In this document: positions 1-64,000 of the stretch, one piece after another
Position numbering within the stretch: position 1 is the first letter of the stretch
Layout: each line of letters starts with the position of its first letter
Origin: a bacterium
Lineage (GTDB): Bacteria > Zhuqueibacterota > Zhuqueibacteria > Residuimicrobiales > Residuimicrobiaceae
Length of the DNA: 64,000 nt
Assembly (NCBI GenBank): GCA_035388125.1
Contig: DAOOPF010000004.1
Location: 540 to 64,539 of the forward strand
Direction of reading: 5' to 3'
Position numbers and translations under genes: made by a program
Notes under the pieces: model-generated
What the model was told of the DNA's origin: nothing
What the model saw: only the letters and a program-made list of their open reading frames with translations
Database searches by the model: none

Positions 1-1
1 T

Positions 2-1294
2 AAACTGGAATCCTTCAATCCCTACCTTTATGCCGGTATCGGCTCACTGTGGTACAAGTTCAAGGAGACCCCCGGGGTGCTCGCTTTTGATGATACCGGC
101 GATCAGATGACCCAGGTGCTCCCCTTTGGCCTTGGCCTTCAGTTCAAGGTTGGCGAAAAGACCGCTCTCGAAGTCAGCGGCGGTTATAACATCACAATGA
201 AGGATCACATGGAATATATGGTCGCCGGCGAAGACACCAAGGACGGCTACTACAGCCTTCTGGTCGGCCTGACCTATGGCGGCGCCGATGACGGTGACGC
301 AGACAAAGACGGTCTGAGTGACAAGCTCGAAAAAGAACTTGGCACCAACAGGAAACTTGCCGACAGCGATGGCGACGGCATCAGCGACGGCGACGAGTAC
401 CTAAAGTTCAAGACCAATCCTCTTGTGGCTGACAGCGATGGTGACGGCCTCAGCGACTACGATGAGCTCTACAAGTATCGCACCTCCCCGGTCGAAGCCG
501 ACACTGATGGCGATGGCCTGACCGATGCCCAGGAAGTGCAAAAGTATTTGACCGATCCGTCCAAAGCGGACAGCGATGGCGATGGCCTGAGTGACAGCGC
601 TGAGATCAATACCTACAAGACTGATCCGATGAAAGCCGATAGCGATGGTGACGGCCTCTCCGATGGCGATGAGATCAACAAGTACAAATGCAATCCGCTT
701 CTTGCCGATTCCGACAAGGACGGCCTCAATGACGGCGATGAGGTTAAAAAGTACAACACATCCCCGATGAAACCGGACACGGATGGCGATGGTCTGGGCG
801 ATTTCCAGGAGGTGACGCAGTACAAAACCGACCCGGCCAAGATCGATACCGACGAAGGCCTGGTCGCTGATGGCATCGAGGTCAATCGCGGCACCAACCC
901 GCTCGACCCGAATGATGACCTCGAGAAAGAGGAGCAGATCAAACGCGCCGTTGGAACCGAAATTATCCTCGAAGGGATCGTCTTCGATACCGGCAGTTCC
1001 AAGATTCGTCCCTCTTCCAAGGTGACGTTGGACAAGGTTGCCAAGACAATGATCGAAAACCCCGAACTTGAGGTGGAGATCCAGGGCCACACCGATAGTG
1101 TTGGCAAGCACGCTTCGAACGTAAAGCTCTCCCAGGCTCGCGCCGAATCTGTGGCCAAGTATCTGGTGGACAAGGGCATCTCCGCTGCGCGCATGACGAC
1201 CAAGGGCATCGGCCCCGACCGTCCGGTTGCCAGCAATGATACGGCCGAAGGCCGCCAGCTCAACCGCCGCATCACCTTCACCAGAACCAAATAA
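2..1294 (+). CDS. OmpA-family outer-membrane protein with thrombospondin type-3 (TSP3) calcium-binding repeats; 5' end cut by window edge
   Basis: Frame 2 is open from nt 2, with no stop before the GTG at 77 used by the ORF track. About nine DxDxDGxxD repeats (DSDGDGLSD etc.). C-terminal OmpA/MotB peptidoglycan-binding domain (FDTGSSKIRP, GHTDSVG, LSQARAESV, NRRITF). Confidence 0.85.
   Translation, partial: KLESFNPYLYAGIGSLWYKFKETPGVLAFDDTGDQMTQVLPFGLGLQFKVGEKTALEVSGGYNITMKDHMEYMVAGEDTKDGYYSLLVGLTYGGADDGDADKDGLSDKLEKELGTNRKLADSDGDGISDGDEYLKFKTNPLVADSDGDGLSDYDELYKYRTSPVEADTDGDGLTDAQEVQKYLTDPSKADSDGDGLSDSAEINTYKTDPMKADSDGDGLSDGDEINKYKCNPLLADSDKDGLNDGDEVKKYNTSPMKPDTDGDGLGDFQEVTQYKTDPAKIDTDEGLVADGIEVNRGTNPLDPNDDLEKEEQIKRAVGTEIILEGIVFDTGSSKIRPSSKVTLDKVAKTMIENPELEVEIQGHTDSVGKHASNVKLSQARAESVAKYLVDKGISAARMTTKGIGPDRPVASNDTAEGRQLNRRITFTRTK
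287..915 (+). repeat. Coding tandem repeat region (TSP3-type Ca-binding repeats) inside the OmpA-family gene
   Basis: Recurrent gacagcgatggcgacggc-type units encoding D-S/T-D-G-D-G-L-S/T-D roughly every 23 codons. Confidence 0.8.
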
Positions 1295-1306
1295 ACCAGA
1301 TTTGAT

Positions 1307-1346
1307 AAAAAAAAGCGTCCATCTCTGAGAGATGGACGCTTTTTTT
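1307..1346. terminator. Bidirectional rho-independent terminator between convergent genes
   Basis: A8 run, stem GCGTCCATCTC / GAGATGGACGC (11 bp, small loop), then T7 run. Lies between the stop at 1294 (+) and the stop at 1372 (-). Confidence 0.85.
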
Positions 1347-1371
1347 ATTTACTCTTTATATTCCCGCATGA

Positions 1372-2349
1372 TCACGGCTTATATTTCGCCGCCTCCTTTT
1401 CGCATTCTGCCGCCAGCTCATTAAATCGAACAACCTCGGTCACATCTTCCTTCAAGGGCACCTGACGGTTGCTTGAGGTGACAATCTTGCGTCTGTTATC
1501 GAGCTGCAGAGTCAGAACTCCGGCATATTTGCCCATGGATGGGGTCGTGACGATGCGGACGGGATTTACTGCGCTGCTCTGGCTGGCGACGAGATAGTGC
1601 TCTCCGCCGAAAACGGTCAGATCAATACCAGGGACAGCCGCGAGGAGAGCGGTCAACTGCTGGTATTTGCCGTAATAAAGGAGAATAACCAGGTCTGCTT
1701 CCTTGCTGATTTGCGGCATTATTTCCCTGGCCGTTTCGACCGGATCCCGATAGAGCAGCTCCGGTTCGCCGGGCCGGTTGACAAACAGCTGGGCCAGGCT
1801 ATTATCCGTCAAACCCAGCATGGCGATGGAGAGCTTTTTAAAGGGCAGCTTGCCACGGCCGGATGCTGCTTCTAATTCTTTGATCACATACGGTTTGAAA
1901 ATTGCCGATCCCGAATTCTTGTCAACGACGTTCGCGCAGAGAAAATTCACCTTGAACTCTTGCTCGAGGCCTTGCAGAAAAGTTGTGGGGTTGCTCCACT
2001 CCCGGTAGCCGAGATTGAAGGCCGAGTAATCGAGCCAGCTCATCCCCTGGACGAGATAGCGGTTCTGGAGCTGGCTGCCGGGAGTATGGACACGCGAAAA
2101 GCCACCGGCATCAACAAGCAGGTTAAAATCAGCTGTGGAGAGATCCTTTTCGAGAAAACCGGCCCGCCGGGCCAGTCCGCCGTAGCGTGCGGACTTTCAG
2201 CCACATGGGGTAAGGTAGCCAATCAGGTCATTGGAATAATAGACATTCAGGCTCGCTCTTTCACCCTGCTGCGGAAGGGCGCGGGGTGCGATGGCGAACA
2301 AGATGAAAAGAGCGGCGTGCAGTGCAGATCCGTTCCGGAGGAGACGCAT
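1372..2349 (-). CDS. Secreted UshA/5'-nucleotidase-like (degenerate metallophosphoesterase) protein, 325 codons, with one in-frame TGA at codon 51 (2197-2199): candidate selenoprotein, alternatively a pseudogene
   Basis: Reading from ATG 2349 gives MRLLRNGSALHAALFILFAIAP (signal peptide) ...YYSNDLIGYLTPCG-TGA-KSARYGGLARRAGFLEKD..., continuous into the 1372-2043 ORF (same frame; 2349-2043=306, 2199-2043=156). The C-terminal part looks like a 5'-nucleotidase N-terminal domain (DLVILLYYG, GGEHY). Confidence 0.6.
2158..2199 (-). promoter_or_regulatory. In-frame UGA plus SECIS-like hairpins (candidate selenocysteine insertion element)
   Basis: Minus strand: UGA AAGUCCGCACGCUACGGCGGACUGGCCCGGCGGGCCGGU. 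Hairpin 1 is AGUCCGC/GCGGACU (nt +2 to +23). Hairpin 2 is ACUGGCCC-GGC-GGGCCGGU (nt +21 to +39, 8 bp including one G-U, G-rich apical loop about 29 nt after the UGA). Confidence 0.45.
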
Positions 2350-2429
2350 AGTATTGATTCCATTAGGTTAAGAGGTGACTGCCGCCGGGAGAGGAGGTTC
2401 GTTTTCCGCCTCCTCTTCCCCGGCGATCT

Positions 2430-4331
2430 TTATTTCACAGTTATTGTAATGTAGTTATCCTGTGCGGTGACATCAACATCAATCGCGTATTTCAGATCAA
2501 AGACCACGCGCGAAAAACCTTCACCGTGATAGCCCAATCGGGCGCGCAGGAAAGGTCCACGGTTTAGCTCATAGCTGGCGATATCGTTGAGCAGATAGCC
2601 CTTGGGAAAATCGATCACCAGACGGTCGGGCGTATCGAGCATATCGGTGGTGAAGCCCATCTTGCCGTTGCAGACGATGCGTAGAGTGCGGTCATCGATC
2701 ACTTCAACCGACTTGATGGCAGTACCATCAGGCATTTCCGGAACGGCATCCATGGTGTAAAGCAGGAATTCAACACGACGGTTGCGGAAGCGGCCCTCAG
2801 GGGTCTCATTGGTGGCGATCGGCCGGCTTTCGCCATAGCCCACGGGCATGAAGAAGCGTTCGCGGCCGAGCCTCTCCTTGTTGATCAGAAAAACCATGAC
2901 GCTGTCGATGCGGCGCTGTGAGAGGCGGATGTTGTACTCGTCAGTGCCGATGTAATCGGTGTGGCCGGAGAGCTGGACGCGGGCCTCGGGATAGGTATTG
3001 AGGATGTCGGCCACCTGATGAAGTGTGCTGAAGGCGTCCGGACGGATGCGCGCCTGGTCGAAATCAAAGTTGATGCGCATGCTGACGAGGATTTTTTCGC
3101 GCGATTTGGGCTCGACTTCGATCTTGCCTTCGGATTCTGCGGCAATCTGCTTCACCCTGGCCAGCCGCTCGGCGAGTTCCTCCTCCATTTTTCTGGCACG
3201 CTCTTCAATTTCACGGGCGTTTTTGGCGGCCTCTTCGGCCGCGCGGCGGGATCTCTCCGCGGCATCGAGTTCCTCCTGCAGGCGGTCATCCATGGCACTG
3301 CGGTCGAAGGCGCCCATGGCATTCATCCGTTCTCCGGTCTCATTGAAGCGGACCAGCACAGAGAAGCGGTGAGAGGCCTCATCGAACTCGTCGATGGGGG
3401 CGTAGGCGTAATCAAAGCGGACGCGCGATCTGCCGAGCCACTCTGCGGGCATGTTCAGACCAACACCGGCGGGCCAGCGGGAGGCTTCAAGATCGTGAAT
3501 TTTGTAGCCTCCTCGCATGGCGATCAGGTCGCTGATGATGAACTCGCCGCCGACGTAGTAGCGCATCTCTTCGTCAGCGGGCAGGGCAGCATCCGCAGCC
3601 AGATTAAGATCGAAATCCTCGGAGATGGGCAGAAAGAGAGCGGCGCCGCCGCGGTAAGTGAGCGGCAGGGAGACGGATTGCTCGTCGAAGGAGATCTTGG
3701 AGATCCCGATATTCTGGGCACCTGCTCCGATTCCCAGCCATTTGGTACGGAAGAGCAGGCCGGCATCGGCACCGTAGGCCGTGCTCCGCTCGCCGATAAG
3801 ATCCTGGTGCAGCATCTTGAAGGCAGCACCGAAAGCGAGGCGGCTTGTTCCGAGCCGGAGGGCATTCGCGTAACCGATGGTCAGCAGCATATCATTACTG
3901 CTGCTGCTCCCCCCCAACTGCTGGAAATTTTCGTCCAGTTCAATGACCTCCCCCTCATCGAAGTAGCTGAAATCAGCGGAAAATACGCCGATCCTGGTGG
4001 GCAGGGCTGCGGCGATGCCGCCCTGTTTGGTGTCATCGATCCAGTTGTGAACATTGAAAGCGAGCTGGGGTTTCGCGATCAGTCCGGTGCCCGCCGGATT
4101 GTAGCGCAGACCAGTGATCTCACCGGCGCCGGGGACGGAGTAGGCCTCCCCCATGCCGACGGCGCGCGCGACCGAGCTGACGCGAAGGAAGGGCGCACCA
4201 TGAAATCCGATGCCCTTGTTATCCTGCGCCGCAGTGAGAGTGGCGCCTGCGAGCAGGAACATAGCGACCGCCGGCCAGATGCGGCCGAGTTGATGCGCCC
4301 ATTTGAGTGATAAGGCTGAATAGTATCTCAT
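2430..4331 (-). CDS. Outer-membrane fusion protein: PorV/PorQ-like beta-barrel + coiled coil + OmpA-like domain + C-terminal AMIN domain
   Basis: Start moved to ATG 4331 (GGAG 5-6 nt upstream; MRYYSALSLKW... signal-like). N-terminal ARAVGMGEAYSVPG...RYNPAG motif typical of PorV/PorQ/UPF0164 barrels. Glu/Arg/Ala-rich coiled coil. OmpA motifs (FDFDQARIRP, GHTDYIG, LSQRRIDSV, NRRVEF). AMIN-like tail (LRIVCNG...DRLVIDFP...RVVFDL...ITITVK). Confidence 0.65.
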   Translation of the reverse strand: MRYYSALSLKWAHQLGRIWPAVAMFLLAGATLTAAQDNKGIGFHGAPFLRVSSVARAVGMGEAYSVPGAGEITGLRYNPAGTGLIAKPQLAFNVHNWIDDTKQGGIAAALPTRIGVFSADFSYFDEGEVIELDENFQQLGGSSSSNDMLLTIGYANALRLGTSRLAFGAAFKMLHQDLIGERSTAYGADAGLLFRTKWLGIGAGAQNIGISKISFDEQSVSLPLTYRGGAALFLPISEDFDLNLAADAALPADEEMRYYVGGEFIISDLIAMRGGYKIHDLEASRWPAGVGLNMPAEWLGRSRVRFDYAYAPIDEFDEASHRFSVLVRFNETGERMNAMGAFDRSAMDDRLQEELDAAERSRRAAEEAAKNAREIEERARKMEEELAERLARVKQIAAESEGKIEVEPKSREKILVSMRINFDFDQARIRPDAFSTLHQVADILNTYPEARVQLSGHTDYIGTDEYNIRLSQRRIDSVMVFLINKERLGRERFFMPVGYGESRPIATNETPEGRFRNRRVEFLLYTMDAVPEMPDGTAIKSVEVIDDRTLRIVCNGKMGFTTDMLDTPDRLVIDFPKGYLLNDIASYELNRGPFLRARLGYHGEGFSRVVFDLKYAIDVDVTAQDNYITITVK

Positions 4332-4394
4332 TTTCGCTCCATTGCCAAGTCGATGATTAGAATTAACCGCCATAGTTAGGGCAACCTCGTTTGT

Positions 4395-7313
4395 CTAGCG
4401 TAAGATGACAAACTTGCGGATGAAGGTGACCTGCCGTGAGAGGGGCGTAGCGGCACGCAATTCCGCATTGACTTTGGCCCAGTAGGTTCCGCTTGCGACC
4501 TCCTGACCGCTCTCATTGCGCATGTTCCACCACATATCGCTGCTGTTCAGGCTGACATTGTTCTCGGTAATAAAATTGATATCTCTTCCAGCCAGCAGTG
4601 TACGCACTTTTTCGCCGGCAAGATTGAAAATCTCGATCGAGGTGACTGCAAGCGAGTCCGTGCTAAAGCCGACGCGCATCCTGAATTTGCGGTCCCGGCG
4701 CGGAGAGTAGGGATTGGGGCCGATCTCAACCCCGTCAGGTCTGCGGCCGTAAAAGATGTAGATGCTGTCGCGCGCACTGGTGTCGCTCTCGACCGGAATC
4801 AGGACATATTTGGTCAGGTTCAGATTGTCAATATACTCCGCTGCGACGGTGTGACCGGGTTGAGTCTCGATCTGACCATTGCCGCGGATGCCGTTGTTGT
4901 TGCGATTGACGATCAATCCGACCTGGTTCACGAATTCGCCGGTGTTATAACGGCCAGTGGCTGTCGATGCGACCTCGGTCAGGAGCACTTCCTCCTTATC
5001 CTGGGTCACATTATCGTAAATCGAGATCTGCAGGGTTTCCGCGAGATCGGGATCGAGGTTGTGGTCAGTTTCATTCTTGATACGGACGTAGAGGGTATCC
5101 CCGAACCAGGCCTTGATGAGTTCGATCTTGCGGGCGTTTTCGATGGTCATAACGCCGGCGGAGTTCTTGATCACCTGGATAGTATCGCTGGCGGCATCAA
5201 GCGTTGTCAGCGAATCCTGATAGTTGACCACGAGTAAATCACGATCCTGGGCTTCCATGATATTGTTGCCATGGATTGCTGATGAGTTGATCAGGATAGG
5301 GATGGCCTTGGCTGAGAAAAAGCCTCCAAGGGTCAGCAGTTTGAGGTCGACGTTGACAGAATCCCGGGTGCCAAGGGCGTGCACGGTGACCCGGTGGCTG
5401 GTCTTGAAAGGTTCGAGATCGGGATCGCGCAGCAGGATATAGAGGCTGTCGACCAGACTCTCGGTGGAGGGAATCGTGGTTGTGGCGCGATAGAAGGCCC
5501 TGGAGTTGGCGTTTTTATCGGTGAAGGCGATGGATGAGTTGGCGGTCGGGATGGCATCCCAGGTGACCTTCCAGTTGTCCATGATGGGCGTCATCGAAGA
5601 GTTTCCGGTGGAGAGGCTGGCGACGAGAAAGATGGATTGAATACCCTTGAGGGAGGGCAGCGAAGAGAGAGTGATCTCGTTCACCTCGTTGAGCTTGCTC
5701 GCTGTAAATCTTTCGAGTATTTCCGAATTTCTGGCATCGAGAATCTGCACTTCGATGTCGACGGCGGCCCGTTTTTCCACCTCTTTGGCCAGGATGGTCC
5801 TGAAGGTGAGCCTGTTCCACTGTGCAACCAGCTTTCCTGCCGTTTCCATGATGTCTGGAGTATAAAAGAAAGCGCCGGTTTGGTTCACTTTATAATAGTG
5901 ATGCTTCACCACGACCTGCTTAAGGATCGGAGTCTGGAGCGGGTCGCTGGTCCTGAGCAGGACGCGGAACTGGTACCAGCGTCCGCCGGTATGCACCTGG
6001 TTGAGGGCGCTGCCCGAAGAGGTGTAGTAGCTTTCTTTGCCAGTCGGGCCATACCAGGTCGCACCGTCGAGTGCGAAATCGGATTCGGCTGTGCGCAGCT
6101 GAAACCAGGCCGAAGTGACGCCGGTGACAGTATCCGCCATCCAGAAGAGGGAGTCGAAGACGGAAGCGTGCAGTTCGCCGAGGTCGTACTTGCCAGAAAC
6201 GACGAAAGACTCCGTGTAGGCGAGGCGGACCGGATAGTTCTCATAGACGGCGAGCGTGCGTCCTTCATCGATGCGATCAGAATCGCGTAGCCCTTTTACA
6301 CGGCGGTGATACTGCCAGACAATCTCCCCGGCCGGGCTGACCTCGATGATGCGCTCGTTGCCGGCATCGGAGATGATCACATTCTGCGAAGAGGCGATCA
6401 GGTCGGCATCGGTCGGAAGCTTCAGGCCGACGGCTCCACTGTCAGCGCTGCCGGTGCTTCCGAACTGCCAGAGGATTGATTTGGAGCCGCGGTCGACCAG
6501 GATGACGCGATGGTTGCCGCCATCCGTGATGAGTATATGATCATTCGCATCGATATACTGGATGTCCATCGGCGATTTGAGCACATCAGCGCCCAGTTCC
6601 CAGATAATGTTGTTGGTATTGCCATCGACGATGATGACGCGGTTGTTGCCCTTGTCGGCGATGATATACTCGTTGGTATTGGGGATCTTTTCGGCATCCT
6701 CCGGCTGGCGCAGCTGATTAAAGCCGTTCCCCTCACGGTAGAGGGCGTCGCCGTATTTCCAGTCGATTTTGCTGGTCTCCTTGTCCACTGTGATCACCCG
6801 GTTGCGATCCTGGTCGGTGATCACCACCTTGAAATAGCCGGTAGCGTTGTCTCGGTAGATGAAGGCATCAACCGGCTTGTTGAGATACTTTTCGTCGGTT
6901 GGATTGGTGGCGCTTTGCGGGGGCGGGAAAGACCAGGTTTCCACGGAGGTATTGGCGTTATATTCAAAGACGCGCCTGCCCAGGCCATCCGTGATCAGGT
7001 AGAGGTTCTGCCCGTTCAGGGTACGGCTGTCGATATCCTCGGCAGCGGTGATCGATTCGCGGTAGGGATACATCCACTCGAGACCGGAGAGACGGTAATC
7101 GAGTGTTGAATCCTCGCCGGAGGAACCGAAAACGGGCTCCAGCGTGCCGATATCGCTCAGCATGGTGCCCGGTCCTTTGATGGTTTTTGAGAAGAGAGGA
7201 TCGCCATCCTCAAAAAAACCGGGTGTCGTCTGCGCCATGATCGTGAGCGGCAGCAGCAAGAGAAGGGCGATAGCGAGTGCGATCCGGTGTTGAAAGAGTG
7301 ACCCATTTTTCAT
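4395..7313 (-). CDS. Large secreted beta-propeller (NHL/ASST-like repeat) protein with C-terminal FlgD-Ig/T9SS-type sorting domain
   Basis: Signal peptide MKNGSLFQHRIALAIALLLLLPLTIMAQT. Repeated GNNRVIIVD..NIIWELG / GNHRVILVD..ILWQFG / GNERIIEV..IVWQY blades. C-terminus IEIFNLAGEKVRTLL...SGTYWAKV...FVILR. Confidence 0.6.
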   Translation of the reverse strand: MKNGSLFQHRIALAIALLLLLPLTIMAQTTPGFFEDGDPLFSKTIKGPGTMLSDIGTLEPVFGSSGEDSTLDYRLSGLEWMYPYRESITAAEDIDSRTLNGQNLYLITDGLGRRVFEYNANTSVETWSFPPPQSATNPTDEKYLNKPVDAFIYRDNATGYFKVVITDQDRNRVITVDKETSKIDWKYGDALYREGNGFNQLRQPEDAEKIPNTNEYIIADKGNNRVIIVDGNTNNIIWELGADVLKSPMDIQYIDANDHILITDGGNHRVILVDRGSKSILWQFGSTGSADSGAVGLKLPTDADLIASSQNVIISDAGNERIIEVSPAGEIVWQYHRRVKGLRDSDRIDEGRTLAVYENYPVRLAYTESFVVSGKYDLGELHASVFDSLFWMADTVTGVTSAWFQLRTAESDFALDGATWYGPTGKESYYTSSGSALNQVHTGGRWYQFRVLLRTSDPLQTPILKQVVVKHHYYKVNQTGAFFYTPDIMETAGKLVAQWNRLTFRTILAKEVEKRAAVDIEVQILDARNSEILERFTASKLNEVNEITLSSLPSLKGIQSIFLVASLSTGNSSMTPIMDNWKVTWDAIPTANSSIAFTDKNANSRAFYRATTTIPSTESLVDSLYILLRDPDLEPFKTSHRVTVHALGTRDSVNVDLKLLTLGGFFSAKAIPILINSSAIHGNNIMEAQDRDLLVVNYQDSLTTLDAASDTIQVIKNSAGVMTIENARKIELIKAWFGDTLYVRIKNETDHNLDPDLAETLQISIYDNVTQDKEEVLLTEVASTATGRYNTGEFVNQVGLIVNRNNNGIRGNGQIETQPGHTVAAEYIDNLNLTKYVLIPVESDTSARDSIYIFYGRRPDGVEIGPNPYSPRRDRKFRMRVGFSTDSLAVTSIEIFNLAGEKVRTLLAGRDINFITENNVSLNSSDMWWNMRNESGQEVASGTYWAKVNAELRAATPLSRQVTFIRKFVILR

Positions 7314-7476
7314 GATTCATTCCGTCCTTTTAATCCGAAATGATGCGATTAATAATTAATTATTTAATACTGCGTTCAAAAAAAACTTTTGTCCAGCTAA
7401 ATTGAGCTCCCTGTGCCGCAGCGGCATGGGGCTGTTTGAAGCGGCGGCACAGGATGATTACGCCGCCGGCGGCTGA

Positions 7477-8382
7477 TCATCTTGCGCTCGTGGCCATGGC
7501 CAGAGCGATGGAGTAAAATTTGGTCTCTTCGCTGTCCGCCCGGCTGGTCAGAATCACCGGGCACTGTGCGCCAACAATTATGCCGGCCGTCCTGGATCCG
7601 CCCAGATAGGTCATGGTTTTGTAGAAAACGTTAGCAGCCTCGATGTCGGGCATGATCAGGATATCGGCATCTCCACCGACCTCGCTGGCGATTCCCTTCA
7701 CTTCGCAGGCATTCCGGCTGACGGCATTATCGACGGCCAGAGGACCATCAATAATGGCCTCTTTGATCTGGCCGCGAGCGGCCATTTGCGCAATCGCAGC
7801 GGCATCAATCGTGCAGGGCATGGAGTCATAGTTCACCTTCTCCACCGCAGCGATCATCGCCACTTTGGGCTTTATAATGCCGAGCTGATGGGCCGCATGG
7901 ACGGCGTTCTCGGTTATGGCGATCTTGCCTGTGAGGTCAGGAGCGATATTCATGGCGGCATCCGACATCAGCAGCAGTTTGTGGTAGGCAGGGACAGTGA
8001 ATGCGGCGAGATGGCTGAGGAGTTTGCCGGAACGCAGCCCTGCTTCCTTGTCGAGGACCCCCTTCAACAAAGTTGCGGTCGTGCACTTGCCTTTCATGAG
8101 GGCGTTGGCCATCTGCTGGCGCACCAGCTGGATCGCCACTGAGACCGATTGCTGCTCACTCTCGGCGTGAATGATATCAAAACTGGAGAGGTCCAGCCCA
8201 CCCTTGCCGGCAATTTCAAGAATAGACGTTTTGTTGCCGACCAGGACGGCATCAGCGATGTCACGGCTGTGGGCGAGGCAGAGGGCTTCAAGGATATCTT
8301 CATCCTCGGCCATCGCGACGGCGATCGTCCTCTTGACGTGTCCGGTGACCTGGCGAAGCATCTCCTCAAACGATGCGATCAT
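7477..8382 (-). CDS. ptb: Phosphate butyryltransferase (phosphotransacylase), copy 1
   Basis: 301 aa, typical Ptb length and sequence (AVAMAEDEDILEAL, LMSDAAMNI, GDADILIMPDIEAANVFYK, PVILTSRADS). Its ATG overlaps the vapC stop (ATGA at 8379-8382). Confidence 0.85.
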   Translation of the reverse strand: MIASFEEMLRQVTGHVKRTIAVAMAEDEDILEALCLAHSRDIADAVLVGNKTSILEIAGKGGLDLSSFDIIHAESEQQSVSVAIQLVRQQMANALMKGKCTTATLLKGVLDKEAGLRSGKLLSHLAAFTVPAYHKLLLMSDAAMNIAPDLTGKIAITENAVHAAHQLGIIKPKVAMIAAVEKVNYDSMPCTIDAAAIAQMAARGQIKEAIIDGPLAVDNAVSRNACEVKGIASEVGGDADILIMPDIEAANVFYKTMTYLGGSRTAGIIVGAQCPVILTSRADSEETKFYSIALAMATSAR

Positions 8383-8819
8383 AGTTTCTCCGGGTTGACC
8401 TGTTCCTGATCGATCGGCATTGCTATAAAAGTTTCAGCGTTCATTGCAACTGACGGAAACTTGCGGAGATACATTTTATCAACAGTGACCAGAGGCACCC
8501 CTTGTTCCTGGGCGAGTGCGACGTATTCGGCAGCATATGCAGAGCAGTCGAATTTTTCGGTCACGGTGAGAATCGCCAGAGAGGGAATCTCAAATTGGCC
8601 GCCTTGCATGAGGCTTTCGGCCTCCTGCATGATCAGGCTGGCCTGCCGGAGTGTCAGCACATTTTTGCGCAAATAATAGGCGAGCAGCTGGCGAAACTCG
8701 CTGCGCCAGAGCAGCGGGGCGATCCACTCGTCGTCCCTGCGCAGGACCTCCCGGGCCAGATCGGTTTTTTCATTATTGAGCAGCAAAGCGGCGATCATTT
8801 GTGAATCGACCACGATCAT
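8379..8819 (-). CDS. vapC: PIN-domain toxin, VapC family
   Basis: 146 aa. Acidic PIN residues in expected positions (MIVVDS, RSEF, DCSAYAAEYVALA, VTVDK). ATGA overlap with the upstream antitoxin gene. Confidence 0.8.
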   Translation of the reverse strand: MIVVDSQMIAALLLNNEKTDLAREVLRRDDEWIAPLLWRSEFRQLLAYYLRKNVLTLRQASLIMQEAESLMQGGQFEIPSLAILTVTEKFDCSAYAAEYVALAQEQGVPLVTVDKMYLRKFPSVAMNAETFIAMPIDQEQVNPEKL

Positions 8820-9058
8820 GAGCGTCCCTCATCCAGTGCTTTTTCCAGCCCTGACTGGGCGATGGAGGGCAAATCCAGCCCTTTTTGCAGCTGTTCGATC
8901 CGCTTCAGAAAGGCATCAGAATTGATGCGCTGGCTGCAAATGGCGCGCTCGATACAAACGATGATTTCACTGTTGATGCTGCGACGATTTTCCTTGGCGA
9001 GCTGCTTGAGCTTTTTGTAGAGATCGGGGGGAATCTTTTTTACGGTGATGGTCTGCAT
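8816..9058 (-). CDS. vapB: Ribbon-helix-helix antitoxin (VapB/FitA-like)
   Basis: Start moved to ATG 9058 (MQTITVKKIPPDLYKKLKQLAKENRRSINSEIIVCIERAI), which fits the RHH pattern. The longer track ORF would begin upstream of the predicted promoter -10 box. Confidence 0.7.
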   Translation of the reverse strand: MQTITVKKIPPDLYKKLKQLAKENRRSINSEIIVCIERAICSQRINSDAFLKRIEQLQKGLDLPSIAQSGLEKALDEGRS

Positions 9059-9099
9059 GAAAACCGCTCCAGAAAGGTTCTTATTTGGAACCATAATGG

Positions 9100-9128
9100 A
9101 ATATACTATATTTTTAAATAATTGTCAA
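9100..9128 (-). promoter_or_regulatory. Sigma-70-type promoter for vapB-vapC-ptb
   Basis: Minus strand TTGACA-attatttaaaaatatag(17)-TATATT, 42 nt upstream of the vapB ATG. Confidence 0.65.
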
Positions 9129-9157
9129 GATAAAATTGAAGTTAGGCCGTTTTCCAT

Positions 9158-9191
9158 AAAAAAGCGGCTGGAATCAACCTCTTCCAACCGC
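9158..9191 (-). terminator. Rho-independent terminator after buk (copy 1)
   Basis: Minus strand GCGGTTGGAA-gaggttga-TTCCAGCCGC (10 bp, one mismatch) followed by TTTTTTAT, 39 nt after the buk stop. Confidence 0.65.
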
Positions 9192-9229
9192 TCCCTGGCC
9201 ATTTTAAAAGTGCTGCAGTTGTCTTTTAC

Positions 9230-10297
9230 CTACTCATACGCTTTGGCCTGCTCTTCGCCGCGCAGAACGCGCAATGCTCCCAGGGCCAGAGCTTCCATCT
9301 CCTCCTCACCCGGGAAGAGCAGCACGGGGGCGATAAAACTGACGCGTTCGCGGATGAGTCCGGTGAAGCGGTCATCATGGGCGATGCCGCCTGTCAGCGC
9401 AACGGCATCTACCTGCCCGCTGAGTACTGCAGCCATGCTGCCGATCTCCCTGGCGATCTGTCCGGCCATCGCCTGATAAACCAGCAGCGCCTGGGCGTCC
9501 CCCCTGTCGATCATCGCCAGGACCTGGCGCATATCATTGACGCCGAGATAAGCGACAACTCCGCCTTTTCCGGTGATCATTTTACTGATCTCGCGCTCGG
9601 TATAGCTTCCCGAGAAGCAGAGCTTGACCAGCCCGTAGGCGGGCAAGGTCCCGCTGCGTTCAGGCGAAAAGGGGCCATCGCCATTAAGCGCGTTGTTGAC
9701 GTCGATGACCCGGCCCTGCCGGTGCGCAGCCACGGAGATGCCCCCACCGAGGTGGACGATTATCAGGTTGAGTTGCTCATAGGGCTTGCCAAGCTGCAGC
9801 GCCGCCTTGCGTCCCACTGCTTTATGGTTGAGAGCATGGAAAATGCACTGTTTAGGGAGAAGCGGGTGCCCGGTGAGGCGAGCTTCGGGTTCGAGCTCAT
9901 CGACGACCACTGGATCGACGATGTAGGCGGGACGATCGTGCAGGGACGCCAATTCGTAGGCGAGGATGGCGCCCAGATTGGAGGCATGTTCGCCAAACTC
10001 CGCTTTTTCGAGCTGCGTCAGCATGGTCTCGCCTACCTGGAAGGTTCCACTGGTAACCGGATGGAGCAGGCCGCCCCGGCCGACAAAAGCGTCGATCTCT
10101 CCAATCTGCACTCCTCGTTCTTCCAGTATCCTTAAAATGGCCTGCCGGCGGAAGGCATACTGGCTGTAGACCGAAGGATAGGGTGTGAGCTCTTGCGAAG
10201 AGTGCGCCATGCTCGCTGTGAAAACCGGGGTTTCATCGTGAAAAAGGGCGATCTTGGTCGAGGTAGAACCGGGATTGATGACCAGGATAGTGAACAC
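9230..10297 (-). CDS. buk: Butyrate kinase, copy 1
   Basis: Start moved to GTG 10297, preceded by GGAGG, giving (M)FTILVINPGSTSTKIALF, the canonical Buk N-terminus. This removes the overlap with apt. Has GRGG, HLGGGISV and ALTGGIAH motifs. Confidence 0.9.
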   Translation of the reverse strand: MFTILVINPGSTSTKIALFHDETPVFTASMAHSSQELTPYPSVYSQYAFRRQAILRILEERGVQIGEIDAFVGRGGLLHPVTSGTFQVGETMLTQLEKAEFGEHASNLGAILAYELASLHDRPAYIVDPVVVDELEPEARLTGHPLLPKQCIFHALNHKAVGRKAALQLGKPYEQLNLIIVHLGGGISVAAHRQGRVIDVNNALNGDGPFSPERSGTLPAYGLVKLCFSGSYTEREISKMITGKGGVVAYLGVNDMRQVLAMIDRGDAQALLVYQAMAGQIAREIGSMAAVLSGQVDAVALTGGIAHDDRFTGLIRERVSFIAPVLLFPGEEEMEALALGALRVLRGEEQAKAYE

Positions 10298-10307
10298 ACC
10301 ACCTCCG

Positions 10308-10829
10308 TTATTCGGATTCAACGTGGACAAGGGATTCAAGACGCATCGGGGTGAGGCGCTGTCGAGCCCCGAGAAAGTCCAGTTCAATGACAAAAGCGCA
10401 GCCGATCACTTCCGCTCCGAGCGCGCGGGCGAGCCGGATCGCTGCCTCCACTGTACCGCCTGTGGCGAGCAGATCATCGACGATCAGCACGCGCTGGCCC
10501 GGTTGAAGGGCATCGGTGTGCATCTCGAGACTGTCGCTGCCGTACTCTAGGGCATAGCTCTCCCGAATAGTGGCGGAGGGCAGTTTGCCGGGCTTGCGTA
10601 CCGGAACCATGCCAACGCCGAACTCATGTGCCAGGATACCGGCAAAGATGAAGCCGCGGGACTCGATGCCGATGACTGCGTCAATCCTCTCCCCTTCAAA
10701 GCGACGGCGCAGCTGTGCGATGGTTTCGCGCAGAGCGGGTCCATCGCCAATAAGAGTGGTGATATCCTTGAAGACAATCCCCGGCTTGGGAAAATCCGGG
10801 ATGCTGCGAATCTTGTCGGCGAGGTCCAT
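10308..10829 (-). CDS. apt: Adenine phosphoribosyltransferase
   Basis: 173 aa. FPKPGIVFKDIT, PRPP-binding loop VLIVDDLLATGGT. Confidence 0.9.
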   Translation of the reverse strand: MDLADKIRSIPDFPKPGIVFKDITTLIGDGPALRETIAQLRRRFEGERIDAVIGIESRGFIFAGILAHEFGVGMVPVRKPGKLPSATIRESYALEYGSDSLEMHTDALQPGQRVLIVDDLLATGGTVEAAIRLARALGAEVIGCAFVIELDFLGARQRLTPMRLESLVHVESE

Positions 10830-10933
10830 ACGGCTTCCTTTCAGGATTGAGCGCTCCAGTTCACGATGCGGAAACCTCCGTGGTGCCAGGAAGTGATCAT
10901 AACTTAATGTGGAAGGTTAAAAGATCAAGCTAT

Positions 10934-12229
10934 CTATGGATAGATTCGCGAGATCGTTCTCGGGAACGGGATCGTTTCACGGATATGCTGCAAGCCGCAG
11001 ATCCAGGTGACGGTGCGTTCGAGCCCAAGCCCGAAGCCGGCGTGGGGCACCGAGCCGTATTTGCGCAGATCGAGATACCAGTCATAATTCTCGACCGGGA
11101 GCTGATGTTCCCGGATGCGGCCGAGCAGAGTGTCGAGGTCGTCTTCACGCTGCCCGCCGCCGATAATTTCGCCGTAGCCTTCCGGGGCGAGGAGATCTAC
11201 GCAGAGTGCGCGGTCGGGCCGTTGAGGATCGCGTTTCATATAAAAGGCCTTCACACCGGCGGGATAGTGGGTCACCATGACCGGCCGGTCATATTTCTGC
11301 GAAATGATGGTCTCGTCTGGTGCACCGAGATCGTCGCCGTAGATAAACTGACTGTTCTCCGCTTTGATCATCCTGGCCGCTTCTTCATAGTCAAGCCGCG
11401 GGAAGGGCTTCTGGATGCATTCAAGTTTGCTGAGGTCGCGTTCTAGCCGCTTCAGTTCTTCTTTACGTTTGTCCAGCACACGCTCGACGATGGCGCAGAC
11501 CAGTCCTTCAGCCAGTTCCATATCTCCCTGCAGGTCGCAGAAGGCGACCTCAGGCTCGATCATCCAGAATTCGGTGAGATGGCGGCGGGTTTTGGATTTT
11601 TCCGCCCTGAATGTGGGGCCGAAACAGTAAACCTTGCCGAAGGCCATAGCGGCGGCTTCCATATAGAGCTGACCGCTCTGGGTGAGATAGGCCTTGTCTT
11701 CAAAATAGTTGGTTTCAAAGAGAGTGCTGGTTCCTTCAGCGGCTGCTGGCGTGAAAATGGGAGCATCAATAAGAGTGAAATTCAAATTATCGAAATAATC
11801 GCGACATGCACTAATAATCTCGTGTCTTACTTTAAGAACTGCATGCTGCAGTGCGGAACGAAGCCAGAGATGCCGGTGTTCCATAAGAAAGTCGATGCCA
11901 TGTTCTTTGGGGCTGATCGGGTATTCGCCGGCAATATGTACAATTTCGAGGGTGCCCACCTGCAGCTCAAAGCCGCCTTTGGCTCGTTTATCCTCGCAGA
12001 CCGTTCCGGTCACCCGTACAGAGCTCTCCTGGGTGAGCGTGAGTGAGGACTCGAAAAGTTCGTCACCGATGGTATCCCGGAACATCACCGCCTGAATCAA
12101 CCCGGTGCCGTCGCGCAGCATAAGAAAAATCAGTTTGCCTTTAGCAGTTTTGTTATAAACCCATCCCTGCAGGGTTACCTCCTGTCCGAGGTATTTTGCG
12201 ATCTCTTCGATATACACTTTTGCAGCCAT
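10934..12229 (-). CDS. asnS: Asparagine--tRNA ligase
   Basis: 431 aa class IIb aaRS. OB-fold N-terminus, [35 protein letters not shown]. Confidence 0.85.
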
Positions 12230-12274
12230 TCTCTTGCGTTCCTTTCCGAAGGAGAGTGATGAGAATACTTTGGT

Positions 12275-13111
12275 TTATTTTGCCAACAGCAGAGGAGTCT
12301 CGGCCTGCCTCAGGATCCGGTCCGTGGTACTGCCGAGCAGGGTTTCGCGAATTCGGGAGTGGCCGTAGGCTCCGATGGCGATCAGGCTGTATTGCTTTTG
12401 GGCGGCGTGTTTGACCAGGGCTTCGTCAGGCCGTCCGGTGACTATGAACGTTTCGGCCGTAACTTTATAGTTGCCCAGATAGGTAGAGGCGATGCCAAGA
12501 TAGTGGTTGGCGAGTTCGTTGTCTTCACTGACGCATAGCACTCCGACCTTTCCACCGGCGGCTTCAGCCAGATGAGCGGCATACTGCAGGGCCCGGTTGG
12601 CATGGTCGGAGCCGTCGTAGCCCACCAGGATATCCCGGATGGGAGCAAATTCCTGCCTAACCGCCAGCACGGGTTTACGCACCATCCTGCTCACCTCCTC
12701 CACTGTGGCACCAAGAGTTTTGGCATCCCAGTGTGCGAACTCGCCTCGCTGGCCCAGGATCAGCATATCCGCCGTCTGTGAGTGCTCAAGGATGACGTCC
12801 ACGGGCGCCCCAATGCTCTTGTGCGCGGAAAACGGGATCCCGCTCTGCTTGAGAAGTGCTGACGATTTGGCAAGGATCTTGTCGCATTTCTCCTCGAGCA
12901 GACTGCGCGAGGCCTCCTGATACGAAGAGGAGGGCACGATGGAGATGAAACCGTCGCTGCCGACGGCGGAAGCCCATTCAAAGATGCGCACATCCGCGAC
13001 TGTGAGCAGGCTCAGGTGGCTGCTGAAGCGCCCGGCGAGTTCAATGCCGTGAGAAAGGACGGAGTCGGTATAGGTGGAGCCATCAACGGCCAGTAAAATA
13101 TTTTTAAACAT
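12275..13111 (-). CDS. Universal stress protein, tandem UspA domains
   Basis: 278 aa with two Usp halves (ILLAVDGS..., GSTTDRILRQAETPLLL). Confidence 0.8.
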   Translation of the reverse strand: MFKNILLAVDGSTYTDSVLSHGIELAGRFSSHLSLLTVADVRIFEWASAVGSDGFISIVPSSSYQEASRSLLEEKCDKILAKSSALLKQSGIPFSAHKSIGAPVDVILEHSQTADMLILGQRGEFAHWDAKTLGATVEEVSRMVRKPVLAVRQEFAPIRDILVGYDGSDHANRALQYAAHLAEAAGGKVGVLCVSEDNELANHYLGIASTYLGNYKVTAETFIVTGRPDEALVKHAAQKQYSLIAIGAYGHSRIRETLLGSTTDRILRQAETPLLLAK

Positions 13112-13224
13112 ATTCTCCTCCCTCCTCTCGATTGTGACGGCCCAGGCAGGGCATTCGGCAGCCCGACAATATCTTCCCGGCTGGAGTCGGGAACGGGGTC
13201 CTGCCGCTTCCGTTCACCACGCAC

Positions 13225-14238
13225 TCAGTGCCAGAGTTCGGGTTTGGCCTCCCGATTCATCAACTCCTCCAGGGCGGCGTGTGGTTCCTTGTGCTCGAAA
13301 AGGGCCTGATAGACCTGCTCACAGATCGGCATCTCGACCTCGCATTGGCGGGCGAGAGCGACGGCTGATTTGCTGGTCCTGACCCCCTCGGCCACCATAA
13401 CCATGGAGGCGAGGATCTCCTCCAGAGTTTTTCCCCTGCCGATCTGTTCACCAACGAACCGGTTACGGCTGTGCCGGCTCATGCAGGTGACGATCAGATC
13501 GCCCATGCCCGAGAGTCCGGCGAAGGTGAGAAGATTGGCACCCAGTTTTCTTCCCAGCCGGGCCATTTCGGCCAGTCCGCGCGGCTGCAGGGCGGCCTTG
13601 GTGTTATCCCCAAATCCGGCGCCATCGCAAATGCCGGCGGCGATCGCGATCACATTTTTCAGTGCGCCGCCCAGTTCCACGCCGACGACATCATGGCTGC
13701 GGTAGAAGCGCAGGGTGCGGCTGTTCAACTCCTCCTGCAATGAAATGGCGACCTCTTCTGAGCTGGAGGCGATGACGACCGCCGAGGGAATGCCCCGGCT
13801 GACCTCTTCGGCATGGCTGGGTCCGGAGAGCACGGCGTAATTCTCATCGGGAAAGTCGGGCAGCTCCTGCCGGACGATTTCGGAGATGCGCAGCTGGGTA
13901 TCGTTTTCGATCCCCTTGGCGCAATTGACCAGCAGTACTCCCGAGGGGAGGTGGATTGGCGCGATCTGGCGGAGCACCCCGCGCACGAAATGCGAGGGCA
14001 CAACCTGCAGGATCACCTCAACCCGGTGGAGAGCGCGTTCCAGCTCGGCCGTGATCGTGATATCACGTTCAATCTCGCTCCCCGGCAGCACGGCGGATCG
14101 GGTCCGTTCGCGATCCAACCTTTCCGCTTCAGCCGGATCAAATTCCCACAGTGTGACCGGATGACCGAGGCACCGGCAGTAGTTGGCCAGGGTAATTCCC
14201 CATCCTCCCGCGCCAAGGACACACACTTTTTTGATCAT
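13225..14238 (-). CDS. gpsA: NAD(P)H-dependent glycerol-3-phosphate dehydrogenase
   Basis: VLGAGGWGITLA Rossmann motif, ALKNVIAIAAG, 337 aa. Confidence 0.9.
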   Translation of the reverse strand: MIKKVCVLGAGGWGITLANYCRCLGHPVTLWEFDPAEAERLDRERTRSAVLPGSEIERDITITAELERALHRVEVILQVVPSHFVRGVLRQIAPIHLPSGVLLVNCAKGIENDTQLRISEIVRQELPDFPDENYAVLSGPSHAEEVSRGIPSAVVIASSSEEVAISLQEELNSRTLRFYRSHDVVGVELGGALKNVIAIAAGICDGAGFGDNTKAALQPRGLAEMARLGRKLGANLLTFAGLSGMGDLIVTCMSRHSRNRFVGEQIGRGKTLEEILASMVMVAEGVRTSKSAVALARQCEVEMPICEQVYQALFEHKEPHAALEELMNREAKPELWH

Positions 14239-14256
14239 AAACCTCTCTCTCCGCTC

Positions 14257-15261
14257 CTAATATACTTTGCCCATCACCATGGCAGTCTCGCCTCCCTCTT
14301 TTTCCAGCAGGTGGAGGATTTCGTCAGCTCCATCCGGGCGTACGACAAGAACCAGGCCGATGCCGAGATTGAAGACGCGGCGCATCTCATCGTCGGCGAT
14401 CCCGCCGTACTCCTGAATGAGCCGGAAGAGAGGCGGTACGTTCCAGTTCTCCCACTCCACCTTGAGGTTGAGGCCGCCCCGCAGCAATCTGCGCGTGTTC
14501 CCCTCGATGCCGCCTCCGGTGATATGGCTGATCCCCTTCAGTGCCGAATGGCCGCGCACCAGGCGGATGGGATTTTGATAGCTGCGATGAACCTGGAGCA
14601 AGGCATCCGCCCAGGTCGTGCCGAGCTTGGAGACGTGCTCATCCAGATCGATCTTTTTCATCTCGAGCAGAACCTTGCGCGCCAGAGAAAAGCCGTTGGT
14701 GTGCAGGCCGGTCGAAGGCAGACCGATGAGCAGATCGCCTTCCCTGATCTGCCCGCCGTCGATGATGCGGTCACGGTTTACCGCCCCGATGATAGTGCCG
14801 GCCAGGTCGTACTCTCCGGCTGCATAAAACCCCGGCATCTCTGCAGTTTCGCCGCCGATCAGGGCGCAGCCGTTTTCGCGGCAGGCTTTGGCCATCCCGC
14901 CCACCAGCGCCGCAGCGGTGGCGGGATCGAGCACCCCGACGCCAAGGTAGTCGAGAAAAAAGAGCGGATCGGCCCCGCAGGTCATGATATCGTTGACACA
15001 ATGATTGACCAGATCCTGGCCGACTGAATCATGGCGTCCGGATGCAAAGGCGATCTTGAGTTTGGTGCCGACCCCGTCGATGCTGGAGACGATAACCGGA
15101 TCGGTGTATTTCTTCAGATCGAGTGCGAAAAAGCCGGCGAAAAGCCCGATTTCCTTGAGCACATGACTGTTGAAGGTCGATTTGGCCAGCGCTGCGATGT
15201 TGTGGGTCGCCTCTTCCGCCGCTTCGAGGCTGACGCCAGCTTCCTGATAGGTGATAGGCAC
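14257..15261 (-). CDS. purM: Phosphoribosylformylglycinamidine cyclo-ligase (AIR synthetase)
   Basis: 334 aa. DGVGTKL, DLVNHCVNDI, ALIGGETAEMPG, HITGGG. Confidence 0.9.
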   Translation of the reverse strand: MPITYQEAGVSLEAAEEATHNIAALAKSTFNSHVLKEIGLFAGFFALDLKKYTDPVIVSSIDGVGTKLKIAFASGRHDSVGQDLVNHCVNDIMTCGADPLFFLDYLGVGVLDPATAAALVGGMAKACRENGCALIGGETAEMPGFYAAGEYDLAGTIIGAVNRDRIIDGGQIREGDLLIGLPSTGLHTNGFSLARKVLLEMKKIDLDEHVSKLGTTWADALLQVHRSYQNPIRLVRGHSALKGISHITGGGIEGNTRRLLRGGLNLKVEWENWNVPPLFRLIQEYGGIADDEMRRVFNLGIGLVLVVRPDGADEILHLLEKEGGETAMVMGKVY

Positions 15262-15785
15262 TAGGGTTTTCCTTCCTTGAGATAGTCCTGACGCACTGAA
15301 CTGAAGAACTCGAGCGCTGAAGCTTCCAGATAATCGGGATAGGTCCAGGGATTGCTCTGAAACCGGCCTCCGCGCCAGAAGAGCTGAACATCACCATAGA
15401 TACCCTGACCGAGATAGATGCGGTGACCGTAATTTTTGGTCGTTGCCAGCACCAGTTTCGCCGCCTCGATGTAGCCGGGATCGAGGTTGACGCTCCGGCG
15501 GCCAGCCAGGGCCATCTCCGCCTCGATGCGATTGGTGGCGAGTTTGATCCCGACGATCTGCATCGGCTCGATCAGACGCCCGAAAGCGCAGAAAAATTTC
15601 TGCAGGTTTGGCCCCATCTCCTCCTGATAATAGCGGGTGTGTGTAAAAGCGAATGAGACGGTGCGCTCCGCGACAGGGCCATAGAGCCGTTCGAGCTCCG
15701 CACAGGCGCGCAGGCCGCTCTCCTCATCCCGGCAGCAGACTGCGCAAATCAGGCGCACAGGAGGTGCATTTTTCAGCTGGCCCAT
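15261..15785 (-). CDS. DUF4416-like conserved hypothetical protein
   Basis: 174 aa. Pattern F..T.YY..EMG..L.K.F..F, then NLDPGY and HRIYL, recalled as DUF4416. Not verified by search. Confidence 0.5.
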   Translation of the reverse strand: MGQLKNAPPVRLICAVCCRDEESGLRACAELERLYGPVAERTVSFAFTHTRYYQEEMGPNLQKFFCAFGRLIEPMQIVGIKLATNRIEAEMALAGRRSVNLDPGYIEAAKLVLATTKNYGHRIYLGQGIYGDVQLFWRGGRFQSNPWTYPDYLEASALEFFSSVRQDYLKEGKP

Positions 15786-15823
15786 CAGGATACTCCGGAG
15801 AAAGAGTGTTCACGCGTGCTGGA

Positions 15824-16474
15824 TTACATCCCCTTTTTCTTGGTCACTTTTTTCAGCGAGGCACCGCACAGTGGACAGTATTTCCACTTCATGTTCGGAA
15901 AGAGGTGATTGATGTCACCGGAGCATTGCATAATGAAAAGTGGCTCGAACTCCAGGCGTACCAGCTTGCCATTCTCCTGATCCAGCTGAAGACGAAAATC
16001 CCCCCGATCAGTGCGGCCAGTCAAGAAAACATCTGAAATATCAGGAGTGAGCAGCCGCGATTTGACCTGATTCCCGTTCCAGTCCTTGATCAGCACATCC
16101 ACCTCGACGTCGCTCCAGTGGCGATATCCCTGCGCATCGACCGGCACGTTCCGGGCGCGCTGTTCGGGTTCGAGATATTTTTTCCATTCAACCCGCACGG
16201 GGAAGCACTGCATCTCCGCGATATTTTCCATCGCGATGCGTTCCCCGGTTTCAAGCGGAAAATAGGTCACCGTTGGATAGTCAGAAGGCAGATAGACGCC
16301 ATAGCCGGCGAAAACGAATTCGAGATGAAGATTTTTGACCGTAACCGCCGGTTTTGAAGAATCCGGATAAACCTTGGCCTCGACAATCGAAGCGGAATTG
16401 ATTTGAGCGGTGGCGTTGAGGCTGGAGATAAGAAGGATCATCACGATCCATGTTGGCCATGCCGAGGGTCTCAT
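15824..16474 (-). CDS. Secreted hypothetical protein
   Basis: Signal-like N-terminus (WIVMILLISSLNATAQ). No recognisable domain. C-terminal Cys pair (CSGD...YCPLCG). Confidence 0.5.
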   Translation of the reverse strand: MRPSAWPTWIVMILLISSLNATAQINSASIVEAKVYPDSSKPAVTVKNLHLEFVFAGYGVYLPSDYPTVTYFPLETGERIAMENIAEMQCFPVRVEWKKYLEPEQRARNVPVDAQGYRHWSDVEVDVLIKDWNGNQVKSRLLTPDISDVFLTGRTDRGDFRLQLDQENGKLVRLEFEPLFIMQCSGDINHLFPNMKWKYCPLCGASLKKVTKKKGM

Positions 16475-16593
16475 GGCGACCTCCTTTTTGCCCCGATGCA
16501 GAAGTTATTGTTAAAATTATACATCCACCCGATGTATCGGGTCAATCAGAATATATCCTATTAAATTTATTACATTTGTTATAAAATATCAAG

Positions 16594-16620
16594 AAAAAAA
16601 AGCCCCCTTGCGGGGGCTTT
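16594..16620 (-). terminator. Rho-independent terminator after gdhA
   Basis: Minus strand AAAGCCCCC-gcaa-GGGGGCTTTTTTTT, 19 nt after the stop. Confidence 0.85.
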
Positions 16621-16638
16621 TACACAGCCACGCTGATA

Positions 16639-17898
16639 TCACGGCCAGATGCCGCGGGCCTGGACCGCTTTGGCCACCCGGTCCACTGCGATCATCATTG
16701 CCCCGTTGCGGAGATCCTGTTTCTCACGCTTGGCGAGATCCCAGACCGCCGCGAAAGCGTTTTCGATAACGCGTTCCAGATTCTTGTTCACCTCTTCTTC
16801 CGTCCAGAAGAAGGACTGGATCGACTGCACCCACTCGAAGTAGGAGACGACCACGCCGCCGCTGTTGGCGAGAATGTCGGGAACCACATACTTGCCCTTT
16901 TTGACGAGAATCCGCTCAGCTTCGGGGGTAGTGGGTCCGTTGGCCCCTTCCACGATGGCGTAGGCCTTGATTCTGTCTGCGTTTTCGGCAGTAATCTGTT
17001 TTTCCAGCGCCGCCGGCACCAGAATTTCGGTATCCAGTTCGAGCAGTTCGGCATTGCTGATTTTGGTGATGCCGGGCGCGTCGAAGCCCTCGAGAAGCCG
17101 GTTCTTGGAGGTGGTGCAATATTTGATCATATCGCTGATGGGCAGACCGGCCGGATTGTAATAGGCACCGCTGACATCGCTGACGGCGATGATCTTGCAG
17201 CCCTGCTTCGAGAGCAGATCGGCGCTGACGCTGCCGACATTGCCGAAGCCCTGCACGACGACGCGGGTCTTGGCGGGGTCCTTGTCCAGGCGTTTAAGCA
17301 GCTCGATGGTATTGAACATGACGCCGCGGCCGGTCGCCTCACGCCGTCCAAGCGAGCCGCCGAGTTCGATCGCTTTACCGGTGACGATATCGAGCACTGT
17401 GCTGCCGCGGAACATGCTTACCGTATCCATGATCCAGCCCATGGTCTCGGCGCTGGTGTTGACATCGGGAGCGGGAATATCACTGTGCGGACCGATGATG
17501 GGCATGATCGCGACGGTATAACGCCGGGTGAGGTGGCGGATTTCATCCTTGCTGAGCTTGGTCGGATCGACCTTGACGCCACCTTTACCACCACCGTAGG
17601 GAATATTGACCGTGGCGCATTTCCAGGTCATCCACATCGAGAGTGCGGTCACTTCATCGAGAGTCACGTTCTGATGAAAACGGATCCCGCCCTTGCAGGG
17701 ACCGCGGGCGCTCGAATGCTGCACGCGGTGACCTTCAAAAACCTCGATGTGACCATCATCCATTACCACCGGAAGCGCGACTGTCAAAGCCCTCTCCGCG
17801 TGGGCGAGAACGCGATGCGTGTTGGCATCGAGTTTCAGCAGCCGCGCGGCGGAATCGAGCTGTTCCAGCGCCATGGCGAATACATCAGCTTTTTCCAT
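16639..17898 (-). CDS. gdhA: Glutamate dehydrogenase (Glu/Leu/Phe/Val dehydrogenase family)
   Basis: 419 aa. KGGIRFH, PYGGGKGG, VVVQGFGNVGS. Confidence 0.9.
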   Translation of the reverse strand: MEKADVFAMALEQLDSAARLLKLDANTHRVLAHAERALTVALPVVMDDGHIEVFEGHRVQHSSARGPCKGGIRFHQNVTLDEVTALSMWMTWKCATVNIPYGGGKGGVKVDPTKLSKDEIRHLTRRYTVAIMPIIGPHSDIPAPDVNTSAETMGWIMDTVSMFRGSTVLDIVTGKAIELGGSLGRREATGRGVMFNTIELLKRLDKDPAKTRVVVQGFGNVGSVSADLLSKQGCKIIAVSDVSGAYYNPAGLPISDMIKYCTTSKNRLLEGFDAPGITKISNAELLELDTEILVPAALEKQITAENADRIKAYAIVEGANGPTTPEAERILVKKGKYVVPDILANSGGVVVSYFEWVQSIQSFFWTEEEVNKNLERVIENAFAAVWDLAKREKQDLRNGAMMIAVDRVAKAVQARGIWP

Positions 17899-17962
17899 AA
17901 TACACTCCCATTATTTAAGACAGCTGTCCCGCTTGTTGGTTTATTGTGAAGCTTGATATCGA

Positions 17963-18003
17963 TAAAAAACAAAGCCCTGTTCCAGGTAATGGAAAAGGGC
18001 TTT
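17963..18003 (-). terminator. Strong intrinsic terminator 65 nt upstream of the gdhA start (ends the leader/sRNA below)
   Basis: Minus strand AAAGCCCT-t-TTCCA-ttacc-TGGAA-c-AGGGCTTT followed by GTTTTTTAT. Confidence 0.7.
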
Positions 18004-18182
18004 AGATTACAGCAATCGGACTGATCAGAAACCAGATACAGAAATTCGGGCATCCCGGTATGATGCCGGCTCTCGGGATGCCTGTGGAAAACGCTATGGG
18101 GTACTTTAAAGGCATAGGGAAAATTGCTGGCTGCAATAGGCCGTTTTAACGACTGTTTGGATGCAGGGCATCCTCTGAAATG
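18004..18182 (-). ncRNA. Candidate structured leader or small RNA between the S4-domain gene and gdhA
   Basis: Bounded by a consensus-like promoter (18189-18217) and the terminator (17963-18003). Contains hairpins GGATGC-cct-GCATCC and GGCATCCCG-N16-CGGGATGCC, plus the direct repeat AGCCAGCA x2. No class recognised. Confidence 0.3.
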
Positions 18183-18188
18183 CTGGCT

Positions 18189-18217
18189 AATGTAGGCAAT
18201 ATAAAAATGATTGTCAA
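18189..18217 (-). promoter_or_regulatory. Sigma-70-type promoter just downstream of the S4-domain gene stop
   Basis: Minus strand TTGACA-atcatttttatattgcc(17)-TACATT. Confidence 0.5.
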
Positions 18218-18235
18218 GGGATAAATCGGGCCCTG

Positions 18236-18682
18236 TTATCGCCAGGGATTGCCATCGCGCCGGTGCTGCTCAAGTTTACGGCGTTCTCTTTTAGTGGGCC
18301 TGCCCTTGTAGGCGGGCTTGACCCTTTTAACCGCTTCGCTGAAAAGCTTCATCAACTCCTGTTCTTCCGGAGAAGTTTCACGGGTGTGCAGTGTGTAGAG
18401 CAGGCGGGCCTGGGCGGCGGCGATGCTTTTAATGCAGAGCTGCACAACCTCCAGGTCGATGTAGGTGCCGCCGTGATGACGGATAGTCAGGAGGTCGCCG
18501 GGGCGGATCTCCTTGGCCGGTTTGGCGACCTGACCGTTGACCTTGACCCGGCGTTCTTCACAGGCCTCGGTCGCCTGGGAGCGAGTCTTGAAGATACGCG
18601 CAATTTTCAGCCATTTGTCGAGGCGCTGTGTGGCTATGACCGGTGCGGGGCTATTCTCCATCCGCTTCGCCTCCATCACCAC
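18236..18682 (-). CDS. RNA-binding S4-domain protein (Hsp15/HslR-like)
   Basis: [45 protein letters not shown] fits the S4 fold. Basic C-terminal tail. Start uncertain (overlaps the ftsH 3' end). Confidence 0.7.
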
Positions 18683-20639
18683 TGAGGATGGCGAGGAGTT
18701 CCTCTTTCTCGACCATCTCTTTTTCCAGCAGCCTCTGGGCGAGGGTTTCGAGCTGCTTCTGCCTGGCGTGGAGAATGGTGCGGACCTTCTTTTCTGCCTC
18801 CTCGAGGAGAAGTTTGATCTCGGCGTCGATTTTGGCGGCCAGACTCTCGCTGTAGACCCTGCTTTCGGGCATTTCAGCGCCCAGAAAGAGGGTACGGCCG
18901 CCGCGTCCGTAGGAGACCGGGCCGATTTTCTCGCTCATCCCGTATTCCACCACCATGCTGCGGGCAATATCTGTTGCCCTTTCAAGGTCATTCTGTCCGC
19001 CGGTTGAGACCTGTCCGTACTGCAGCTCTTCAGCGACCCGGCCGCCCAGCAGGACGGTGATCCTGCCGATCAGCTCTGAGCGCGTCATCAGATAGCGGTC
19101 TTCGGTCGGGAGCTGCAGCGTATAGCCCAGGGCGGCGACTCCGCGCGGTATTATCGAGACCCGATGGACCGGGTCGCTGCCCGGGACGGCGGTGGCAACG
19201 ATGGCATGGCCGGCTTCGTGATAGGCGACGGTCTCTTTTTCCCGTTTATTCATCACCCGGCTCTTCTTCTCGAGGCCGGCGACGACCCGGTCGATGGCCT
19301 CCTCCAGATCCTGCATCTCCACCTTTTTCTTGTTGTGGCGGGCGGCGATGAGAGCGGCCTCGTTGAGGAGGTTGGCAAGATCGGCTCCCACAAAGCCAGG
19401 GGTTCGCGCGGCAATCACCTTGAGGTCGACCTCGCGGGCGAGCTTGACCTGCCGGGCATGGACCGTGAGGATCGCCTCCCGGCCGTTGATATCGGGGCGG
19501 TCGACGACAATCTGGCGATCGAAGCGTCCGGGCCGGAGCAGGGCGATGTCGAGGATCTCGGGGCGGTTGGTGGCGGCCATGATGATGACGCCGGTGTTGG
19601 CTTCAAAGCCGTCCATTTCGGAAAGGAGCTGATTGAGGGTTTGCTCGCGTTCGTCATGACCTCCGTAAACATTGACACCGCGGGCTTTGCCGAGGGCGTC
19701 CAGCTCGTCGATGAAGATAATGCAAGGGGCCTTTTGCGAGGCCTGTTGAAAGAGGTCGCGCACGCGAGCGGCGCCGACGCCGACGAACATTTCGACAAAA
19801 TCAGAGCCGGAGATGCTGAAAAAGGGGACCTGGGCCTCACCTGCAACCGCCTTGGCCAGCAGGGTTTTGCCGGTGCCGGGAGGGCCGACCAGGAGAACCC
19901 CTTTCGGGATCCGGCCGCCGAGGCGTTGAAATTTCTCCGGATTTCTGAGAAACTCCACGATCTCGCTCACCTCCCCGAGGGCTTCATCGATGCCGGCGAC
20001 ATCCTTGAACGTGACTTTGGTCTGTCCCTCGACATAGATTTTGGCCTTGCTCTTGCCGATGGACATCATGCCGCCGCTGGGGTTCATGCGCTTGAAAATA
20101 AATCCCCAGATCGCGAAAAGGATGGCAAAAGGCAGAATCCAGCCCAGAATCAGGGAGCGCAGCCACTCCTCTCCCTCCACCCCGCGATAGGCCACCTTGA
20201 AGGCCTCCAGTTCCTTGACCAGCTCGGCGTCCTCGATGCGCCTGGTGAAAAAGGATTGGAGATTCTTTTCTGCAAAAAGCTCCCTGTCCTTGGCCGCGGC
20301 AAAGATCTCCCGGATATTAAAGCCGCTGCGCCCGGCTGTGGTCGCTTTCAGGGAATCGAAACGGGCGCGCCGGGCGGAGAGAGCGGTGGAATCGCCGATG
20401 AAGTAGTGCCCCTCGATCCTGTCGGTGGAGACGCCCGCTTCAAAGATGCGGTTCTGGCGCAAGAGTTCCTTGAAGGTGCTGTAGGGCACCTCCTTGACAT
20501 GGGAGGAGAAGAAAAGGTCGTTGAAGAGGAAGAGAGTCATGACCGCAAAGAGCACATACCAGATGGAAAAATGGAGTTTTCTCTCCATTTTGGGCTTGTT
20601 ACGGTTGGGTGTTTTGTTGTCGCGTTGGAATAAAGCCAT
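18651..20639 (-). CDS. ftsH: ATP-dependent zinc metalloprotease FtsH
   Basis: 662 aa. Walker A GPPGTGKT, Walker [17 protein letters not shown] zinc site. Confidence 0.95.
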
Positions 20640-20683
20640 TCATTGCTCCTGGTCGTGCGGTCCAGACCTCCGCCGGGCTGCCT

Positions 20684-21592
20684 CTATCTGGTGCAGATCA
20701 GTTTGCCGATGGCGATCGACAGCAATTTGCTGTCGGTGCTGTCGGCGCGCGAGGGGATCAGCACCGGTGCGGTTGAACCCATGATAACATGGCCCAGACG
20801 CAGGCGGGCGAAATAGGTTGTCGATTTGGCCAGCATGTTGGCCGATTCGATCTCCGGGCAGAGAAGGATATCGGCCTTGCCGGCCACGGGCGATTCGATC
20901 CCCTTGAGCGCTGCGGCTTCTGACGACACCGCATTGTCGAGTGCAAGCGGTCCGTCGATTATGCAGCCCTTGATCTGTCCGCGCTGATTCATCTTGGTCA
21001 GAACGGCGGCGTCGATGGTGGCCGGGAGGGCGGGATTGACTGTTTCCACCGCCGACAGCACTGCCACCAGCGGCTTCTCATTACCAAGAGCGCGAGCCAC
21101 CGCCACGGCGTTCTCGATGATCTCGATTTTTTGTTTCAGATCCGGCTTGAGGGTGACGCCGCCGTCGGTGATCATCACCAGCTTGTTGCCGGGACGGGAA
21201 GGCTCCTCAAAAACGAAGAGGTCGCTGAGCAGATGGCTGGAGCGCAGCCCATGTTCGCTGTCGAGCACCGCTTTGAGCAATGCGGCGGTCTTGATCTTGC
21301 CCTTGAGCAGGATGTGAGCCTCGCCGCTGCGTACAGCGGCTACGGCACTCCGGGCTGCAGCCTCTTCCGCAGCATCGCGGATTTGAAAAGGCATCTCTCC
21401 GGAGCCGAACAGCGTTTCGTACATGGTCCGGATCTTGTCCCTGTCGCCAAAGAGGAGCGCATCGGCCATGCCCAGTTCATGGGCGGCCGCCACCGCTCCC
21501 AGCGCGGCTTCGTCGTCGGCGGCGGCGACGGCTACGGTCACTTTGGGGCCAAGACGCGCCTTGTCGAGCAATTCCTCGAAGGAGGTAATCAT
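20684..21592 (-). CDS. ptb: Phosphate butyryltransferase, copy 2
   Basis: 302 aa paralog of 7477-8382 (VAVAAADDEAALGAV, MITDGGV, ADILLCPEIESANMLAK, PVLIPSRADS). Confidence 0.85.
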   Translation of the reverse strand: MITSFEELLDKARLGPKVTVAVAAADDEAALGAVAAAHELGMADALLFGDRDKIRTMYETLFGSGEMPFQIRDAAEEAAARSAVAAVRSGEAHILLKGKIKTAALLKAVLDSEHGLRSSHLLSDLFVFEEPSRPGNKLVMITDGGVTLKPDLKQKIEIIENAVAVARALGNEKPLVAVLSAVETVNPALPATIDAAVLTKMNQRGQIKGCIIDGPLALDNAVSSEAAALKGIESPVAGKADILLCPEIESANMLAKSTTYFARLRLGHVIMGSTAPVLIPSRADSTDSKLLSIAIGKLICTR

Positions 21593-21626
21593 GAATATCT
21601 CCTGGTTGGGCCATTCTGCGCTGGAT

Positions 21627-22703
21627 TTAATAACGCCGGGCTCTCTCCTGGCCGGTGAGAACGCGCCAAGCCCCCGCGGCCAGGGCCTCCATCTCCAGTT
21701 CGCCGGCGATGATCTTGATCGGGGCGATGAATTTGATGCGAGAGCTGATCATCTCTACCAGCAGTTTGGACCTGGCGAGTCCGCCGGTGAGGACAATTGC
21801 AGAGATATCCCCGCTGAGCACACAAGCCATGGCGCCGATCTCCTTGGCGATCTGGTAGGCCATGGCCGCAAAGACCTCTCCGGCTCTGGTATCTCCGGCG
21901 TTGATGCGCCGCTCGATCTCGCGCGCGTCAGTCGTTTCAAGGTAAGCCGCCAGTCCGCCCTTGCCCATCACCATCTGTTGAATCTCCTTTTTGGTGAACT
22001 CACCGGAGAAACAGAGGTCGATGAAAGGCTGCAGCGGCAGACTGCCTGTCCTTTCAGGCGAAAACGGGCCATCACTGGAGGCGTCATTGACATCAATGAT
22101 GCGGCCGCCCTTGACAGGTGCGACGGAGATGCCGCCGCCGAGGTGGGCGACGATAAAATTGTGCTCGTTCGGATCCAGTTTCATGGACTCCGCAGCCCAG
22201 ATGGCTGCCGCGCGCAGGCTGAGCGCGTGCGATAAAGCCCTCCGGGAGATCCGGGGATGCCCCGAATAGCGTGCAAGGCGGTCGAACTCATCGACCGAGA
22301 CCGGATCGACGATAAAGGCGGCACAGCCGTAAAGTTGGGCGATTTTATAGGCGATGGCGCAGCCCATATTGGAGCTGTGCTGTCCTTGCACCCCTTTTCT
22401 GGCATCCTCGATCATCGATTCATCGACGACATAGGTGCCTCGGTTCAGGGGTTTGAGCATCCCTCCCCTGCCGACAACCGCATCGAGAGAGAAGGCTTTA
22501 AGGTTCTGGCGGTTGAGGAATGCGATAACAAGGTCGGTGCGGTAATCAAACTGATCCCATAAACCCTGGTAGCGCGCAAGCTCTTCCCGGGTGTGAACGA
22601 GATTCTCTTCCGAGACCTTGTTTTTACCGGCGAAAAGCCCCACTTTGGTTGAGGTGGAGCCCGGATTAATCACCAAAATGAGGGGCGAAAGGCTATCTGT
22701 CAT
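21627..22703 (-). CDS. buk: Butyrate kinase, copy 2
   Basis: 358 aa. LILVINPGSTSTKVGLF, GRGG, HLGGGISV, VLTGGLA. Confidence 0.9.
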   Translation of the reverse strand: MTDSLSPLILVINPGSTSTKVGLFAGKNKVSEENLVHTREELARYQGLWDQFDYRTDLVIAFLNRQNLKAFSLDAVVGRGGMLKPLNRGTYVVDESMIEDARKGVQGQHSSNMGCAIAYKIAQLYGCAAFIVDPVSVDEFDRLARYSGHPRISRRALSHALSLRAAAIWAAESMKLDPNEHNFIVAHLGGGISVAPVKGGRIIDVNDASSDGPFSPERTGSLPLQPFIDLCFSGEFTKKEIQQMVMGKGGLAAYLETTDAREIERRINAGDTRAGEVFAAMAYQIAKEIGAMACVLSGDISAIVLTGGLARSKLLVEMISSRIKFIAPIKIIAGELEMEALAAGAWRVLTGQERARRY

Positions 22704-22721
22704 GATGCCACCCTCCGGTTG

Positions 22722-22754
22722 ACTCCGCCCGGAGTCTGGAACTCCGGGCGGAGT
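22722..22754 (-). other. 13-bp perfect GC-rich intercistronic hairpin between hydA (set 1) and buk (copy 2)
   Basis: ACTCCGCCCGGAG-tctggaa-CTCCGGGCGGAGT. No U-tract. The buk SD (GGAGGG) follows immediately. Confidence 0.6.
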
Positions 22755-22763
22755 GCGCTGGTG

Positions 22764-24494
22764 CTATTCCTGGTATACCGTCTTTTTGGTGTAGTGGGTA
22801 TGGAGAAGCTCATGGGCCTTGTGGCTGTTGGGCTCCCCGAGGAACTCCTTGTAGAGCTGCTGCACGGCCGGATTCTCATGCGATTTCCGGATGGTTTTGG
22901 CCTGATCAGCCTGGTAGATCGCTTCGGCGCGTTTTTTCCTGATCTCCAGGGAGGTGGGAACAGGTTGTCCGCCGCCGCCGATGCAGCCGCCGGGGCAGGC
23001 CATGATTTCGATAAAATGGTAATGGGCCTCACCGGAGACGATTTTTTTCATAAGCTGGCGGGCGTTGGCAAGACCGTTGGCGACGGCCGCTCGAACAGTG
23101 AGATCACCGACCTGGACCTCCGCCTCGCGTACGCCTTCCATACCGCGGACGGCCTTGATCTCGACCTGAGCCAGGGGTTTTCCGGTGACCACCTCATAGA
23201 CGGTGCGCAAGGCGGCTTCCATGACACCGCCGGTGTTGCCAAAGATGACTGCGGCACCGGTAGAGATCCCCAGCGGTTCATCGTACGACTCTTCCGGCAG
23301 ATCGGGCAGATGAATGCCGATCTGCTTCATCATCGTCGCTGCTTCACGGGTGGTCAGGACCGCGTCGACATCCTTAAAGCCGCTGCTGCTCATTTCGGCG
23401 CGGTCGCTTTCATATTTCTTCGCGGTGCAGGGCATGACCGAGACCGAAAAGATGTTTTTCGGATCAGCGCCGATCTTTTCCGCATAGTAGGTTTTGGCGA
23501 GGGCGCCGAACATCTGCTGCGGCGATTTGCAGGAGGAGACGTGCGGCAGGAGTTCAGGATAGAAATGCTCGATGAAATTGATCCATCCGGGGCTGCAGGA
23601 TGTCAACAGGGGCAATGTGCCGCCCGTTTTGAGCCGGTGAAGCAGTTCATAGCCCTCCTCCATGATGGTCAGATCGGCCGTGAAGTCGGTGTCGAAAACC
23701 TTGTCGAAACCGAGGCGGCGCAGTCCGGCCACCAGTTTGTCAGTGACCAGCGATCCGGCAGGCATGCCGAACTCTTCGCCGATGGCGACGCGGACGGCCG
23801 GTGCGGTCTGGACAACCACATGCAGGTCAGGATTATCGAGAGCATCCCAGACCCGCTGGATGTGGCTGTTCTCATAGAGGGCTCCAACCGGGCAGCGATC
23901 GATACACTGGCCGCAGGCGACGCAGGCGACCTCGCTTAGTCCCTTGTTGAATGGGGTATCGACCCAGACATCATAGCCCCGGCTCTCCATGCCGAGGGCG
24001 CTGACGCTCTGGACCATGGTGCAGGTCTGGACGCAGCGGCGGCAGAGGATACATTTCGAGGGATCACGAACGACTGCGGGACTGGAGGTATCCAGGTCAC
24101 CCTTGCGTTCGCGGTATTCGAAGCTGATCTCACGGATGCCGAGCTGGTCGGCGACTGCGCGCAGCTCGCAGGAGCCGTTGCGGACGCATTCAGTACAGCG
24201 CATGGGATGGCGCGAAAGCAGCAGCTCCATAGCGATCTTGCGCGACTCGCGCACCACCTTGGAATTGGTGGTCACTTCCATCCCCTCTGCGACCTTCCAG
24301 GAGCAGGCCGTGCGCAGGAGACGGTCGCCCTTGATCTCGACGACGCAGAGGCGGCAGGCCGAGACCGGGGGCAGATCGGGATGATAGCAGAGACGAGGGA
24401 TATTGATGAGTGCCTGTTCGGCGGCTTCGAGGACGGTGGCATTGGCCGGCACGGTAACCTGGCGTCCATCTATGGTCAAATTGACAGTATCCAA
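22764..24494 (-). CDS. hydA: [FeFe]-hydrogenase catalytic subunit, HydABC set 1 (group A3-like architecture)
   Basis: 576 aa. N-terminal 2Fe-2S fold, CILCRRCVQTC and CVACGQCIDRCP clusters. H-cluster motifs TSCSPGW, MPCTAKKYE, EIMACPGGCIGGGGQP. Confidence 0.9.
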   Translation of the reverse strand: MDTVNLTIDGRQVTVPANATVLEAAEQALINIPRLCYHPDLPPVSACRLCVVEIKGDRLLRTACSWKVAEGMEVTTNSKVVRESRKIAMELLLSRHPMRCTECVRNGSCELRAVADQLGIREISFEYRERKGDLDTSSPAVVRDPSKCILCRRCVQTCTMVQSVSALGMESRGYDVWVDTPFNKGLSEVACVACGQCIDRCPVGALYENSHIQRVWDALDNPDLHVVVQTAPAVRVAIGEEFGMPAGSLVTDKLVAGLRRLGFDKVFDTDFTADLTIMEEGYELLHRLKTGGTLPLLTSCSPGWINFIEHFYPELLPHVSSCKSPQQMFGALAKTYYAEKIGADPKNIFSVSVMPCTAKKYESDRAEMSSSGFKDVDAVLTTREAATMMKQIGIHLPDLPEESYDEPLGISTGAAVIFGNTGGVMEAALRTVYEVVTGKPLAQVEIKAVRGMEGVREAEVQVGDLTVRAAVANGLANARQLMKKIVSGEAHYHFIEIMACPGGCIGGGGQPVPTSLEIRKKRAEAIYQADQAKTIRKSHENPAVQQLYKEFLGEPNSHKAHELLHTHYTKKTVYQE

Positions 24495-24545
24495 AGCAAT
24501 CCTCCTAAATGATAAAATAGTGCATCAATTTTCCGAGACAGAAAA

Positions 24546-26174
24546 TCAGGCGGCGGCTTGATCGGCTGCTTCGAAAGAGCATTTCCCGGTCTTGCATTTC
24601 TTGTCGAGATGCTGTTCGAATTCTTCTCTGAAGTAGCGCAGGCAGCCGATGATGGGGATCGGGGCCGCCTGGCCCAGTCCGCAGAAGGCGCCTCTGGTCA
24701 TGGTCTGGGCGAGCTCCTCCATCAGCTGGAGGTCTTTGGCGGTGCCGAGGCCGGAGGTCATGCGCTCGAGGATCTCCAGGAGACGGCCGTTGCCCTCGCG
24801 GCATAGGGTACAAATGCCGCACGATTCGTGCACGAAGAACTCGACAAAGTTCTTGACCAGACCGACGACGCACTGGCTGTCATCTACAACCAACAGCGCG
24901 CCGGAGCCCATGCCCGCTCCGATTTCGCGCAGGGACTCGACACTCAGGGGCAAATCGAGGTGCTCGCTGGTCAGGATGCCGCCGGTTGTGCCGCCGAGCT
25001 GGGCCAGTTTGAAGCCTTTGCCATTGGGGATGCCGTGACCGATATCATAGATGATCTCCCGGAGGGTGATGCCCATCGGCACCTCGATGAGTCCGGGATT
25101 GTTGATATTGCCCACCATCGTAAAAACCTTGGTGCCGGGACTCTTGGCCGTGCCGATCCCCTTGTACCACTCTGCACCCCTGCGAATGATCTGGGGCACA
25201 TTGGCGAGGGTTTCGACATTGTTGACGATGGTCGGTTTGCCCCAGAGGCCGACGGAAGGCGGAAAGGGCGGCTTGTTGCGGGGTTCGCCGCGCTTGCCTT
25301 CGATCGATTCGATGAGGGCGGTCTCCTCACCGCAGATGTAGGCTCCGGCCCCTTCGCGGATCTCGATATCGAAAGCGAACGGGCTGCCGAAGACATTCTT
25401 GCCCAGCAGGCCGTGGGCGCGGGCCTGTTCGATGGCGCGCTTGACCCGGGCGATGGACATGTGGTACTCGCCGCGAATGTAGACATAGCCCTGATGAGCG
25501 CCGACAGCGTAACCGGCCAGGGCCATGCCTTCGATGACCGCGTGCGGGTCGCCTTCGAGAATGAGACGGTCCTTGAAAGTGCCAGGCTCGCCCTCGTCAG
25601 CATTGCAAATGATATACTTTTCATCGGATTTTTCTTTGGCAGCGAAGCCCCACTTCAGGCCGGTCGGGAAGAAAGCGCCGCCGCGGCCCTGCATCCCCGA
25701 CTTTTTGACCTCCTCCATGACCGCTTCGGGGGTCATTTCGGTGAGGGCTTTGCCGAGAGCTTCATAGCCATCCTGGGCAATATACTCCTCGATACTTTCG
25801 GGATCGATCACACCGGCGTTCTTGAGCACAATACGCTCCTGCTTGCAGATACGCGCCGACTTTTCACCCATCTCTCCTTCAACCGAAGGGACATCCAGAT
25901 AGTGCAGGCGCTCGACAACGCGGCCTTTGAGAAGATGTTCGGCGATGATCTCCGAGACATCTTCCATCTTGACGCCGACATAATAAACGGCATCGGGGAA
26001 TATAACCAGCACAACACCCTTGTCATAGATGCCGAGGCTACCGGTTTCGACCACGCGCACATCATCGGCGAGTCCGGCCAGGGCGACTTCCTTGACCAGG
26101 GCGTCTTTGACCGAGCGAGCGCCCTGCGATATGGTGTGGGCATCCATCGCCACCAGAATATGGATTCTATGCAT
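24546..26174 (-). CDS. hydB: NuoF-like flavoprotein subunit, HydABC set 1. Its N-terminal thioredoxin-like domain lacks cluster cysteines and there is no C-terminal 2x[4Fe-4S] domain
   Basis: 542 aa. GRGGAFFPTGLKW, ESCGICTLCREG. N-terminus VAMDAHTISQGA / ETGSLGIYDKG occupies the place of the CG..G / C..C motifs. Ends shortly after the LRYFREEF helix. Confidence 0.85.
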   Translation of the reverse strand: MHRIHILVAMDAHTISQGARSVKDALVKEVALAGLADDVRVVETGSLGIYDKGVVLVIFPDAVYYVGVKMEDVSEIIAEHLLKGRVVERLHYLDVPSVEGEMGEKSARICKQERIVLKNAGVIDPESIEEYIAQDGYEALGKALTEMTPEAVMEEVKKSGMQGRGGAFFPTGLKWGFAAKEKSDEKYIICNADEGEPGTFKDRLILEGDPHAVIEGMALAGYAVGAHQGYVYIRGEYHMSIARVKRAIEQARAHGLLGKNVFGSPFAFDIEIREGAGAYICGEETALIESIEGKRGEPRNKPPFPPSVGLWGKPTIVNNVETLANVPQIIRRGAEWYKGIGTAKSPGTKVFTMVGNINNPGLIEVPMGITLREIIYDIGHGIPNGKGFKLAQLGGTTGGILTSEHLDLPLSVESLREIGAGMGSGALLVVDDSQCVVGLVKNFVEFFVHESCGICTLCREGNGRLLEILERMTSGLGTAKDLQLMEELAQTMTRGAFCGLGQAAPIPIIGCLRYFREEFEQHLDKKCKTGKCSFEAADQAAA

Positions 26175-26643
26175 TGGAGGATCCTTTCACTTTGTAATCT
26201 TTCAATATCGCGACCGCTTTCTCCGGAGTGAGGTTGCCATAGACCTCATTGTCAATCATCATGACCGGTGCGACGGCGCAGAGCCCAAGGCAGCTGGTAA
26301 ACTCGAGAGTAAAGAGCCCATCCGGGGTGGTCTCGCCGGTCTCGATGCCGAGATAGCTCTTGATCTGGGTGAGAACCTCCTTGGAATCCTTGACATAACA
26401 TGGGGCATTGTTGCAGCAGCGCACGATATGTTTGCCCTTGGGCTTGGTGGTGAAAAGAGAGTAAAAAGTGGCGACGCCATAGATTTCGCTGAGGGGGATA
26501 TCGATCTTTTTGGCGATGCGGGTGAGAAGTTCCTCGGAGAGGTGACCATACTCCTTCTGCACATCCTTGAGGACGTAGATGAGCGGCGTTTTGGTCGCCG
26601 CATAGGAAGTGATGATTTTATCTACTGCAGTGTAATCCGTCAT
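26167..26643 (-). CDS. hydC: NuoE-like 2Fe-2S subunit, HydABC set 1
   Basis: Start moved to ATG 26643 (GGAGGA upstream; MTDYTAV...). VRCCNNAPCYV and TSCLGLCAVAP cysteine motifs. Confidence 0.85.
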   Translation of the reverse strand: MTDYTAVDKIITSYAATKTPLIYVLKDVQKEYGHLSEELLTRIAKKIDIPLSEIYGVATFYSLFTTKPKGKHIVRCCNNAPCYVKDSKEVLTQIKSYLGIETGETTPDGLFTLEFTSCLGLCAVAPVMMIDNEVYGNLTPEKAVAILKDYKVKGSSNA

Positions 26644-26707
26644 AGGTTCCTCCATAAAACTCGGCAAGTTACGTACATTAGCTCAACCCGGAATGGAGCT
26701 GCCGGCA

Positions 26708-27073
26708 TTATTCATGCGAAAAGACATGGCTGGAGACGATACGATCGGCCAGGACATGCTCATCGATTATTTTGCGGGCAATTTCCGGATTGATCTTGCC
26801 GTAAGTGGTGGTCACCCCCTTGTCGGTCTGCACCACCTGAACGAGGGGTTCCTGATCGCAGAAACCAAGGCAGCCGGTCTGGGTGACGACGACGTCGGTG
26901 ACACTTCTCTTGTTTATCTCATCAAGTATAGCGGACATGACCGCGCGTGCGCCGGCGGCAATCCCGCAGGTCCCCATGGCGATGACGATGCGGTATTTGG
27001 CCGATTGTTCACGGGCCGCCATCTCTTTTTTGGCCTTTTCCTTGATGGCGCGAAGATCTGACAGACTTTTCAC
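26708..27073 (-). CDS. Small thioredoxin-like [2Fe-2S] ferredoxin
   Basis: Start moved to GTG 27073 (GGAGGA 7 nt upstream), which avoids the overlap with 27198-27746. AMGTCGIAAGA and TGCLGFCDQEP motifs. Confidence 0.75.
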   Translation of the reverse strand: MKSLSDLRAIKEKAKKEMAAREQSAKYRIVIAMGTCGIAAGARAVMSAILDEINKRSVTDVVVTQTGCLGFCDQEPLVQVVQTDKGVTTTYGKINPEIARKIIDEHVLADRIVSSHVFSHE

Positions 27074-27197
27074 TCGGTATTCCTCCTGCAGTTGTGTTTC
27101 ACCGGCGGAGCGTGGAGATGATTCCGCCGATGTGGAGCTGTTGATTAAGTAAAATATACCGCAAAAATTCAATATCGGGCCGGCGCGGGGGGCAGGA

Positions 27198-27746
27198 TCA
27201 GGCGGTCGAGCCAATCGACAGCAGCTTCTCCTCAATCCATTTTTGCGCCGGTTCGACCAGCATGTACTGAGAACAATCCAGCTCGGCCATACGGGCATAG
27301 ATCCAGTAGGAATCAAAAGCAAAACAGCCCGTGTCTGTCCGGTGGCCGTAGACAAAATGGACATCCGGTGCGCCGATGATCAGATTGACCACGGTCTCGG
27401 CAATTCCGCCAAGTGGAGAGCGGTTCAGGCTGTTGTGGTGAAAAGAGGCGGTCAGCGTGGTGCCTTTGCCGAGTCTGGATTTGATCCTGAGCGTCCCGCC
27501 GCAGCTGGTCGCCGCCTGCCTGAGAAGAGGGAGCCCCATGCCGACAGGACGGGTGGTCCGCGTTGTCACAAAGGGATCAATGACCGCATCGATCATCTCC
27601 TGGCTCATGCCGCGTCCGTTATCACGGATGGTAATCGAAAACTGATTTTTCTCTACTGACTCTTCTATCCAGAGGATAACACGGCTGGCCTTCGCCTCGA
27701 TCGAGTTGGTGACGATATCCAGAATATGCAGGGAGAGTTCGCGCAC
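27198..27746 (-). CDS. Stand-alone GHKL (histidine-kinase-like) ATPase domain protein
   Basis: 182 aa. N-box HILDIVTNSIEA, G1 DNGRGM, G2 GMGLPL, GKGTT. No HisKA/DHp domain. Confidence 0.75.
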   Translation of the reverse strand: MRELSLHILDIVTNSIEAKASRVILWIEESVEKNQFSITIRDNGRGMSQEMIDAVIDPFVTTRTTRPVGMGLPLLRQAATSCGGTLRIKSRLGKGTTLTASFHHNSLNRSPLGGIAETVVNLIIGAPDVHFVYGHRTDTGCFAFDSYWIYARMAELDCSQYMLVEPAQKWIEEKLLSIGSTA

Positions 27747-27767
27747 AAGCTGTCCTTATTCTCTGTT

Positions 27768-28559
27768 TCAGTGCACAGCTGCCGCACATGAGGCGCCGCT
27801 GCGGCCGGCCTCTTCCGGTTCAAGGACAGCGATCTGACGGCCGTTCTCCCCCCGGCAAGCCAGCAGAAGCTCGGGGAAAGAGGGTTCTGACATCCTGAAC
27901 CAGCTTCGTGCAGTGCCGATCTGTTCGACGTCATGGGCATCAGAAGCAGTGATCAGCTGCATCCCGCTGCCGCTGTAACGTTCCACCGCGTCGGCCAGGT
28001 TGGCACGGCGGGAGAGTTCAACGATCCTGAAGGGCAAGTCGGCGGGCAGGAAGCCCAGAGTGCGGACCATACTGTTGGCGCGCCGGTCGATGTGGGCGGG
28101 ATAGATGATACCCTCCCTGGCGACGGTCTCACGCACAACCTGATCATAGGGCGCATGTATGGGCAGACCTAGCAAGCGCATATTTTCGGCGACGATATTT
28201 TCCCGCTCATCGACGACAAGCTGCGGTCCCCACAAGGATGGGTCGTTTTCCCCCTCCTGCAGCTGACTGTAGAGCCACTCCTGAAAATCAAAGAGCTGTT
28301 CCAGTGCGGGGAAGAGTGTGATCATGTGGATCTCCTCCCGTGTGGATACCTCGATGCCCGGAAAGACCTGGAGCCGGGTTCCCTGAGCGGCGCGCTGGAC
28401 GGCGGGGACATTCTCCGCCGAATTGTGATCAGTAATCGCAATAAAATCCAGCCCCTGGTGGATGGCGGTCCGGACAATATCCTGCGGCCCCATGGTCAAT
28501 TCAGAGCAGGGTGACAGCACGGTATGAATATGGAGGTCACCAACATACCAGCGCAGCAT
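27768..28559 (-). CDS. PHP-domain phosphoesterase
   Basis: 263 aa. GDLHIHTVLSPC, FIAITDHNS, ASDAH motifs. Confidence 0.75.
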   Translation of the reverse strand: MLRWYVGDLHIHTVLSPCSELTMGPQDIVRTAIHQGLDFIAITDHNSAENVPAVQRAAQGTRLQVFPGIEVSTREEIHMITLFPALEQLFDFQEWLYSQLQEGENDPSLWGPQLVVDERENIVAENMRLLGLPIHAPYDQVVRETVAREGIIYPAHIDRRANSMVRTLGFLPADLPFRIVELSRRANLADAVERYSGSGMQLITASDAHDVEQIGTARSWFRMSEPSFPELLLACRGENGRQIAVLEPEEAGRSGASCAAAVH

Positions 28560-28904
28560 TCAATTGCTCCCGCGTAGACCCAGGGCATAGAGCCGGCCCG
28601 CAATATCAAAGGCATTCTGGTCGCAGCTATAGAGGGCGATCTTTTTGATGTTGGCTTTGTCGATCGCGTCCATGGCGGGCACGGCGCCGTTGGTGAAGAT
28701 GACCGCGGTCAGCTCCTTGAAAAAAGCGATCGCGATGACATTCTCATGGGCCTGATTGGTGATCCAGATGGCATCGCGCGGCACTCTGGCCATCACATCG
28801 CTGAGGATGTCGGAAATGCATGCAGAAGATACATCCCGTTCTTTGGAATTAGCCATTGTAAGGCAATTTAGAGGGATTTCTTCAAGTATTTTTATAAATT
28901 CCAT
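28560..28904 (-). CDS. DRTGG-domain protein
   Basis: 114 aa. Single small domain ending ...IFTNG..P......A....I.L......F..AGRLY, recalled as DRTGG. Abuts the PHP gene with no gap. Confidence 0.6.
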   Translation of the reverse strand: MEFIKILEEIPLNCLTMANSKERDVSSACISDILSDVMARVPRDAIWITNQAHENVIAIAFFKELTAVIFTNGAVPAMDAIDKANIKKIALYSCDQNAFDIAGRLYALGLRGSN

Positions 28905-28913
28905 GGCCTGTCT

Positions 28914-30110
28914 TTACTCTCTTGGCGTGTGGGGTAATGAGTTCACGGCAGTGAAACTTCCGCCGGTATCCTTGCCAAACTGCACCAGGTCGATCACGAT
29001 GGCGCCCATATCGATGGTCTCCCCTCCTTCCACGAGGACGACATCGCCGGTTCTGAGGTTTTTTTTAAGCCAGTTGCCGGCCTCCTCGACGGTGGAACAG
29101 GTTATGACCCGTTTGCGGCGGCTGGTGGCGGTGGTGATGGCCGATGCAGCGGCGCCGGCGTAATCTCCGACCAGGACGGCGATATCGATTGGCATGCCGG
29201 CGATATAATGGCCCATCATGGTATGCATCACCCGGGTTTGTCCCCCGATCTCAGTCAAATTCCCCATGACGAAGATAAGCCGTCTGGCATGGCGGCGAAA
29301 GTTGATCAATGATTTTGTTGATTTGTAGAATGACTGGGGAGTAGCGTCATGGGTGTCGTCGAGGATGTAAAAGCCAGGGAAGGCGTGCAATCTGCCGCGT
29401 CCGTCGGGAAGGGTGAAACCGTTTTCAAGGGCATTTTTAATGGTTTCGCGTGGCACACCGAGTTCCGAAGCGGCGGCGTAGGCGGCGAGGGCATTGTAGA
29501 CATCGCCGAGGGAATAGAGAGCCATCCTGAGGTGCACTTCTTCAGTACCGTGCCTGTGGATGGTGAAGCTGGTGCCTTCCGGCCCGAGATGTCGAATGGA
29601 ATCGGCGTAATAGTCCGATACCGAACTCAGACCGTAATAGAGCACTCTGCCGGCCAGATTCAGCCCCATCATACGCGTGAATTCATTGTCGCGATTGAGG
29701 ATGGCGATGCCGTCCGGGTCAAGGGCGGTGAGCAGTTCAAGCTTGGCAGCGGCGATATCATCGATCTTGTCATAGTGAGAGAGGTGAGCTTCACCGACAT
29801 TGGTGATGATCGCCATATGGGGTTTGATCAGGTGGGCGGCGGTGCGGCTTTCCCCCGGGATGGCGGCGCCGATTTTCAGGACCGCCCAGTCCAGCGGCGG
29901 GTGGATGGTGGTGAGTTCCCGGCCGATCTCTGCCGCGGTATCGGAGTTGCAGGAAAACTCGTAAACGCGGCCGGCCTGGCGCAGGATATGGGCGAGCATG
30001 GACCTGGTCGTCGTCTTGCCATTGCTGCCTGAAATAGCGATGAATGGAAAAGTCAGATGGACACGATATGCTTCAGCACCAGCGATGGCCTGATCAAGCA
30101 TCATGGTCAT
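28914..30110 (-). CDS. Mur-ligase-family protein (MurF-like central and C-terminal domains, no N-terminal domain)
   Basis: 398 aa. P-loop ISGSNGKTTT, ITNVGEAHL, DDTHDATP. Confidence 0.7.
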   Translation of the reverse strand: MTMMLDQAIAGAEAYRVHLTFPFIAISGSNGKTTTRSMLAHILRQAGRVYEFSCNSDTAAEIGRELTTIHPPLDWAVLKIGAAIPGESRTAAHLIKPHMAIITNVGEAHLSHYDKIDDIAAAKLELLTALDPDGIAILNRDNEFTRMMGLNLAGRVLYYGLSSVSDYYADSIRHLGPEGTSFTIHRHGTEEVHLRMALYSLGDVYNALAAYAAASELGVPRETIKNALENGFTLPDGRGRLHAFPGFYILDDTHDATPQSFYKSTKSLINFRRHARRLIFVMGNLTEIGGQTRVMHTMMGHYIAGMPIDIAVLVGDYAGAAASAITTATSRRKRVITCSTVEEAGNWLKKNLRTGDVVLVEGGETIDMGAIVIDLVQFGKDTGGSFTAVNSLPHTPRE

Positions 30111-30236
30111 ACTTTGAATTCACCGTTAGGGTTAACCCGTATGGAGCAGGCGGAACCGGCTCCGATCGAACCGTTCAGAAAGGAAAATACATAAATTTTT
30201 GAAAAGAAGAAAGAAAATAAATCGGCAGGTCTCCTT

Positions 30237-31715
30237 TTATCGTTCAGCGAGCGGAAGGAAAAGGGTAAATGTAGTTCCAACCTCGTATTCCGATTCAGCT
30301 TCAATGCGGCCGGCATAGCTGTCGACGATCTTTTTGACCAAGGTAAGCCCCAGTCCGGTGCCGGTGATGCTGCGGGTGTGGGCATTTTTGGCGCGGAAAA
30401 ACTCCTCGAAAAGCCGTTCTTTCTCTTCAGGCTTCATGCCGATGCCGGTATCGCGTACGACCAGCTTGGCATAGCCCTTTTCCCGGCTGGTATGCAGGGT
30501 TATTGAGCCCTGAGGCCGGTTATACTTGACGGCATTGGAGATCAGGTTGGTGAGGAGCCGCTGGATCTCTTCCTTGTCGGCGTCGATCAGCAAGGCCTCG
30601 GTGAGCTCAGTCTCAAGGGTCAGTCCATTCTTTTCGATCTCATTGGTGAAGAAATCGGCCACAGATTGGGTCATGAGAGAGAGATCCAGCCGTTCGATCT
30701 CGCGGCGGACCTTGCCGGCCTGGATACGGGAGATATTGAGCAGGTCATTGATGAGGGTAATCAGGCTTTTACTGCGCTCAAGGGAGCGGCGAAGATAGCT
30801 GTCGTAGGTCTCGGGTTCATCACCCAGCGTTTTATCGACAACCATTTCGAGGTAGCCCTGGATGGCGGACAATGGCGCCTTGAGTTCATGGGCAGCCATG
30901 TTGACGAACTGGGACTTGAGCAGTTCCAGCTGCTTGAGCTCGGATATATCACGGAGAACAGAGACGTAGCCGATCAGGCGGTTTTGATCATCACGGATGG
31001 TCGTGGTATTGGCCATCACGACCAGTTTTGCCGGCGGATGGATCACGAACTCCTGCTGCAGAGCCTGGAGGCTGTCTTTCTGCCTGAAAATGTCAGCGAT
31101 CAGCTCCTGAAATTGTTCCGGCAGCACCTCGCGGATGGAGCGGCCGATGACCAGCTCCTTTTCAAGTTCGAGCAGGCGGGGAAACTGGGGGTTAAAGAGG
31201 ACCACCTCCTCATCCTGATTGAGCACAACGATGCCGTCGGCGATCGAATTGATGATGGTGCGGATGCGGGACTTTTCCTGCACGATCTCGAGCAGGCGTC
31301 TCTCCTGTTCGATTCTAAGCTGGCGCGCTTCAAGGATATACCAGCGCCTTTCAACAGCGCGGTCAAAAACCAGCTGGATCTCCTCAGGCGCGAAGGGCTT
31401 GGCGATATAGTGGTAGGCGCCCAGCCTGGTGGTCTCGACGGCTGTTTCGATGGAGGCATAGGCCGTGCAGATGACGCATATCGCCTCCGGGAACCTGGCC
31501 TTGATGGCGCCGAGCACCTCCACCCCATCGATATCGCCGATTTTGAGGTCGAGAAAGTAGATATCGAACTCTTCAGCAGTGCCTTTGTCGATACCAAGCC
31601 GTCCGGTTTCGGCGGTTTCGACCCGATGGCCTTGCGCCTCAAAGAGGCGCCGAATGCCCTCCCGCATGCCGAATTCGTCATCGACGACGAGGATATTTGC
31701 CCGTTCGATCTTCAT
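30237..31715 (-). CDS. Hybrid sensor: receiver + PAS + HisKA + HATPase histidine kinase
   Basis: 492 aa. ILVVDDE...YFLDLKIGDIDG...YIAKPF receiver, PAS-like middle, H-box AAHELKAPL, then NAVKYN, DTGIGM, GTGLGL. Confidence 0.85.
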   Translation of the reverse strand: MKIERANILVVDDEFGMREGIRRLFEAQGHRVETAETGRLGIDKGTAEEFDIYFLDLKIGDIDGVEVLGAIKARFPEAICVICTAYASIETAVETTRLGAYHYIAKPFAPEEIQLVFDRAVERRWYILEARQLRIEQERRLLEIVQEKSRIRTIINSIADGIVVLNQDEEVVLFNPQFPRLLELEKELVIGRSIREVLPEQFQELIADIFRQKDSLQALQQEFVIHPPAKLVVMANTTTIRDDQNRLIGYVSVLRDISELKQLELLKSQFVNMAAHELKAPLSAIQGYLEMVVDKTLGDEPETYDSYLRRSLERSKSLITLINDLLNISRIQAGKVRREIERLDLSLMTQSVADFFTNEIEKNGLTLETELTEALLIDADKEEIQRLLTNLISNAVKYNRPQGSITLHTSREKGYAKLVVRDTGIGMKPEEKERLFEEFFRAKNAHTRSITGTGLGLTLVKKIVDSYAGRIEAESEYEVGTTFTLFLPLAER

Positions 31716-31763
31716 AGCTGCCCGATTTGAGTGGTGTAAATGTGCTGCGGAAGAGACAGCGCT

Positions 31764-31787
31764 CTCACCGGTCGTGCGACCGGTGAG
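31764..31787 (-). other. Perfect palindromic hairpin in the 90-nt gap between a receiver gene and the hybrid kinase gene
   Basis: CTCACCGGTCG-tg-CGACCGGTGAG. Confidence 0.5.
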
Positions 31788-31805
31788 CCTGCAGTATACG
31801 TACGC

Positions 31806-32219
31806 TCAGTGCCGGGGAGCTTCAGGAGTATCAAAAAAACGTTCCTTGATAAACGCGAGCAGTTCACGCGGTGGAATCGGTTTATCCAGGTATTCGTCGG
31901 CCTGGATCCATTTACGCTCCTCCTCTGTCTGGGTGGAGAAGCGGATGCCGGTCTCGTGGCTCGCAGCGGTCATGATCACCACCGGAACACTGACGCCCTC
32001 GGGCAGGCTCTTGATGCGGTGACAGAGGACAAAGCCCGAGTCAAAGTGCTCCATGGCCAGATCGACCATCACCAGATCGGGGAGATAGGTTTTAAACAGT
32101 TCAAGTCCTTCGGCGGCTGTGTTGGCTGTGGCCACTTCAAAACCGGCCTTTTCGAGGACCGGCACGTAGATCTGAAGCAGATCATAGTCGTCATCGACCA
32201 TCATGATTTTTTTCTTCAT
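31806..32219 (-). CDS. Single-domain response regulator (receiver only)
   Basis: 137 aa. IMMVDDD, LVMVDLAM, VIMTAA, YLDKP. Confidence 0.85.
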   Translation of the reverse strand: MKKKIMMVDDDYDLLQIYVPVLEKAGFEVATANTAAEGLELFKTYLPDLVMVDLAMEHFDSGFVLCHRIKSLPEGVSVPVVIMTAASHETGIRFSTQTEEERKWIQADEYLDKPIPPRELLAFIKERFFDTPEAPRH

Positions 32220-32246
32220 GGCGCTGGTATCTTCCTTTGTCAGGTT

Positions 32247-32636
32247 TTATTTATCCTGCAGCATGGCGTGTACCTTGGCGAGAAGAAGTTCCTTCTGGAC
32301 AGGTTTTTCGATAAAACTGTCCACAGGATTCCACTCGACATCGGGGCCAATGCGCAGATTGAAGGGATGTTCCCGGTTTACACCGGTCAGCATCAGGATG
32401 GGGGTGTGGCGGATCGCCTCATGCTTGCGAATCTGCCGTGCCACCTCGAATCCTTCACCGACCGTGCTCATCATTACGTCCAGAATGACCAGATCCGGCC
32501 GTTCCGCGATCACCTTTTCCAGTCCTTCGGCTCCGCTGAAAGCGGCCACAACCTCATAGCCGGCCATGGTGAGAAGGGCGCGGTTCAGTTCGACGATATC
32601 GATGTCATCGTCGATCAGTAAAATCTTTTTACTCAT
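32247..32636 (-). CDS. Single-domain response regulator (receiver only)
   Basis: 129 aa. ILLIDDD, LVILDVMM, ILMLTG, FIEKP. Its ATG overlaps the stop of the upstream kinase gene (ATGA at 32633-32636). Confidence 0.85.
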   Translation of the reverse strand: MSKKILLIDDDIDIVELNRALLTMAGYEVVAAFSGAEGLEKVIAERPDLVILDVMMSTVGEGFEVARQIRKHEAIRHTPILMLTGVNREHPFNLRIGPDVEWNPVDSFIEKPVQKELLLAKVHAMLQDK

Positions 32637-34684
32637 TGCATGCTCTCCTGCACAGCTTTGAAATCGAAAGCAGCGGCATGGACTGCATTCTGAACCGGCA
32701 ATTCCACCGTGAATGTCGATCCATGATCGACTTCACTCTTGACGGTGATGCTGCCGCGATGCATTTTAATGATGCCATAGGCGATGGCCAGCCCGAGGCC
32801 GGTCCCCTTGCCGATCTGCTTGGTGGTGAAGAAAGGTGTGAAGAGTTTGTTCATATTTTCAACCGGGATGCCCCCGCCGGTATCGATAAAGGCGATGCGC
32901 ATTTGCTGCCCGTCGGCTGTGACTGTGGCCTGGATGGTCAGTGTGCCTCCCTCAGGCATGGCTTCAGCGGCGTTGACCGCCAGGTTGAGAAAAACCTGAT
33001 AAATCTGATCAAAATCGACCTCGATGAGAGGAAGATCAGGGTCAAGCCTGGCGACAACATGGGTCATCTGAAAAAGCGGCTGATTGAAGGCGACAGAGAT
33101 GAGCTTGTCGAGGATCTCCTGCAGAGTCACCTTGCGCAAATTGAGTTTGCCCTGACGGGCGAAGTTGAGCAGCCCGGCGACGATCTTTTGACACCGCTTG
33201 GCTTCATCCATGATGAAGTGCAAATCCTTGCTCTTCTGGTCGTCCTCCTTCAACTGTTGCAGGAGGAGATGAGCGTAAAGCATGATCGAACCGAGGGGAT
33301 TATTGACCTCATGGGCAACCCCGGCTGCCAGCTGTCCGATCGAGGCCAGTTTCTCATGCTGAATGAGCTGCTCCTGGGCGTCTGCCAGATCGCCCAGAGA
33401 TTCCTGCAGCTCTTTCTGGGTGTGCTGCAGTTCCTCGATAACGTAAGGAAGACACATCTCTTCCTCAGCAAAGCCCTGAAAGACCGCTTTGGCGTATTCG
33501 CGGCAGGTTTCATAGCCGCAGGCTCCGCAGTTCAGTTCGTCGGAGGAGATGGCTTTCTTGATCTCCTTGAGGATCAGCCTGATCTCGTCCTCCGTGGGTT
33601 CAGGTTTTTCCTTGACCGCGGGTTTGAAGGAGCGGTGGATCACGACATCCTGATACTGGAGGATGGCCTTTTTCCATTCCGCATAGTTGGTCTGCATGCG
33701 CAGCGAATCGGTATAGGCGACGATCTTTTGTTTGCGGGTGAAAAAATTCAGCGAGGTGTCCGTGAAAGGCCCGCTGATACACCCCTCGCAGAAGAGGATA
33801 TCAACCAGACTCGCCTTGACCTGATGGTTTTTCAGGCTTTCCAGCAATTTGAGCACGCGCTGTTTGCCTTCGGTGACGACCACTTCGTTGTTCATCAAAT
33901 CGAAAGGCAGGCCGGCACTGCGCAACAGCCCTCCAGAGACCGGATAGAGGCGTCCGAGATAGGCATGAGGCGGATCAAAGGCGACCGGCTCAGCCTGGGC
34001 GGGGTCGATCCCGCGGCGTTTCCAGAGTTCCTTCAGTTCTGCGTAGGTGAGCACCTCGTCCACGGCGTCCGAGACCTCGGGGTCGAGCATCTCGACTTTT
34101 TTAGCCGTGCAGGGACCGATGAAGACCGTCCTGACCTCTTCGCCATAGCAGCGGCGGACAACCCTTCCCATAGCGACCATGGGGCTGACTATCGGGGCCA
34201 GATTGGGCACCAGTTCGGGAGCCGTGCGTTCGACCAGTTCATAGATAACCGGACAGGAGCTGGTAATCAGCGGCAGGGCGATCTCCTGGCCGTCCAGAGT
34301 CTGTTTGGAGTTGACCAGACGGTAGTATTCACGATTGATCAGATCCGCACCGTAGGCGACCTCGACCACGTGCTGAAAACCCGCCTTGTGCAGGGCCCCG
34401 GCAATCTGTTCCCCCTCCAGATCCGGCAGGCCGGCCGGAAAAGAGGGAGCGATCATGGCGACGACAGGATGGCCGCTCTTGAGAAAGCGCTCGACCGCCT
34501 CCACCCCGCTCTTCACCGCTTTGGCCCCCTGGGTGCAGACGGTGACGCAATGTCCGCAGCCCAGACAAAGCTCCTCCACTACCTTCGCCTGGCCTTTGAC
34601 GACCATGATGGCTTTGGCGGGGCACTCGCGGATGCAGGAATAGCAGCTTTTACAACGTTCCTCTATGGTCCATATGACGGACAT
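32633..34684 (-). CDS. Sensory [FeFe]-hydrogenase-like protein fused to a histidine kinase (HydS-type H-domain + extra Cys4 motif + HisKA/HATPase)
   Basis: 683 aa. CKSCYSCIRECP and CLGCGHCVTVC ferredoxin motifs. H-domain motifs ITSSCPV (P1), GPCTAKKVE (P2), DILFCEGCISG (P3). CGACGYETC motif. Coiled coil, H-box VAHEVNNPL, then NAAEAM, DTGGGI, GTGLGL. Confidence 0.8.
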   Translation of the reverse strand: MSVIWTIEERCKSCYSCIRECPAKAIMVVKGQAKVVEELCLGCGHCVTVCTQGAKAVKSGVEAVERFLKSGHPVVAMIAPSFPAGLPDLEGEQIAGALHKAGFQHVVEVAYGADLINREYYRLVNSKQTLDGQEIALPLITSSCPVIYELVERTAPELVPNLAPIVSPMVAMGRVVRRCYGEEVRTVFIGPCTAKKVEMLDPEVSDAVDEVLTYAELKELWKRRGIDPAQAEPVAFDPPHAYLGRLYPVSGGLLRSAGLPFDLMNNEVVVTEGKQRVLKLLESLKNHQVKASLVDILFCEGCISGPFTDTSLNFFTRKQKIVAYTDSLRMQTNYAEWKKAILQYQDVVIHRSFKPAVKEKPEPTEDEIRLILKEIKKAISSDELNCGACGYETCREYAKAVFQGFAEEEMCLPYVIEELQHTQKELQESLGDLADAQEQLIQHEKLASIGQLAAGVAHEVNNPLGSIMLYAHLLLQQLKEDDQKSKDLHFIMDEAKRCQKIVAGLLNFARQGKLNLRKVTLQEILDKLISVAFNQPLFQMTHVVARLDPDLPLIEVDFDQIYQVFLNLAVNAAEAMPEGGTLTIQATVTADGQQMRIAFIDTGGGIPVENMNKLFTPFFTTKQIGKGTGLGLAIAYGIIKMHRGSITVKSEVDHGSTFTVELPVQNAVHAAAFDFKAVQESMQ

Positions 34685-34708
34685 ACAGCCATCCTTTCCG
34701 GCGGCTCT

Positions 34709-36415
34709 TTAGGCGCGTTCCACATAGTGGGTGTGGAGCAGTTCATGGGCCTTGTGGCCGTTGGGCTCGCCGAGGAATTCCTTATAAAGGCGCATCACCG
34801 CTTCATTCTGGTGTGAAGCGCGTTTGGGCAAGGTGCGATCGATGGCATAGATAGCCTCCATGCGCTTGCGCACCCGGTCCGGGTCGCTGTTGATGGGCTG
34901 GCCGCCGCCATTGATGCAGCCGTTCGGGCAGGCCATGACCTCGATGAAGTGATAGGTGTTCTCGCCGGAGCGGATCTTGTCAAGGATGGTGCCGATATTC
35001 TTCAGTCCGCTGACGGCGGCTACCTTGATGGTCAGGTTGGCGATGGTGACCTCGCCCTCCTTTACTCCCTGCAGACCACGCACCGGCGTGAACTCGACAT
35101 TATCCATCTCCTTGCCGGTGAGGAAAAAGTGGGCGGTGCGCAGAGCAGCTTCCATGACCCCGCCGGCGGCGCCGAAAATGACCGCGGCACCAGTCGACTC
35201 GCCCATCGGATCATCGAAATGTTCGTCAGCGAGCTTGGTGAAATCGATGCCGGCGTTCTTGATCATGCGCGCCAGCTCGCGTGTAGTGAGCACCGCATCG
35301 ACATCGCTGAATTCCTCTTTCAGTTCCGGGCGCTGGGCCTCGAACTTTTTGGCGATACAGGGCATGATCGAGATGACATAGATGTCCCTGGCAGGAATGC
35401 CGGTCTTTTCGGCGTAGTAGGATTTGATCAGCGCCCCCTCCATCTCGTGCGGCGACTTGCAGGAGGAGACATGCGGGAGCAGATCAGGATAAAAATGTTC
35501 AATATACTTGACCCAGCCCGGACTGCAGGAGGTCAGCAGCGGCAGCTTGCCGCCGTTATTGACCCGATGCAGCAGTTCGGAGGCCTCTTCGATGATGGTC
35601 AGGTCGGCGCCAAAGTTGGTATCGAATACCCGGTCCACCCCGAGCCGGCGCAGGGCGGCGACAATCTTGCCAGTGACCACGCTGCCCGGTTCCATGCCGA
35701 ACTCCTCGCCGAGGGCGACGCGTACGGCCGGTGCGATCTGGGCGACGACATGCTTTTTGGGATTATTGATCGCCTCCCAGGCGATTTTTTCGTTGCTCTT
35801 TTCGCGCAGTGCGCCAACCGGGCAGACCGTGATGCACTGGCCGCAGAAGACGCAGGCGATGGCATTGAGGCTGCCGTCCATGGCCGGAGCGACTGCGGTC
35901 TTGAAGCCGCGGCGGACAAAATCGATGGCGCCCACATTCTGGACCTCATGGCAGACGCGTACGCAGCGGCCGCAGAGGATGCATTTTTCAGGGTCGCGCT
36001 CGATCGAGGGGCTGGCCACGTCGATCTTGCCGCCGCGAATCTCACCGGCATAGCGGACATCGCGAACGCCGTACTGCGCCGCCAGATCCTGCAGCTCGCA
36101 GTTGCCGTTGCGCACGCAGGTGAGGCAGTCCTGGGGATGGTTGGCGATAAGCAGCTCGACGATGGTCTTGCGGGAACGGCGCACACGGGGTGAATTGGTC
36201 AGAACCACCATACCCTCGGTTACCGGGTAGGCGCAAGCGGGAATCAGATTGCGCTGTCCCTCGACCTCGACCACGCAAACCCGGCATGAGCCGGTGGGGC
36301 TAAAACCCTTGAGATAGCAGAGGGTGGGAATCTGGATGCCCTCGCGCTGTGCGACAGTGAGGATGGTTTCGCCCGGATTAGCCCAGCACTCTTTATTATT
36401 AATCGTTACCTTCAT
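34709..36415 (-). CDS. hydA: [FeFe]-hydrogenase catalytic subunit, HydABC set 2
   Basis: 568 aa. CILCGRCVRVC, CVFCGQCITVCP. TSCSPGW, MPCIAKKFE, EVMACPNGCINGGGQP. Confidence 0.9.
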   Translation of the reverse strand: MKVTINNKECWANPGETILTVAQREGIQIPTLCYLKGFSPTGSCRVCVVEVEGQRNLIPACAYPVTEGMVVLTNSPRVRRSRKTIVELLIANHPQDCLTCVRNGNCELQDLAAQYGVRDVRYAGEIRGGKIDVASPSIERDPEKCILCGRCVRVCHEVQNVGAIDFVRRGFKTAVAPAMDGSLNAIACVFCGQCITVCPVGALREKSNEKIAWEAINNPKKHVVAQIAPAVRVALGEEFGMEPGSVVTGKIVAALRRLGVDRVFDTNFGADLTIIEEASELLHRVNNGGKLPLLTSCSPGWVKYIEHFYPDLLPHVSSCKSPHEMEGALIKSYYAEKTGIPARDIYVISIMPCIAKKFEAQRPELKEEFSDVDAVLTTRELARMIKNAGIDFTKLADEHFDDPMGESTGAAVIFGAAGGVMEAALRTAHFFLTGKEMDNVEFTPVRGLQGVKEGEVTIANLTIKVAAVSGLKNIGTILDKIRSGENTYHFIEVMACPNGCINGGGQPINSDPDRVRKRMEAIYAIDRTLPKRASHQNEAVMRLYKEFLGEPNGHKAHELLHTHYVERA

Positions 36416-36431
36416 GATCGTCCTCTTGGTT

Positions 36432-38447
36432 TTACTCTACAAAGATCGCATCGAATTTGCAGTTGGCGCGGCACTGATCACAGCGGATGCACTTTTCGTC
36501 GATGATATAATGGGCTTTACCCTTCTCGCCCAGGATGGCGTTCTGGGGACATTTGCGCGCACAGACCGTGCAGCCGGTGCATTTGTCGGTGTCGATATGG
36601 TAGGTGAGCAGCTCGCGGCAGCTGCCGGCCGGGCACTTGCGATCGTAGAGATGAGCTTCGTATTCATCGCGGAAATAGCGCAAGGTACTCATGACCGGGT
36701 TGGCCGCAGTCTGTCCCAGCCCGCAGAGGGAGGTATCCCGGATCACCTCTGAGAGGCGCTCCAGGTAGACCATGCCCTGAAAGCGCAGCAAAGCCTCGTC
36801 CGGAGACTTTTCGCTGCGGTAGCTCTGGGTCAGCCGTTCGAGGATCTCCAGCAGCCGCTTGGTGCCTTCACGGCAGGGGATGCACTTGCCGCAGGATTCG
36901 GACTGGATGAAGGTCATAAAATATTTGGCGACGTCAACCATACAGGTGGTTTCGTCCATGACCACCAGGCCGCCGGAGCCCATCATGGCGCCGACCTTTT
37001 TGAGGTTTTCATAATCTATCTGGGTATCGATGACCTGTTCCGGCAGAGCGCCGCCGGAGGGGCCGCCGATCTGAACGGCCTTGAATTTTTTACCATCCGG
37101 GCAGCCGGCGCCGATATCATAGACCACTTCACGGAGGGTCACGCCCATCGGCACTTCCACCAGCCCGGTGTTGGTGATCTTGCCGGAGAGGGCGAAGATC
37201 TTGGTCCCCTTGGAGCCCTCGGTGCCGATGGCGGCATACTTGTCGGCGCCATCGCGCATGATGTTGGGTACATTGGCGAAGGTTTCGACGTTGTTGATGA
37301 CCGTCGGTTTGCCGAAAAGGCCCGAGACCGCCGGGAAAGGCGGACGGGGCCGCGGCATACCGCGCTTGCCTTCGATGGAGTGCAGGAGAGCGGTTTCTTC
37401 GCCGCAGACAAATGCACCGGCGCCTTTTTTGATCTTGAGGTTCAGATTAAAGCCGCTGCCGAGGATGTTCTGTCCGAGCAGGCCATAGGCTTTCGCGTCG
37501 GCGATGGTCTTTTCCAGCCGCTTGATGGCGAGGGGATACTCTGCACGGCAGTAGATGTAGCCTTCGCTGGCTCCGATGGCATAGGCGCCGATGATCATGC
37601 CTTCGATGACACGGTGAGGATCGCTCTCCATCACGGCACGGTCCATGAAAGCGCCCGGATCGCCCTCGTCGGCGTTGCAGACGATATATTTCTGTTCAGC
37701 GGGCTGATTGAGGGCGAATTCCCATTTTTTCCCGGTCGGAAAACCGCCGCCGCCACGGCCGCGCAGACCCGATTTGAGGATCTCCTTGACCACCTCGGCG
37801 GGGGTCATTTTATTGATAGCTCGGGAAAGGCCCCTGTAGCCACCGCGGGCAAGATACTGGTCGATGCTCTCGGGATCAATGACACCGCAGTTCTCGAGCA
37901 CCAGCTTTTTCTGTTTGGCGAAAAAGGGCACTTGACTAAGGAAGGGCAGCTCTTTCCAGCCGGTCTTGTCGTTGGCCGATTCATAGATGCCGAGCAGTTT
38001 CTCCTCAACCACCTCGTTCTCAACCAGGGTTTTTTGCAGGAGCAGGGGGACATCTTCCGGTTTGACCTTGCAGTAACAGAGTCGGGCACGGCCCGGGATT
38101 TTAATGTCGACGATCACCTCTTTGGAGCAGTAGCCGACGCATCCGGTAGGCACGACCTTGATCTCGAGGTTCAGCCTCTCCAGTTCACTCAGGATCGCCG
38201 CATGCACCCGGTTGGCGCCGTTGGCGAGGCCGCAGGTCCCCATGCCGATGAGGATGACCGGTTCCTTGTGGTTCTGCAGCAGGATTTCGGATTTAAAGGC
38301 GTCAAGCTGTTTCTTGCTTTCTGCGGACTGGTGGCACTTTTGTCCTTCGTTGATGCAATCTATGTAATGGACGCAAGGCTTTTCAGTGGTGTGCCAGCAG
38401 TTGGCAAATATCTGCGCATATGAATTCATACCAGCCTCATTCTTCAT
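36432..38447 (-). CDS. hydB: NuoF-like flavoprotein subunit, HydABC set 2, full architecture (N-terminal 2Fe-2S thioredoxin-like domain, C-terminal 2x[4Fe-4S])
   Basis: 671 aa. GMGTCGLANGA / TGCVGYCSKE, GRGGGGFPTGKKW, ESCGKCIPCREG, CTGCTVCARKCP, CIRCDQCRANC. Start could be ATG 38429 instead. Confidence 0.85.
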   Translation of the reverse strand: MKNEAGMNSYAQIFANCWHTTEKPCVHYIDCINEGQKCHQSAESKKQLDAFKSEILLQNHKEPVILIGMGTCGLANGANRVHAAILSELERLNLEIKVVPTGCVGYCSKEVIVDIKIPGRARLCYCKVKPEDVPLLLQKTLVENEVVEEKLLGIYESANDKTGWKELPFLSQVPFFAKQKKLVLENCGVIDPESIDQYLARGGYRGLSRAINKMTPAEVVKEILKSGLRGRGGGGFPTGKKWEFALNQPAEQKYIVCNADEGDPGAFMDRAVMESDPHRVIEGMIIGAYAIGASEGYIYCRAEYPLAIKRLEKTIADAKAYGLLGQNILGSGFNLNLKIKKGAGAFVCGEETALLHSIEGKRGMPRPRPPFPAVSGLFGKPTVINNVETFANVPNIMRDGADKYAAIGTEGSKGTKIFALSGKITNTGLVEVPMGVTLREVVYDIGAGCPDGKKFKAVQIGGPSGGALPEQVIDTQIDYENLKKVGAMMGSGGLVVMDETTCMVDVAKYFMTFIQSESCGKCIPCREGTKRLLEILERLTQSYRSEKSPDEALLRFQGMVYLERLSEVIRDTSLCGLGQTAANPVMSTLRYFRDEYEAHLYDRKCPAGSCRELLTYHIDTDKCTGCTVCARKCPQNAILGEKGKAHYIIDEKCIRCDQCRANCKFDAIFVE

Positions 38448-38901
38448 TAGTAGTCTTTTTCATTGAAGCAATCAACTTTTGCACAGCCTTGACCGTCAGT
38501 CCGCCGTGAAATTCGTCATCGATGGTGATCACCGGGGCAATGCTGCAGGCGCCGATGCAGGCAACAGTTTCGATTGAAAACTGGAGGTCTTTGCTGGTCT
38601 GACCGGCCTTGATACCCAGTTCATTTTCGAGTGTGGTCAGAATATCAAATGATCCCTTGACATGGCAGGCCGTGCCGCGGCAGACGCGAATGACGTGCTT
38701 GCCCAGCGGCCGCAGACGGAACTGGTTGTAAAAGGTCGCCACCCCATAAACACGGCTGACTGGCAGCCTGGTGTGTTCGGCGACGTGCTCCAGATCGTCC
38801 TCGGAGAGATAGCCGCTTACCTCCTGAATATCCTGGAGGATCGGAATGAGGATCGAGGGATCATTTTGGGGATACTTTGCGTAGACCTCTTGAATTTCCA
38901 T
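38437..38901 (-). CDS. hydC: NuoE-like 2Fe-2S subunit, HydABC set 2
   Basis: Start moved to ATG 38901 (GAGGA upstream; MEIQEVYAKYP...). IRVCRGTACHV and VACIGACSIAP. Confidence 0.85.
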   Translation of the reverse strand: MEIQEVYAKYPQNDPSILIPILQDIQEVSGYLSEDDLEHVAEHTRLPVSRVYGVATFYNQFRLRPLGKHVIRVCRGTACHVKGSFDILTTLENELGIKAGQTSKDLQFSIETVACIGACSIAPVITIDDEFHGGLTVKAVQKLIASMKKTTNEE

Positions 38902-38932
38902 GCTGTCCTCTTGCGATATGACTTTTGTTGAT

Positions 38933-39307
38933 TTAGTGTTTGAGAGTATCGATGCCCAGCGCCGCAGTGACGGCCAGTTGCAGATCTTGCATGCCGAGTG
39001 AATCCACATGGTAATAAAAAACTTGTTCCCGGCGGACCTTGCCCTCGAGGCTGCGCGTATTCTCCTCTGTCCGCACGATAATGCGCATCGAGGGATCACA
39101 TCCCTTGAGGAGCCGGATGGCCTGGTCGATTTTCAGACCATGGGTCCGGGCGTCAAGGACGATGAGGTCGAAATGCTGGCGCTGCACCTGTTCGAGGGCC
39201 TTGACGGCGTCCTCGACCATAAATGTGGCGATTGCATTGGTGCGGAGAAAGTGGTCCAGCTCCTGCGTAATGCTCTTGTGTGGATTTGCGACGATGAGAC
39301 AATTCAT
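38933..39307 (-). CDS. Degenerate receiver (pseudo-receiver) domain protein, first gene of the hydrogenase array
   Basis: 124 aa with a CheY-like layout. The acidic pair is replaced (LIVANPH) and no conserved Lys-Pro is seen, though an Asp is retained in LIVLDARTHG. Confidence 0.6.
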   Translation of the reverse strand: MNCLIVANPHKSITQELDHFLRTNAIATFMVEDAVKALEQVQRQHFDLIVLDARTHGLKIDQAIRLLKGCDPSMRIIVRTEENTRSLEGKVRREQVFYYHVDSLGMQDLQLAVTAALGIDTLKH

Positions 39308-39346
39308 GACATCAAGCCGAATGATAGTTCCTTTGCGCTCAACAGG

Positions 39347-39361
39347 TCAAATAGCATGCCA
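39347..39361 (-). promoter_or_regulatory. Sigma-54-like promoter candidate upstream of the hydrogenase array
   Basis: Minus strand TGGCATG-ctat-TTGAC, versus the consensus TGGCACG-N4-TTGCW. The -24 GG is intact but -12 reads GA instead of GC. Located 40-54 nt upstream of ATG 39307. Confidence 0.4.
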
Positions 39362-39450
39362 CAAACCGGGATTCGGAGCGATAGAATATTACATTGATTA
39401 TTATTGAATTACAGTACCGAAGTAAATTCAGCTGTACGAAATAGCACAAG

Positions 39451-39470
39451 TTCTATCATAATTGATAGAA
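39451..39470. promoter_or_regulatory. Perfect palindrome, candidate enhancer-binding-protein site (UAS)
   Basis: TTCTATCA-taat-TGATAGAA, about 90-110 nt upstream of the sigma-54-like element, with an AT-rich tract in between. Confidence 0.4.
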
Positions 39471-39648
39471 TCATATGTGGCGAAACTCCACACTAAGCAC
39501 AGTTAAAAAAGCCGGCCGAGGCGTTACAGGCCCTGGACGATAGGCTGCGAGTGGGGCTTGTGAAAGAAATTCCGTCAGGGTAGTCGGCTGCGGAGCCTTT
39601 TCCTCCAGAGAAGCACCAGGCATTAGGAGAGACGGTATGAGTGTGAGA

Positions 39649-41013
39649 TCAGGGCAGGGAGAGTCCGTAGCGGCGGATCTTGTCATAGAGGGTCTTGCGG
39701 TCGATGCCGAGGCATCGGGCGGCCCGGCTGATATTGTACTCCTCTTCCTGAAGGATTTTATGGATATGTTCTTTTTCAACCTCCGCCAGGGAGAGGGGAG
39801 CGCCGGAGTTTTTTTCGCCTGCCCGCTCGTTGAAGAACTGGATATGCGGGGGAAGACTCTGCAGGGTGAGTTCGGAGCTCTCCTCGATGACGGCGGCCCG
39901 TTCGATCATGTTTTCCAGCTCCCTGATATTGCCGGGCCAGGAGTAGCGTTGAAACAGTTCGCGGACGGGTTCAGCGACCTTGCCGATGGGATTGTGGCGG
40001 CGCCGTTTGTTATGCTTTTGGATGAAGTGATCCATCAAAAGCTCGATATCTTCAAGCCTTTCGCGTAGAGGAGGTAGCACAATTGGAATGACGCTGATGC
40101 GGTAGTAGAGATCTTCGCGAAACTGTCCCCCGCTCACTGCGTCTTTGAGGTCGAGGTTGGTCGCAGCGATAACGCGGACATCCACAGGAATGGTCTGAGA
40201 GGAGCCGACTCTGCGGATCTCCCGTTCCTGGATGGCGCGCAAGATCTTGGCCTGGACGTTGAGAGAGATATTGCCGATCTCATCAAAAAAAAAGGTGCCG
40301 CCCTGGGCGAGCTCAAAAGCGCCATGTTTGGTGGCGGTGGCGCCGGTGAAGGAGCCTCTAACATGCCCGAAGAGTTCACTTTCAAAAAGTGATTCGACCA
40401 GTGATCCGCAATCCATCGCGAAAAAGGGTTTGTGCTTGCGTGGACTGAAGGCATGGACGGCTTTGGCGACAAGTTCCTTGCCGGTGCCGCTCTCCCCCTG
40501 GACAAGAACGGTGCTGTCGGTGGGAGCGACTTTACGGATGAGGGCGTAAAGTTCCTGCATGCGGCTGCCCGCGCCGATGATCTGCATCGGCCGGTCGTTA
40601 AATGTAAAGGCGAATCCTGCGGAGTCGGCAACTTTGGGAGCCTGGCGATGCTGCAGGAGCTTGCGGACGATCTCGAGGATCTGTTCCGCTTCAAAAGGCT
40701 TGGCGACATAGTCACGCGCACCGTTCTTCATCGCCTCCACCGCCATTTCAATGCTCGCATAGCCGGTCATCATCACCACATCGGTTGACGGGCTGATCTC
40801 CTGCATCCTGCGGATAAAATCGATCCCGCTCATCCCCGGCATGCGGAAGTCGACAAAGGCGATCTCAAAGACCTCAGCGGCAGCCAGTCGCAGGCCCGAT
40901 TCGGCCTCTCCAGCAGTCTTGACGTCATAACCGGACATATCCAGCAGCCGCCGGCAGCCCTCGCGTAAAAGCTCTTCGTCGTCAACGATGAGGATTTTCA
41001 CGGCGTTTTCCAT
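39649..41013 (-). CDS. Sigma-54-dependent response regulator (NtrC family: receiver + AAA+ + Fis-type HTH)
   Basis: 454 aa. ILIVDDE, FVDFRMPGMSG, GESGTGKE, GSFTGA, C-terminal HTH (NISRAARCLGIDRKTLYDKI). Confidence 0.9.
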   Translation of the reverse strand: MENAVKILIVDDEELLREGCRRLLDMSGYDVKTAGEAESGLRLAAAEVFEIAFVDFRMPGMSGIDFIRRMQEISPSTDVVMMTGYASIEMAVEAMKNGARDYVAKPFEAEQILEIVRKLLQHRQAPKVADSAGFAFTFNDRPMQIIGAGSRMQELYALIRKVAPTDSTVLVQGESGTGKELVAKAVHAFSPRKHKPFFAMDCGSLVESLFESELFGHVRGSFTGATATKHGAFELAQGGTFFFDEIGNISLNVQAKILRAIQEREIRRVGSSQTIPVDVRVIAATNLDLKDAVSGGQFREDLYYRISVIPIVLPPLRERLEDIELLMDHFIQKHNKRRRHNPIGKVAEPVRELFQRYSWPGNIRELENMIERAAVIEESSELTLQSLPPHIQFFNERAGEKNSGAPLSLAEVEKEHIHKILQEEEYNISRAARCLGIDRKTLYDKIRRYGLSLP

Positions 41014-41022
41014 GTGGTCAGC

Positions 41023-42072
41023 CTACTCGCTCTTTGCAGCAGCGGGAAAGGTGATCAGGATGGTTTCACCCTCTTCGCGGCGGGGAGTGAAGGCGAGTGT
41101 AGCGTCCAGAAGCCGGAGTAAAAGTACAGCGAGCCGGAGCCGGGCTGCATCGGGATCACTCCCCTCCTGCCGGGCGAGCAGGAGAGCGCGATCGCGCTCG
41201 GACAAGGGTTTGCGGAGGCCGATGCTCAGTCGAGTCCGCGCGGGTGTTCCCGGCACAACCTCAAGGGAGAGCAGGGGATCGGTATGGCCATTCCGGATAA
41301 GGTGATCGAAGAGCAGCTGCAGAGCGAGAATGGCCGGCACGCTGGGCAAGCCGGCCGGCCTCTCCCCTGCTGCGGAGGCAGCGAGGCTCGGCCGTGACCG
41401 GCCATCCGGCTGCATATCGGCCAGCAGCAGGGCGGTCTCCACCAGGGTGCGGAGATCGCGTGAAGAGGCCTGCTGCGCGGTGAGGCCGATGGCCAGTGCC
41501 CGGTCAACCAACTCCCGGAGAAGCGCAAGCTCCTGTTCGCTCTCCTGTCCGGTGCCTGCTCCGGCCCAGGACGGCCCGGAGAGAGCGGCTGTGGCCGTGC
41601 CCAGGGCGAGAAACGGTGTGCAGGCGTCGAAAAAGCGGTTGAGCATCCCCTGCTGGCTGATCAGGTCGCGCTGCGCAGCGTGGAGTTTCCGGGCCTCAAG
41701 GAGATGGTGGATTGACTTGCTGAGTTTTTCCGGCGGAAAGGGCTTGATGATATAGTCATGGGCGCCCTCACTCATGCAGCGGACCGCATCCTCGATGCTG
41801 GCGAAAGCGGTCATCATGATTACATCCATTTCCGGGCGGCAGATGCGGGTCCGGCTGAGCAGGGTGATGCCGTCCATACCGGGCATACGAATATCGAAAA
41901 TACCGACGTCCAGCTCTTCGAATTTGCACAGCTGCAGCGCCCTGTCGCCGTTTTCGGCCGTGAAGACGCGGAATCCCTCCATTTCAAGCCATTGGCGAAG
42001 GGAATCGCGAATGATGGCCTCATCATCGACGATAAGAAGGGTGCCTGGTGCCCGCTGAGACATCTCATTCAC
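41023..42072 (-). CDS. Response regulator with canonical receiver and an uncharacterised Ala/Leu/Arg-rich C-terminal domain
   Basis: 349 aa. LLIVDDE, IFDIRMPGMDG, YIIKPF. The roughly 200-aa C-terminus has no motif I recognise. Confidence 0.6.
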   Translation of the reverse strand: MNEMSQRAPGTLLIVDDEAIIRDSLRQWLEMEGFRVFTAENGDRALQLCKFEELDVGIFDIRMPGMDGITLLSRTRICRPEMDVIMMTAFASIEDAVRCMSEGAHDYIIKPFPPEKLSKSIHHLLEARKLHAAQRDLISQQGMLNRFFDACTPFLALGTATAALSGPSWAGAGTGQESEQELALLRELVDRALAIGLTAQQASSRDLRTLVETALLLADMQPDGRSRPSLAASAAGERPAGLPSVPAILALQLLFDHLIRNGHTDPLLSLEVVPGTPARTRLSIGLRKPLSERDRALLLARQEGSDPDAARLRLAVLLLRLLDATLAFTPRREEGETILITFPAAAKSE

Positions 42073-42108
42073 TCCCGGAAAATGATGTTGCTGCCAAGAG
42101 GTGCATGG

Positions 42109-43719
42109 TTACGGTTTCATCGCGCGGCTGGTGATCGCCCATCCTTTTTCGCCGTTCATGCGGGCGTACCATTTCTTGTTCTGTTTGTAGAGCTTTTTAA
42201 ACTCCCTGAAGAGGTGGTCGTAGAGCTGGCGGTTCTGCGGATCCGGTGTATAGCGTTGGCGGATGACAATATGATCGCTGATGGCTTCAAAGTTCTTGAT
42301 ATAGCCGAGTGACAGGCTCGCCAGCATCGCCGCGCCGCGTGCGTTGGCCTGCTGGGGATTGTCGGCCTGGCAGATGGTGCGGTTGGTGATGTCGGCGATG
42401 ATCTGGCACCAGATGTCACTTTTGGCCCCGCCGCCGATGATGTGAAGCTTTTCGACGGGGTGATAGAGTTTCTCAAGGACTTCCAGTCCCCAGCGCAGAT
42501 TGAAGGCGATGCCCTCGAGGACAGCGCGGATGAGGTGTTCGCGTCCGTGTTCGAGGCGGAGGTTGAAAAGACCTGCGCGGACGTTATGATCGTCGATCGG
42601 GCAGCGTTCCCCGAACATCCACGGCGTGAAGATCAGGCCGGCGGAGCCGGGAGGGGCCTGGGCGGCGAGATGGTCGAGGAGTTGATAGACATCCTCGAAG
42701 AGGGTTTCTTCCGAAAGGCGCTGTTTGTGATAGAGGATGCGGTTGGCCAGCCATTCGAGGCAGATGCCGATGGTCTCCTGGTGGGCAAGTGCCAGGTAAT
42801 ATTTTTCCGGATAGGTACTGCCGATGCAGCCGGCGTAGTGGGCGAGATCGATTTTGCGTCGGGTGAAATGGCCGGCAATGCCGCCGCTGGTGCCGAGGCG
42901 GATGCTGAGTTCACCTTCGTGAAGAGCGCCGGAACCGACCGCGGCGGCGGGGATATCGCCTGAGCCGTTGATCACCGGGATGCCCGGCTTCAGTCCCATC
43001 AGACGGGCGGGCTCATCCTGGAGAGTGCCGACGACTGCGGCGCTGGGCAGCGCTGGCGGCAGCTTGTTCGGGTCGATGCCAGCCAGGCGGCAGAGCTTTT
43101 CGTCCCAGCGGTTGCGGTTTTTACGGGTATCGAGAAGCCACCAGACTGCGGCCAGATCGACCGACTTGCACCAGTTGCCGGTGAGATGGTAAATGACGAA
43201 ATCCTTGACATCGAGAAATTTGGCCGTTTTGGCGAAAAGCTCGGGCTTTTTTTCTTTCAGCCAGATGATCTTGGCGATAGGATCCTTGCCGGTGTGGCCC
43301 GGCGCGCCCCCGGTGACGCGGAGGAAGCGGAGCAGACGGAGAGGCTGGTAGCCGATAATGCGCGGCCAGGTCCAGAGCTTGTCATAGAGGATCTCCTGGC
43401 CTCTGGTATCGAGCCACGAAATCGCAGGCATGACAGGGACGCCCTTTTCATCGACCGCGACCACGGTCTGCATCTGGCAGCTGAAAGTGATGCCGGCGAT
43501 CTGGTCGGGGGAAATACCCGCCATTTGCATCGCCTTATGGGTGGAAGTGTAGACGGCGTGGAGCCAATCGTAGGGGTCCTGTTCCGCGTAGTTGGCTTGC
43601 GGATAATGAACCGTATAGTCGTGTCTGGCTTCGGCGATCAAGCGCCCGTAAAGGTTGAAGAGAACGGCTTTGTTGGAACTCGTTCCAAGATCGTGAGTGA
43701 GGATGTACTTTTCAGTCAT
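42109..43719 (-). CDS. FGGY-family carbohydrate kinase (xylulokinase/glycerol-kinase-like)
   Basis: 536 aa. HDLGTSSNKAVLF N-terminus, GSGDIPAAAVGSG, IIGGGAKS. Confidence 0.8.
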   Translation of the reverse strand: MTEKYILTHDLGTSSNKAVLFNLYGRLIAEARHDYTVHYPQANYAEQDPYDWLHAVYTSTHKAMQMAGISPDQIAGITFSCQMQTVVAVDEKGVPVMPAISWLDTRGQEILYDKLWTWPRIIGYQPLRLLRFLRVTGGAPGHTGKDPIAKIIWLKEKKPELFAKTAKFLDVKDFVIYHLTGNWCKSVDLAAVWWLLDTRKNRNRWDEKLCRLAGIDPNKLPPALPSAAVVGTLQDEPARLMGLKPGIPVINGSGDIPAAAVGSGALHEGELSIRLGTSGGIAGHFTRRKIDLAHYAGCIGSTYPEKYYLALAHQETIGICLEWLANRILYHKQRLSEETLFEDVYQLLDHLAAQAPPGSAGLIFTPWMFGERCPIDDHNVRAGLFNLRLEHGREHLIRAVLEGIAFNLRWGLEVLEKLYHPVEKLHIIGGGAKSDIWCQIIADITNRTICQADNPQQANARGAAMLASLSLGYIKNFEAISDHIVIRQRYTPDPQNRQLYDHLFREFKKLYKQNKKWYARMNGEKGWAITSRAMKP

Positions 43720-43770
43720 TCATCGTCCCGGCTGCCTTTAACATGGATAGAGTGAGGAACATCAGCGGTT

Positions 43771-45480
43771 CTACTCCCCTGTCAGACCGGTGATGCGGTA
43801 ATTGAATTCGTAGGCGAGACTTCGACTCCAGGTTTCGTCGAAGAGGGTTTTATAGCGGGTGCCGTCTTCCGGCCCCACGGGTTTGCCGTACGAGAAAAAC
43901 CAGTTGATGATCGGGCTGCCGGTGAAGCCGAGGGCCATCCAGTAGCGGCCGGGGGGCAGCAGCAGTTCGTCCGCGCTGCAGTCAAAATCGACCCAGTCAT
44001 ATCCGGGCGAATATTTGATCTCCTCGAGGGCGAGATACTTGCTGGTGGCGATATACTCACCGGGTTTGCCCGAGCCGTCATCGCGGAGAATTTCGAGCCA
44101 GAGCTGTCCCGAACCGCCGAATTTGTGCAGGGCGAGGCCTATTTGTGTGAGCTTGAGGGGTTTTTCGAGGATGAAGGTCTGGGCGTACTGATTGCCCTGG
44201 GTGGTGACATATTCGGCGGTTTCGACCATAAAATTCTTGCGCATCTCCATTTCACCGCTCTCTGCCAGGCGTGCGGGGCCGCGCGCGGAGAGGAAATCGG
44301 TATTCTGGGGGAATTCCGTGTTGCCCTGGCTGAAGGGCTGGCTGTAGGCGATACGGCGCATGATCTTTTGTTCGGTGAGCTTGGGCTTGGGTGCCGGCGG
44401 CAGTGCTGACCTTACCGCCACCGGGGTGAAGCCGGCCTCGACGGGCGGAAAGAAGAGCAGTTTTTGCGGACCATGATTCTGTTTTTCCGCACGCAGGTTG
44501 ACACGATCCGAAGCGAGAACGTACTGGATAGTCTCTTCGAACTGGGGGCTGCCCTCGGCGCCCTGGGACTGGGACCAGCGGATAAGACCGTCGTTGCAAG
44601 TCTCCTCGTTATCGAGGCCGATCTCGACGCGGATGAAGCGGTTGCTGACGTAGAGGGCGGTCTGCTGGGGATCGAAGGGGACCCAGCCCAGGTCGGAGAA
44701 CCAGACCTCGATCCAGGAGTGGCGTCCCTGGGCCATGCGCAGGGTGAGGGTGCCATTGGTCAATTCGACGTCGTAGGGTTCCTTGAGGGTGACGCCGTTG
44801 ACAATGCGGCAGGGGATGCCGACGGCGCGCATCAGGGCGGCGCTCAGATGGGAATAGTTCTGGCAGTTGCCCTTGCCGGTGCGCAGTGAGTAGAGGGCGT
44901 CATAGCTGGGCGGGGCCAGGACGTAGCGCAGATTGTCGACGACATAGGTGAGGATGCGTTTGACGGCGTCATATTCGGTCTTGCTGCCGGCGGTCAGCCG
45001 GGAGGCCAGACTGGCGATCTCTTCATTGGCGGCCGGCGCCTGCTCGGTTGATTTCAGGTAGACCTCCTCACCGCGGCCGATCTGGCTGAGGGGAAAGGGG
45101 GCATTGGTGCGCAGTGGTTTCAGCTCCGTGCTGTTGCCCGCTTTGAAGCGCAAGGTCGACTGAACCATGGACTGGGGCTTGTTCCAGATGGCGCGCACGA
45201 TCCGGTTGCCGCGTTCGTCCACTTTTTCATCCTGGCTGGAGGGCGGAACCGAGAAATCGAGGCGGAAGGCACTGATGGACTGCCGGTAGGTGGGCGAAGA
45301 GAAACTTTCCGGCAGAACGTAGCTTAAAACCAGCTTCTGGGTGCCCGGGGCGGGTGCGACTCGCTGTACCATTTCGTAGGTGATCTCGGAATACTGTCCG
45401 CCATTGATCAAATAATCCTCCGCCAGACCGGTGGCGATCCAGCCGAAAAGCAGGCCGATTGCAGCGACGTATCTTCTCAT
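43771..45480 (-). CDS. Secreted transglutaminase-like domain protein
   Basis: 569 aa. Signal peptide. Transglutaminase core GKGNCQNYSHLSAALMRAVGIPCRIVNG...HSWIEVW. Confidence 0.75.
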   Translation of the reverse strand: MRRYVAAIGLLFGWIATGLAEDYLINGGQYSEITYEMVQRVAPAPGTQKLVLSYVLPESFSSPTYRQSISAFRLDFSVPPSSQDEKVDERGNRIVRAIWNKPQSMVQSTLRFKAGNSTELKPLRTNAPFPLSQIGRGEEVYLKSTEQAPAANEEIASLASRLTAGSKTEYDAVKRILTYVVDNLRYVLAPPSYDALYSLRTGKGNCQNYSHLSAALMRAVGIPCRIVNGVTLKEPYDVELTNGTLTLRMAQGRHSWIEVWFSDLGWVPFDPQQTALYVSNRFIRVEIGLDNEETCNDGLIRWSQSQGAEGSPQFEETIQYVLASDRVNLRAEKQNHGPQKLLFFPPVEAGFTPVAVRSALPPAPKPKLTEQKIMRRIAYSQPFSQGNTEFPQNTDFLSARGPARLAESGEMEMRKNFMVETAEYVTTQGNQYAQTFILEKPLKLTQIGLALHKFGGSGQLWLEILRDDGSGKPGEYIATSKYLALEEIKYSPGYDWVDFDCSADELLLPPGRYWMALGFTGSPIINWFFSYGKPVGPEDGTRYKTLFDETWSRSLAYEFNYRITGLTGE

Positions 45481-45582
45481 ACTTTTACCTCACGCAGTGG
45501 AGCTGGTTGTCACAGGCATGGCGCCCATGCAGCAGAGGAAAAATCAGCCGGCGACGAGACCCAGGAACCTTTAGTTTGATTA

Positions 45583-45611
45583 AATATAGGAATAAGCACT
45601 TATTTTGTCAA
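45583..45611 (-). promoter_or_regulatory. Sigma-70-type promoter for the minus-strand array starting with the transglutaminase-like gene
   Basis: Minus strand TTGACA-aaataagtgcttattcc(17)-TATATT. Confidence 0.6.
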
Positions 45612-45887
45612 CAGTAATTAACGGAAGAAAGGGGTTGAATTGCACGCCGCAACCTGTTCAGGAAATCTACAATCCAAAGGGAGTCAAACTATCGATCTTG
45701 TTGCTATATTAAGCAGTTATTTATAGCTAACTATACTATATTTAGCGCAATTTAGTATAATTGCTTTGCATTATGTTGAATATTTAATCAACTGCTATGC
45801 CACACTGTTCATTATGTCTTCATAATTATCTAGCTTTCGTTATTGATATTCAGTGACTTAACCCTCCATCTACTATCCGGTGCATTT

Positions 45888-45903
45888 TGGCACACAAGTT
45901 GCA
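45888..45903 (+). promoter_or_regulatory. Sigma-54 promoter (perfect consensus)
   Basis: TGGCAC-acaag-TTGCA. Preceded by an AT-rich region with inverted repeats (GCAATT-N6-AATTGC at 45747-45764; GCTATA-N13-TATAGC at 45703-45727). Confidence 0.75.
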
Positions 45904-46072
45904 AAGACCGAGCGTCCCGCAGCCATGGGCACTGCCCTGTGCTTGTGGCACCGCCGCGAGGGATAGCCCTCGTCGCCGGCGGAAAAGATGCGGGCTGGAG
46001 TGCTCCCCTTATATTCACAGGATCAGCCCGAGCGCTCCTGAAATCATAACTCATTCAACCGAGGAACCCGTT

Positions 46073-46162
46073 ATGGCCGTACTGCTTCTGCTCTCGCTGG
46101 CGCTGGCTTTCATTCTGACGGATTATGTGGTCCAGCTGCGCCAGGCCAAAAAGAAATCTTAG
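46073..46162 (+). CDS. Candidate 29-aa single-pass membrane peptide
   Basis: GAGGA 7 nt upstream of the ATG. MAVLLLLSLALAFILTDYVVQLRQAKKKS, a hydrophobic helix with a basic tail. Ends 34 nt before the next gene. Confidence 0.4.
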   Translation: MAVLLLLSLALAFILTDYVVQLRQAKKKS

Positions 46163-46196
46163 AACGCTCTGCAGATAACCCAACAGGAGGATGCGG

Positions 46197-46937
46197 ATGA
46201 AGGCCGCAATTCTAACGGATTTAACCAAATGTGTGGGGTGCGAAGCCTGTGCCCTGGCGTGCAAAGAGATCAACGACCTGCCCCGGGATTCAGCCAACCA
46301 CATGCTGACCGCCTACACCTGGAGTTCGATGGAGCACCGCAACGGTGTGAACATCCGGCGGCAATGCATGCACTGCGAAGAGCCCGCCTGCGCCTCTGCG
46401 TGCCCGGTGGGAGCGCTCACCAAGACGCCCGAGGGCGCCGTGATCTATGATGGCCACAAATGTATTGGCTGCCGCTACTGCATGATCGCCTGCCCCTTCG
46501 GCATTCCCAAATACCAGTGGGACAAGCCGATCCCGGTCATTCAAAAGTGCATTTTCTGCTATGAAAAAGCTCTCAAGATCGGTGAGCAGCCCGCCTGTAC
46601 GGCGGCATGCCCGACCGGTGCGACAATTTTCGGCGATCGTGAGGAGTTGATCGCCGAGGCCCGGCGGCGCATCGCCGAGAGTCCGGCAAAATATCAGCCC
46701 CACATCTATGGTTTGAAAGAGGCGGGCGGCACCTCGGTGCTCTATCTCTCCGCCCTCCCCTTTGCTGAACTGGGATTCCCCGCCAATATCATCGAGGAGT
46801 CCTATCCCAATCTGACCTGGAAAGTGCTCAACAAGATCCCCGGCATCGTGACGACCGGTACGGCATTTCTGGCCGGCTTGTGGTGGATTGTGAACAGGAG
46901 AATCAAGCTGCAGGAAAAGCCTGACGAAACGGTCTAG
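46197..46937 (+). CDS. HybA/NrfC/DsrO-like 4x[4Fe-4S] ferredoxin-type subunit with C-terminal membrane anchor
   Basis: Start at the second ATG (AGGAGG 6 nt upstream). CVGCEACALAC, CMHCEEPACASACP, CIGCRYCMIACP, CIFC...CTAACP. C-terminal helix IVTTGTAFLAGLWWIV. No obvious Tat (RR) signal. Confidence 0.8.
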   Translation: MKAAILTDLTKCVGCEACALACKEINDLPRDSANHMLTAYTWSSMEHRNGVNIRRQCMHCEEPACASACPVGALTKTPEGAVIYDGHKCIGCRYCMIACPFGIPKYQWDKPIPVIQKCIFCYEKALKIGEQPACTAACPTGATIFGDREELIAEARRRIAESPAKYQPHIYGLKEAGGTSVLYLSALPFAELGFPANIIEESYPNLTWKVLNKIPGIVTTGTAFLAGLWWIVNRRIKLQEKPDETV

Positions 46938-46994
46938 AACGGCCTCCTGAAGGCCCGGTCTCTTACAAAAAATGCTCACCCTGTTGAGGAACCT

Positions 46995-48551
46995 ATGAAA
47001 TTTAAACTTCCCAAACCGAGTTTCTGGCTCGTCACCCTGGCCGTGATCTGGGCTGCGGGCCTCTTTTCTGTCATCTATCGATTTTATAACGGATTGGGTG
47101 CCGCCACCAATCTCTCGGATGCCTACCCCTGGGGAATCTGGATCGGTTTTGACATTCTGATCGGGGTCGCGCTTGCTGCGGGCGGATTTGCCGTCTGCGC
47201 GACCATCTACATTTTCAATCTCAAGGAGTACCGGCCGATCGGCCGTCCCACTGTCCTGACCGCCTTTTTGGGCTATGTTCTGGTGATCGTGGCTCTGCTC
47301 ATCGATCTCGGCAAGCCCTATAACGTCTGGCATGTCATCACGATGTGGAATCACCATTCCGTCATGTTCGAGGTGGGCTGGTGCGTCATGCTTTACACCA
47401 CCGTCCTCTTTCTCGAATTTCTGCCGGCCTTCTTTGAGAGGTTCCGCATGGTGTTCTGGCAGGATCTCTTCCATCGCATCCTGATCCCGCTGGTCATAGC
47501 CGGCGTCGTCCTCTCGACCCTGCACCAGTCCTCTCTGGGCTCGCTCTATCTGATCGTCCCGAGCAAGCTGCATCCCATCTGGTATTCTGGGATGCTGCCG
47601 GTCTTTTTCTTCATCAGTGCGCTTGCGGGCGGCCTGGCGATGGTCATCTTTGAATCCTATCTGAGTGCGCGCGCTTTTGGCAAGGGGATCGAACAGCGTT
47701 TATTAGCGAATATCAGCCGTGTGATTGGCGTCGTTCTCATGATCTACCTGGTGCTGCGGCTGCAGAATATGATCGAGCGCGGATCGATCAAATATGCTTT
47801 CGATGGCTCCAGAGAGAGCTTCTTTTTCCTGATCGAGATCATCCTCGGCTACATCACGCCCATGATTCTCTTCTTCAATGCGAAGGTCCGTGCCAGCAAG
47901 GCCGGGCTCTTTTTCGCCGCGGTATTAACGCTTTTCGGCCTGGTCATGAATCGCCTGAATGTTGCAATCACGGGCATGGCGCGTTCCGCTGGCGTTGACT
48001 ATCTGCCCAGCTGGATGGAAGTTGCGATAACCCTCTCCATCATTGCCGCCGGACTGGTCCTGTTCCGGCTGGCAGCCAAATATCTGCCCGTCTTTCCGCG
48101 CGAGGAAAAGCTCGGTGACCACCAGCCGCCTCTGGTTGAGGCCGGCCGCAAAGGCAAGCTGGTCATGGGCCTGCTTGCCGGACTGCTGGTATTTCTCCTT
48201 GCCGGCTTCGGTTACTCCCTGGCCACGCAAAAGCCCAATCAGCCGGCTGCAGTGCCGGAAGCCGCCCGGGCCATCGCCGCCGAAACCCTCAACTTTCCCG
48301 CCCCGATCACTTTTACGCCGTCGGAAGACAGTCCAGGCCAGGTCACTTTCAACCACGAATCGCATGTGGATACCAGCGAGCCGAACTGCTCGAGCTGTCA
48401 CGCCGGACTTTTTTCGATTCGCGCCAGCAAAGCGGGAGCCGTCAGCAAGAGCCCTGCGATCGGTCACGATCAGTGCGGCACCTGTCACAATGGTGAAAAA
48501 GCATTCAACTATGAAGAGAGCTGCGATGGCTGTCACATGAGTTCGGAATAA
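46995..48551 (+). CDS. NrfD/PsrC-family integral membrane (quinone-interacting) subunit fused to a C-terminal triheme cytochrome c7-type domain
   Basis: 518 aa, with about 10-11 hydrophobic helices. C-terminal about 80 aa (nt 48312-48551) carries VTFNHESH and three CxxCH motifs (CSSCH, CGTCH, CDGCH). Confidence 0.75.
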   Translation: MKFKLPKPSFWLVTLAVIWAAGLFSVIYRFYNGLGAATNLSDAYPWGIWIGFDILIGVALAAGGFAVCATIYIFNLKEYRPIGRPTVLTAFLGYVLVIVALLIDLGKPYNVWHVITMWNHHSVMFEVGWCVMLYTTVLFLEFLPAFFERFRMVFWQDLFHRILIPLVIAGVVLSTLHQSSLGSLYLIVPSKLHPIWYSGMLPVFFFISALAGGLAMVIFESYLSARAFGKGIEQRLLANISRVIGVVLMIYLVLRLQNMIERGSIKYAFDGSRESFFFLIEIILGYITPMILFFNAKVRASKAGLFFAAVLTLFGLVMNRLNVAITGMARSAGVDYLPSWMEVAITLSIIAAGLVLFRLAAKYLPVFPREEKLGDHQPPLVEAGRKGKLVMGLLAGLLVFLLAGFGYSLATQKPNQPAAVPEAARAIAAETLNFPAPITFTPSEDSPGQVTFNHESHVDTSEPNCSSCHAGLFSIRASKAGAVSKSPAIGHDQCGTCHNGEKAFNYEESCDGCHMSSE

Positions 48552-48609
48552 GGGGCGAGGCAGAGCAGTTCCTGCCTGGACCCTTCGATGCTCTCGTGAC
48601 GCGGTCAAA

Positions 48610-49416
48610 ATGATGGAAAAAATCATCCCCAAATATTCCGGCCAGGCCAACCAGGCCTGGCCGGAGGGCGAAGCCGCCTGTGTCTGGATGCAGGCGGGTC
48701 TGGTTGCTTTCAAGCTGTGCGATCGCGCCTTTGCATGCGCCGGCTGCCCTTTCGATCAACTGATGCGCAGCGGCAGAGCTCATCCTGCCGGGGAAGGGCG
48801 GATTCTGGAAGGCTCCAACCAGCAACATTCTCTTCCGACCGATGCGGAAATCAAGGATCCCCTCCTTCCTTCTCCTCATTTTGATGCCGCCACCTGGTAT
48901 GGAGCCGGCTTTTGGTATATGCGCCCGCGGGGCGGAAAAAAATTTGAAATCGGCCTGAACGAGAACGGGACCGTTTTTCTGCCGCCCATACGGGAAGTCG
49001 TCCTGCCCCGCCGGGGAGCCATCCTCACGACCTCGGAACCGACCATGTGGCTCATTGCCAGTGAAGGTACGCTGGGTTTGACTGCGCCCTGCGACGGTGT
49101 GGTGCGCGCCGTCAATCCCGGAGTGCTGGAGGAACTGGCGCAGAAAATGGAGATGCCGGTTCAGTCCTTTTTCATGGAGATCAGCGTCACCTCCAGCCGC
49201 AGTGCAGCCAGCGGAAAACTGAGGGCCGAGAAAGCGTCGGCCTTTCTGCGCTCGCAATACCTCGAACTTCAGCAAGCCCTCACCGAGACGCTTGATGCTG
49301 AACAACCGGATCAGGAAACAATACGCGGGAAAGATCCTCTTCTTCCCGGCACGCTCGCCGGACTGCTGGGCAGCAAGCGCTACTTCAGCACCGTGGCACC
49401 CTTCTATGCGCGGTGA
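48610..49416 (+). CDS. Hypothetical protein with N-terminal Cys cluster and a GcvH-like (lipoyl-fold) domain lacking the lipoyl-lysine
   Basis: 268 aa. CVWMQAGLVAFKLCDRAFACAGCP. The segment FWYMRP..KFEIGL...VVLP..GAIL...PTMWLIASEGTLGLTAPCDGVVRAVN parallels GcvH by eye, with SEG in place of SVK. Confidence 0.4.
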   Translation: MMEKIIPKYSGQANQAWPEGEAACVWMQAGLVAFKLCDRAFACAGCPFDQLMRSGRAHPAGEGRILEGSNQQHSLPTDAEIKDPLLPSPHFDAATWYGAGFWYMRPRGGKKFEIGLNENGTVFLPPIREVVLPRRGAILTTSEPTMWLIASEGTLGLTAPCDGVVRAVNPGVLEELAQKMEMPVQSFFMEISVTSSRSAASGKLRAEKASAFLRSQYLELQQALTETLDAEQPDQETIRGKDPLLPGTLAGLLGSKRYFSTVAPFYAR

Positions 49417-49614
49417 CTGTGCTCTTTTGAGCACCTGACCCGGACCGCCCACCCCACCCGACCATCCCACCTCTTTGTGAATTAATTCAACATCATTTGT
49501 TGTATTTTGCTTTATATTGGCGAGATTATTTACGATTCCGGTTGTGGTATTCGGAATAATTCTCTATTTTTATCTGCAAATATCATCTGATCAGCTCACC
49601 CTTTCCCTGCCCAT

Positions 49615-51285
49615 ATGTTGAAAAAAGCATTCCAGTCCCTCAGTGTCAGAATTTTCATCCTGATGATGGCCATCGCGACCTGCGGTTTCGGGCTTTATGC
49701 GCACCGCTCTGTGCAGACCCACAGCCGGCAGCTGCTTGAAAGCACATCTGTCAACGCCGGCCGGGTGAGTGACATTATCAAGGGGTCGATGCGGTACGGC
49801 ATGCTGATCAACCGCAAGGAAGATATTCATCAGATCATCAGCACGCTCGCGGCCGATTCCGGCATCGCCGCCATTCGTGTTTACGACAAGCAAGGCAGAA
49901 TCGTCTCCTCTTCCCGGCGTGAGGAGATCGGCCGCAGCGTCGATCCGGCTGCAGAAGCGTGCTCCGCTTGCCATGCTGCGGGGAAGGAGCCAGCCGTCAT
50001 CCCGGCCGCAGACGGTCAGCGTCTTTTGCGTGACGACGCCGGCCGCCGCATTCTGGGGATGGTCAATCCCATTGCCAACGAACCCGACTGCTCCAACGCG
50101 GACTGCCACGCCCACAGTGCCGGGGAGAAAATACTGGGGGTTCTGGATGTGCAGTGGTCTCTGGCAGGGGTCGATGCGCAGCTGCGCGCGGACCGCCGGC
50201 AGCTGATTTTCTTCGGCATCCTGCTGATTCTGGCGAGCGGCCTCTCCGCCGGCTGGTTCATCGACCGGTTTGTCCGCCGCCGCGTCGGCGCTCTGATCAA
50301 GGGGACGCACGAGATCGCCTCCGGCAACCTCTCCTATCGTATTGAGGCCGCCAGGAATGATGAACTGGGCCAGCTCGCCGCGGCTTTCAACCAGATGAAC
50401 GCTGATCTGGATGCAGCCCGGCGTGAACTCACTGACTGGTCTCTCCATCTGGAAGATAAGGTCGAGAAGAAAAGCCGTGAACTGTCCGAGGCTGAATCGC
50501 ACCTGGTGCAAATGGAACGGCTGGCCTCTCTTGGTCATCTCTCCGCCACCGTCGCCCATGAAATCAACAATCCGCTCGCCGGCGCACTGAACTACTCCTT
50601 CCTCGCCCTGCGTTTGCTGCAGGATGAGTCGCTGCCTCCTGCCGCCAGGCAGCGGTTGCAGGAATATCTGACGATCATCAAAAACGAGATCGGCCGTTCG
50701 GGAGATATTATCAACAACATGCTCCTCTTCGCGCGCCAATCCGGGGGCCATTTCGCAGAAGACCATCTGCACGAGCTGATCACATCGAGTCTGAAGCTGG
50801 TCCATCATCACATGGAGCTGAAGGGAATCGCTCACTGCGATGAACTGCAGCTCGCGGATGATCGTTTGATCTGTGATGCAGGGCAGATCCGCCAGGCTCT
50901 GGTGGCCCTTTTCGTCAATGCCATCGAGGCGATGGAGAGCGGCGGCACCTTGACTGTCCGCACCAGCGCAAAAAGCAATCCGGAGTCCATCATGATCGAG
51001 GTTGCGGATACCGGCGGAGGCATTCCAGACGATGTCCTGCCTCATATCTTTGATCCCTTTTTCTCGACCAAAAAGGAGGGCAAAGGGGTTGGTCTGGGGC
51101 TGGCTGTGACCTACGGCATCATCCAGCGCCATCAGGGTATCATCGCGGTTGACGCCGGATCATCGGGGGGCACAGTTTTTAGCATCACTCTGCCTCGTCA
51201 CCCTTTGCCGGATAAAGGGGCACAGGGAGGAAAAGAGATCGACCCGAAGGCGCCAGCGGCGGATCCGAGCCAGGTTATTCAGTAA
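49615..51285 (+). CDS. Sensor histidine kinase (2 TM, periplasmic domain with heme-c-type motifs, HAMP, HisKA, HATPase)
   Basis: 556 aa. CSACH at nt 49960-49974 and CSNADCH at nt 50086-50106 between the two TM segments. HAMP, H-box VAHEINNPL, then NAIEAM, DTGGGI, GVGLGL. Confidence 0.85.
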   Translation: MLKKAFQSLSVRIFILMMAIATCGFGLYAHRSVQTHSRQLLESTSVNAGRVSDIIKGSMRYGMLINRKEDIHQIISTLAADSGIAAIRVYDKQGRIVSSSRREEIGRSVDPAAEACSACHAAGKEPAVIPAADGQRLLRDDAGRRILGMVNPIANEPDCSNADCHAHSAGEKILGVLDVQWSLAGVDAQLRADRRQLIFFGILLILASGLSAGWFIDRFVRRRVGALIKGTHEIASGNLSYRIEAARNDELGQLAAAFNQMNADLDAARRELTDWSLHLEDKVEKKSRELSEAESHLVQMERLASLGHLSATVAHEINNPLAGALNYSFLALRLLQDESLPPAARQRLQEYLTIIKNEIGRSGDIINNMLLFARQSGGHFAEDHLHELITSSLKLVHHHMELKGIAHCDELQLADDRLICDAGQIRQALVALFVNAIEAMESGGTLTVRTSAKSNPESIMIEVADTGGGIPDDVLPHIFDPFFSTKKEGKGVGLGLAVTYGIIQRHQGIIAVDAGSSGGTVFSITLPRHPLPDKGAQGGKEIDPKAPAADPSQVIQ

Positions 51286-51319
51286 GAGCTGACACTATTT
51301 TACAGTAAACCGAGGAATT

Positions 51320-52675
51320 ATGAATTCAGTATCCATTCTGATCGTCGACGATGAAGAGTCCGTACGGCTCTCACTTTTCAACTGGTTCCGGGAGGAGGGC
51401 TACGAGGTCGGTATCGCCAAAGATGCCTTTGAGGCTCTGGCAGCGCTTGACAAGTCGCCATGGGATATCATGCTGCTCGATGTCCGCATGCCGGGGATGA
51501 GCGGGATAGAACTGCAGCGCCGGGTGCGTGAGCTTCACAAGGAGATGATCATCATCATCATGACCGCCTTCGCTTCGGTGGATACAGCAGTACAGAGCCT
51601 CAAGGAGGGCGCTTATGACTATGTCGTCAAGCCCTTCAATCCGGAGGAACTCAGTCATATGGTGCGAAACGCCGCCGAACGGATCTCACTGCGGGAGGAA
51701 AACAGTGAGCTGCGGCAGAGCATGCAGCAGCTGTCCGGACCTGAAGAGATCATCGGCGATAGTCCGCAGATCAGGCGGGTAATGGAACTGGTGCAGACCG
51801 TCGCCCAATCGGATGCGACGGTGGTCATCCGTGGTGAAAGTGGAACCGGCAAGGAGCTGATCGCGCGCGCTATTCATGATCATTCCGAGCGCCGTTACCA
51901 CCCCATCATCGCGGTCAACTGCGGCGCCCTGTCTGAGAGCCTTCTGGAGAGCGAGCTTTTCGGCCATGAAAAAGGGGCTTTCACAGGAGCGCAGAGCCGG
52001 CGGAAGGGCAAATTTGAGCTCGCTGACAAGGGCACGCTTTTTCTCGACGAGATCGGCAATATCAGCCAGAAGATGCAGATGGAACTGCTGCGGGTGCTCG
52101 AAAGCCGGCAGTTCACCCGGGTGGGCGGCAGCCAGAACATCCACGTGGATATCCGTTTGATCTGCGCAACCAATAAAAATCTTGAGCAGGCTGTTGCCGA
52201 TGGTTCGTTCCGCGAGGATTTGTATTACCGCATCAATGTCTTCACGATCGTCCTCCCTCCTCTGCGCGAGCGCAAATCAGATATCCCGGGGCTGGTGGAC
52301 CATTTTATTCGCAAGTACAGCCGGAGCATGAACAAGGATATCCGCGAGATTTCACCGCAGGCGCTTGACCTGCTCATCCGGCACCAATGGCCGGGCAATA
52401 TCCGGGAGCTTGAGAACGCCATCGAGAGGGCGATGGTTGTAGGCAAAGCGCCCGCCATCATGCCCCACGATCTGCCCTTCCAGCTTGCCGAGGAGAGCGC
52501 CGAACGGCATGAAGGATCGGATTCCCTTGCCGAGATGGAGAGGCATCATATTGCGCTCATGCTTGGCAAGGCAAACTGGAACATCAGCAAGGCCGCCAGA
52601 ATGCTGGGGATCGACAGGGTGACACTTTACAACAAGATCAGGCGATACCAGCTCAAGCGCAAGAAACGCAGCTAG
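51320..52675 (+). CDS. Sigma-54-dependent response regulator (NtrC/ZraR/AtoC family)
   Basis: 451 aa. ILIVDDE, LLDVRMPGMSG, GESGTGKE, GAFTGA, C-terminal HTH (NISKAARMLGIDRVTLYNKI). Confidence 0.9.
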   Translation: MNSVSILIVDDEESVRLSLFNWFREEGYEVGIAKDAFEALAALDKSPWDIMLLDVRMPGMSGIELQRRVRELHKEMIIIIMTAFASVDTAVQSLKEGAYDYVVKPFNPEELSHMVRNAAERISLREENSELRQSMQQLSGPEEIIGDSPQIRRVMELVQTVAQSDATVVIRGESGTGKELIARAIHDHSERRYHPIIAVNCGALSESLLESELFGHEKGAFTGAQSRRKGKFELADKGTLFLDEIGNISQKMQMELLRVLESRQFTRVGGSQNIHVDIRLICATNKNLEQAVADGSFREDLYYRINVFTIVLPPLRERKSDIPGLVDHFIRKYSRSMNKDIREISPQALDLLIRHQWPGNIRELENAIERAMVVGKAPAIMPHDLPFQLAEESAERHEGSDSLAEMERHHIALMLGKANWNISKAARMLGIDRVTLYNKIRRYQLKRKKRS

Positions 52676-52695
52676 GCAGGATCGGGCGGCAGAGG

Positions 52696-52739
52696 TAAAA
52701 AAAATAGAGCCGGACAAGTTTGTCCGGCTCTATTTTTTT
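52696..52739. terminator. Bidirectional rho-independent terminator between convergent genes
   Basis: A8 run, 14-bp stem ATAGAGCCGGACAA / TTGTCCGGCTCTAT, then T7 run. Confidence 0.85.
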
Positions 52740-52782
52740 ATGGTGGTGGAGGGCGGCCTCCATCCCTGACTTGAGCGGCTGC

Positions 52783-55143
52783 CTACTCCGCGCTCTCCAT
52801 GCGCTTGCGCAGCTCGATGGACTGGGAGTAGAACTCTTGCAGCGACATCTTTTTAAGATAAACCATGCCATGAGCGCCGCGCAGCCGGGGATGCGTGCTC
52901 TCGTTGAAATAGCTCCTGCCGAGGCAGAGTTTCATCCACTGATACTGTTCAACCAGCACCTTACGCGAGAGCTGGGAGAAGGGGCCGTCGAACTCGTAGC
53001 TGGGGAACGACGCGGTGCGCTGGGAGCCAAAGCAGGCATCGAACACCGATTCAAGCACGGAGAGGGAATTAAGCGAAACCGGCACCATGGTGGTCGCCTC
53101 AGAGGGATGAAAACGGAACCAGACGTTCCGGTATCCCCATACCTGGATGTCGTGTTTGCCGCTTTCCTTCTCATAGATCTGCAAGGCCTGGGCCAGGGTC
53201 TGCAGCACCTTGTAATGGGTATCGGGTCCGCTCCCCTCCGGATCGAAGGCGAGGGTGACCACGGAGGGCTGGACCTGCTTGAGCAGATTCAGCACCGGCA
53301 CCACATCGCGGTCTTCCTGCGGATTCTCGGTAAAGATCTCACCCTTGTAAAAGCCGAGGCGGAGGTGGTGGACGTGGCTCGAATTAAAGCCGAGGTGGCC
53401 CCATTTGAGGTCCGATTCCCACTCGCGGATCATTCCCTTGAGCTGCTGGATATAGGGCAGGTCTTTTTTGCCGGGATATTGGGTCTTGAAGTAGAGTATG
53501 AGCTCGGCGACGCGATTTTTAAGCTGGCCGGTGCTGCTCTCTTCGAAGATATGGATCATATTGCGTAAAAGCCGGCGGGCCTCGCCCTCATCCCGCATGT
53601 ACTCGCTGTGGGCGGCCACCCCGTCCAGATACTGGTACATGTCCCGGTTGCGTCCCAGTTCATTGGCAGGGTCGAAATAGCCTTCACTGAGCAGGCGCTG
53701 GAATTCCTGGGTGTCAATGAAGCGCTGCAGGTTTTCCAGCAGATCGCGGGCATAGGTATTGGTGACGGCGTTGAAGCCGCTGGTCAGGTAAGTGAAGTGA
53801 TGCGAATTTTTGGCGCTGCGCACCAGGTGGATGATATAAGGCCAGTAGCCCAGGATGATGTCATCGTGGTGGGGTGCGGTATGGAGAAAAGTATGGCCCT
53901 CAAGCGGCGCCAGCCCCTCCTCAATCTTGCTTTTAAGTCTGGCGGAGACATAGTCACCAAGCTGGACGGGCGTCATACCGCTGTTTTTCAGGACCAGGGC
54001 CGATGAGCGGATCGAGGCGTAATCTTGCTCGTCGAGTTCCCAGAGGTGCTTTCTCCGCTCCCTGGCCAGGTCAACAACGATATGTTCGACCTCGTGTTCG
54101 GGGATGGGGTCCATCCTGGTGACATTTTCATAGCGCCTTTCCGTGAGCAGGATGGCGGCGCCATGCGTGAGGTAAAAGCGGGCGTTTGGAAGTTTATGGA
54201 GAGCGGAAGCGGGGTATTGATTGTCCGCTTTCTGCTCGACCGCGTCCTTGATGACACGTGCTTTGGCCTCGCCGGCGGCGATGATGATCGCCACAGAGCG
54301 GGGATTATAGGTGATGGTATCCAGACCGATCGTGATCACCAGCCGGTTGCGGGCGACCTCGATGCCGCCGAGGTCCGATGCGGCAGCGGCCTGGGTTTCG
54401 TAGTTGGTAGCGGTCAGACGGGTGGTCGAAAAGTGGTCTGAACCCCGGACGTTGAAGCCGATGTGGCCGTCCGGTCCGATGCCGCCAAGAAAAAAGCCGA
54501 TGCCGCCCATGGCGCGGATTTGGGCTTCGTATTCGGTGCAGTACTGATCCACGCGGGTGATAATTTTCTGCTGCATCTTTTCGAGGCGGGTCTTGGGCTG
54601 ACGGGTGCGAAGAGAGAGATCGACGATTTCGTCCGGAAAGGCCTCCGCTGGTGTCTTGCTTTCGGGCACACCGAGACCCCAGGCGTTGATGAGCAGGGCT
54701 TTTTTCGGATCGAGTCCGAAGCCGCGGATATAGAAGGTATTGATATAGTGGTAAAAGCTGTTGACCTGGGTGGGATTGATCGGGTAGAATTCATCGATCT
54801 GCACGAAGCGCAAGCCGGACATCTGCGGTTTTTTGCCGGCATCGACGCCGTTGGCTTCCAGATCCTTGCGGATGTCGGGGGTTTCCCAGTCGCGCAGGTA
54901 GCGGGTCACCCATTTGATAAAGTGCTCGGGGGTTTTTCCGGTGGGCAGGGAGATGATGCCCTCGGGGTTTTCCTGCACCCATTCGAGGAAACGAAGCGCA
55001 GTCAGCTTGCCGAGCATGGGAAAGTTCTCCACCTCGACGATGGCGATTTTCTCCTGCGGCGCATAGATGAACTTGCGGCCGCTCCGCTCCACGGCCAGCA
55101 TTTCGACCTTAGAAGATCCGGTTTTTGTCTGTTTCTTGTCCAT
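52783..55143 (-). CDS. Long-form glucosamine-6-phosphate deaminase/isomerase-like protein (NagB-like N-terminal domain + LmbE/PIG-L-like C-terminal region)
   Basis: 786 aa. SLPTGKTP and GIGPDGHIGFN (NagB family). Later HTAPHHDDIILGY resembles the PIG-L AHPDD motif. Confidence 0.6.
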   Translation of the reverse strand: MDKKQTKTGSSKVEMLAVERSGRKFIYAPQEKIAIVEVENFPMLGKLTALRFLEWVQENPEGIISLPTGKTPEHFIKWVTRYLRDWETPDIRKDLEANGVDAGKKPQMSGLRFVQIDEFYPINPTQVNSFYHYINTFYIRGFGLDPKKALLINAWGLGVPESKTPAEAFPDEIVDLSLRTRQPKTRLEKMQQKIITRVDQYCTEYEAQIRAMGGIGFFLGGIGPDGHIGFNVRGSDHFSTTRLTATNYETQAAAASDLGGIEVARNRLVITIGLDTITYNPRSVAIIIAAGEAKARVIKDAVEQKADNQYPASALHKLPNARFYLTHGAAILLTERRYENVTRMDPIPEHEVEHIVVDLARERRKHLWELDEQDYASIRSSALVLKNSGMTPVQLGDYVSARLKSKIEEGLAPLEGHTFLHTAPHHDDIILGYWPYIIHLVRSAKNSHHFTYLTSGFNAVTNTYARDLLENLQRFIDTQEFQRLLSEGYFDPANELGRNRDMYQYLDGVAAHSEYMRDEGEARRLLRNMIHIFEESSTGQLKNRVAELILYFKTQYPGKKDLPYIQQLKGMIREWESDLKWGHLGFNSSHVHHLRLGFYKGEIFTENPQEDRDVVPVLNLLKQVQPSVVTLAFDPEGSGPDTHYKVLQTLAQALQIYEKESGKHDIQVWGYRNVWFRFHPSEATTMVPVSLNSLSVLESVFDACFGSQRTASFPSYEFDGPFSQLSRKVLVEQYQWMKLCLGRSYFNESTHPRLRGAHGMVYLKKMSLQEFYSQSIELRKRMESAE

Positions 55144-55358
55144 GTTTCACATCCGCCAGAATGAGTTTCAAGTGAAATTGACAATTTCAGAGTAATATAT
55201 CAAAAATAAGAATAATTCAAAAGCATTTCTTGTCCCACCGGGCGCTGCCATCTGAGCTGGCTGCTGGCCTCCCTCCTGCTTCGCACGGCATCAAGAAGCT
55301 TGCTGCCAAGCGTAAAATTACGTATATTGCTGCATCATAATGCCAAGGAGCCGTCTCT

Positions 55359-57233
55359 ATGAAACCTGTCGAGGTACTGTGTATGATCCTGCTTTTAACC
55401 ACCGCCGGTGTCGTGCAGAGCCAGACCCGCCCGCGCACAGAAGTTGCGCCCGAGTATACCTGGAATACAGCCGATCTTTTTCCGGACGCAGCAGCCTGGC
55501 GGAACGCCATGAATCAGCTCAACGATCTTGTGCCCGAGATCGCCGCTTTCCAGGGGAAACTAGCCAGTTCCGCCCGCGATCTTTACGCCTGTCTCGAGCT
55601 GCGCACCGAGCTATCTCGCCGGTTCGGCCGGCTCTCCACCTATGCCGGTCTGCTCTCCGACCAGGATACCCGGGACAGCGAAGCCCTGGCGATGAAGCAG
55701 GAAACCAGCCAGCTCGGCGTCGACCTATCCAGCCGTCTGGCTTTTATCGAACCCGAGATCGCCGCCCTCACTTCTGCCCGGATCGACCAGTTCATCGCGC
55801 AGGAGGAAGGGCTGGAAACCTATGCTTTTTATCTGCGGGATGTGCTGCGCCGGAAAGCCCACAAGCTCTCCGCCGCCGAGGAAAAGATCGTCGCCGAGGC
55901 TGGCCTGATGTCCGATGCCGCCTATTCCACCTATTCCATCTTCAGCAATGCCGAACTGCCTTATCCCGAGGTTAAGCTGAGCGATGGCACCACTGTGCTG
56001 GTAGATCAGGCGGGTTACAGCCGCTATCGCACCCTGCCCGTCCGCGAAGACCGGGAGAAGGTCTTCCAGGCCTTTTTTACAACGTTGGGGCAGTTCCGCC
56101 GCACTTTCGGCACGCAGCTCTATGCCAACGTCAAACGTGACATGTTTTATGCGCGAGCGCGGCGCTACGAGAATTGTCTCTCCACCGCCCTGGATGACAA
56201 TGCGATTCCGGTCGAGGTCTATCACGCCCTGATCAGAAACATCAACACGAATCTGCCCACCTTCCACCGATATCTCAAGCTGCGCCAGCGCATGCTCGGG
56301 GTCCCACAGCTGGAGTACCACGACCTCTACGCACCGGTCGTCAAGGGGGTAGAACTGAACTATGCCTATGACGAGGCCCGGCAGCTGATTCTCACTGCAC
56401 TCGCCCCCCTCGGCAGTGACTACCAGAAAGTGGTTGAGGAGGCCTTTCGTTCCCGCTGGATCGATCTCTATCCCACAACCGGCAAGCGCTCAGGCGCCTA
56501 TTCCAACGGCTCGGCCTATGACGTGCACCCCTACATCCTGATGAACTACAGCGGCCAGTACAACGATGTCAGCACACTGGCGCACGAGTTGGGCCATGCC
56601 CTGCACAGCCACTTTTCCAACAGCAGCCAGCCCTACCCGCTCGCCGACTATCCCATCTTCGTCGCTGAAGTGGCCAGCACCCTGAATGAAGCCCTTCTCA
56701 TCGATCACATTCTCAAAACGATCAAGGATGACGATATCCGGCTCTCCCTGCTGATGAGCCATCTGGACGGCATCAAGGGAACCCTTTTCCGCCAGACCCA
56801 GTTCGCCGAATTCGAGCTGGCCATCCACGAGGCGGCGGAGCGCGGTGAGACCCTGACCGGGGACAAGCTGACCGAGCTCTACCGGGCGATTTTCAGGAAA
56901 TATTACGGAGCCGATCAAGGGATCTGCGATGTGGATGACCTTTACGCACTGGAATGGGCTTTCATCCCCCATTTTTATTACAACTTTTATGTATATCAAT
57001 ACTCCACAGCCTTTACCGCTTCGACGGCCCTTTCCCGGAAGATTCTCAATCATGAAAAAGGCGCCGTAGAGTCCTACCTGGAATTCATTTCAGCAGGCGG
57101 TTCGGATTACCCGATCGAGCTGCTGAAAAAGGCGGGCGTGGATATGACCACCACCGAACCCTTCACCCAGGCGATGGCGGCGATGAACCGCACCATGGAC
57201 GAAATCGAAAAGATTCTCGACAAGCGCAAATAG
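55359..57233 (+). CDS. pepF: Oligoendopeptidase F (M3B family), secreted
   Basis: 624 aa. Signal peptide, HELGHALH zinc site, typical PepF length. Confidence 0.85.
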   Translation: MKPVEVLCMILLLTTAGVVQSQTRPRTEVAPEYTWNTADLFPDAAAWRNAMNQLNDLVPEIAAFQGKLASSARDLYACLELRTELSRRFGRLSTYAGLLSDQDTRDSEALAMKQETSQLGVDLSSRLAFIEPEIAALTSARIDQFIAQEEGLETYAFYLRDVLRRKAHKLSAAEEKIVAEAGLMSDAAYSTYSIFSNAELPYPEVKLSDGTTVLVDQAGYSRYRTLPVREDREKVFQAFFTTLGQFRRTFGTQLYANVKRDMFYARARRYENCLSTALDDNAIPVEVYHALIRNINTNLPTFHRYLKLRQRMLGVPQLEYHDLYAPVVKGVELNYAYDEARQLILTALAPLGSDYQKVVEEAFRSRWIDLYPTTGKRSGAYSNGSAYDVHPYILMNYSGQYNDVSTLAHELGHALHSHFSNSSQPYPLADYPIFVAEVASTLNEALLIDHILKTIKDDDIRLSLLMSHLDGIKGTLFRQTQFAEFELAIHEAAERGETLTGDKLTELYRAIFRKYYGADQGICDVDDLYALEWAFIPHFYYNFYVYQYSTAFTASTALSRKILNHEKGAVESYLEFISAGGSDYPIELLKKAGVDMTTTEPFTQAMAAMNRTMDEIEKILDKRK

Positions 57234-57354
57234 AAGAGCGTGCAGCACCCGTTTTCCGGCACACGAGCATCTTCAGGCTGTTCACCATCTCCCGATTATG
57301 GAATGCGGATGAAAGCCGGCGCGCCGAAAGCAGAGCAGTTACAGGTCAAGGCAA

Positions 57355-57386
57355 TAAAAAAGGCCCCTTTTCAGGGGCCTTTTTTA
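57355..57386. terminator. Bidirectional rho-independent terminator
   Basis: A6 run, AGGCCCCT-tttc-AGGGGCCT, then T6 run. Lies between pepF (+) and the lipoprotein gene (-). Confidence 0.85.
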
Positions 57387-57920
57387 TTAGATCAGCTTCT
57401 TCTCATACTTGACCTTGCAGGTCACCTTGAATTTTATTTTAAAGTTGAGCGGCGCCTGGTTTGCAGTGCCGGCAAATTTCATCTGGAGTGAGTGGTCAGC
57501 CCCGAGCAATTCATCCTCCACCACCTCCTCACCCGCTTCATCGACTTCCACTTCCTGCTCCTTTGCAGCAACGCTCGCCAGATTGACATTGGCAAAGGAG
57601 GTCAGGGTCGTGAAAGAGCTTCCATCCGCAGGAGCGACCGAAAGCAGTGCGCTGTTGATCTGCTGGCTGGCGGGACCGTTAAAATAGGTCACTATGTAGG
57701 TAACTTTGGTCACATTGACCGATTTAAGATCGTCCTCGAACTTGTCCAGATCGTCGCTGAACGAGGTGGCATTGATGAGTTCGGCCTTGGAGTAGGAAGT
57801 GCCATTATAATTGACGGTGTACTCTTTTTCCAGTGTGACGATAAAATCCTTGGAGAGTGTGCAGCCGGTCATTAGCGCCATCCCCATCAGCAACAGGGCC
57901 AAAACGCAGATCTTTTTCAT
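57387..57920 (-). CDS. Lipoprotein, function unknown
   Basis: 177 aa. Lipobox LMTGC after the signal peptide MKKICVLALLLMGMA. Confidence 0.65.
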   Translation of the reverse strand: MKKICVLALLLMGMALMTGCTLSKDFIVTLEKEYTVNYNGTSYSKAELINATSFSDDLDKFEDDLKSVNVTKVTYIVTYFNGPASQQINSALLSVAPADGSSFTTLTSFANVNLASVAAKEQEVEVDEAGEEVVEDELLGADHSLQMKFAGTANQAPLNFKIKFKVTCKVKYEKKLI

Positions 57921-58015
57921 AGCGATTCCTCACTGAAGTGAATGAAGGTACTATTTGGTAATAAATGTAATGGCAATACACCGCCGCTGCGGAAATTGAG
58001 CGAGAAAAAGGATGC

Positions 58016-58051
58016 ATAAAAAACGCCGGGAAGGCCTTGCGGCTTTCCCGG
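58016..58051 (-). terminator. Rho-independent terminator after the giant T9SS cargo gene
   Basis: Minus strand GCCGGGAAAGCC-gcaa-GGCCTTCCCGGC followed by GTTTTTTAT. Confidence 0.8.
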
Positions 58052-58092
58052 CATTTTATTCAGAGATAGAAGATCAGCTTTGCGTTTCTCTT

Positions 58093-61000
58093 CTACTTGA
58101 GGTAGAGCATGCGCTGGATTTTGGTATAGCTGCCAGCGACCAGACGGTAGAAGTAAATACCGCTCGCCATCTCCTGCGGACGCCAGGCGGTCTCGTAAAT
58201 GCCTGGTGCCTGTTCCTGATCGACCAGAATCGCCACCTCCCTGCCGAGGACATCGTAGATCCGGAGGGAGACCCGGGCCTGCGCAGGCAGCTGGTAGCGG
58301 AACTTGGTAGTGCCGTTGAAGGGATTGGGATAATTGTTTTCGAGCTTGAAGGTCTGCGGAATCTCCGCGATCTCTTCGGCTTCGTTCGCCGGCACGGCGC
58401 CGAGGCGGCTCTTGGTCTGGACCTGGAACTCCACTACCTGACGGTAGAGGCTGTAGACCGGTTCCAGAAGGACCAGCTTGACGTAGCGGGCCTTGACGTT
58501 GGTGCCGAGCGCATACCAGGTCTCATCGCCGCTCTTGATCCGGGAGGTATAGACCTCCTTGAAATCAGCCTCTTCGGTGCTTGCAGTGGAGACCAGCACC
58601 TTGAAACGGGCAGCCTGACGGCCTGATTCGCTGTCATCATCGCTGCCATTGTCGGTCTGCAGGACGAGGTAGTTGAACTTGTAGAGGCCTCCGTCCGCAA
58701 AGCCGTAGATGGCCCACGGCGATTTCTGGGCGTTACCGTACTCAGGCGAGAGGGCTGTTGCCGTGCCGCCCCATCCTTCCGTAACGCCGTCAACTGCCTT
58801 CTCCCAGCCCTCCTTGCTGTGGGTGGGCGAGCCGGAGATGAAGACAAGCTGGTTGGGTTTCAGCTCTTTCCCATCAGCAGCAGCAGTGACTGAGCTGGTC
58901 ACGTCGGCTCCGGTGAGGTTGTTCTGGAACCAGGCCCCGTTGGCGTAGGGATTGATCGCGTCATTGACCGGCACGACGGCCAGGAAGAGCTTGTCGCGGT
59001 CCTGACGCATCAGGGTGTACTCGGTGACGTTGCCAAGGAAGAGCGAATCGGGCCGGATAAAGGAGCAGGGCTCGAAATGGCTGCGATCCTTGGCAGTGTA
59101 GAGCACATAGCCGGAGGCGTGGACTGCGGGCTCCCAGCTGATCTTGATGCCGGTGAGCGGGGTTTCGATGACGGTGACCTTGTTCGGTGCGATGCCGGCG
59201 GCATCGTCTGCCAGGGAGATGGCATCGAGGTGGCGGCGGGCGAAGAAGAGGTCCATGGCCCTTTCCGCTTTGGCTTCGATGGCCGCGGCCTGGTCCGGAC
59301 GCAGCCGGGCGGCGATGCGGGCCTGGTGGATATGCTGTGGCACCAGGAGACCGAGGTTTTCAAAGTCATATTCGCGGCAGTCGTTCTTGTGCTTGCGCAC
59401 ATAGTCGCGGGTCTTGACGATGAAATTGTAATGCCATTCAAGAGAAGGCTGGATGGCGCTGCCGCGGTTGTGATCATTCCAGGTTTCGATCAGGATCCAC
59501 GGCATATCCAGAGCGCCCTTGTAAGCAAAGGCCTCTTCCCAGGTCCAACGGTAGGTGAGGGTATCGCGACGGGACATCCAGTGTTTGTCGCCGATTGTCC
59601 AGCTGCGATCATCATAGCCGGGCCAGACACTGCGTACGCCGAAGAGGAGATTACCCTGTGCGGCGGGCGAGTTGGCCCGTGCATAGAACTGGTCAAGATA
59701 GGGCTTGCCCCAATCCTTGCCGGTGAGGTCGTCCCACTTTTCGGGCAGGGTCTGCACCCAGGGATAAACCACATCCATGGGGACAAAGATCTCATCCTCG
59801 ACGCCGTTCCAGGCCAGGAAGGCATCCTTGGGCAGCGTGGTATCCGCCACGACACGGTAGGTCTCGGGCAGGATGTTCACCTCCGGCTGATTGTAGATCC
59901 AGAGCGGCCGGCGGCGTCCCTCGCGGGTGCCCCAGTAGGCGGGATGGGTCATGAGCGAATCGGCGACGTAGACCATATTGGAGTCGATGGCGCCGATAGC
60001 GCGTTCATTGTAGGAGCAGATGATCTGGAAGTTAAAGCCCTGACCATTGTAGCGCTCCCACAGGCGGTCCGCCGTATCCAGAAGACCGTTGATACCGATG
60101 TTTTCATACGACTTGTGTCCGAACCAATCGACGACAAAGCCATCGATGCCGGATGCCCAGGCGAGGAGAATGTCGTACTCCCACACCAGGGGATCGCGGG
60201 ACGAGAAGAATTCGAAGAGGCTGGTGTCGGCCTGTCCGCCCAGATACTCCGGTTTCCAGTGGCGCAGGGAGGAATCGGCGTTGGCACGGTCGTACCAGGG
60301 TTCATACCAGGCCAGAACGAGTTTGTCGCAGCCGGCATCCTCGCGCCAGTAGCCGAAATCGGCCTCCCGGTAGTGCTGCTGATCGGCGAGAGTGACGATG
60401 TACTCGCTGAAAGCCGAGGTCAGGAAATACCCTTCAGGCAGGGTCGAGACATCGACATAGACGCGATACTCGCCGGGCAGGAGCGTTCTGAAGAGGTACT
60501 TGCCTTCGGCATTGGTGAGCTGCTTGGCGGTCTCGCCGGTGTTGATCTCCTCGAGGCGCAGGAGAACATTGGGGATTCCCGGTTCGCCCGGATCCTGCAG
60601 GCCGTCGCGGTTGATGTCGAACCAGACGAAATCGCCGATGCTGCCATAATTGGAGCGGTAGCCGAAATCGGCATCGCGGCGGTGCTCATCCGGAGCCAGG
60701 CAGAGCGTCATGGGATTGTTGTAGGTGCTGGTGACGTAGCTGCGCGGCAGGGTCGTTTCATCGACGCTGACGATGTAGCAGCCCGGCACGACATCATCGA
60801 AGAGATAGTTGCCGTTTTCGTCCGTGACTGTCTCCGCGACCGGATTGCCGAGGGTATCGGTGAGGACGACGCGGATGCCGGGCAGGCCCATTTCATCAGC
60901 ATCCTGCACCCCGTCGTTACTGTTGTCTTCCCAGACATAGTCGCCGACGGAGGCCAGTTTGATGAGGCCGGCATCCCAGGTGGAATCATGGACCGCCAGG

Positions 61001-64000
61001 CCCAGACTGATTTCCGTGGTCAGGCCGGAGGTCCGGTCGGCGTCGCTGTCGAGAGCGTTATTGTTGCCTGCATCCGGCTGAGTGAAGATATAGTGCGCAG
61101 GCAGGACGAATTTGACCGTATAGGCATCGGGGACAAGATCCGGAAAGTAGTAGAATCCATCGGCTCCGGTCCGGGTCGAATCGACGACGATACCGTCTGC
61201 ATCGAGCAGCATGACAGAGACATTTTCCACCGGGGATTCATCCGCATCCTGGATACCGTTCATGTTGAAATCATACCAGACATAGTCGCCGAGCGAGGAG
61301 AGCTCATAGAAACCGGCGCCCCAGGTGAGATCGTTCTCTCCCTGGCCCAGCACCGTCAGGGCGGTGCGGCTGTTGCCCTCGCCGGCGTCGCTGTTGAGCA
61401 TGCTGGTGGTATCCGCCGTGAACAGGGTCAGTGCGTATCCGGCCGGCGGCACGAAGCTGAGGAAGTAGGGAGCCGGTGCCAGACGGCTGAAGAGGAAAGC
61501 GCCATCCGCAGCCGTAACCTGCTGCGACAGAATATTTCCGGCGGCATCGTGCAGACGGACAGTTACGCCGGTCATCGGCAGTTCACCGTCGTCATAGAGG
61601 CCATCGCGGTCACTGTCAAACCAGGTATAGCTGCCGAGGGAAGCCAACTGGAGGTAGATACCGGCATCCCATGAGGGGTCGTTCTCGCCAGGCAGCAGGG
61701 TGGTCGAATCCGTATACGCTGTGGTCTCGTTGGATTTCCTGGCATCGCTGTCCATGGTATCATCAGCACCCTGATCGAGCGGGCTGAAGATAACTGGTGG
61801 CGGTGCAGTGAAGCGGAGGTAGTAATTGCCGGGCAGCAGATCGGTGAAATGGTAATGACCGGTCCCGTCAGTTGTCGTCTGGGCGACCTGGGTGCCATTG
61901 GTCCTGAACAGGGTGACCTGGATGCCACCGATTCCCTGCTCCTCGGAATCCTGGATGCCGTCGTTGTCCTCATCCTGCCAGACATAGTCGCCGATGGAGG
62001 CGAGCTGGATGAGGCCGGCGTCGAGGGTCAGGTCGTTTTCCCCGGGAGAAAGGGTGAATGCCGGGGTACGGCTGGTGACGGGATCCGGATCGCTGTCGGC
62101 CGCATCATCACTGCCGGTGTTGGCGGTAGTGAAGATGGTGCCGTCGGGCAGGGCGAAGCCGATGCTGTAGCTGCCTGCGATCAGTTCAGTGAAGAGATAG
62201 TTGCCGGACGCGTCCGTTGTATCCAGAGCCACCTCGGCTCCAGCGGCATCGTAGAGGGTGACTATGATGCCGGGCACGCCGGGCTCGCCAGCGTCCTGGA
62301 GACCGTCCTGATCGAGGTCATACCAGACCAGGTTGCCGGCGCTGGCGGGCTGGAAGATGCCCGCATCCATGGTGCGGATGTGGTCTCCACCGGCGAGGGT
62401 GAAGGTGCCGGTGCTGCCGGTGATACGGTCAGCATCGCTGTCGGCGGCGTCATCGCCGCTGTTGGCGGGGCTGAAGATATAGCCCGAGGGCAGCTGGAAG
62501 CGGATCTCGTAGGTGCCGGGCAGCAGGTCGTCGAAGAGATAAATACCGTCGGCTGTAGTGCTTGTGCTGCCTTTGAGCGTGTTATCCGCATCGTAGAGCA
62601 GCACCGTCACGCCGGCAACGCCGGTTTCCCCTGCATCCTGCAGGCCATTGCCGTTGCTATCGAGCCAGACGCGGTCGCCGACCGAGGCGGGCTTGAAGAT
62701 GCCGGCATCAAGATCGAGGCGTTCTTCTCCGACTGTGAGGGTCACCTGACCGGTTCTGCCTGTGGCAAGATCGGCATCGCTGTCAAGGGCGTCATCGCTC
62801 CCCTGATTGACCAGAGTGAACTTGTAATCGGTCGGGGCTACGAACTCGACCTGATAGGTACCCGGATCGAGATTGCGGAAGATATAAAAGCCGTCGTTAT
62901 CAGTCGTGGTTTCGGCGATCTGGATGCCGTTACCGTTGAGCAAACGCACGGTGACGCCCATGACGCCGGTCTCGGTGCTGTCCTGGATGCCGTCATGGTC
63001 GCTGTCATTCCAGACAAAATCGCCCAGCGCGGCGAGTTCATAGAGACCGCCATCAGCGCTGAGATCGGTTTCATCGGGCGAGAGCGTATAGACCGCGCTC
63101 TGACCGGTGGCCGGATCCAGATCGCTGTCGGCGTCGTCATTTCCGCCCTGGTTGATGGGCGAAATGGCAAAGCCATCCGGTTTGGTGATACGGATGCTAT
63201 AGTCACCGGGCGTGAGGTCGTCGAAGAGGTAATTGCCGTTGCTGTCAGTGGTATCGACAGCGACGACTGCACCGTTGGCATCGAGCAGGGAGACGACGAT
63301 GCCGGGCATTCCGGGCTCGCCCGCATCCTGAAGACCATTGCGGTTGTTATCAATCCAGACGCGATCGCCGATGGTGGCCGGTTTCAGATAGATGCCGGCA
63401 TCCCAGGTCGGGTCCTTCTCGCTGGCCACGAGGGTGGTCGAATCGGTCCGGCCGATGGCGGGGTTGGCATCGCTGTCGAGGCTGTCATCAGCGGCGCTGT
63501 TGGCCGGGCTGAAGAGATAGCCATCGGGCAGGCGGAACTGGGCGTAATAGCTGCCAGGATGGAGATTGCTGAACTGATAGAGTCCATCGGCATCGGTCAG
63601 GGTGGAGTCGATGACCGTCTTGCCGCTGAAGAGGAGGACGCGCACATCAGCGACGCCATTCTCACCTGCATCCTGGACGCCGTCGCGGTCGCTGTCAAGC
63701 CAGACCCGGTTGCCATAGGAGGCATCGGCACGGTAGATACCGGCGTCCCAGGTGGTGTCCTTTTCGGCGAGGACGATCTGGGTGGCCGGGGTTCTGCCGG
63801 TCGCCGTATTGACATCCGAGTTGGTGGCCGGATCGCTGCCGATACCGGGGGTGAAATAATAGCCGGCGGGCAGTGTGAACTGGGTGAAATAGTTGCCGGG
63901 AATGAGCTCCGGGAAGAGATAGTAGCCGGGCGCTCCCTCCATATTATCACCCGTGACGTTGGTGGCGATGAGATAGTCGTCGGGGGTGCCGGGCTGGCCG
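58093..64000 (-). CDS. Giant secreted multidomain protein (5' end beyond window): at least 10 SdrD/Cna-B-like repeats + glycoside-hydrolase-like (GH99-like?) domain + FN3 + discoidin/F5-8-C-like domain + T9SS C-terminal sorting domain
   Basis: The frame stays open upstream of the track's ATG 63942 to nt 64000. Repeats have the form G(D/N)xVWxDxxxDGxQDxxExGxxGxxVxL...DxxGxYxFxxLxPGxY...DSD....T....L..GE.D...DAG. The middle has WYEPWYD...VVDWFG...LIETWNDHNRG. The tail is NYPNPFN...LRIYDVLGREV...SGIYFYRL...MLYLK. Confidence 0.8.
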   Translation of the reverse strand, partial: GQPGTPDDYLIATNVTGDNMEGAPGYYLFPELIPGNYFTQFTLPAGYYFTPGIGSDPATNSDVNTATGRTPATQIVLAEKDTTWDAGIYRADASYGNRVWLDSDRDGVQDAGENGVADVRVLLFSGKTVIDSTLTDADGLYQFSNLHPGSYYAQFRLPDGYLFSPANSAADDSLDSDANPAIGRTDSTTLVASEKDPTWDAGIYLKPATIGDRVWIDNNRNGLQDAGEPGMPGIVVSLLDANGAVVAVDTTDSNGNYLFDDLTPGDYSIRITKPDGFAISPINQGGNDDADSDLDPATGQSAVYTLSPDETDLSADGGLYELAALGDFVWNDSDHDGIQDSTETGVMGVTVRLLNGNGIQIAETTTDNDGFYIFRNLDPGTYQVEFVAPTDYKFTLVNQGSDDALDSDADLATGRTGQVTLTVGEERLDLDAGIFKPASVGDRVWLDSNGNGLQDAGETGVAGVTVLLYDADNTLKGSTSTTADGIYLFDDLLPGTYEIRFQLPSGYIFSPANSGDDAADSDADRITGSTGTFTLAGGDHIRTMDAGIFQPASAGNLVWYDLDQDGLQDAGEPGVPGIIVTLYDAAGAEVALDTTDASGNYLFTELIAGSYSIGFALPDGTIFTTANTGSDDAADSDPDPVTSRTPAFTLSPGENDLTLDAGLIQLASIGDYVWQDEDNDGIQDSEEQGIGGIQVTLFRTNGTQVAQTTTDGTGHYHFTDLLPGNYYLRFTAPPPVIFSPLDQGADDTMDSDARKSNETTAYTDSTTLLPGENDPSWDAGIYLQLASLGSYTWFDSDRDGLYDDGELPMTGVTVRLHDAAGNILSQQVTAADGAFLFSRLAPAPYFLSFVPPAGYALTLFTADTTSMLNSDAGEGNSRTALTVLGQGENDLTWGAGFYELSSLGDYVWYDFNMNGIQDADESPVENVSVMLLDADGIVVDSTRTGADGFYYFPDLVPDAYTVKFVLPAHYIFTQPDAGNNNALDSDADRTSGLTTEISLGLAVHDSTWDAGLIKLASVGDYVWEDNSNDGVQDADEMGLPGIRVVLTDTLGNPVAETVTDENGNYLFDDVVPGCYIVSVDETTLPRSYVTSTYNNPMTLCLAPDEHRRDADFGYRSNYGSIGDFVWFDINRDGLQDPGEPGIPNVLLRLEEINTGETAKQLTNAEGKYLFRTLLPGEYRVYVDVSTLPEGYFLTSAFSEYIVTLADQQHYREADFGYWREDAGCDKLVLAWYEPWYDRANADSSLRHWKPEYLGGQADTSLFEFFSSRDPLVWEYDILLAWASGIDGFVVDWFGHKSYENIGINGLLDTADRLWERYNGQGFNFQIICSYNERAIGAIDSNMVYVADSLMTHPAYWGTREGRRRPLWIYNQPEVNILPETYRVVADTTLPKDAFLAWNGVEDEIFVPMDVVYPWVQTLPEKWDDLTGKDWGKPYLDQFYARANSPAAQGNLLFGVRSVWPGYDDRSWTIGDKHWMSRRDTLTYRWTWEEAFAYKGALDMPWILIETWNDHNRGSAIQPSLEWHYNFIVKTRDYVRKHKNDCREYDFENLGLLVPQHIHQARIAARLRPDQAAAIEAKAERAMDLFFARRHLDAISLADDAAGIAPNKVTVIETPLTGIKISWEPAVHASGYVLYTAKDRSHFEPCSFIRPDSLFLGNVTEYTLMRQDRDKLFLAVVPVNDAINPYANGAWFQNNLTGADVTSSVTAAADGKELKPNQLVFISGSPTHSKEGWEKAVDGVTEGWGGTATALSPEYGNAQKSPWAIYGFADGGLYKFNYLVLQTDNGSDDDSESGRQAARFKVLVSTASTEEADFKEVYTSRIKSGDETWYALGTNVKARYVKLVLLEPVYSLYRQVVEFQVQTKSRLGAVPANEAEEIAEIPQTFKLENNYPNPFNGTTKFRYQLPAQARVSLRIYDVLGREVAILVDQEQAPGIYETAWRPQEMASGIYFYRLVAGSYTKIQRMLYLK
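60340..64000 (-). repeat. Coding tandem array of ~100-aa SdrD-B/Cna-B-like domains
   Basis: Ten complete units start with GNRVWLD, GDRVWID, GDFVWND, GDRVWLD, GNLVWYD, GDYVWQD, GSYTWFD, GDYVWYD, GDYVWED and GDFVWFD. A partial unit sits at the window edge. Confidence 0.8.

Follow-up and report, generated by a model that had tools for sequence, protein, structure and literature searches.

The window, by which we mean the whole 64-kb stretch of DNA that was analysed, carries at 1372-2349 a minus-strand reading frame that is broken by one in-frame TGA, which raises the question of whether this is a damaged gene, two genes, a gene read through in some other manner, or a single gene in which the UGA encodes selenocysteine (Sec). 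We found that the locus very probably represents one intact gene for an exported UshA-like selenoprotein, with Sec at UGA codon 51 and a proposed C-x-U reactive centre. A preliminary description of the locus had put forward a selenoprotein, and every test named there that was run came out in favour of that proposal.

The reading frame and its in-frame UGA

The frame runs from 2349 to 1372 over 325 codons, with a start ATG at 2347-2349, a terminal TGA at 1372-1374, and a single interruption, the TGA of codon 51 at 2197-2199, all exactly as the preliminary description had laid it out (Table 1). Around codon 51 the read-through translation gives ...YYSNDLIGYLTPCG, then the UGA, then KSARYGGLARRAGF..., in which T47-P48-C49-G50-U51 is the P-C-G-U/C motif of the NCBIfam model NF041198. 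Cleavage of the predicted signal peptide was placed by aligning the orthologue sites AFA/Q, GYA/Q, and SVA/Q (slash, cleavage), read by eye from the sequence, and a structure model of a Cys paralogue (see below) has a low-confidence N-terminal helix at this region. Elsewhere in the window, no other TGA-split gene with coding context on both sides was found, nor was a Cys paralogue of the selenoprotein. The neighbouring genes (an NHL/PQQ-like protein of 972 amino acids and an OmpA/AMIN protein) are syntenic only among close relatives and are altered in loci L006, L007, and L027; operon partners were accordingly dropped as a functional clue. Family-by-family annotation of the window's genes extended to about 36.4 kb.

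Table 1. Features at and beside the UshA-like locus, in window coordinates
Feature	Position	Strand	Basis and remarks
Complete coding sequence, probable UshA-like selenoprotein	1372..2349	-	325 codons plus terminal TGA, one internal putative Sec-UGA; syntenic orthologues with the same unbroken frame
Predicted signal peptide, approximately residues 1-26 (MRLLRNGSALHAALFILFAIAPRALP)	2272..2349	-	Basic n-region, hydrophobic core, orthologue alignment; cleavage site approximate
Degenerate motif I, N40-D41-L42-I43-G44	2218..2232	-	Canonical N-D-x-H-G, His ligand replaced by Ile; profile alignment, superfamily column counts
Cys49 codon (TGT), partner of Sec51 in C-G-U	2203..2205	-	Invariant in orthologues
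In-frame UGA, codon 51, putative selenocysteine codon	2197..2199	-	TGA in orthologues, Cys (TGY) in distant homologues and the L006 paralogue
Hairpin 1 (AGUCCGC...GCGGACU)	2174..2195	-	Window-specific
SECIS-type stem-loop (hairpin 2)	2156..2178	-	Core stem 2169-2175 with 2159-2165, GGC apical loop 2166-2168; over codons G58-L-A-R-R-A-G-F65
Degenerate motif II, D80-A-G-G83-F	2098..2112	-	Canonical D-x-G-D, bridging Asp ligand replaced by Gly
Degenerate motif III, G114-Y-R-E117	1999..2010	-	Canonical G-N-H-E/D, Asn ligand and catalytic His replaced
Terminal stop codon, TGA, codon 326	1372..1374	-	No hairpin after it
Bidirectional intrinsic terminator	1308..1346	.	18-bp stem between A-run and T-run; shared with the convergent TSP3/OmpA gene
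Convergent TSP3/OmpA gene	77-1294	+	

Conservation of the UGA extends over the whole set of orthologues. At the codon-51 column, a TGA within the motif PCG-TGA was present in every orthologue, that is, in 33 loci and in 20/20 of the distinct DNA versions that were fetched, which span 37-100% protein identity and come from many independent assemblies. One contig (L015) is 100% identical to the window and has the same TGA, and the other copies derive from independent assemblies of many metagenomes. Because the same TGA recurs in these independent assemblies, the identical L015 contig included, neither faulty assembly nor a lesion confined to one strain can be its source, which settles a doubt that the preliminary description had raised about its own reading. 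Upstream of the TGA, the same frame shows purifying selection: over the 10 preceding codons the third position varies in 10/10 and the second in 1/10, and pairwise comparison yielded 736 synonymous versus 264 nonsynonymous codon differences.

Distant relatives carry Cys where the orthologues carry TGA. All 56 full-length distant Cys-form homologues that cover the column have Cys there, as does one tandem paralogue, with the motif PCGC in the distant homologues, just as the preliminary description had it, and HCAC in the adjacent L006 paralogue. The Cys/Sec column is hence strictly conserved, and Cys49, two residues before it, is invariant in all orthologues as well as in 74/74 aligned superfamily members that cover its column. 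Of the database homologues, 24 out of 24 proved to be N-terminally truncated, and the number of full-length Cys forms in the close family was zero. An exhaustive homologue search took residues 52-325 as its query.

A stem-loop downstream of the UGA and the decoding of codon 51

Both hairpins that the preliminary description had placed 3' of the UGA are present in the window sequence, and the proposal that they are SECIS-like held for hairpin 2, which is conserved and covaries among orthologues, but not for hairpin 1. As a part of the SECIS, hairpin 1 was rejected: 79% of its cells are paired, several of its pairs fail in 5-9 of the 17 sequences, and it does not outperform shuffles. Hairpin 2 reads CUGGCCC-GGC-GGGCCGG at 2159-2175 and can be extended to 10 bp (2156-2178). 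As folding of the single window sequence was not significant (z = -1.35, with 19 of 200 shuffles folding as well), the case for hairpin 2 rests on comparative evidence.

Across the orthologues, hairpin 2 is paired in 98% of cells over 6 bp and in 93% over 7 bp, whereas slid registers fall to 22-50% paired, and none of 500 shuffles matched the observed pairing or covariation. Pair 30/36 is C-G in 9 sequences and U-A in 8 and is never broken, with both of its nucleotides at synonymous third-codon positions; pair 25/41 occurs as CG (8) or GC (3), and pair 27/39 is likewise changed on both sides in some orthologues and mismatched in L012 and L029. Placed on the protein tree, the C-G state falls at no fewer than two distinct positions (the window clade and L013, and also L064), and the compensatory events are few, about 2-4 independent ones among related orthologues. 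The hairpin overlaps GG.ARRA, a motif conserved for protein reasons, and part of the sequence conservation is not RNA-driven. The argument for the hairpin hence rests on covariation at synonymous sites and on a negative control with Cys forms: 23 Cys-form sequences that encode ..RRA.. form only 3-5 of the 6 pairs, including the L006 Cys paralogue with its identical GGVARRAT peptide. Conservation of the hairpin in orthologues, which the preliminary description had offered as a test, was thus found for hairpin 2, with compensatory changes among the orthologues and absence from the Cys forms.

The element also agrees with the published model of bacterial SECIS (bSECIS) elements, which specifies a loop of 3-9 nt, a stem of 4-16 bp, a G in the first two loop positions, a spacing of 16-37 nt, and a minimum free energy (MFE) of at most -7.5 kcal/mol (PMC13188914). 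The window hairpin falls within all of these values, with a GGC loop, a stem of 7-10 bp, an MFE of -15.9 kcal/mol, and a loop 28 nt after the UGA, a distance that vindicates the earlier remark on SECIS-compatible spacing; among the in-register Sec forms, 18/19 lie within the MFE limit, the exception being L012 (-6.3). It resembles the bacterial archetype, the SECIS of E. coli fdhF, in lying within the coding sequence just 3' of the UGA and in its small apical loop beginning with GG, its G+C-rich upper stem, and its spacing. It differs in an unrelated sequence, which is normal for bSECIS elements, in an MFE apical loop of just 3 nt, and in the lack of an evident conserved bulged U in the window clade; in some orthologues, a U at column 25 would be bulged out. 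Rfam searches of the whole window at gathering thresholds gave no match, and at permissive thresholds over 2050-2450 no family was matched at the SECIS region, the single match being a spurious one of mir-1281 to an intergenic hairpin.

We searched for the Sec machinery with E. coli SelA, SelB, and SelD proteins by tblastn against the 64-kb window and all fetched loci and flanks, which gave no matches, and NCBIfam models run on 20 window genes likewise picked up no selA, selB, or selD; in the 64-kb window, no tRNA gene, and hence no tRNA-Sec, was predicted by ARAGORN. The absence of sel genes from the window and flanks is uninformative for so small a sample. The purM gene of the window gives a weak paralogous match to SelD (1e-06).

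Downstream hairpins can promote read-through in some systems, and this, together with the lack of Sec machinery in the 64-kb window and the fetched flanks, would suit a decoding of the UGA by something other than Sec, either as Trp, Cys, or Arg by a near-cognate tRNA aided by the hairpin or through a lineage-specific reassignment of UGA to sense. We consider this very unlikely. TGA is an ordinary stop in 7/21 confidently identified window genes, the selenoprotein gene itself included, so the code is not changed, in line with what had been claimed at the outset. Furthermore, the homologue column holds Cys, the classical Sec/Cys signature, the hairpin fits the bSECIS model down to its loop, which opens with GG, and curated resources class the family as a selenoprotein (NCBIfam; PMC13188914). 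Insertion of Cys at the UGA is additionally disfavoured in that a TGY codon would be simpler and is what the Cys lineages use.

Fold, lost metal site, and family placement

Profile alignment to solved 5'-nucleotidases (PDB) gave an E of 1e-16, and an AF2 model with a pLDDT of 90.8 matched 5'-nucleotidase N-domains in Foldseek with TM 0.70-0.75, this model being that of a full-length Cys paralogue (P0026, 42% identical) that serves as a proxy for the window protein. The window protein accordingly has the alpha/beta sandwich fold of an N-terminal calcineurin-like or 5'-nucleotidase N-domain. A Pfam scan of the read-through protein returned no family at E <= 1, Metallophos included, and the C-terminal substrate-binding domain of 5'-nucleotidases is absent, as the protein has 325 residues and the alignments cover only the N-terminal ~300 residues of structures of ~500-580 residues.

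The metal site of this fold is largely lost. Where the dimetal motifs read D-x-H, G-D, G-N-H-E/D, H, and G-H, the window protein has ND(L)I, GG, GYRE, Y, and GGE, and the profile alignment to solved 5'-nucleotidases reproduced the earlier readings of NDLIG for ND.H and of GYRE for GNHE. The preliminary description had gone on to suggest that a Cys/Sec pair sits at D-x-H in place of the metal ligands; the ligands are indeed replaced, but the pair follows Asp41, which is retained, by 8-10 residues and lies in the loop that joins strand beta-1 to helix alpha-1. From this topology, Cys49 and Sec51 would adjoin the former metal site. The degenerate ligands are common to the whole superfamily, in which Cys49 and Cys/Sec51 are invariant, and these two positions are the sole superfamily-invariant functional residues of the protein. 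In the profile alignment, the Sec column stands opposite a Cys of snake-venom/CD73-type enzymes, across an insertion in the alignment.

The family as such has been described before. UshA-like Cys-x-Sec proteins were reported as a selenoprotein of the 2008 GOS survey, within COG0737 (PMC2398784), and UshA-like CxU is listed as a selenoprotein family (PMC2398784, PMC9312934, PMC13188914), so the candidate represents a known selenoprotein family and not a new one. The best NCBIfam match is NF041198 "UshA_like_PCGU", a curated '(seleno)protein' model (E 2.3e-37), with 128.8 bits against an equivalog cutoff of 275 and alignment over profile positions 6-300 of 519. The window protein shares with this model the P-C-G-U/C motif after strand beta-1, the GG(L/I)(A/P)RRA helix start that follows, and the 5'-nucleotidase N-domain scaffold. 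It differs in length and composition: near-cutoff relatives (260 bits, Cys forms), from which we take the C-terminal content of the 519-position model instead of from its seed sequences, have at their C-terminus a Cytochrome_C554 domain containing 4 CxxCH motifs, while the window protein, which stops at residue 325, has neither a CxxCH motif nor a tetrahaem domain. Identity to the fetched NF041198-like relatives is only 25-30%, and loss of the old metal ligands has gone further in the window subfamily, as in the changes of GD to GG and of H to Y. The cytochrome-fused Sec forms L064 and L065 likewise have EPCG-TGA and a SECIS hairpin over the same codons (L/M-A-R-R-A) at the same 28-nt spacing, with one further G-C to C-G flip.

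A second model, NF049981 UshA_like_Sel_2 (family 2), is also short (262 positions) and UshA-like and matches the N-terminus weakly, with 30.4 bits against a cutoff of 140 and over profile positions 1-87 only; its motif is CxxU (PMC13188914), in contrast to the CxU of the window protein, which thus reaches the curated cutoff of neither UshA-like selenoprotein model. With UshA, CD73, and the 2',3'-cyclic phosphodiesterases, the window protein has in common a homologous N-terminal domain of the calcineurin-like metallophosphoesterase superfamily and the arrangement expected of such enzymes, a predicted signal peptide and periplasmic location, and weak NCBIfam matches extend to UshA, CpdB, and SoxB, the last a sulfur-metabolism offshoot. 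It is set apart from the UshA-type enzymes by the changes ND.H to ND.I, GD to GG, GNHE to GYRE, H to Y, and GGH to GGE, by having no 5_nucleotid_C substrate-binding domain, and by the invariant Cys-x-Sec, which those enzymes do not have.

In the paralogue model, strand beta-1, which is encoded before the TGA, and the remainder form one domain, which speaks against two separate genes, with translation stopping at the UGA to yield a 50-residue exported peptide and a second protein arising by re-initiation, for example at Met103. Although database gene calls begin at internal ATG, GTG, or TTG codons, as re-initiation would have it, these annotated starts vary between orthologues, residues 52-102 (KSARYGGLARRA...VDAGGFSR...) are highly conserved in frame ahead of them, the Cys homologues are single polypeptides across the UGA point, and the downstream product would have no signal peptide, so that we hold two genes to be highly improbable. 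A decaying 5'-nucleotidase-like gene, its TGA due to nonsense mutation or to a mistake in sequencing or assembly, might explain why the ORF is split and is truncated by every gene caller, and metal-ligand degeneracy can resemble decay, but this has next to no probability and is effectively refuted by the comparative sequence data, namely the recurrence of this TGA across independently assembled orthologues (20 distinct sequences, with identity as low as 37%), strong purifying selection in one frame before and after the TGA, the lack of any further frame disruption, and a ligand loss that is superfamily-wide while Cys49 and Cys/Sec51 are invariant.

A proposed selenol protein and its meaning for the family

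For the single selenoprotein gene, we suggest the following course of events, in which Sec insertion, export, and the redox role are predictions. During translation, the UGA at codon 51 would be decoded as selenocysteine: an mRNA stem-loop 28 nt downstream, formed by the Leu-Ala-Arg-Arg-Ala codons with a G+C-rich stem of 6-10 bp and a GGC loop, would, as characterised bacterial SECIS elements do, bring SelB-GTP-Sec-tRNA(Sec) to the ribosome, and the second TGA, codon 326, which has no such structure, would end translation. The product would then be exported as a mature protein of roughly 300 residues. With most of its dimetal ligands and the catalytic His lost, and with no C-terminal nucleotide-binding domain, it would probably not act as a phosphoesterase. 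We propose instead that the Cys-x-Sec pair serves as the reactive centre, most likely as a selenenylsulfide/selenol redox couple. As many relatives have the same domain fused to a tetrahaem c554-type cytochrome, this role may belong to an electron-transfer-coupled periplasmic chemistry.

Tentatively, the stand-alone, cytochrome-less Cys-x-Sec proteins may form a distinct and currently unannotated subfamily, in which the phosphoesterase scaffold, its metal site gone, has been wholly turned into a periplasmic selenol catalyst with C-x-U as its sole active centre and with a substrate and an electron partner unlike those of NF041198; we regard this as possible, though doubtful. If true, it would represent an enzyme neofunctionalisation in which metal-dependent hydrolysis was given up for chalcogen redox chemistry, and the same SECIS would have been kept in both architectures since their common ancestor. 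The finding opens no new category of system. The UshA-like CxU family, catalogued from the marine metagenome surveys onward without an assigned function, gains from it a comparison and a small, cytochrome-free protein: the Cys-x-Cys/Sec never varies, in contrast to the unconserved dimetal ligands, and the domain exists as a stand-alone form and as a fusion with a tetrahaem cytochrome, with the Sec forms of both sharing one SECIS position. For experimentalists, the small protein comes with a concrete hypothesis.

The subfamily is, moreover, systematically mis-annotated. All of its database entries are N-terminally truncated and named "hypothetical protein" or "5'-nucleotidase", and they lack both the signal peptide and the active-site Cys-x-Sec; the cause is a score that falls short of the curated selenoprotein model's cutoff. 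Were that cutoff lowered, or a model built for the subfamily, many metagenome-assembled genomes would be put right, and these anaerobic fermenters would show up as users of selenium.

A conserved in-frame TGA and its Cys counterparts

Translation of the minus strand upheld the earlier reading of the window gene as an otherwise continuous frame with a single break, the TGA of codon 51 (...NVYYSNDLIGYLTPCG*KSARYGGLARRAGF...; see table). When the read-through translation was searched against 5.8 billion predicted proteins, we obtained 24 homologues of 199-270 aa (versus 325), all N-terminally truncated and none full-length (0/24), the pattern expected if gene callers halt at a TGA in each orthologue. 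Upon assembling orthologue DNA from syntenic orthologues and scans of genome and metagenome collections (33 loci, 20 distinct DNA versions), we found the TGA at the same column throughout, in the motif (Y/V)(L/V)(T/K/D)PCG-TGA-(K/R/G), at protein identities to the window protein from 100% (locus L015) down to 37% (L027), with same-frame conservation on either side. Within the 10 codons upstream of the TGA, the third position varied in 10/10 and the second in 1/10, and codons differing between pairs were synonymous in 736 cases and nonsynonymous in 264. The conserved TGA and this codon-position pattern exclude a decaying pseudogene, as well as the sequencing error or strain-specific lesion that the preliminary description had marked for checking and that recurrence in 20 DNA versions speaks against.

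TGA is a genuine stop elsewhere in the window, as had been stated: it terminates 7 of the 21 confidently identified genes, the window gene among them, so that the recoding is local. The 64-kb window held no tRNA genes, and no SelA, SelB or SelD homologues occurred in it or in the fetched flanks, a sample too small to bear either way.

The Cys homologues that the preliminary description mentioned do exist: relatives at 25-30% identity carry NGYLTPCGCSKPMVGGIPRRAT at the Sec column. Residues 52-325, run exhaustively with HMMER against 1.84 billion cluster representatives, yielded 1651 relatives at E <= 0.001 (235 at E <= 1e-10). Among the best 150 of these 1651, many were full-length with (P)CGC followed by GG.(A/P)RRA, while many others began at MARRAT... 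or LGGLARRA..., just past the Sec column, and are mis-called Sec forms. Public annotations of the subfamily are all N-terminally truncated (P0003, P0008 and P0019 from GenBank MAGs; P0005, P0014 and P0015 from JGI), labelled either 'hypothetical protein' (223-224 aa) or '5'-nucleotidase' (258-263 aa). Both the signal peptide and the Cys-x-Sec motif are absent from these entries, and the mis-annotation is hence systematic.

Coordinates of the window gene, its RNA elements, surrounding features and relatives at other loci
Feature	Locus	Coordinates	Strand	Remarks
Window gene	window	1372-2349	minus	ATG 2347-2349; terminal TGA 1372-1374
In-frame TGA	window	2197-2199	minus	codon 51
Hairpin 1	window	2174-2195	minus	
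Hairpin 2	window	2159-2175	minus	
Bidirectional intrinsic terminator	window	1308-1346		near-perfect 18-bp stem, A-run and T-run flanks; common to window gene and convergent TSP3/OmpA gene
Strong G+C-rich hairpin	window	2380-2426		between OmpA/AMIN stop (2430) and window-gene ATG (2349)
Phosphate butyryltransferase/butyrate kinase pair	window	7477-10393		split by VapBC-type pair
Phosphate butyryltransferase/butyrate kinase pair	window	20684-22703	minus	
Group A6 NADH-dependent [FeFe] hydrogenase	window	22764-24494		
NuoF-like subunit	window	24546-26174		
Histidine kinase	window	32633-34684	minus	
Group A6 NADH-dependent [FeFe] hydrogenase	window	34709-36415		
Very long ORF	window	58093-63942	minus	1949 aa; right end of window
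Full-length Cys paralogue	L006	10899-11876		325 aa, HCACK; directly downstream of L006 Sec gene
Cytochrome-fused, TGA-split gene	L064	1324-2697		four CxxCH
Cytochrome-fused, TGA-split gene	L065	1318-2742		four CxxCH

A covarying hairpin downstream of the UGA

Both hairpins described 3' of the UGA are present in the window, and only hairpin 2 bore out its proposed role as a SECIS element. Folded alone, the 60 nt after the UGA were no better than shuffled sequence (z = -1.35), and the case hence had to be comparative. From an alignment of 17 distinct sequences starting at the TGA, RNAalifold recovered hairpin 2 as columns 26-31 paired with 35-40 around a 3-nt loop; the share of paired cells was 98% for a 6-bp stem and 93% for one of 7 bp. 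At pair 30/36, 9 sequences had C-G, 8 had U-A and 0 were broken; pair 25/41 was C-G in 8 and G-C in 3, and pair 27/39 took the forms G-C, G-U and A-U. In 500 shuffles the observed pairing or covariation score was never reached, and pairing fell to 22-50% when the 3' arm was shifted by 1-3 columns. Since the third position of an Ala codon (GCC/GCU) falls in column 30 and that of an Arg codon (CGG/CGA/AGA) in column 36, the pair covaries between synonymous sites, and protein constraint cannot account for it. On a neighbour-joining protein tree its C-G state is found not only in the window clade but also in L013 and L064, a scatter that implies at least two or three compensatory events. Hairpin 1, by comparison, was 79% paired, with several pairs broken in 5-9 of the 17 sequences, no better than shuffles, and was rejected as part of the SECIS.

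As a negative control, 23 Cys-form sequences encoding ..RRA.. formed just 3-5 of the 6 pairs. These included the L006 paralogue, which lacks a cytochrome domain and shares the GGVARRAT peptide of its Sec neighbour, yet whose codons fail to form hairpin 2. Every Sec form of the window family that aligns in register has CGG for its first Arg, giving the loop GG, whereas Cys forms use CGA, CGC, CGT, CGG or AGG. The cytochrome-fused L064 and L065 and the remote stand-alone L066 carry EPCG-TGA with a hairpin over the same codons, that of L064 showing an additional G-C to C-G flip. With its loop GGC, stem of 7-10 bp, spacing of 28 nt and MFE of -15.9 kcal/mol, hairpin 2 lies within the bacterial SECIS constraints stated in one figure legend of a 2026 review (loop 3-9 nt, stem 4-16 bp, G at loop positions 1 and 2, spacing 16-37 nt, MFE <= -7.5 kcal/mol; PMC13188914, Fig. 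2).

The conserved TGA, the Cys counterparts and the covarying hairpin 2 thus support the candidate-selenoprotein reading, and the locus is very probably a genuine selenoprotein gene. We infer that Sec is inserted at codon 51, where decoding of the UGA would be controlled by a coding-region SECIS on the Leu-Ala-Arg-Arg-Ala codons.

Surroundings of the window gene

Synteny is kept among close relatives only, and the neighbouring genes therefore give no functional clue. The G+C-rich hairpin upstream of the ATG (GCCGGGGAAGAGGAGG...CCTCCTCTCCCGGCGGC) has no U-tract, and mir-1281 (E 0.38), its sole Rfam match, is spurious; the structure might serve as a terminator lacking the U-tract or might stabilise the mRNA. 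The N-terminal ~300 residues of the histidine kinase match the monomeric [FeFe]-hydrogenase model TIGR04105 (1.5e-55), which suggests a putative H2-sensing hydrogenase-like kinase; its neighbours are two [FeFe] hydrogenases and a NuoF-like subunit. The position of the VapBC-type toxin-antitoxin pair is conserved in contigs L001, L004, L005 and L006. The two butyrate kinase/phosphate butyryltransferase pairs, which are separate, together with the two group A6 hydrogenases, indicate that the organism is an anaerobic fermenter.

Fold, family and proposed chemistry

A Pfam scan of the read-through protein gave no match. NCBIfam ranked NF041198 ('UshA_like_PCGU, UshA-like (seleno)protein') first, at E 2.3e-37; the match spans positions 6-300 of its 519-position profile, and the 128.8 bits fall below the cutoff of 275. 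NF049981 ('UshA-like (seleno)protein family 2') scored 30 bits, its cutoff being 140. Against known structures, the family profile matched 5'-nucleotidases in their N-terminal domains (E 1e-16), and in this alignment the metal motifs ND.H, GD, GNHE and GGH read ND(L)I, GG, GYRE and GGE in the window protein, with Tyr (LLYYG) for the His ligand of motif IV. The confident AlphaFold model of P0026, a 42%-identical Cys paralogue (pLDDT 90.8) whose Cys49 and Cys51 share the window numbering, found 5'-nucleotidase N-domains as its best PDB matches (TM 0.70-0.75, ~20% identity). Across 75 aligned superfamily sequences, Cys49, the Cys/Sec51 column, G58 and G82 were invariant where covered and G57 was present in all but one, whereas the canonical dimetal ligands were unconserved in each of the stand-alone Sec, stand-alone Cys and haem-fused groups. 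The scaffold is thus a phosphoesterase fold without its metal site, its invariant feature being the Cys-x-Sec pair. This pair falls 8-10 residues past the D-x-H remnant and not, as first proposed, in its place.

The UshA-like CxU family was tabulated in the GOS selenoproteome with 76 Sec sequences and 92 Cys homologues under COG0737 (PMC2398784), recurs in a 2022 review (PMC9312934) and, in the 2026 review, is linked to NF041198, with NF049981 as a second family (PMC13188914). The window gene has its motif, scaffold and SECIS position, but scores under both curated cutoffs; the fetched Cys relatives that reach 260 bits on NF041198 have four CxxCH motifs in a C-terminal Cytochrome_C554 domain, which the 325-residue window protein lacks. 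It is hence a divergent stand-alone subfamily of a known family and not a new kind of system. Sec forms occur in both architectures with a common SECIS position, as seen from L064 and L065, where the TGA splits cytochrome-fused genes into ~53-aa and ~400-aa parts.

With predicted signal-peptide features at its N terminus, the window gene is well supported as an intact gene for an exported UshA-like CxU selenoprotein. As the metal site is lost, the Cys-x-Sec pair invariant and many relatives fused to a tetrahaem cytochrome, redox at a selenenylsulfide/selenol centre is the most likely mechanism, and this chemistry would be periplasmic. Alternatively, the Cys and Sec may ligate a new metal or serve as nucleophile. 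The tandem Sec/Cys pair within the single L006 genome constitutes a natural experiment in Sec versus Cys usage.

What the first reader, a model, noticed from the sequence alone, without database searches (positions are those of the whole stretch)
27198..30110. Uncharacterised four-gene set (Mur-ligase-like, DRTGG, PHP, stand-alone GHKL ATPase) wedged between the phosphorelay and HydABC set 1
- The four genes are tightly packed and co-directional, with gaps of 0-22 nt. None has an obvious role in hydrogen catalysis.
- They are a MurF-like ATP-dependent ligase lacking its N-terminal domain (GSNGKTT P-loop), a 114-aa DRTGG protein, a PHP phosphoesterase, and a 182-aa GHKL ATPase with no phospho-accepting His domain.
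- I recall DRTGG, PHP and kinase-like ATPase genes next to NADH-dependent [FeFe]-hydrogenase operons in thermophilic Firmicutes, with no assigned function.
- Finding the trio here, in what looks like a very different lineage and now joined by a Mur-ligase-like enzyme, argues for a conserved but unexplained regulatory or modification module.
- One speculation is nucleotide- or amino-acid-ligation-dependent control of the hydrogenase or its regulators.
Basis: partly seen in the sequence, partly recalled or inferred. Interest (0 to 1): 0.6.

Follow-up and report, generated by a model that had tools for sequence, protein, structure and literature searches.

The report
Hydrogenase accessory genes plus odd Mur-ligase
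Three of the four genes are the widespread but still unexplained helper set found beside NADH-linked iron hydrogenases, while the fourth is a cell-wall-ligase relative with an altered active site that only one group of uncultured KSB1 bacteria has placed at the head of their hydrogenase operons.

Summary
All four genes are real, at the stated coordinates, on the minus strand, with gaps of 9, 0 and 21 nt.

They are not one module.

**DRTGG, PHP and GHKL.** These form the accessory cassette of HydABC/NuoF-type operons.
- I re-found it in Clostridia, Halanaerobiales, Anaerolineae, Bacteroidota and Desulfobacterales.
- It is uncharacterised.
- Fusions of HydS-like sensors to a C-terminal DRTGG domain point to signalling.

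**The Mur-like gene ("MurL").** This is a separate, lineage-restricted add-on.
- It occurs in 19 of 167 genomes of the phylum.
- It lies beside hydrogenase, hydG or buk genes wherever its context could be read, in at least six arrangements.
- Sister families carry the same array without it.
- Another family has MurL but no cassette.
- In two metagenome contigs the set splits into MurL-PHP and DRTGG-GHKL.

**What MurL is.**
- It is not MurF. The genome has a true MurF elsewhere.
- MurL lacks the UDP-binding domain and MurF-specific motifs.
- It forms its own clade with a Calditrichia paralogue that is not hydrogenase-linked.
- The invariant Mg-binding Glu of Mur ligases is Lys in 22 of 22 members.

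MurL's function remains unknown. Interest is moderate.

The parts
28914..30110 (-). MurL: a MurF-derived Mur-ligase-fold protein with no N-terminal domain. P-loop is G28-T34. Lys79 replaces the invariant Glu. His109, Lys123, Asn206, Arg238 and Asp252 are retained.
   Evidence: Pfam and NCBIfam. Clade membership. Residue comparison. AF2 model has pLDDT 89.6 and its closest solved structure is MurF 4qf5 (TMq 0.8).
28560..28904 (-). Stand-alone DRTGG-fold protein (114 aa). Family-invariant residues are D32, S35, T49 and G103.
   Evidence: Fusions to HydS-like sensors.
27768..28559 (-). PHP metal-dependent phosphoesterase (263 aa). The HxH, DH, E, H and DxH motifs can be read in the sequence.
   Evidence: Nearest solved relatives by sequence are EndoQ and a 5'-3' exoribonuclease.
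27198..27746 (-). Stand-alone GHKL ATP-binding protein (182 aa). It has the N box, DxGxG and GxG motifs plus a conserved C-terminal half.
   Evidence: AF2 model (pLDDT 89). Fold search.
30111..30236 (-). AT-rich intergenic region upstream of MurL with a promoter-like element (TTTTCAAAAATTTATGTATTTTCC). Similar elements occur at the same place in related arrays, with or without MurL.
   Evidence: Read from sequence only and untested. No sigma-54 motif was found, no minus-strand terminator-like site lies between the genes of the set, and there is no Rfam match.
27074..27197 (-). Intergenic region before the ferredoxin gene. It holds a TTGAAT-N17-CTTAAT promoter-like site and an AGGAGG sequence 8 nt before a GTG start.
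   Evidence: Read from sequence only.
26708..27073 (-). Thioredoxin-like 2Fe-2S ferredoxin. It is one of the commonest neighbours of the GHKL gene across phyla.
22764..26667 (-). HydC1 (26167-26667), HydB1 (24546-26174) and HydA1 (22764-24494): hydrogenase set 1.
30237..34684 (-). Context: the HydS-like sensor fused to a histidine kinase (32633-34684), two receiver proteins, and the REC-PAS-HK kinase (30237-31715).
20684..22703 (-). Context: butyrate kinase (21627-22703) and phosphate butyryltransferase (20684-21592), at the tail of the same array.

Best explanation
The region is a composite of two separable things.

**(1) DRTGG, PHP and GHKL**
- Together with the adjacent 2Fe-2S ferredoxin, they are the conserved accessory cassette of NuoF-type (HydABC/Bfu) enzymes.
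- My reading is that the cassette is an ATP-driven signalling switch. This is inferred, not shown.
- The GHKL protein binds ATP and works with the DRTGG protein.
- In other bacteria the DRTGG domain is fused to the C-terminus of HydS-type hydrogen sensors. It starts at residues ~430-465 of the fusion proteins, close to where this window's sensor begins its HisKA domain (residue 450).
- The PHP phosphoesterase would reset the state.
- Here the cassette coexists with a classical HydS-histidine-kinase phosphorelay.

**(2) MurL**
- It is a lineage-specific add-on, placed as the first gene behind an internal promoter-like region of the hydrogenase/butyrate-kinase operon.
- It is a selected, folded, MurF-derived protein that has lost the UDP-binding domain and the MurF substrate motifs.
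- Its nucleotide site is rewired: Glu to Lys at position 79 and Asn to Asp at position 203, with Glu107 newly conserved.
- Most likely it still binds ATP and ligates, or senses, a non-nucleotide carboxylate compound.
- It is probably co-expressed with fermentative H2 production but is not needed by the hydrogenase itself.
For: **Cassette**
- It recurs beside HydB/HydC/HydA in 79 loci from Clostridia, Halanaerobiales, Anaerolineae, Bacteroidota, Desulfobacterales and KSB1.
- More than 580 species genomes carry the GHKL homologue.
- Five 523-561 aa proteins join Fer4, Fe_hyd_lg_C and FeS domains to a C-terminal stretch homologous to this DRTGG protein. Pfam's own DRTGG model reaches its cut-off in two of them.
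- The GHKL motifs are invariant across phyla.
- The literature notes a histidine-kinase-like ATPase next to TamHydS and calls the sensor's partners unknown (PMC8163306, PMC13104023).

**MurL distribution**
- It is present in 19 of 167 genomes of the phylum.
- Wherever its context could be read (three of the 19 sit on short contigs), it lies next to hyd, hydG or buk genes, in at least six architectures.

**MurL sequence and selection**
- dN/dS is 0.15, against 0.05-0.07 for neighbouring genes.
- It has its own clade, with 100/100 support.
- A canonical MurF lies elsewhere in the same genomes.
- Position 79 is Lys in 22 of 22 clade members, but Glu in 11 of 11 Calditrichia paralogues and 71 of 71 MurFs.
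- The AF2 model is confident and MurF-like.
Against: - No experiment exists for any of the four proteins.
- All MurL synteny comes from one class of one phylum. Shared descent could therefore explain part of it.
- The sister clade in Calditrichia is not hydrogenase-linked. It sits near LapAB, SPOR and menaquinone genes.
- The array is complete without MurL in family f3.
- PHP's nearest solved relatives by sequence are nucleases, not protein phosphatases.
- Over its full length the GHKL model resembles MutL/GyrB ATPase domains (TMq about 0.5) as much as histidine-kinase catalytic domains. 'Kinase' is therefore not established.
- Co-transcription is inferred only from spacing and the absence of terminator-like sites.
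Confidence: 0.55

Rival explanations
1. MurL is a cell-envelope or peptidoglycan-related paralogue, for example one acting on a non-UDP muropeptide or peptide. Under this view its place beside hydrogenase genes reflects inherited gene order, or loose co-regulation with fermentation, and not any action on the hydrogenase system.
For: - The sister clade in Calditrichia lies in a block with LapA, LapB, a SPOR-domain gene and menaquinone genes.
- In family f10, MurL is directly followed by a DUF3078 outer-membrane-type protein.
- MurL is dispensable for the array in family f3.
- All hydrogenase-linked cases come from one class.
Against: - The linkage survives at least six rearrangements. These include moves to the head of hydrogenase set 2 and to hydG alone.
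- MurF substrate motifs and two invariant catalytic residues are changed specifically in the hydrogenase-linked clade.
- The genomes already have a full MurF.
Confidence: 0.3
2. MurL is a pseudoenzyme. It would be an ATP/ADP-binding sensor or scaffold that no longer ligates, comparable to the plant MurE-like subunit of the plastid RNA polymerase.
For: - The invariant Mg-binding Glu is Lys in 22 of 22 members, and another invariant Asn is Asp.
- MurL evolves two to three times faster than its neighbours.
- A non-catalytic Mur-fold subunit (8r6s_Q) appears among the fold matches.
Against: - The P-loop Lys and Thr, His109, the Lys at the carbamylated-lysine position (K123), Asn206, Arg238 and Asp252 remain invariant.
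- Glu107, conserved in this family but in only 30% of MurFs, could take over metal binding.
Confidence: 0.15
3. All four genes form one obligate regulatory or modification module.
For: - Spacing is tight in the window and in the same-family arrays L009, L015, L016, L017, L018, L177 and L189.
- In the split arrays MurL stays next to PHP.
Against: - MurL occurs without the trio in family f10.
- The trio occurs without MurL in family f3 and in every other phylum sampled.
- Variants lack DRTGG (L075) or GHKL (L173).
Confidence: 0.07
4. The GHKL protein is not a kinase. It would be an ATP-driven clamp or assembly factor of the MutL/GyrB/Hsp90 type, acting on the HydABC-ferredoxin complex.
For: - Full-length fold matches are to MutL, PMS2, GyrB and ParE ATPase domains over 170-185 columns. 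Histidine-kinase catalytic domains match only about 100 columns.
- Its most constant neighbours are the ferredoxin and HydB, often inside the hydC-hydB interval.
Against: - By sequence it is closest to histidine-kinase catalytic domains.
- TM-scores to MutL/GyrB are only about 0.5.
- In one genome it follows a HydS-kinase phosphorelay with no hydABC genes nearby (L179).
Confidence: 0.2

Closest known systems
Accessory genes around group D (M2e) putative sensory [FeFe]-hydrogenases such as TamHydS of Thermoanaerobacter mathranii, upstream of bifurcating HydABC
   Same: - Small DRTGG protein(s), a PHP phosphoesterase and a ~180-aa histidine-kinase-like ATPase lie next to NuoE/NuoF/HydA genes and a 2Fe-2S ferredoxin.
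- The literature mentions the kinase-like ATPase and states that the sensor's partners are unknown (PMC8163306, PMC13104023).
   Different: - No group D sensor is flanked by DRTGG genes here.
- Instead the sensor is a HydS-like protein fused to HisKA-HATPase, with three receiver-containing proteins.
- There is only one DRTGG gene.
- A Mur-ligase-fold gene precedes the set.
MurF (UDP-MurNAc-tripeptide:D-Ala-D-Ala ligase, TIGR01143; structures 4qf5, 4cvm, 1gg4)
   Same: - The middle and C-terminal domain folds match (TMq about 0.8).
- The P-loop, His, the Lys at the carbamylated-lysine position, and Arg and Asp residues are retained.
   Different: - No N-terminal UDP-binding domain.
- 212 bits against a cut-off of 288.6.
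- A separate clade in the tree.
- Glu to Lys at position 79 and Asn to Asp at position 203. The NxNNxxGxP, YNANP and KGSR motifs are lost.
- A true MurF is encoded elsewhere in the genome.
Sub-type V BfuTABC clusters (Hydrogenedentota, Caldithrix abyssi; PMC11406978)
   Same: A bifurcating-type HydABC set is followed by a group C3 sensor that carries a histidine kinase domain.
   Different: That paper does not describe PHP, DRTGG, GHKL or Mur-like genes.
SpoIIAB/SpoIIAA/SpoIIE-type partner switching
   Same: By analogy only: a small GHKL ATP-binding protein, a small partner protein with invariant Ser and Thr residues, and a phosphoesterase.
   Different: - The partner has a DRTGG fold, not STAS.
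- The hydrolase is PHP, not PP2C.
- The match to the SpoIIAB model is 31 bits against a cut-off of 135.
- No sigma factor is involved.

Membership tests
MurF (TIGR01143) | Score at or above the curated family cut-off (288.6 bits) | tested here: not met
   212.1 bits, aligned from profile position 65 onward. The genome's other copy on contig C14 scores 390.5 bits.
MurF (TIGR01143) | N-terminal UDP-MurNAc-binding domain (PF01225) | tested here: not met
   Only Mur_ligase_M and Mur_ligase_C are found. Homologues P0001-P0050 lack PF01225, whereas nearly all canonical MurFs listed from P0051 on carry it.
MurF (TIGR01143) | Invariant Mur-synthetase residues: P-loop Lys, Mg-binding Glu, His, Asn..Asn, Arg and Asp (from established knowledge of the family) | tested here: not met
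   Lys32, His109, Asn206, Arg238 and Asp252 are kept. The Glu is Lys79 in 22 of 22 clade members, and the first Asn is Asp203. All 71 MurFs compared have Glu (pairwise alignment).
MurF (TIGR01143) | Falls within the MurF clade in a phylogeny | tested here: not met
   The proteins lacking the N-terminal domain form their own clade (100/100), separate from 25 canonical MurFs, including the genome's own MurF.
Mur ligase superfamily (PF08245 + PF02875) | Middle ATP-binding domain and C-terminal domain above the Pfam cut-offs, with a Mur fold | tested here: met
   113.6 and 44.8 bits. AF2 model has pLDDT 89.6, and the top fold matches are MurF, MurC and MurE.
FolC / cyanophycin synthetase / MurT | Score at the family cut-off | tested here: not met
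   FolC 26 bits against 162.65. Cyanophycin synthetase 58 against 850. MurT 35 against 800.
DRTGG-PHP-GHKL accessory cassette of HydABC/NuoF-type operons | A ~115-aa DRTGG protein, a ~260-aa PHP protein and a ~182-aa GHKL protein, co-directional and next to NuoE/NuoF/HydA genes and a 2Fe-2S ferredoxin | tested here: met
   Window proteins are 28-47% identical to the Firmicutes, Chloroflexi and Bacteroidota counterparts.
DRTGG-PHP-GHKL accessory cassette of HydABC/NuoF-type operons | A HydS-like sensor without an output domain, flanked by two DRTGG genes (the commonest Firmicutes layout) | tested here: not met
   The window has one DRTGG gene. Its sensor (32633-34684) carries HisKA and HATPase_c. 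The layout DRTGG, HydS-like, DRTGG, PHP is seen in most Clostridia loci.
Two-component histidine kinase (for the 182-aa GHKL protein) | A HisKA/DHp phospho-acceptor domain joined to the catalytic domain | tested here: not met
   Only HATPase_c, residues 7-103.
SpoIIAB/RsbW anti-sigma serine kinases | Family-level score, with STAS and PP2C partners | tested here: not met
   TIGR01925 scores 31 bits against a cut-off of 135. No STAS or PP2C gene lies in the set.
PHP phosphoesterases (PF02811) | Domain above the cut-off and metal-binding motifs present | tested here: met
   39.2 bits. DLHIHT, TDHN, GIEV, IHM, AHID and SDAH can be read in the translation. Activity and substrate were not tested.

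The most novel reading that the evidence does not exclude
MurL is a hydrogenase-operon-specific enzyme or nucleotide sensor derived from MurF. Its rewired active site (Lys79 and Asp203 in place of Glu and Asn) would let it modify a component of the HydABC, ferredoxin or signalling system, or report the ATP/ADP state to it. That would be a first link between Mur-ligase chemistry and hydrogen metabolism.
Probability: 0.17. Interest if true: 0.75.

Novelty: new variant of a known kind. Interest (0 to 1): 0.45.

Why it matters
**The cassette**
- DRTGG, PHP and GHKL are the leading unexplained candidates for the signalling partners of sensory [FeFe]-hydrogenases, a question the field states openly (PMC13104023).
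- This window shows the cassette persisting beside a conventional sensor-kinase phosphorelay.
- Related arrays show which genes travel together: DRTGG with GHKL, and MurL with PHP. That narrows the pairings worth testing.

**MurL**
- It is a clean example of a cell-wall ligase fold recruited into a redox operon, with a clade-specific change of an invariant catalytic residue.
- If it acts on the hydrogenase system, that would be new biochemistry.
- If not, it is a modest case of paralogue drift in an uncultured phylum.

Tried and rejected
**Searches that found nothing**
- A sigma-54 promoter upstream of MurL in 13 related loci: none found.
- Known RNA families in the two intergenic regions and in the long gaps of MurL-less arrays: none.
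- MurL remnants in those gaps (L185, L187): none, which leaves the question of recent decay unresolved.
- Full-text searches for DRTGG + PHP + hydrogenase, PHP domain + bifurcating hydrogenase, and Mur ligase + hydrogenase + KSB1: nothing relevant.

**Ideas rejected**
- That the Calditrichia short MurF-like protein is those organisms' only MurF. Three of the four Calditrichia genomes searched have a full-length MurF above the cut-off, and the fourth has a truncated hit.

**Method notes**
- The single-protein locus search for MurL found only one close relative. A profile search was needed.
Full report
**Observation**

The four genes exist as described. Minus-strand ORFs lie at 28914-30110 (398 aa), 28560-28904 (114 aa), 27768-28559 (263 aa) and 27198-27746 (182 aa), separated by 9, 0 and 21 nt.
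- Pfam gives Mur_ligase_M plus Mur_ligase_C for the first, with no N-terminal Mur domain.
- The second matches DRTGG only below threshold (16.6 bits against 25.2).
- The third has PHP plus PHP_C.
- The fourth has HATPase_c and no HisKA.
- The weak DRTGG call is sound at family level. Of 50 homologues, 46 match DRTGG.

Upstream lie a REC-PAS-HisKA-HATPase kinase, two receiver proteins and a HydS-like sensor fused to a histidine kinase. Downstream lie a 2Fe-2S ferredoxin, HydC, HydB and HydA, then butyrate kinase and phosphate butyryltransferase.

No terminator-like site on the minus strand separates these genes. AT-rich promoter-like elements lie in the 126-nt gap before the Mur-like gene and in the 124-nt gap before the ferredoxin gene. 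This is read from sequence only.

**The trio is a known, widespread, uncharacterised cassette**

The 182-aa GHKL protein belongs to a large family of stand-alone proteins of about 182 aa. There are 3258 hits, labelled KSB1, Calditrichota, Actinobacteria, Bellilinea and Thermoanaerobacterales. A profile search of species genomes returned more than 580 matches.

I annotated the best 79 loci by BLASTP with the window's own proteins.
- The recurring order in Clostridia, Halanaerobiales, Bacteroidota and Desulfobacterales is DRTGG, HydS-like, DRTGG, PHP, HydC, GHKL, ferredoxin, HydB, HydA.
- Anaerolineae show variants in which GHKL precedes PHP and no HydS-like gene was detected.
- Among 42 loci with at least 5 kb on both sides, 37 have PHP, 36 DRTGG, 37 HydB, 32 the ferredoxin and 28 HydA within 6 kb. 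Only one has the Mur-like gene, and that locus is from KSB1.

The literature held here mentions only a 'histidine kinase-like ATPase' beside TamHydS. It states that the sensor's interaction partners remain to be identified (PMC8163306, PMC13104023). Earlier notes of this scan list the cassette in more than 300 genomes. I used those notes as leads and re-derived the synteny independently.

**Clues to how the trio works**

*DRTGG.* An exhaustive search with the DRTGG protein found 766 cluster representatives. Most are about 115 aa.
- Five are 523-561 aa proteins in which a Fer4, Fe_hyd_lg_C, FeS sensor core is followed by a C-terminal DRTGG-homologous stretch. Two are FeS-DRTGG proteins.
- In the window's own sensor the same core is followed by HisKA starting at residue 450.
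- The DRTGG domain therefore sits at about the place of a transmitter domain. I take this as evidence that the cassette is signalling machinery.
- DRTGG proteins have invariant Asp32, Ser35, Thr49 and Gly103, and near-invariant His53. These are candidate acceptor residues, untested.

*GHKL.* The ATP-binding motifs are invariant across phyla.
- By sequence it is closest to histidine-kinase catalytic domains.
- The confident full-length model (pLDDT 89) aligns over 170-185 columns with MutL, PMS2, GyrB and ParE ATPase domains at TM about 0.5. Kinase catalytic domains cover only about 100 columns.
- 'Kinase' is therefore not established.

*PHP.* The usual metal-binding motifs are present. Its nearest named relatives are nuclease-type PHP domains such as EndoQ, TrlF and RNase AM-like proteins. 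A protein-phosphatase role is only an analogy.

**The Mur-like gene is a different matter**

- Its best family match is MurF at 212 bits, below the cut-off of 288.6 and aligned from profile position 65.
- The genome has a true MurF on another contig, at 390.5 bits.
- Homologues of 41% identity or more form a compact set of about 36 clusters. All are around 390 aa, lack PF01225, and are labelled 'bacterium', KSB1 or Calditrichaeota. Canonical MurFs begin at 31-34% identity.
- In a maximum-likelihood tree, the proteins lacking the N-terminal domain form a clade with 100/100 support, apart from 25 canonical MurFs including the genome's own.
- Within that clade the hydrogenase-linked group (97/91) is sister to a Calditrichia group (100/100).
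- The Calditrichia genes are not near hydrogenase genes. They lie beside LapA/LapB, SPOR and menaquinone genes.
- Three of the four Calditrichia genomes searched, and one KSB1 family-f10 genome, also have a full-length MurF above the cut-off. The fourth Calditrichia genome has only a truncated hit.

**Distribution and synteny of MurL**

Among 167 species genomes of the window's phylum, MurL is in 19. The same order includes a genome labelled candidate division KSB1.
- Family f1: 12 of 14 genomes.
- Family f4: 2 of 8.
- Family f10: all 5.
- Family f3: none of 19.
- The GHKL gene is in 66 genomes. It is in every genome of the window's order but in none of f10.

Wherever MurL's context could be read, it sits beside hydrogenase, hydG or buk genes. 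In the arrays where its upstream side could be read, it is the first gene of the co-directional block. Three of the 19 genomes (G103, G105, G112) were not inspected, two of them because the contigs are short. The layouts differ:
- The window's layout: L009, L015-L018, L177, L189.
- NtrC, MurL, DRTGG, PHP, ferredoxin, HydC1, HydB1, HydA1, Buk, Ptb, with the GHKL gene elsewhere behind a second sensor-kinase relay: L173 and L179.
- MurL, PHP, GHKL, ferredoxin, HydCBA: L075.
- MurL, ferredoxin, HydC, HydB, DUF3078, HydA: L011 and L176. In L011 a radical-SAM/BATS gene follows.
- MurL, DUF3078, HydG: L175. HydG scores 555 bits to TIGR03955.
- MurL, DUF3078, Buk, Ptb, followed by ORFs that I read as HypA, HypB and HypF from their translations only: L028.
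- REC, MurL, PHP, HydC2, HydB2, HydA2, sensor-kinase, REC, REC, REC-PAS-HK, DRTGG, GHKL, ferredoxin, HydC1, HydB1, HydA1, Buk, an unassigned ORF, Ptb, FtsH: L188/L190, and the same order as far as DRTGG in L010.

Conversely, the f3 loci, and G108 in the window's own family, carry the array with the kinase gene followed by DRTGG (PHP in L184). The three fetched to their ends are complete. The spacing is immediate or leaves a 450-620 nt gap with no MurL remnant.

Three conclusions follow:
- MurL and the trio are separable.
- MurL is dispensable for the array.
- MurL nevertheless remains linked to hydrogenase-related genes through repeated rearrangement.

In the split layout MurL travels with PHP, and DRTGG travels with GHKL.

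**MurL's active site**

A MAFFT alignment compared 22 hydrogenase-linked members, 11 Calditrichia members and 71 MurFs.

Retained residues:
- the P-loop (Gly28 to Thr34);
- Thr103 and Asn104;
- His109;
- Lys123, at the position of the carbamylated lysine;
- Asn139 and Asp141;
- Asn206, Arg238, Asp252 and Ser260.

Changed residues:
- The Glu of the 'ELG' strand end is one of the invariant Mur-synthetase residues and the Mg-binding residue. This is established family knowledge, corresponding to Glu157 in MurD.
- It is Lys79 in all 22 hydrogenase-linked proteins. It is Glu in all 11 Calditrichia and all 71 MurF sequences. The pairwise HMMER alignment to A. baumannii MurF shows the same pairing.
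- The first Asn of the HN..N motif is Asp203.
- The NxNNxxGxP, YNANP and KGSR motifs of MurF are gone.
- Glu107, in 'GEAH', is conserved in the family lacking the N-terminal domain but in only 30% of MurFs. It could substitute as a metal ligand.

The AF2 model is confident (pLDDT 89.6, pTM 0.87) and closest to MurF structures (TMq about 0.8).

The gene is under purifying selection. dN/dS is 0.15 against its closest relative. That is two to three times more relaxed than GHKL, DRTGG or the kinases, at 0.05-0.07.

MurL is therefore a selected, folded Mur-type protein with an altered nucleotide site and a different substrate. These data cannot settle whether it still ligates.

**Verdict**

The finding is real and the synteny claim holds, but the 'four-gene set' is a composite.
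- The trio is the already-recognised, unexplained cassette. It occurs here in a distant phylum and beside a classical sensor-kinase relay.
- The new element is MurL, a clade-specific MurF derivative with a Glu-to-Lys change that heads hydrogenase and butyrate-kinase operons in one class of uncultured bacteria.
- I commit, at moderate confidence, to MurL being co-expressed with fermentative H2 metabolism while acting on a non-nucleotide substrate.
- A direct role on the hydrogenase system is possible (about one in six).
- An envelope-related role with inherited or loosely co-regulated gene order is the main rival.

**Limits**
- All loci are from metagenome-assembled genomes.
- Neighbour annotation relied on BLASTP with the window's proteins against stop-to-stop ORFs.
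- Transcript data could not be obtained.

Noticed in passing
L179 (G098:C65), locus coordinates 8716-16274: In one genome of the same order, the GHKL gene is detached from any hydABC set. It closes a cluster of two HydS-kinase genes, a short ORF matching only the NtrC receiver domain, two receivers and a REC-PAS-HK kinase. This ties the GHKL gene to the sensor relay rather than to the enzyme.
   Followed up: partly
P0295, P0297, P0316, P0360, P0372 (523-561 aa); P0262, P0274: Natural fusions of a HydS-like sensor core (Fer4, Fe_hyd_lg_C, FeS) to a C-terminal DRTGG domain, plus shorter FeS-DRTGG proteins.
   Followed up: partly
L011 14204-15061; L028 940-1791; L175 9923-10792: A DUF3078 protein (a family I recall as outer-membrane beta-barrel; not checked here) is encoded inside or at the head of hydrogenase/hydG/buk operons in family f10, directly after MurL in two of the three cases.
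   Followed up: partly
L013 476-10240; L014 314-7360; L012 1-11206: The Calditrichia sister paralogue of MurL sits in a conserved block. In L013 and L014 the block is LapA, LapB, SPOR, Crp, GAF-kinase and a VitK2_biosynth gene. In L012 it lies downstream of a full men gene cluster.
   Followed up: no
L189 18388-19134; L190 16072-16821: Related arrays carry extra genes between buk and ptb that the window lacks: a SpoIIE/PP2C phosphatase followed by a DUF1189-like gene in L189, and a DUF1189-like gene in L190.
   Followed up: no
window 30111-30236, and the same position in L009, L015-L018, L177, L185, L187: A recurring AT-rich promoter-like element lies just after the REC-PAS-HK stop codon. L016 has a TAnnTTTG-type box. 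In MurL-less arrays L185 and L187 it is followed by a 450-620 nt untranslated gap with no Rfam match.
   Followed up: partly
G073:C73:7803-8945 (L176 7812-9047): The MurL homologue of this genome contains one in-frame TGA. This could be a pseudogene, a sequencing error or recoding.
   Followed up: no
L188 9226-9774 versus window 38933-39307: In the split arrays a full 182-aa receiver protein (110 bits) precedes MurL-PHP at the head of hydrogenase set 2. In the window, the gene just upstream of hydC2 is a weak, degenerate 124-aa receiver (32.6 bits).
   Followed up: no

What the first reader, a model, noticed from the sequence alone, without database searches (positions are those of the whole stretch)
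30237..34684. Hydrogenase-like histidine kinase plus multi-component phosphorelay embedded between two catalytic hydrogenase gene sets
- Gene 32633-34684 joins a 2x[4Fe-4S] module to an [FeFe]-hydrogenase H-domain and then to a complete HisKA/HATPase kinase, with an extra CGACGYETC Cys motif in between. All four H-cluster cysteines can be placed in the H-domain (P1 ITSSCPV, P2 GPCTAKKVE, P3 DILFCEGCISG).
- Its P1 motif has Ser where catalytic enzymes have the first of two adjacent cysteines (TSCCP). I recall that first Cys being the proton-relay Cys and being lost in sensory HydS proteins.
- The gene is translationally coupled (ATGA overlap) to a receiver-only protein. A second receiver-only protein and a receiver-PAS-kinase hybrid follow.
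- A sigma-54 activator with a receiver domain sits upstream of the whole array.
- This reads as an H2- or redox-sensing phosphorelay that could feed back on sigma-54-dependent hydrogenase expression.
- Histidine-kinase-linked putative sensory hydrogenases are a recognised bioinformatic class (group C1 as I recall it). To my knowledge their signalling path has not been worked out.
Basis: partly seen in the sequence, partly recalled or inferred. Interest (0 to 1): 0.7.

Follow-up and report, generated by a model that had tools for sequence, protein, structure and literature searches.

The report
Hydrogen-sensor hydrogenase fused to histidine kinase
This gene fuses a non-catalytic, sensor-type iron hydrogenase to a complete histidine kinase and lies at the end of a hydrogenase operon with several receiver proteins; it belongs to a widespread class that is known from sequence but untested, and it offers a direct way to test how bacteria sense hydrogen.

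Summary
Gene 32633-34684 (minus strand, 683 aa) carries two [4Fe-4S] motifs, an [FeFe]-hydrogenase H-domain, a Cx2Cx4Cx16C cluster motif, HisKA and HATPase_c. All four H-cluster cysteines are invariant in 76 homologues. The canonical proton relay is lost (C299->S, S319->A, E282->R, R286->S; M353->G).

It is the fourth gene of a pseudo-receiver-hydC-hydB-hydA operon. An ATGA-coupled receiver, a second receiver and a receiver-PAS-kinase follow it.

The cassette hydCBA / HydS-kinase / small receiver / receiver-kinase recurs in at least ten phyla (>=596 species genomes). The distance from the last Fe-S cysteine to the phospho-His is 47 +/- 7n residues in 195 of 195 relatives, which indicates a rigid coiled-coil transmitter.

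Family-level matches suggest a two-tier kinase cascade rather than a His-Asp-His-Asp relay, because no Hpt domain was found.

A conserved TGGCAY-N5-TTGA element and an upstream palindrome precede the operon only in relatives that also have the orphan NtrC-type activator next door. Sigma-54 feedback is therefore plausible here but is specific to this lineage.

The class is already described: HydDB group C, and 'BfuT' with a His-kinase domain (mSystems 2024, which reports it as C3, not C1). I rate it a new member of a known kind, of moderate interest.

The parts
39452..39469 (.). Perfect palindrome TCTATCA-N4-TGATAGA. Candidate binding site (UAS) for a dimeric regulator, about 100 nt upstream of the -24 element.
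   Evidence: - It is the only match in the window.
- It is conserved with symmetric changes in relatives: TCTCTCA..TGAGAGA in L085, TCTATCA..TGATAGG in L086, and a related sequence in L089.
39347..39361 (-). Sigma-54-type promoter-like element TGGCATGCTATTTGA: -24 TGGCAT, -12 TTGA (non-canonical).
   Evidence: - The block is invariant among otherwise divergent intergenic DNA in the window, L085 and L086.
- The same element occurs in L089 and, as TTGT, in L006.
- The pattern is rare: 0.009 per kb per strand. It is absent from 9 relatives that lack the adjacent activator gene.
- A sigma-70-like TTGACC-18-TATCAT overlaps it.
38933..39307 (-). Pseudo-receiver (124 aa), first gene of the operon.
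   Evidence: - Weak Response_reg hit, 32.6 bits.
- It lacks the acidic DD pair and the conserved Lys.
- It is called as a gene in public assemblies and conserved in L085, L086 and L089.
38437..38901 (-). hydC: NuoE-like [2Fe-2S] subunit, 154 aa.
   Evidence: - Pfam 2Fe-2S_thioredx, E 6.9e-51.
- The start follows the public gene call and the sequence read.
36432..38447 (-). hydB: NuoF-like FMN/NADH subunit with C-terminal 2x[4Fe-4S].
   Evidence: Pfam Complex1_51K, NADH_4Fe-4S and Fer4; NCBIfam nuoF_fam.
34709..36415 (-). hydA: catalytic [FeFe]-hydrogenase, bifurcating/NADH-dependent type; P1 = TSCSPGW.
   Evidence: - Pfam Fe_hyd_lg_C, E 4.5e-104.
- NCBIfam FeFe_hydrog_A6, 891.9 bits against a cutoff of 765.
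- Best solved relatives are T. kivui and A. woodii HydA1.
32633..34684 (-). HydS-type sensory [FeFe]-hydrogenase fused to a histidine kinase, 683 aa.

| Segment | Residues | Window coordinates |
|---|---|---|
| 2x[4Fe-4S] | aa 1-55 | 34520-34684 |
| H-domain | aa 73-306 | 33767-34468 |
| C-terminal Cx2Cx4Cx16C | aa 384-413 | 33446-33535 |
| Coiled-coil/DHp with H458 | aa 412-511 | 33152-33451 |
| HATPase_c | aa 557-665 | 32690-33016 |
   Evidence: Supported.
32247..32636 (-). REC1: single-domain response regulator (129 aa), ATGA-coupled to the kinase gene.
   Evidence: - Pfam Response_reg; intact DD/D/T/K residues.
- It falls in receiver cluster 4, which elsewhere often heads hydCBA operons.
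31806..32219 (-). REC2: single-domain response regulator (137 aa). It is the orthologue of the near-universal receiver that follows HydS-kinase genes.
   Evidence: - Receiver cluster 3 holds 58 members, 50 of them at the +1 position.
- It is a PhoB/OmpR/RpaA-like receiver with an insertion after beta4.
30237..31715 (-). Second kinase: REC-PAS-HisKA-HATPase_c (492 aa).
   Evidence: - Pfam; H276 ELK, N, G1 and G2 boxes intact.
- It is present within the next 3 genes in 63 of 70 related loci.
- Its receiver is AtoC/NtrC-like and its kinase core is PnpS/PhoR/WalK-like.
39649..41013 (-). Orphan NtrC-type sigma-54 activator: REC, AAA+ with GSFTGA, and HTH_8.
   Evidence: - Pfam; best NCBIfam matches are AtoC and ZraR; GSFTGA at aa 220.
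- Its receiver helix alpha1 (LREGCRRL) resembles that of the second kinase's receiver (MREGIRRL). The other activator in the window does not.
41023..42072 (-). Receiver fused to a degenerate HATPase_c-like (pseudokinase) domain, 349 aa, co-transcribed with the activator.
   Evidence: - Pfam finds REC only.
- The alignment with relatives that keep the N, G1 and G2 boxes shows these are lost here.
22764..28559 (-). Second hydrogenase gene set (context): PHP, HATPase_c-only protein, two NuoE-like proteins, NuoF-like, HydA.
   Evidence: - Pfam; gene calls.
- The same order directly follows the second kinase in KSB1-type relatives.

Best explanation
**What it is.** Gene 32633-34684 encodes a HydS-type (group C) sensory [FeFe]-hydrogenase. 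Its C-terminal [4Fe-4S] domain connects through one continuous coiled-coil helix to the phospho-accepting His of an AtoS/ZraS-like histidine kinase.

**Proposed mechanism**
1. *Sensing.* The H-cluster has a crippled proton relay and so turns over slowly. It equilibrates with H2 and sets the redox or conformational state of the Fe-S domains.
2. *Transmission.* That state passes through the heptad-phased helix and switches autophosphorylation at H458.
3. *First tier.* The phosphoryl group goes to NtrC-like receivers. The conserved target is the N-terminal receiver of the downstream REC-PAS-kinase. In this lineage the neighbouring orphan NtrC-type activator is a second target.
4. *Second tier.* The second, PhoR/WalK-like kinase then phosphorylates the PhoB-like single-domain receivers REC2 and REC1. 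These act on unknown protein targets.
5. *Feedback.* The activator binds the upstream palindrome and drives a sigma-54-type promoter in front of the operon. The operon runs pseudo-receiver, hydCBA, hydS-kinase, REC1, REC2, REC-PAS-kinase, which closes a feedback loop on hydrogenase expression.

**Shown.** Domain content, conserved ligands, operon layout, conservation of the cassette, the heptad-quantised linker, and the conserved promoter-like and palindromic elements.

**Inferred.** H2 as the signal, the sign of the response, the order of phosphotransfer, and the activator-promoter link.
For: **Identity**
- Pfam and motif reading.
- Invariant H-cluster and Fe-S cysteines, K195 (CpI K358) and the APS motif in 76 homologues.
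- AF2 model with pLDDT 84. Foldseek gives probability 1.0 to DdH, CpI and CbA5H for the N-terminal part and to ZraS for the kinase.

**Sensor-type active site**
- C299->S143, S319->A163, E282->R122, R286->S126, M353->G190, M497->L297.
- Across the family, position 299 is S/P/D/T/A and position 353 is Gly in 194 of 194.
- These are the changes reported for TmHydS and TamHydS (PMC8163306, PMC10055695).

**Transmitter**
- A single predicted helix spans aa 412-477, from the last cluster ligand C411 through H458.
- The C411-H458 distance is 33, 40, 47, 54 or 68 residues in 195 of 195 relatives, all equal to 47 +/- 7n.

**Cassette**
- At least 596 species genomes encode a relative.
- hydA lies directly upstream in 45 of 67 loci. 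A small receiver is the next gene in 53 of 70. A REC-(PAS)-kinase lies within the next 3 genes in 63 of 70.

**Cascade order**
- The HydS-kinase core matches AtoS/ZraS/NtrB.
- The second kinase's receiver matches AtoC/NtrX/ZraR/NtrC.
- The second kinase's core matches PnpS/PhoR/WalK.
- The small receivers match PhoB/OmpR/RpaB/YycF.
- These matches hold for window, Bacteroidales and Ignavibacteria members.
- In many relatives the second kinase has no input domain other than its receiver (REC-HisKA-HATPase, about 375 aa).

**Sigma-54 branch**
- The activator has no kinase of its own, while the other activator in the window is paired with a HAMP kinase.
- The alpha1 helices of the activator's receiver and the second kinase's receiver are similar.
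- HydS-kinase genes are followed directly by NtrC-type regulators in L024, L027 and L050.
- The conserved TGGCAY-N5-TTGA element and palindrome are present in 5 of 5 relatives with the adjacent activator and in 0 of 9 without it.
- Canonical TGGCAC-N5-TTGC sits 47-63 nt before hydC in L020, L030 and L031. Overall 5 of 68 loci have such an element, against 0.7 expected.
Against: - No experiment exists for any kinase-fused HydS.
[quoted passage not shown] This weakens a simple 'cluster reduction switches the output' model.
- The -12 element lacks the canonical C (TTGA), and a sigma-70-like TTGACC-18-TATCAT overlaps it.
- Only 7 of 80 related loci have a sigma-54 activator within 10 kb. A 66%-identical relative (L087) lacks it. 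In L089 the activator's alpha1 helix does not resemble the second kinase's receiver.
- HydS-kinases that sit next to NtrC-type regulators have a different DHp alpha1 helix from the window type.
- The ATGA coupling of the kinase gene to REC1 would conventionally point to REC1 as the direct partner.
- Family-level kinase/receiver congruence is a weak predictor of pairing. My covariation attempt was uninformative.
Confidence: 0.55

Rival explanations
1. The protein senses redox state (ferredoxin/NADH pool) rather than H2. Its Fe-S clusters would be reduced by ferredoxin or by the adjacent HydABC, and the H-domain would be structural or only buffer electrons.
For: - The N-terminal 2x[4Fe-4S] domain is ferredoxin-like and the protein carries a third accessory cluster.
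- The proton relay is lost.
- The TamHydS C-terminal cluster is not reduced by H2 (PMC13104023).
- The gene is co-transcribed with a ferredoxin/NADH-linked HydABC.
Against: - All four H-cluster cysteines, K195 and the APS motif are invariant across phyla. That is hard to explain without a bound [2Fe] subcluster.
- TmHydS and TamHydS bind a functional H-cluster and react with H2 (PMC8163306, PMC10055695).
Confidence: 0.2
2. The system is a conventional two-component pair. The HydS-kinase would phosphorylate the translationally coupled REC1 (and REC2) directly. These small receivers would be the output or a phosphate sink. The REC-PAS-kinase would be a separate sensor that uses its PAS domain.
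For: - ATGA coupling of the kinase gene to REC1.
- A small receiver is the next gene in 53 of 70 loci.
- Adjacent kinase-regulator genes are usually cognate (established knowledge).
Against: - The small receivers are PhoB/OmpR-like, whereas the kinase core is AtoS/ZraS-like.
- In most phyla the second kinase has no PAS domain or other input besides its receiver, so it needs an upstream kinase.
- REC1 is not the conserved partner type.
Confidence: 0.3
3. The protein is a physical subunit of the HydABC complex ('BfuT'). It would tune the enzyme after translation, and the kinase and receivers would act on the enzyme rather than on transcription.
For: - It is always encoded directly after hydA (45 of 67 loci).
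- No DNA-binding regulator is conserved in the cassette.
- Receiver or pseudo-receiver genes often head hydCBA operons.
- The mSystems 2024 paper names it the T subunit (PMC11406978).
Against: - There is no evidence of complex formation.
- Solved HydABC complexes contain no such subunit (one search hits 8a6t, 7q4v, 7p5h).
- In this lineage an activator and a promoter-like element provide a transcriptional route.
Confidence: 0.15
4. The operon is transcribed from an ordinary sigma-70 promoter (TTGACC-18-TATCAT). On this reading the neighbouring NtrC-type activator regulates other genes, and the TGGCA block is a repressor or other binding site.
For: - Sigma-70-like match of 10/12 at 39350-39321.
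- The -12 element lacks the canonical C.
- Canonical sigma-54 promoters do exist elsewhere in the window, for example at 45888.
Against: - The -10 hexamer is not conserved in L085, L086 or L089, whereas TGGCAY-N5-TTGA is.
- The element co-occurs strictly with the adjacent activator gene, 5 of 5 against 0 of 9.
- A TTGA variant occupies the same position as canonical TTGC promoters before hydC in Ignavibacteria (L017 against L020 and L030).
Confidence: 0.25

Closest known systems
'BfuT' of sub-type V BfuABC clusters (Hydrogenedentota, Caldithrix abyssi DSM 13497; mSystems 2024, PMC11406978)
   Same: - Same architecture: a group C H-domain with a histidine-kinase domain.
- Same position, directly after hydA of an A3-type HydABC.
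- A Hydrogenedentota locus (L029) and Calditrichia proteins are among the relatives found here.
   Different: - That paper reports the fusion and its HydDB class (C3).
- In the sections searched it mentions no response regulators, and I found no description of the second kinase, the linker periodicity or promoter elements.
- The window's protein is about 44% identical to the Hydrogenedentota example and about 60% identical to KSB1 and Calditrichia members.
TmHydS (Thermotoga maritima) and other PAS-type HydS (M2f, group C)
   Same: - N-terminal 2x[4Fe-4S].
- H-domain with all cluster ligands but without the relay Cys, and with Gly at M353.
- C-terminal Cx2Cx4Cx16C cluster.
- Encoded next to a bifurcating HydABC.
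- 31-35% identity over 420 aa to PAS-type HydS found in Bacteroidales loci.
   Different: - Here the Fe-S domain is followed by a coiled coil, HisKA and HATPase_c, not by a PAS domain.
- Ser rather than Ala at position 299, and Leu rather than Ser at position 497.
- The output is a His-Asp system rather than the Ser/Thr phosphatase and kinase partners proposed for PAS-type HydS.
TamHydS (Thermoanaerobacter mathranii; M2e, group D)
   Same: - Same accessory clusters.
- Loss of the canonical proton pathway.
- Leu at M497.
- Genomic link to HydABC and to HATPase_c-type proteins.
   Different: - TamHydS has no fused signalling domain.
- It has Ser/Thr at M353, whereas this family has Gly.
[NiFe] regulatory hydrogenase systems HoxBC-HoxJ-HoxA / HupUV-HupT-HupR (HydDB group 2b)
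   Same: It works the same way in outline. A low-activity hydrogenase acts as an H2 sensor and controls a histidine kinase. The kinase controls an NtrC-family regulator of hydrogenase genes. This comparison rests on established knowledge and on the Table 1 entry in PMC5037454.
   Different: - The metal centre is unrelated ([NiFe] against [FeFe]).
- Sensor and kinase are separate proteins in those systems and one polypeptide here.
- This system has an extra kinase tier and small receivers.
AtoS-AtoC and ZraS-ZraR two-component systems
   Same: - The kinase core is most similar to AtoS (223 bits) and ZraS. The ZraS cytoplasmic domain is the best solved match (TM 0.80).
- The neighbouring activator is most similar to AtoC and ZraR.
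   Different: - All scores are far below the family cut-offs, so these are relatives and not orthologues.
- The input is a cytoplasmic metallo-domain, not a periplasmic or membrane sensor.

Membership tests
[FeFe]-hydrogenase (H-domain) | Fe_hyd_lg_C fold. | tested here: met
   - Pfam E 2.6e-49.
- AF2 model with Foldseek probability 1.0; TM 0.64-0.70 normalised to DdH.
[FeFe]-hydrogenase (H-domain) | Four Cys ligands of [4Fe-4S]H (P1, P2, P3), plus the Lys and APS residues that hold the [2Fe] subcluster. | tested here: met
   - C144, C192, C299, C302, K195 and A79-P80 are invariant, and S81 is nearly invariant, in 76 sequences.
- Residues were mapped to CpI through HydA.
- P3 spacing is CxxC rather than CxxxC.
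- Cofactor binding itself cannot be tested here.
Putative sensory [FeFe]-hydrogenase (group C / HydS-like) | Loss of the proton-relay Cys (C299) and of the canonical proton pathway, with a small residue at M353. | tested here: met
   S143, A163, R122, S126 and G190. Family-wide, position 299 is S/P/D/T/A and position 353 is Gly in 194 of 194.
Putative sensory [FeFe]-hydrogenase (group C / HydS-like) | N-terminal 2x[4Fe-4S] and C-terminal Cx2Cx4Cx16C cluster motif. | tested here: met
   Motifs at aa 11-21, 40-50 and 386-411; PF04060 hit.
Putative sensory [FeFe]-hydrogenase (group C / HydS-like) | PAS domain after the C-terminal cluster (M2f, TmHydS type). | tested here: not met
   No PAS hit in this protein. 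A coiled coil leads straight into HisKA.
Putative sensory [FeFe]-hydrogenase (group C / HydS-like) | Encoded with a group A3 (bifurcating-type) hydrogenase. | tested here: met
   hydCBA lies directly upstream. The same holds in 45 of 67 related loci.
HydDB subgroup C1 (histidine kinase-linked) | Membership of the C1 sequence cluster by the HydDB k-NN/SSN classifier. | not testable with these tools
   - HydDB is not available here.
- PMC11406978 reports the His-kinase-fused type as C3 (best hit WP_006928132.1).
- One search places the N-terminal part closer to PAS-type HydS than to HATPase_c-prefixed H-domain proteins.
Class I histidine kinase (HisKA + HATPase_c) | H-box His, and N, G1 and G2 boxes. 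| tested here: met
   - H458 EVNNP, NLAVNA, DTGGG and GKGTGL.
- All are invariant in the family.
- ZraS is the best solved match.
Multi-step phosphorelay (His-Asp-His-Asp) | An Hpt domain or a Spo0B/ChpT-like phosphotransferase between two receivers. | tested here: not met
   - No Hpt hit in any ORF of 22.7-45.5 kb.
- The second kinase has an intact ATP-binding domain.
- The only degenerate kinase-like protein (41023-42072) lacks a recognisable H-box.
Sigma-54-dependent promoter | -24 GG and -12 GC elements with 10-nt spacing (TGGCAC-N5-TTGCW). | tested here: inconclusive
   - TGGCAT-N5-TTGA: the -24 element is met and the -12 C is missing.
- The element is conserved in 5 relatives and co-occurs with the activator gene.
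NtrC-family enhancer-binding response regulator (39649-41013) | Receiver with the phospho-Asp, an AAA+ domain with the GAFTGA loop, and a C-terminal Fis-type HTH. | tested here: met
   - Pfam Response_reg, Sigma54_activat (E 8.7e-68) and HTH_8.
- GSFTGA at aa 220.
- DD/D/T/K residues present.

The most novel reading that the evidence does not exclude
The conserved cassette (HydS-kinase, receiver-only kinase, atypical single-domain receivers with a beta4-alpha4 insertion) may be an H2-sensing two-tier kinase cascade whose output is not transcription. The phosphorylated small receivers, and the receiver or pseudo-receiver genes that head hydCBA operons, would bind electron-bifurcating HydABC complexes directly and switch them on or off, or change their direction. 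This would give post-translational H2 feedback on bifurcating hydrogenases in more than ten phyla. Sigma-54 control would be a lineage-specific add-on.
Probability: 0.2. Interest if true: 0.75.

Novelty: new member of a known kind. Interest (0 to 1): 0.5.

Why it matters
- **Open question.** How putative sensory [FeFe]-hydrogenases signal is unresolved. The two characterised models, TmHydS and TamHydS, have no measurable output, and the latest work questions the proposed role of the C-terminal cluster (PMC13104023).
- **Direct readout.** A HydS wired directly to a histidine kinase gives a quantitative biochemical readout: autophosphorylation with and without H2.
- **Defined design rule.** The heptad-quantised linker and the defined set of candidate receivers make the transmission mechanism and the pathway testable.
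- **Cultured hosts.** The same cassette is reported in cultured species (Caldithrix abyssi, Tenuifilum, Perlabentimonas, Williamwhitmania; PMC11406978).
- **Ecological reach.** The cassette sits on bifurcating hydrogenase operons in many anaerobes of sediments, digesters and guts. It is therefore likely to set how fermenters respond to H2 partial pressure.

Tried and rejected
- **Canonical sigma-54 promoter search (TGGCAC-N5-TTGCW).** Up to 2 mismatches gave no excess over chance and no hit before either hyd operon. Only relaxing the -12 C and comparing relatives revealed the conserved element.
- **Palindrome search.** The palindrome occurs nowhere else in the window, so there is no regulon link to the second hyd set.
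- **Covariation.** Mutual information between the DHp helices and receiver columns, meant to assign partners, used 31 usable loci. The top pairs were not at interface positions, so I judged it uninformative.
- **Nar1-like or non-H-cluster reading.** Rejected, because all ligands, K358 and the APS motif are invariant.
- **Strict phosphorelay.** Rejected for lack of an Hpt domain.
- **The perfect sigma-54 promoter at 45888 as the target of the hyd-adjacent activator.** Judged unlikely, because that operon encodes its own HAMP kinase and NtrC-type activator.
- **C-terminal domain of 41023-42072.** No solved-structure match.
- **Literature look-ups that gave nothing.**
  - Searching the supplement of PMC11406978 for the window's assembly accessions found nothing.
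  - The Greening 2016 paper is not held.
  - A literature search for 'TSCSP' found nothing relevant.

Full report
**1. What is in the sequence**

All genes in 22.7-45.5 kb lie on the minus strand. Gene 32633-34684 encodes 683 aa.

Pfam hits:

| Domain | Residues | E-value |
|---|---|---|
| Fer4 dicluster | 7-54 | not recorded here |
| Fe_hyd_lg_C | 73-306 | 2.6e-49 |
| PF04060 'FeS' | 384-413 | 1.5e-10 |
| HisKA | 450-511 | 2.1e-13 |
| HATPase_c | 557-665 | 4.9e-25 |

- The kinase stop codon overlaps the start of the next gene as caATGAgt.
- Downstream lie two single-domain receivers (32247-32636 and 31806-32219) and a REC-PAS-HisKA-HATPase_c protein (30237-31715). All have intact catalytic residues.
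- Upstream, separated by 24 and 16 nt and a short overlap, lie hydA (34709-36415), hydB (36432-38447) and hydC (38437-38901).
- No intrinsic-terminator-like site lies in the minus-strand intergenic gaps between 39307 and 30237. One transcription unit is therefore plausible.
- Further upstream are an NtrC-type activator (39649-41013; GSFTGA, HTH_8) and a receiver fused to a degenerate HATPase_c-like domain (41023-42072).
- A second hydrogenase gene set occupies 22764-28559.
- The window matches public MAG contigs GCA_029560815.1 and GCA_035358555.1.

**2. The hydrogenase part is a sensor-type H-domain**

- *Conserved ligands.* In 76 homologues, all eight N-terminal Fe-S cysteines are invariant. 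So are the four H-cluster cysteines (C144, C192, C299, C302), K195, A79 and P80 of the APS motif (S81 is nearly invariant), the four C-terminal cysteines (C386, C389, C394, C411) and H458.
- *Mapping to CpI.* I mapped residues to CpI numbering through the window's own HydA. That protein aligns without gaps to CpI around P1. The changes are C299->S143, S319->A163, E282->R122, R286->S126, M353->G190 and M497->L297, with P3 as CxxC.
- *Family-wide pattern.* Position 299 is S, P, D, T or A. Position 353 is Gly in 194 of 194 sequences.
- *Match to known sensors.* These are the hallmarks reported for TmHydS and TamHydS (PMC8163306, PMC10055695).
- *Structure.* The AF2 model (pLDDT 84.2) matches solved [FeFe]-hydrogenases with Foldseek probability 1.0. 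The C-terminal third matches the ZraS kinase domain (TM 0.80).
- *Conclusion.* A Nar1-like or cofactor-less reading is not supported.

**3. How sensor and kinase are joined**

- The model predicts one helix from residue 412, directly after the last cluster ligand C411. It runs through H458 to residue 477.
- In 195 of 195 family members where both landmarks could be found, the C-to-H distance is one of five values:

| Distance (residues) | Sequences |
|---|---|
| 33 | 2 |
| 40 | 51 |
| 47 | 140 |
| 54 | 1 |
| 68 | 1 |

- Every value equals 47 +/- a multiple of 7.
- Heptad-quantised linkers are the signature of coiled-coil signalling helices in sensor kinases (established knowledge).
- The C-terminal Fe-S domain is therefore the proximal input module of the kinase.
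- The finding that the TamHydS C-terminal cluster is not reduced by H2 (PMC13104023) cautions against assuming simple cluster reduction as the trigger.

**4. Distribution and conserved partners**

- I annotated 80 loci with profiles built from the window's own proteins:

| Feature | Loci |
|---|---|
| hydA directly upstream | 45 of 67 |
| Small receiver as the next gene | 53 of 70 |
| REC-(PAS)-kinase within the next three genes | 63 of 70 |
| NtrC-type regulator as the next gene | 3 of 70 |
| Any sigma-54 AAA+ gene within 10 kb | 7 of 80 |

- The phyla include Ignavibacteriota, Bacteroidota, Planctomycetota, Myxococcota, Verrucomicrobiota, Acidobacteriota, Actinomycetota (Thermoleophilia), Chloroflexota, KSB1, Calditrichota and Hydrogenedentota.
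- Clustering of 205 receiver domains shows that the near-universal receiver after the kinase gene is the orthologue of REC2.
- REC1 belongs to a second family that elsewhere often opens hydCBA operons.
- Both small-receiver families carry an insertion between beta4 and alpha4.

**5. Likely order of phosphotransfer (inference)**

| Component | Best NCBIfam matches |
|---|---|
| HydS-kinase core | AtoS, ZraS, NtrB |
| Second kinase's receiver | AtoC, NtrX, ZraR, NtrC |
| Second kinase's core | PnpS, PhoR, WalK |
| Small receivers | PhoB, OmpR, RpaB, YycF (RpaA and PhoP among solved structures) |

- This pattern holds for window, Bacteroidales and Ignavibacteria members.
- In many phyla the second kinase consists only of a receiver and a kinase core (about 375 aa). 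It therefore needs an upstream kinase.
- The most economical scheme is HydS-kinase to the second kinase's receiver, then the second kinase to the small receivers.
- No Hpt domain exists in the region, so this is a cascade and not a His-Asp-His-Asp relay.
- The rival scheme, direct transfer to the coupled REC1, cannot be excluded. A covariation test was uninformative.

**6. The sigma-54 link**

- *No canonical promoter.* No canonical sigma-54 promoter precedes either hyd operon.
- *A conserved non-canonical element.* The 340-nt region before the pseudo-receiver holds TGGCATGCTATTTGA (39361-39347). A perfect palindrome TCTATCA-N4-TGATAGA (39452-39469) lies 100 nt upstream of it.
- *Conservation.* Both blocks are conserved in relatives at 83%, 76% and 62% protein identity, while the surrounding DNA is not. 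The half-sites show symmetric substitutions. L006 carries TGGCAT-N5-TTGT.
- *Rarity and co-occurrence.* The relaxed pattern occurs 28 times in 3.1 Mb. It is present in all five relatives with the NtrC-type gene next door and absent from nine relatives without it.
- *Other lineages.* Canonical TGGCAC-N5-TTGC lies 47-63 nt before hydC in L020, L030 and L031, and a TTGA variant in L017. That makes 5 of 68 loci against 0.7 expected.
- *The activator is an orphan.* The window's other activator (51320-52675) is paired with its own HAMP kinase. It lies downstream of a perfect sigma-54 promoter at 45888.
- *Receiver similarity.* The alpha1 helix of the orphan activator's receiver (LREGCRRL) resembles that of the second kinase's receiver (MREGIRRL). 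The other receivers do not.
- *Against.* The -12 C is missing, and a sigma-70-like TTGACC-18-TATCAT overlaps the element. The activator is absent from a 66%-identical relative. In L089 the alpha1 similarity is not seen.
- *Conclusion.* Sigma-54 feedback is plausible for this lineage but is not a property of the family.

**7. What is known, and novelty**

- HydDB defines C1 (histidine kinase-linked), C2 and C3 as putative sensors (PMC5037454).
- The mSystems 2024 study of Hydrogenedentota describes 'BfuT' with a His-kinase domain directly after bfuA in sub-type V clusters.
  - It reports HydDB class C3.
  - It notes the same cluster in Caldithrix abyssi and in cultured Bacteroidota (PMC11406978).
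- The window's N-terminal 420 aa are 31-35% identical to PAS-type HydS. They are 23% identical to HATPase_c-prefixed H-domain proteins.
- My full-text searches turned up no biochemical study of a kinase-fused HydS.
- The gene is therefore a new member of a known, uncharacterised kind.
- This analysis adds three things:
  - the conserved three-to-four-protein cassette;
  - the heptad rule for the transmitter;
  - the lineage-specific promoter and activator evidence.

Noticed in passing
window 34709-36415 and 22764-24494 (minus strand): Both catalytic HydA paralogues have P1 = TSCSPGW. Ser aligns with CpI C300, the [4Fe-4S]H ligand, and Cys aligns with C299. A. woodii HydA1 (7q4v) shows the same in the ungapped alignment. 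PMC11406978 notes that Ser is common at this position. I do not know which residue ligates the cluster in these enzymes.
   Followed up: partly
window 45888-45903 (+) and 46191-52675 (+): A perfect sigma-54 promoter, TGGCACACAAGTTGCA, precedes an operon. The operon encodes a 4Fe-4S dicluster protein, an NrfD-like membrane protein fused to cytochrome c7, an unknown 268-aa protein, a HAMP histidine kinase and a second NtrC-type activator.
   Followed up: partly
window 45788-45802 (minus strand): A second TGGCAT-N5-TTGA element lies in the divergent intergenic region. It points toward the transglutaminase-like, FGGY kinase, receiver-pseudokinase and NtrC-type activator genes. This suggests the activator operon may itself depend on sigma-54.
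   Followed up: no
window 41023-42072 (minus strand): The 349-aa protein is a receiver fused to a coiled coil and a degenerate HATPase_c-like domain. Relatives P0135-P0137 keep the N, G1 and G2 boxes, whereas this clade has lost them and has no clear H-box. It may be a pseudokinase adaptor. No solved structure matches the C-terminal part.
   Followed up: partly
window 38933-39307 (minus strand); L085, L086, L089, L006: A pseudo-receiver without the DD pair or the Lys is the first gene of the hydCBA-hydS operon. In other phyla an intact REC1-like receiver holds this first position in hydCBA operons: the second operon in Ignavibacteria and the first in Bacteroidales.
   Followed up: partly
window 26708-28904 (minus strand): The second hydrogenase set opens with a weak DRTGG-like ORF, a PHP-domain protein, a 182-aa HATPase_c-only protein and an extra NuoE-like protein. 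In KSB1-type relatives this block directly follows the second kinase. A Mur-ligase-like gene (28914-30110) is inserted between the two sets in this lineage.
   Followed up: no
L025 610-2277, L041 391-1956, L058: Planctomycetota and Thermoleophilia loci encode, upstream of hydCBA, proteins with an N-terminal anti-sigma-like HATPase_c fused to a Fer4 domain and a degenerate H-domain. The P2 motif is poorly recognisable. These may be the type that PMC11406978 reports as HydDB C1.
   Followed up: no
L054, L060, L062, L068, L069, L071, L076, L084 (Bacteroidales): A second, PAS-type HydS (about 620-630 aa) is encoded divergently upstream of hydC, in addition to the kinase-fused one after hydA.
   Followed up: partly
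L008, L010, L014-L017, L019, L020, L022, L030, L032, L051, L079 (Ignavibacteria): The cassette is followed by a second operon: REC (about 125 aa), HydC (157 aa), a short HydB (about 400 aa), a long HydA (about 640 aa) and a further histidine kinase (about 460-490 aa).
   Followed up: no
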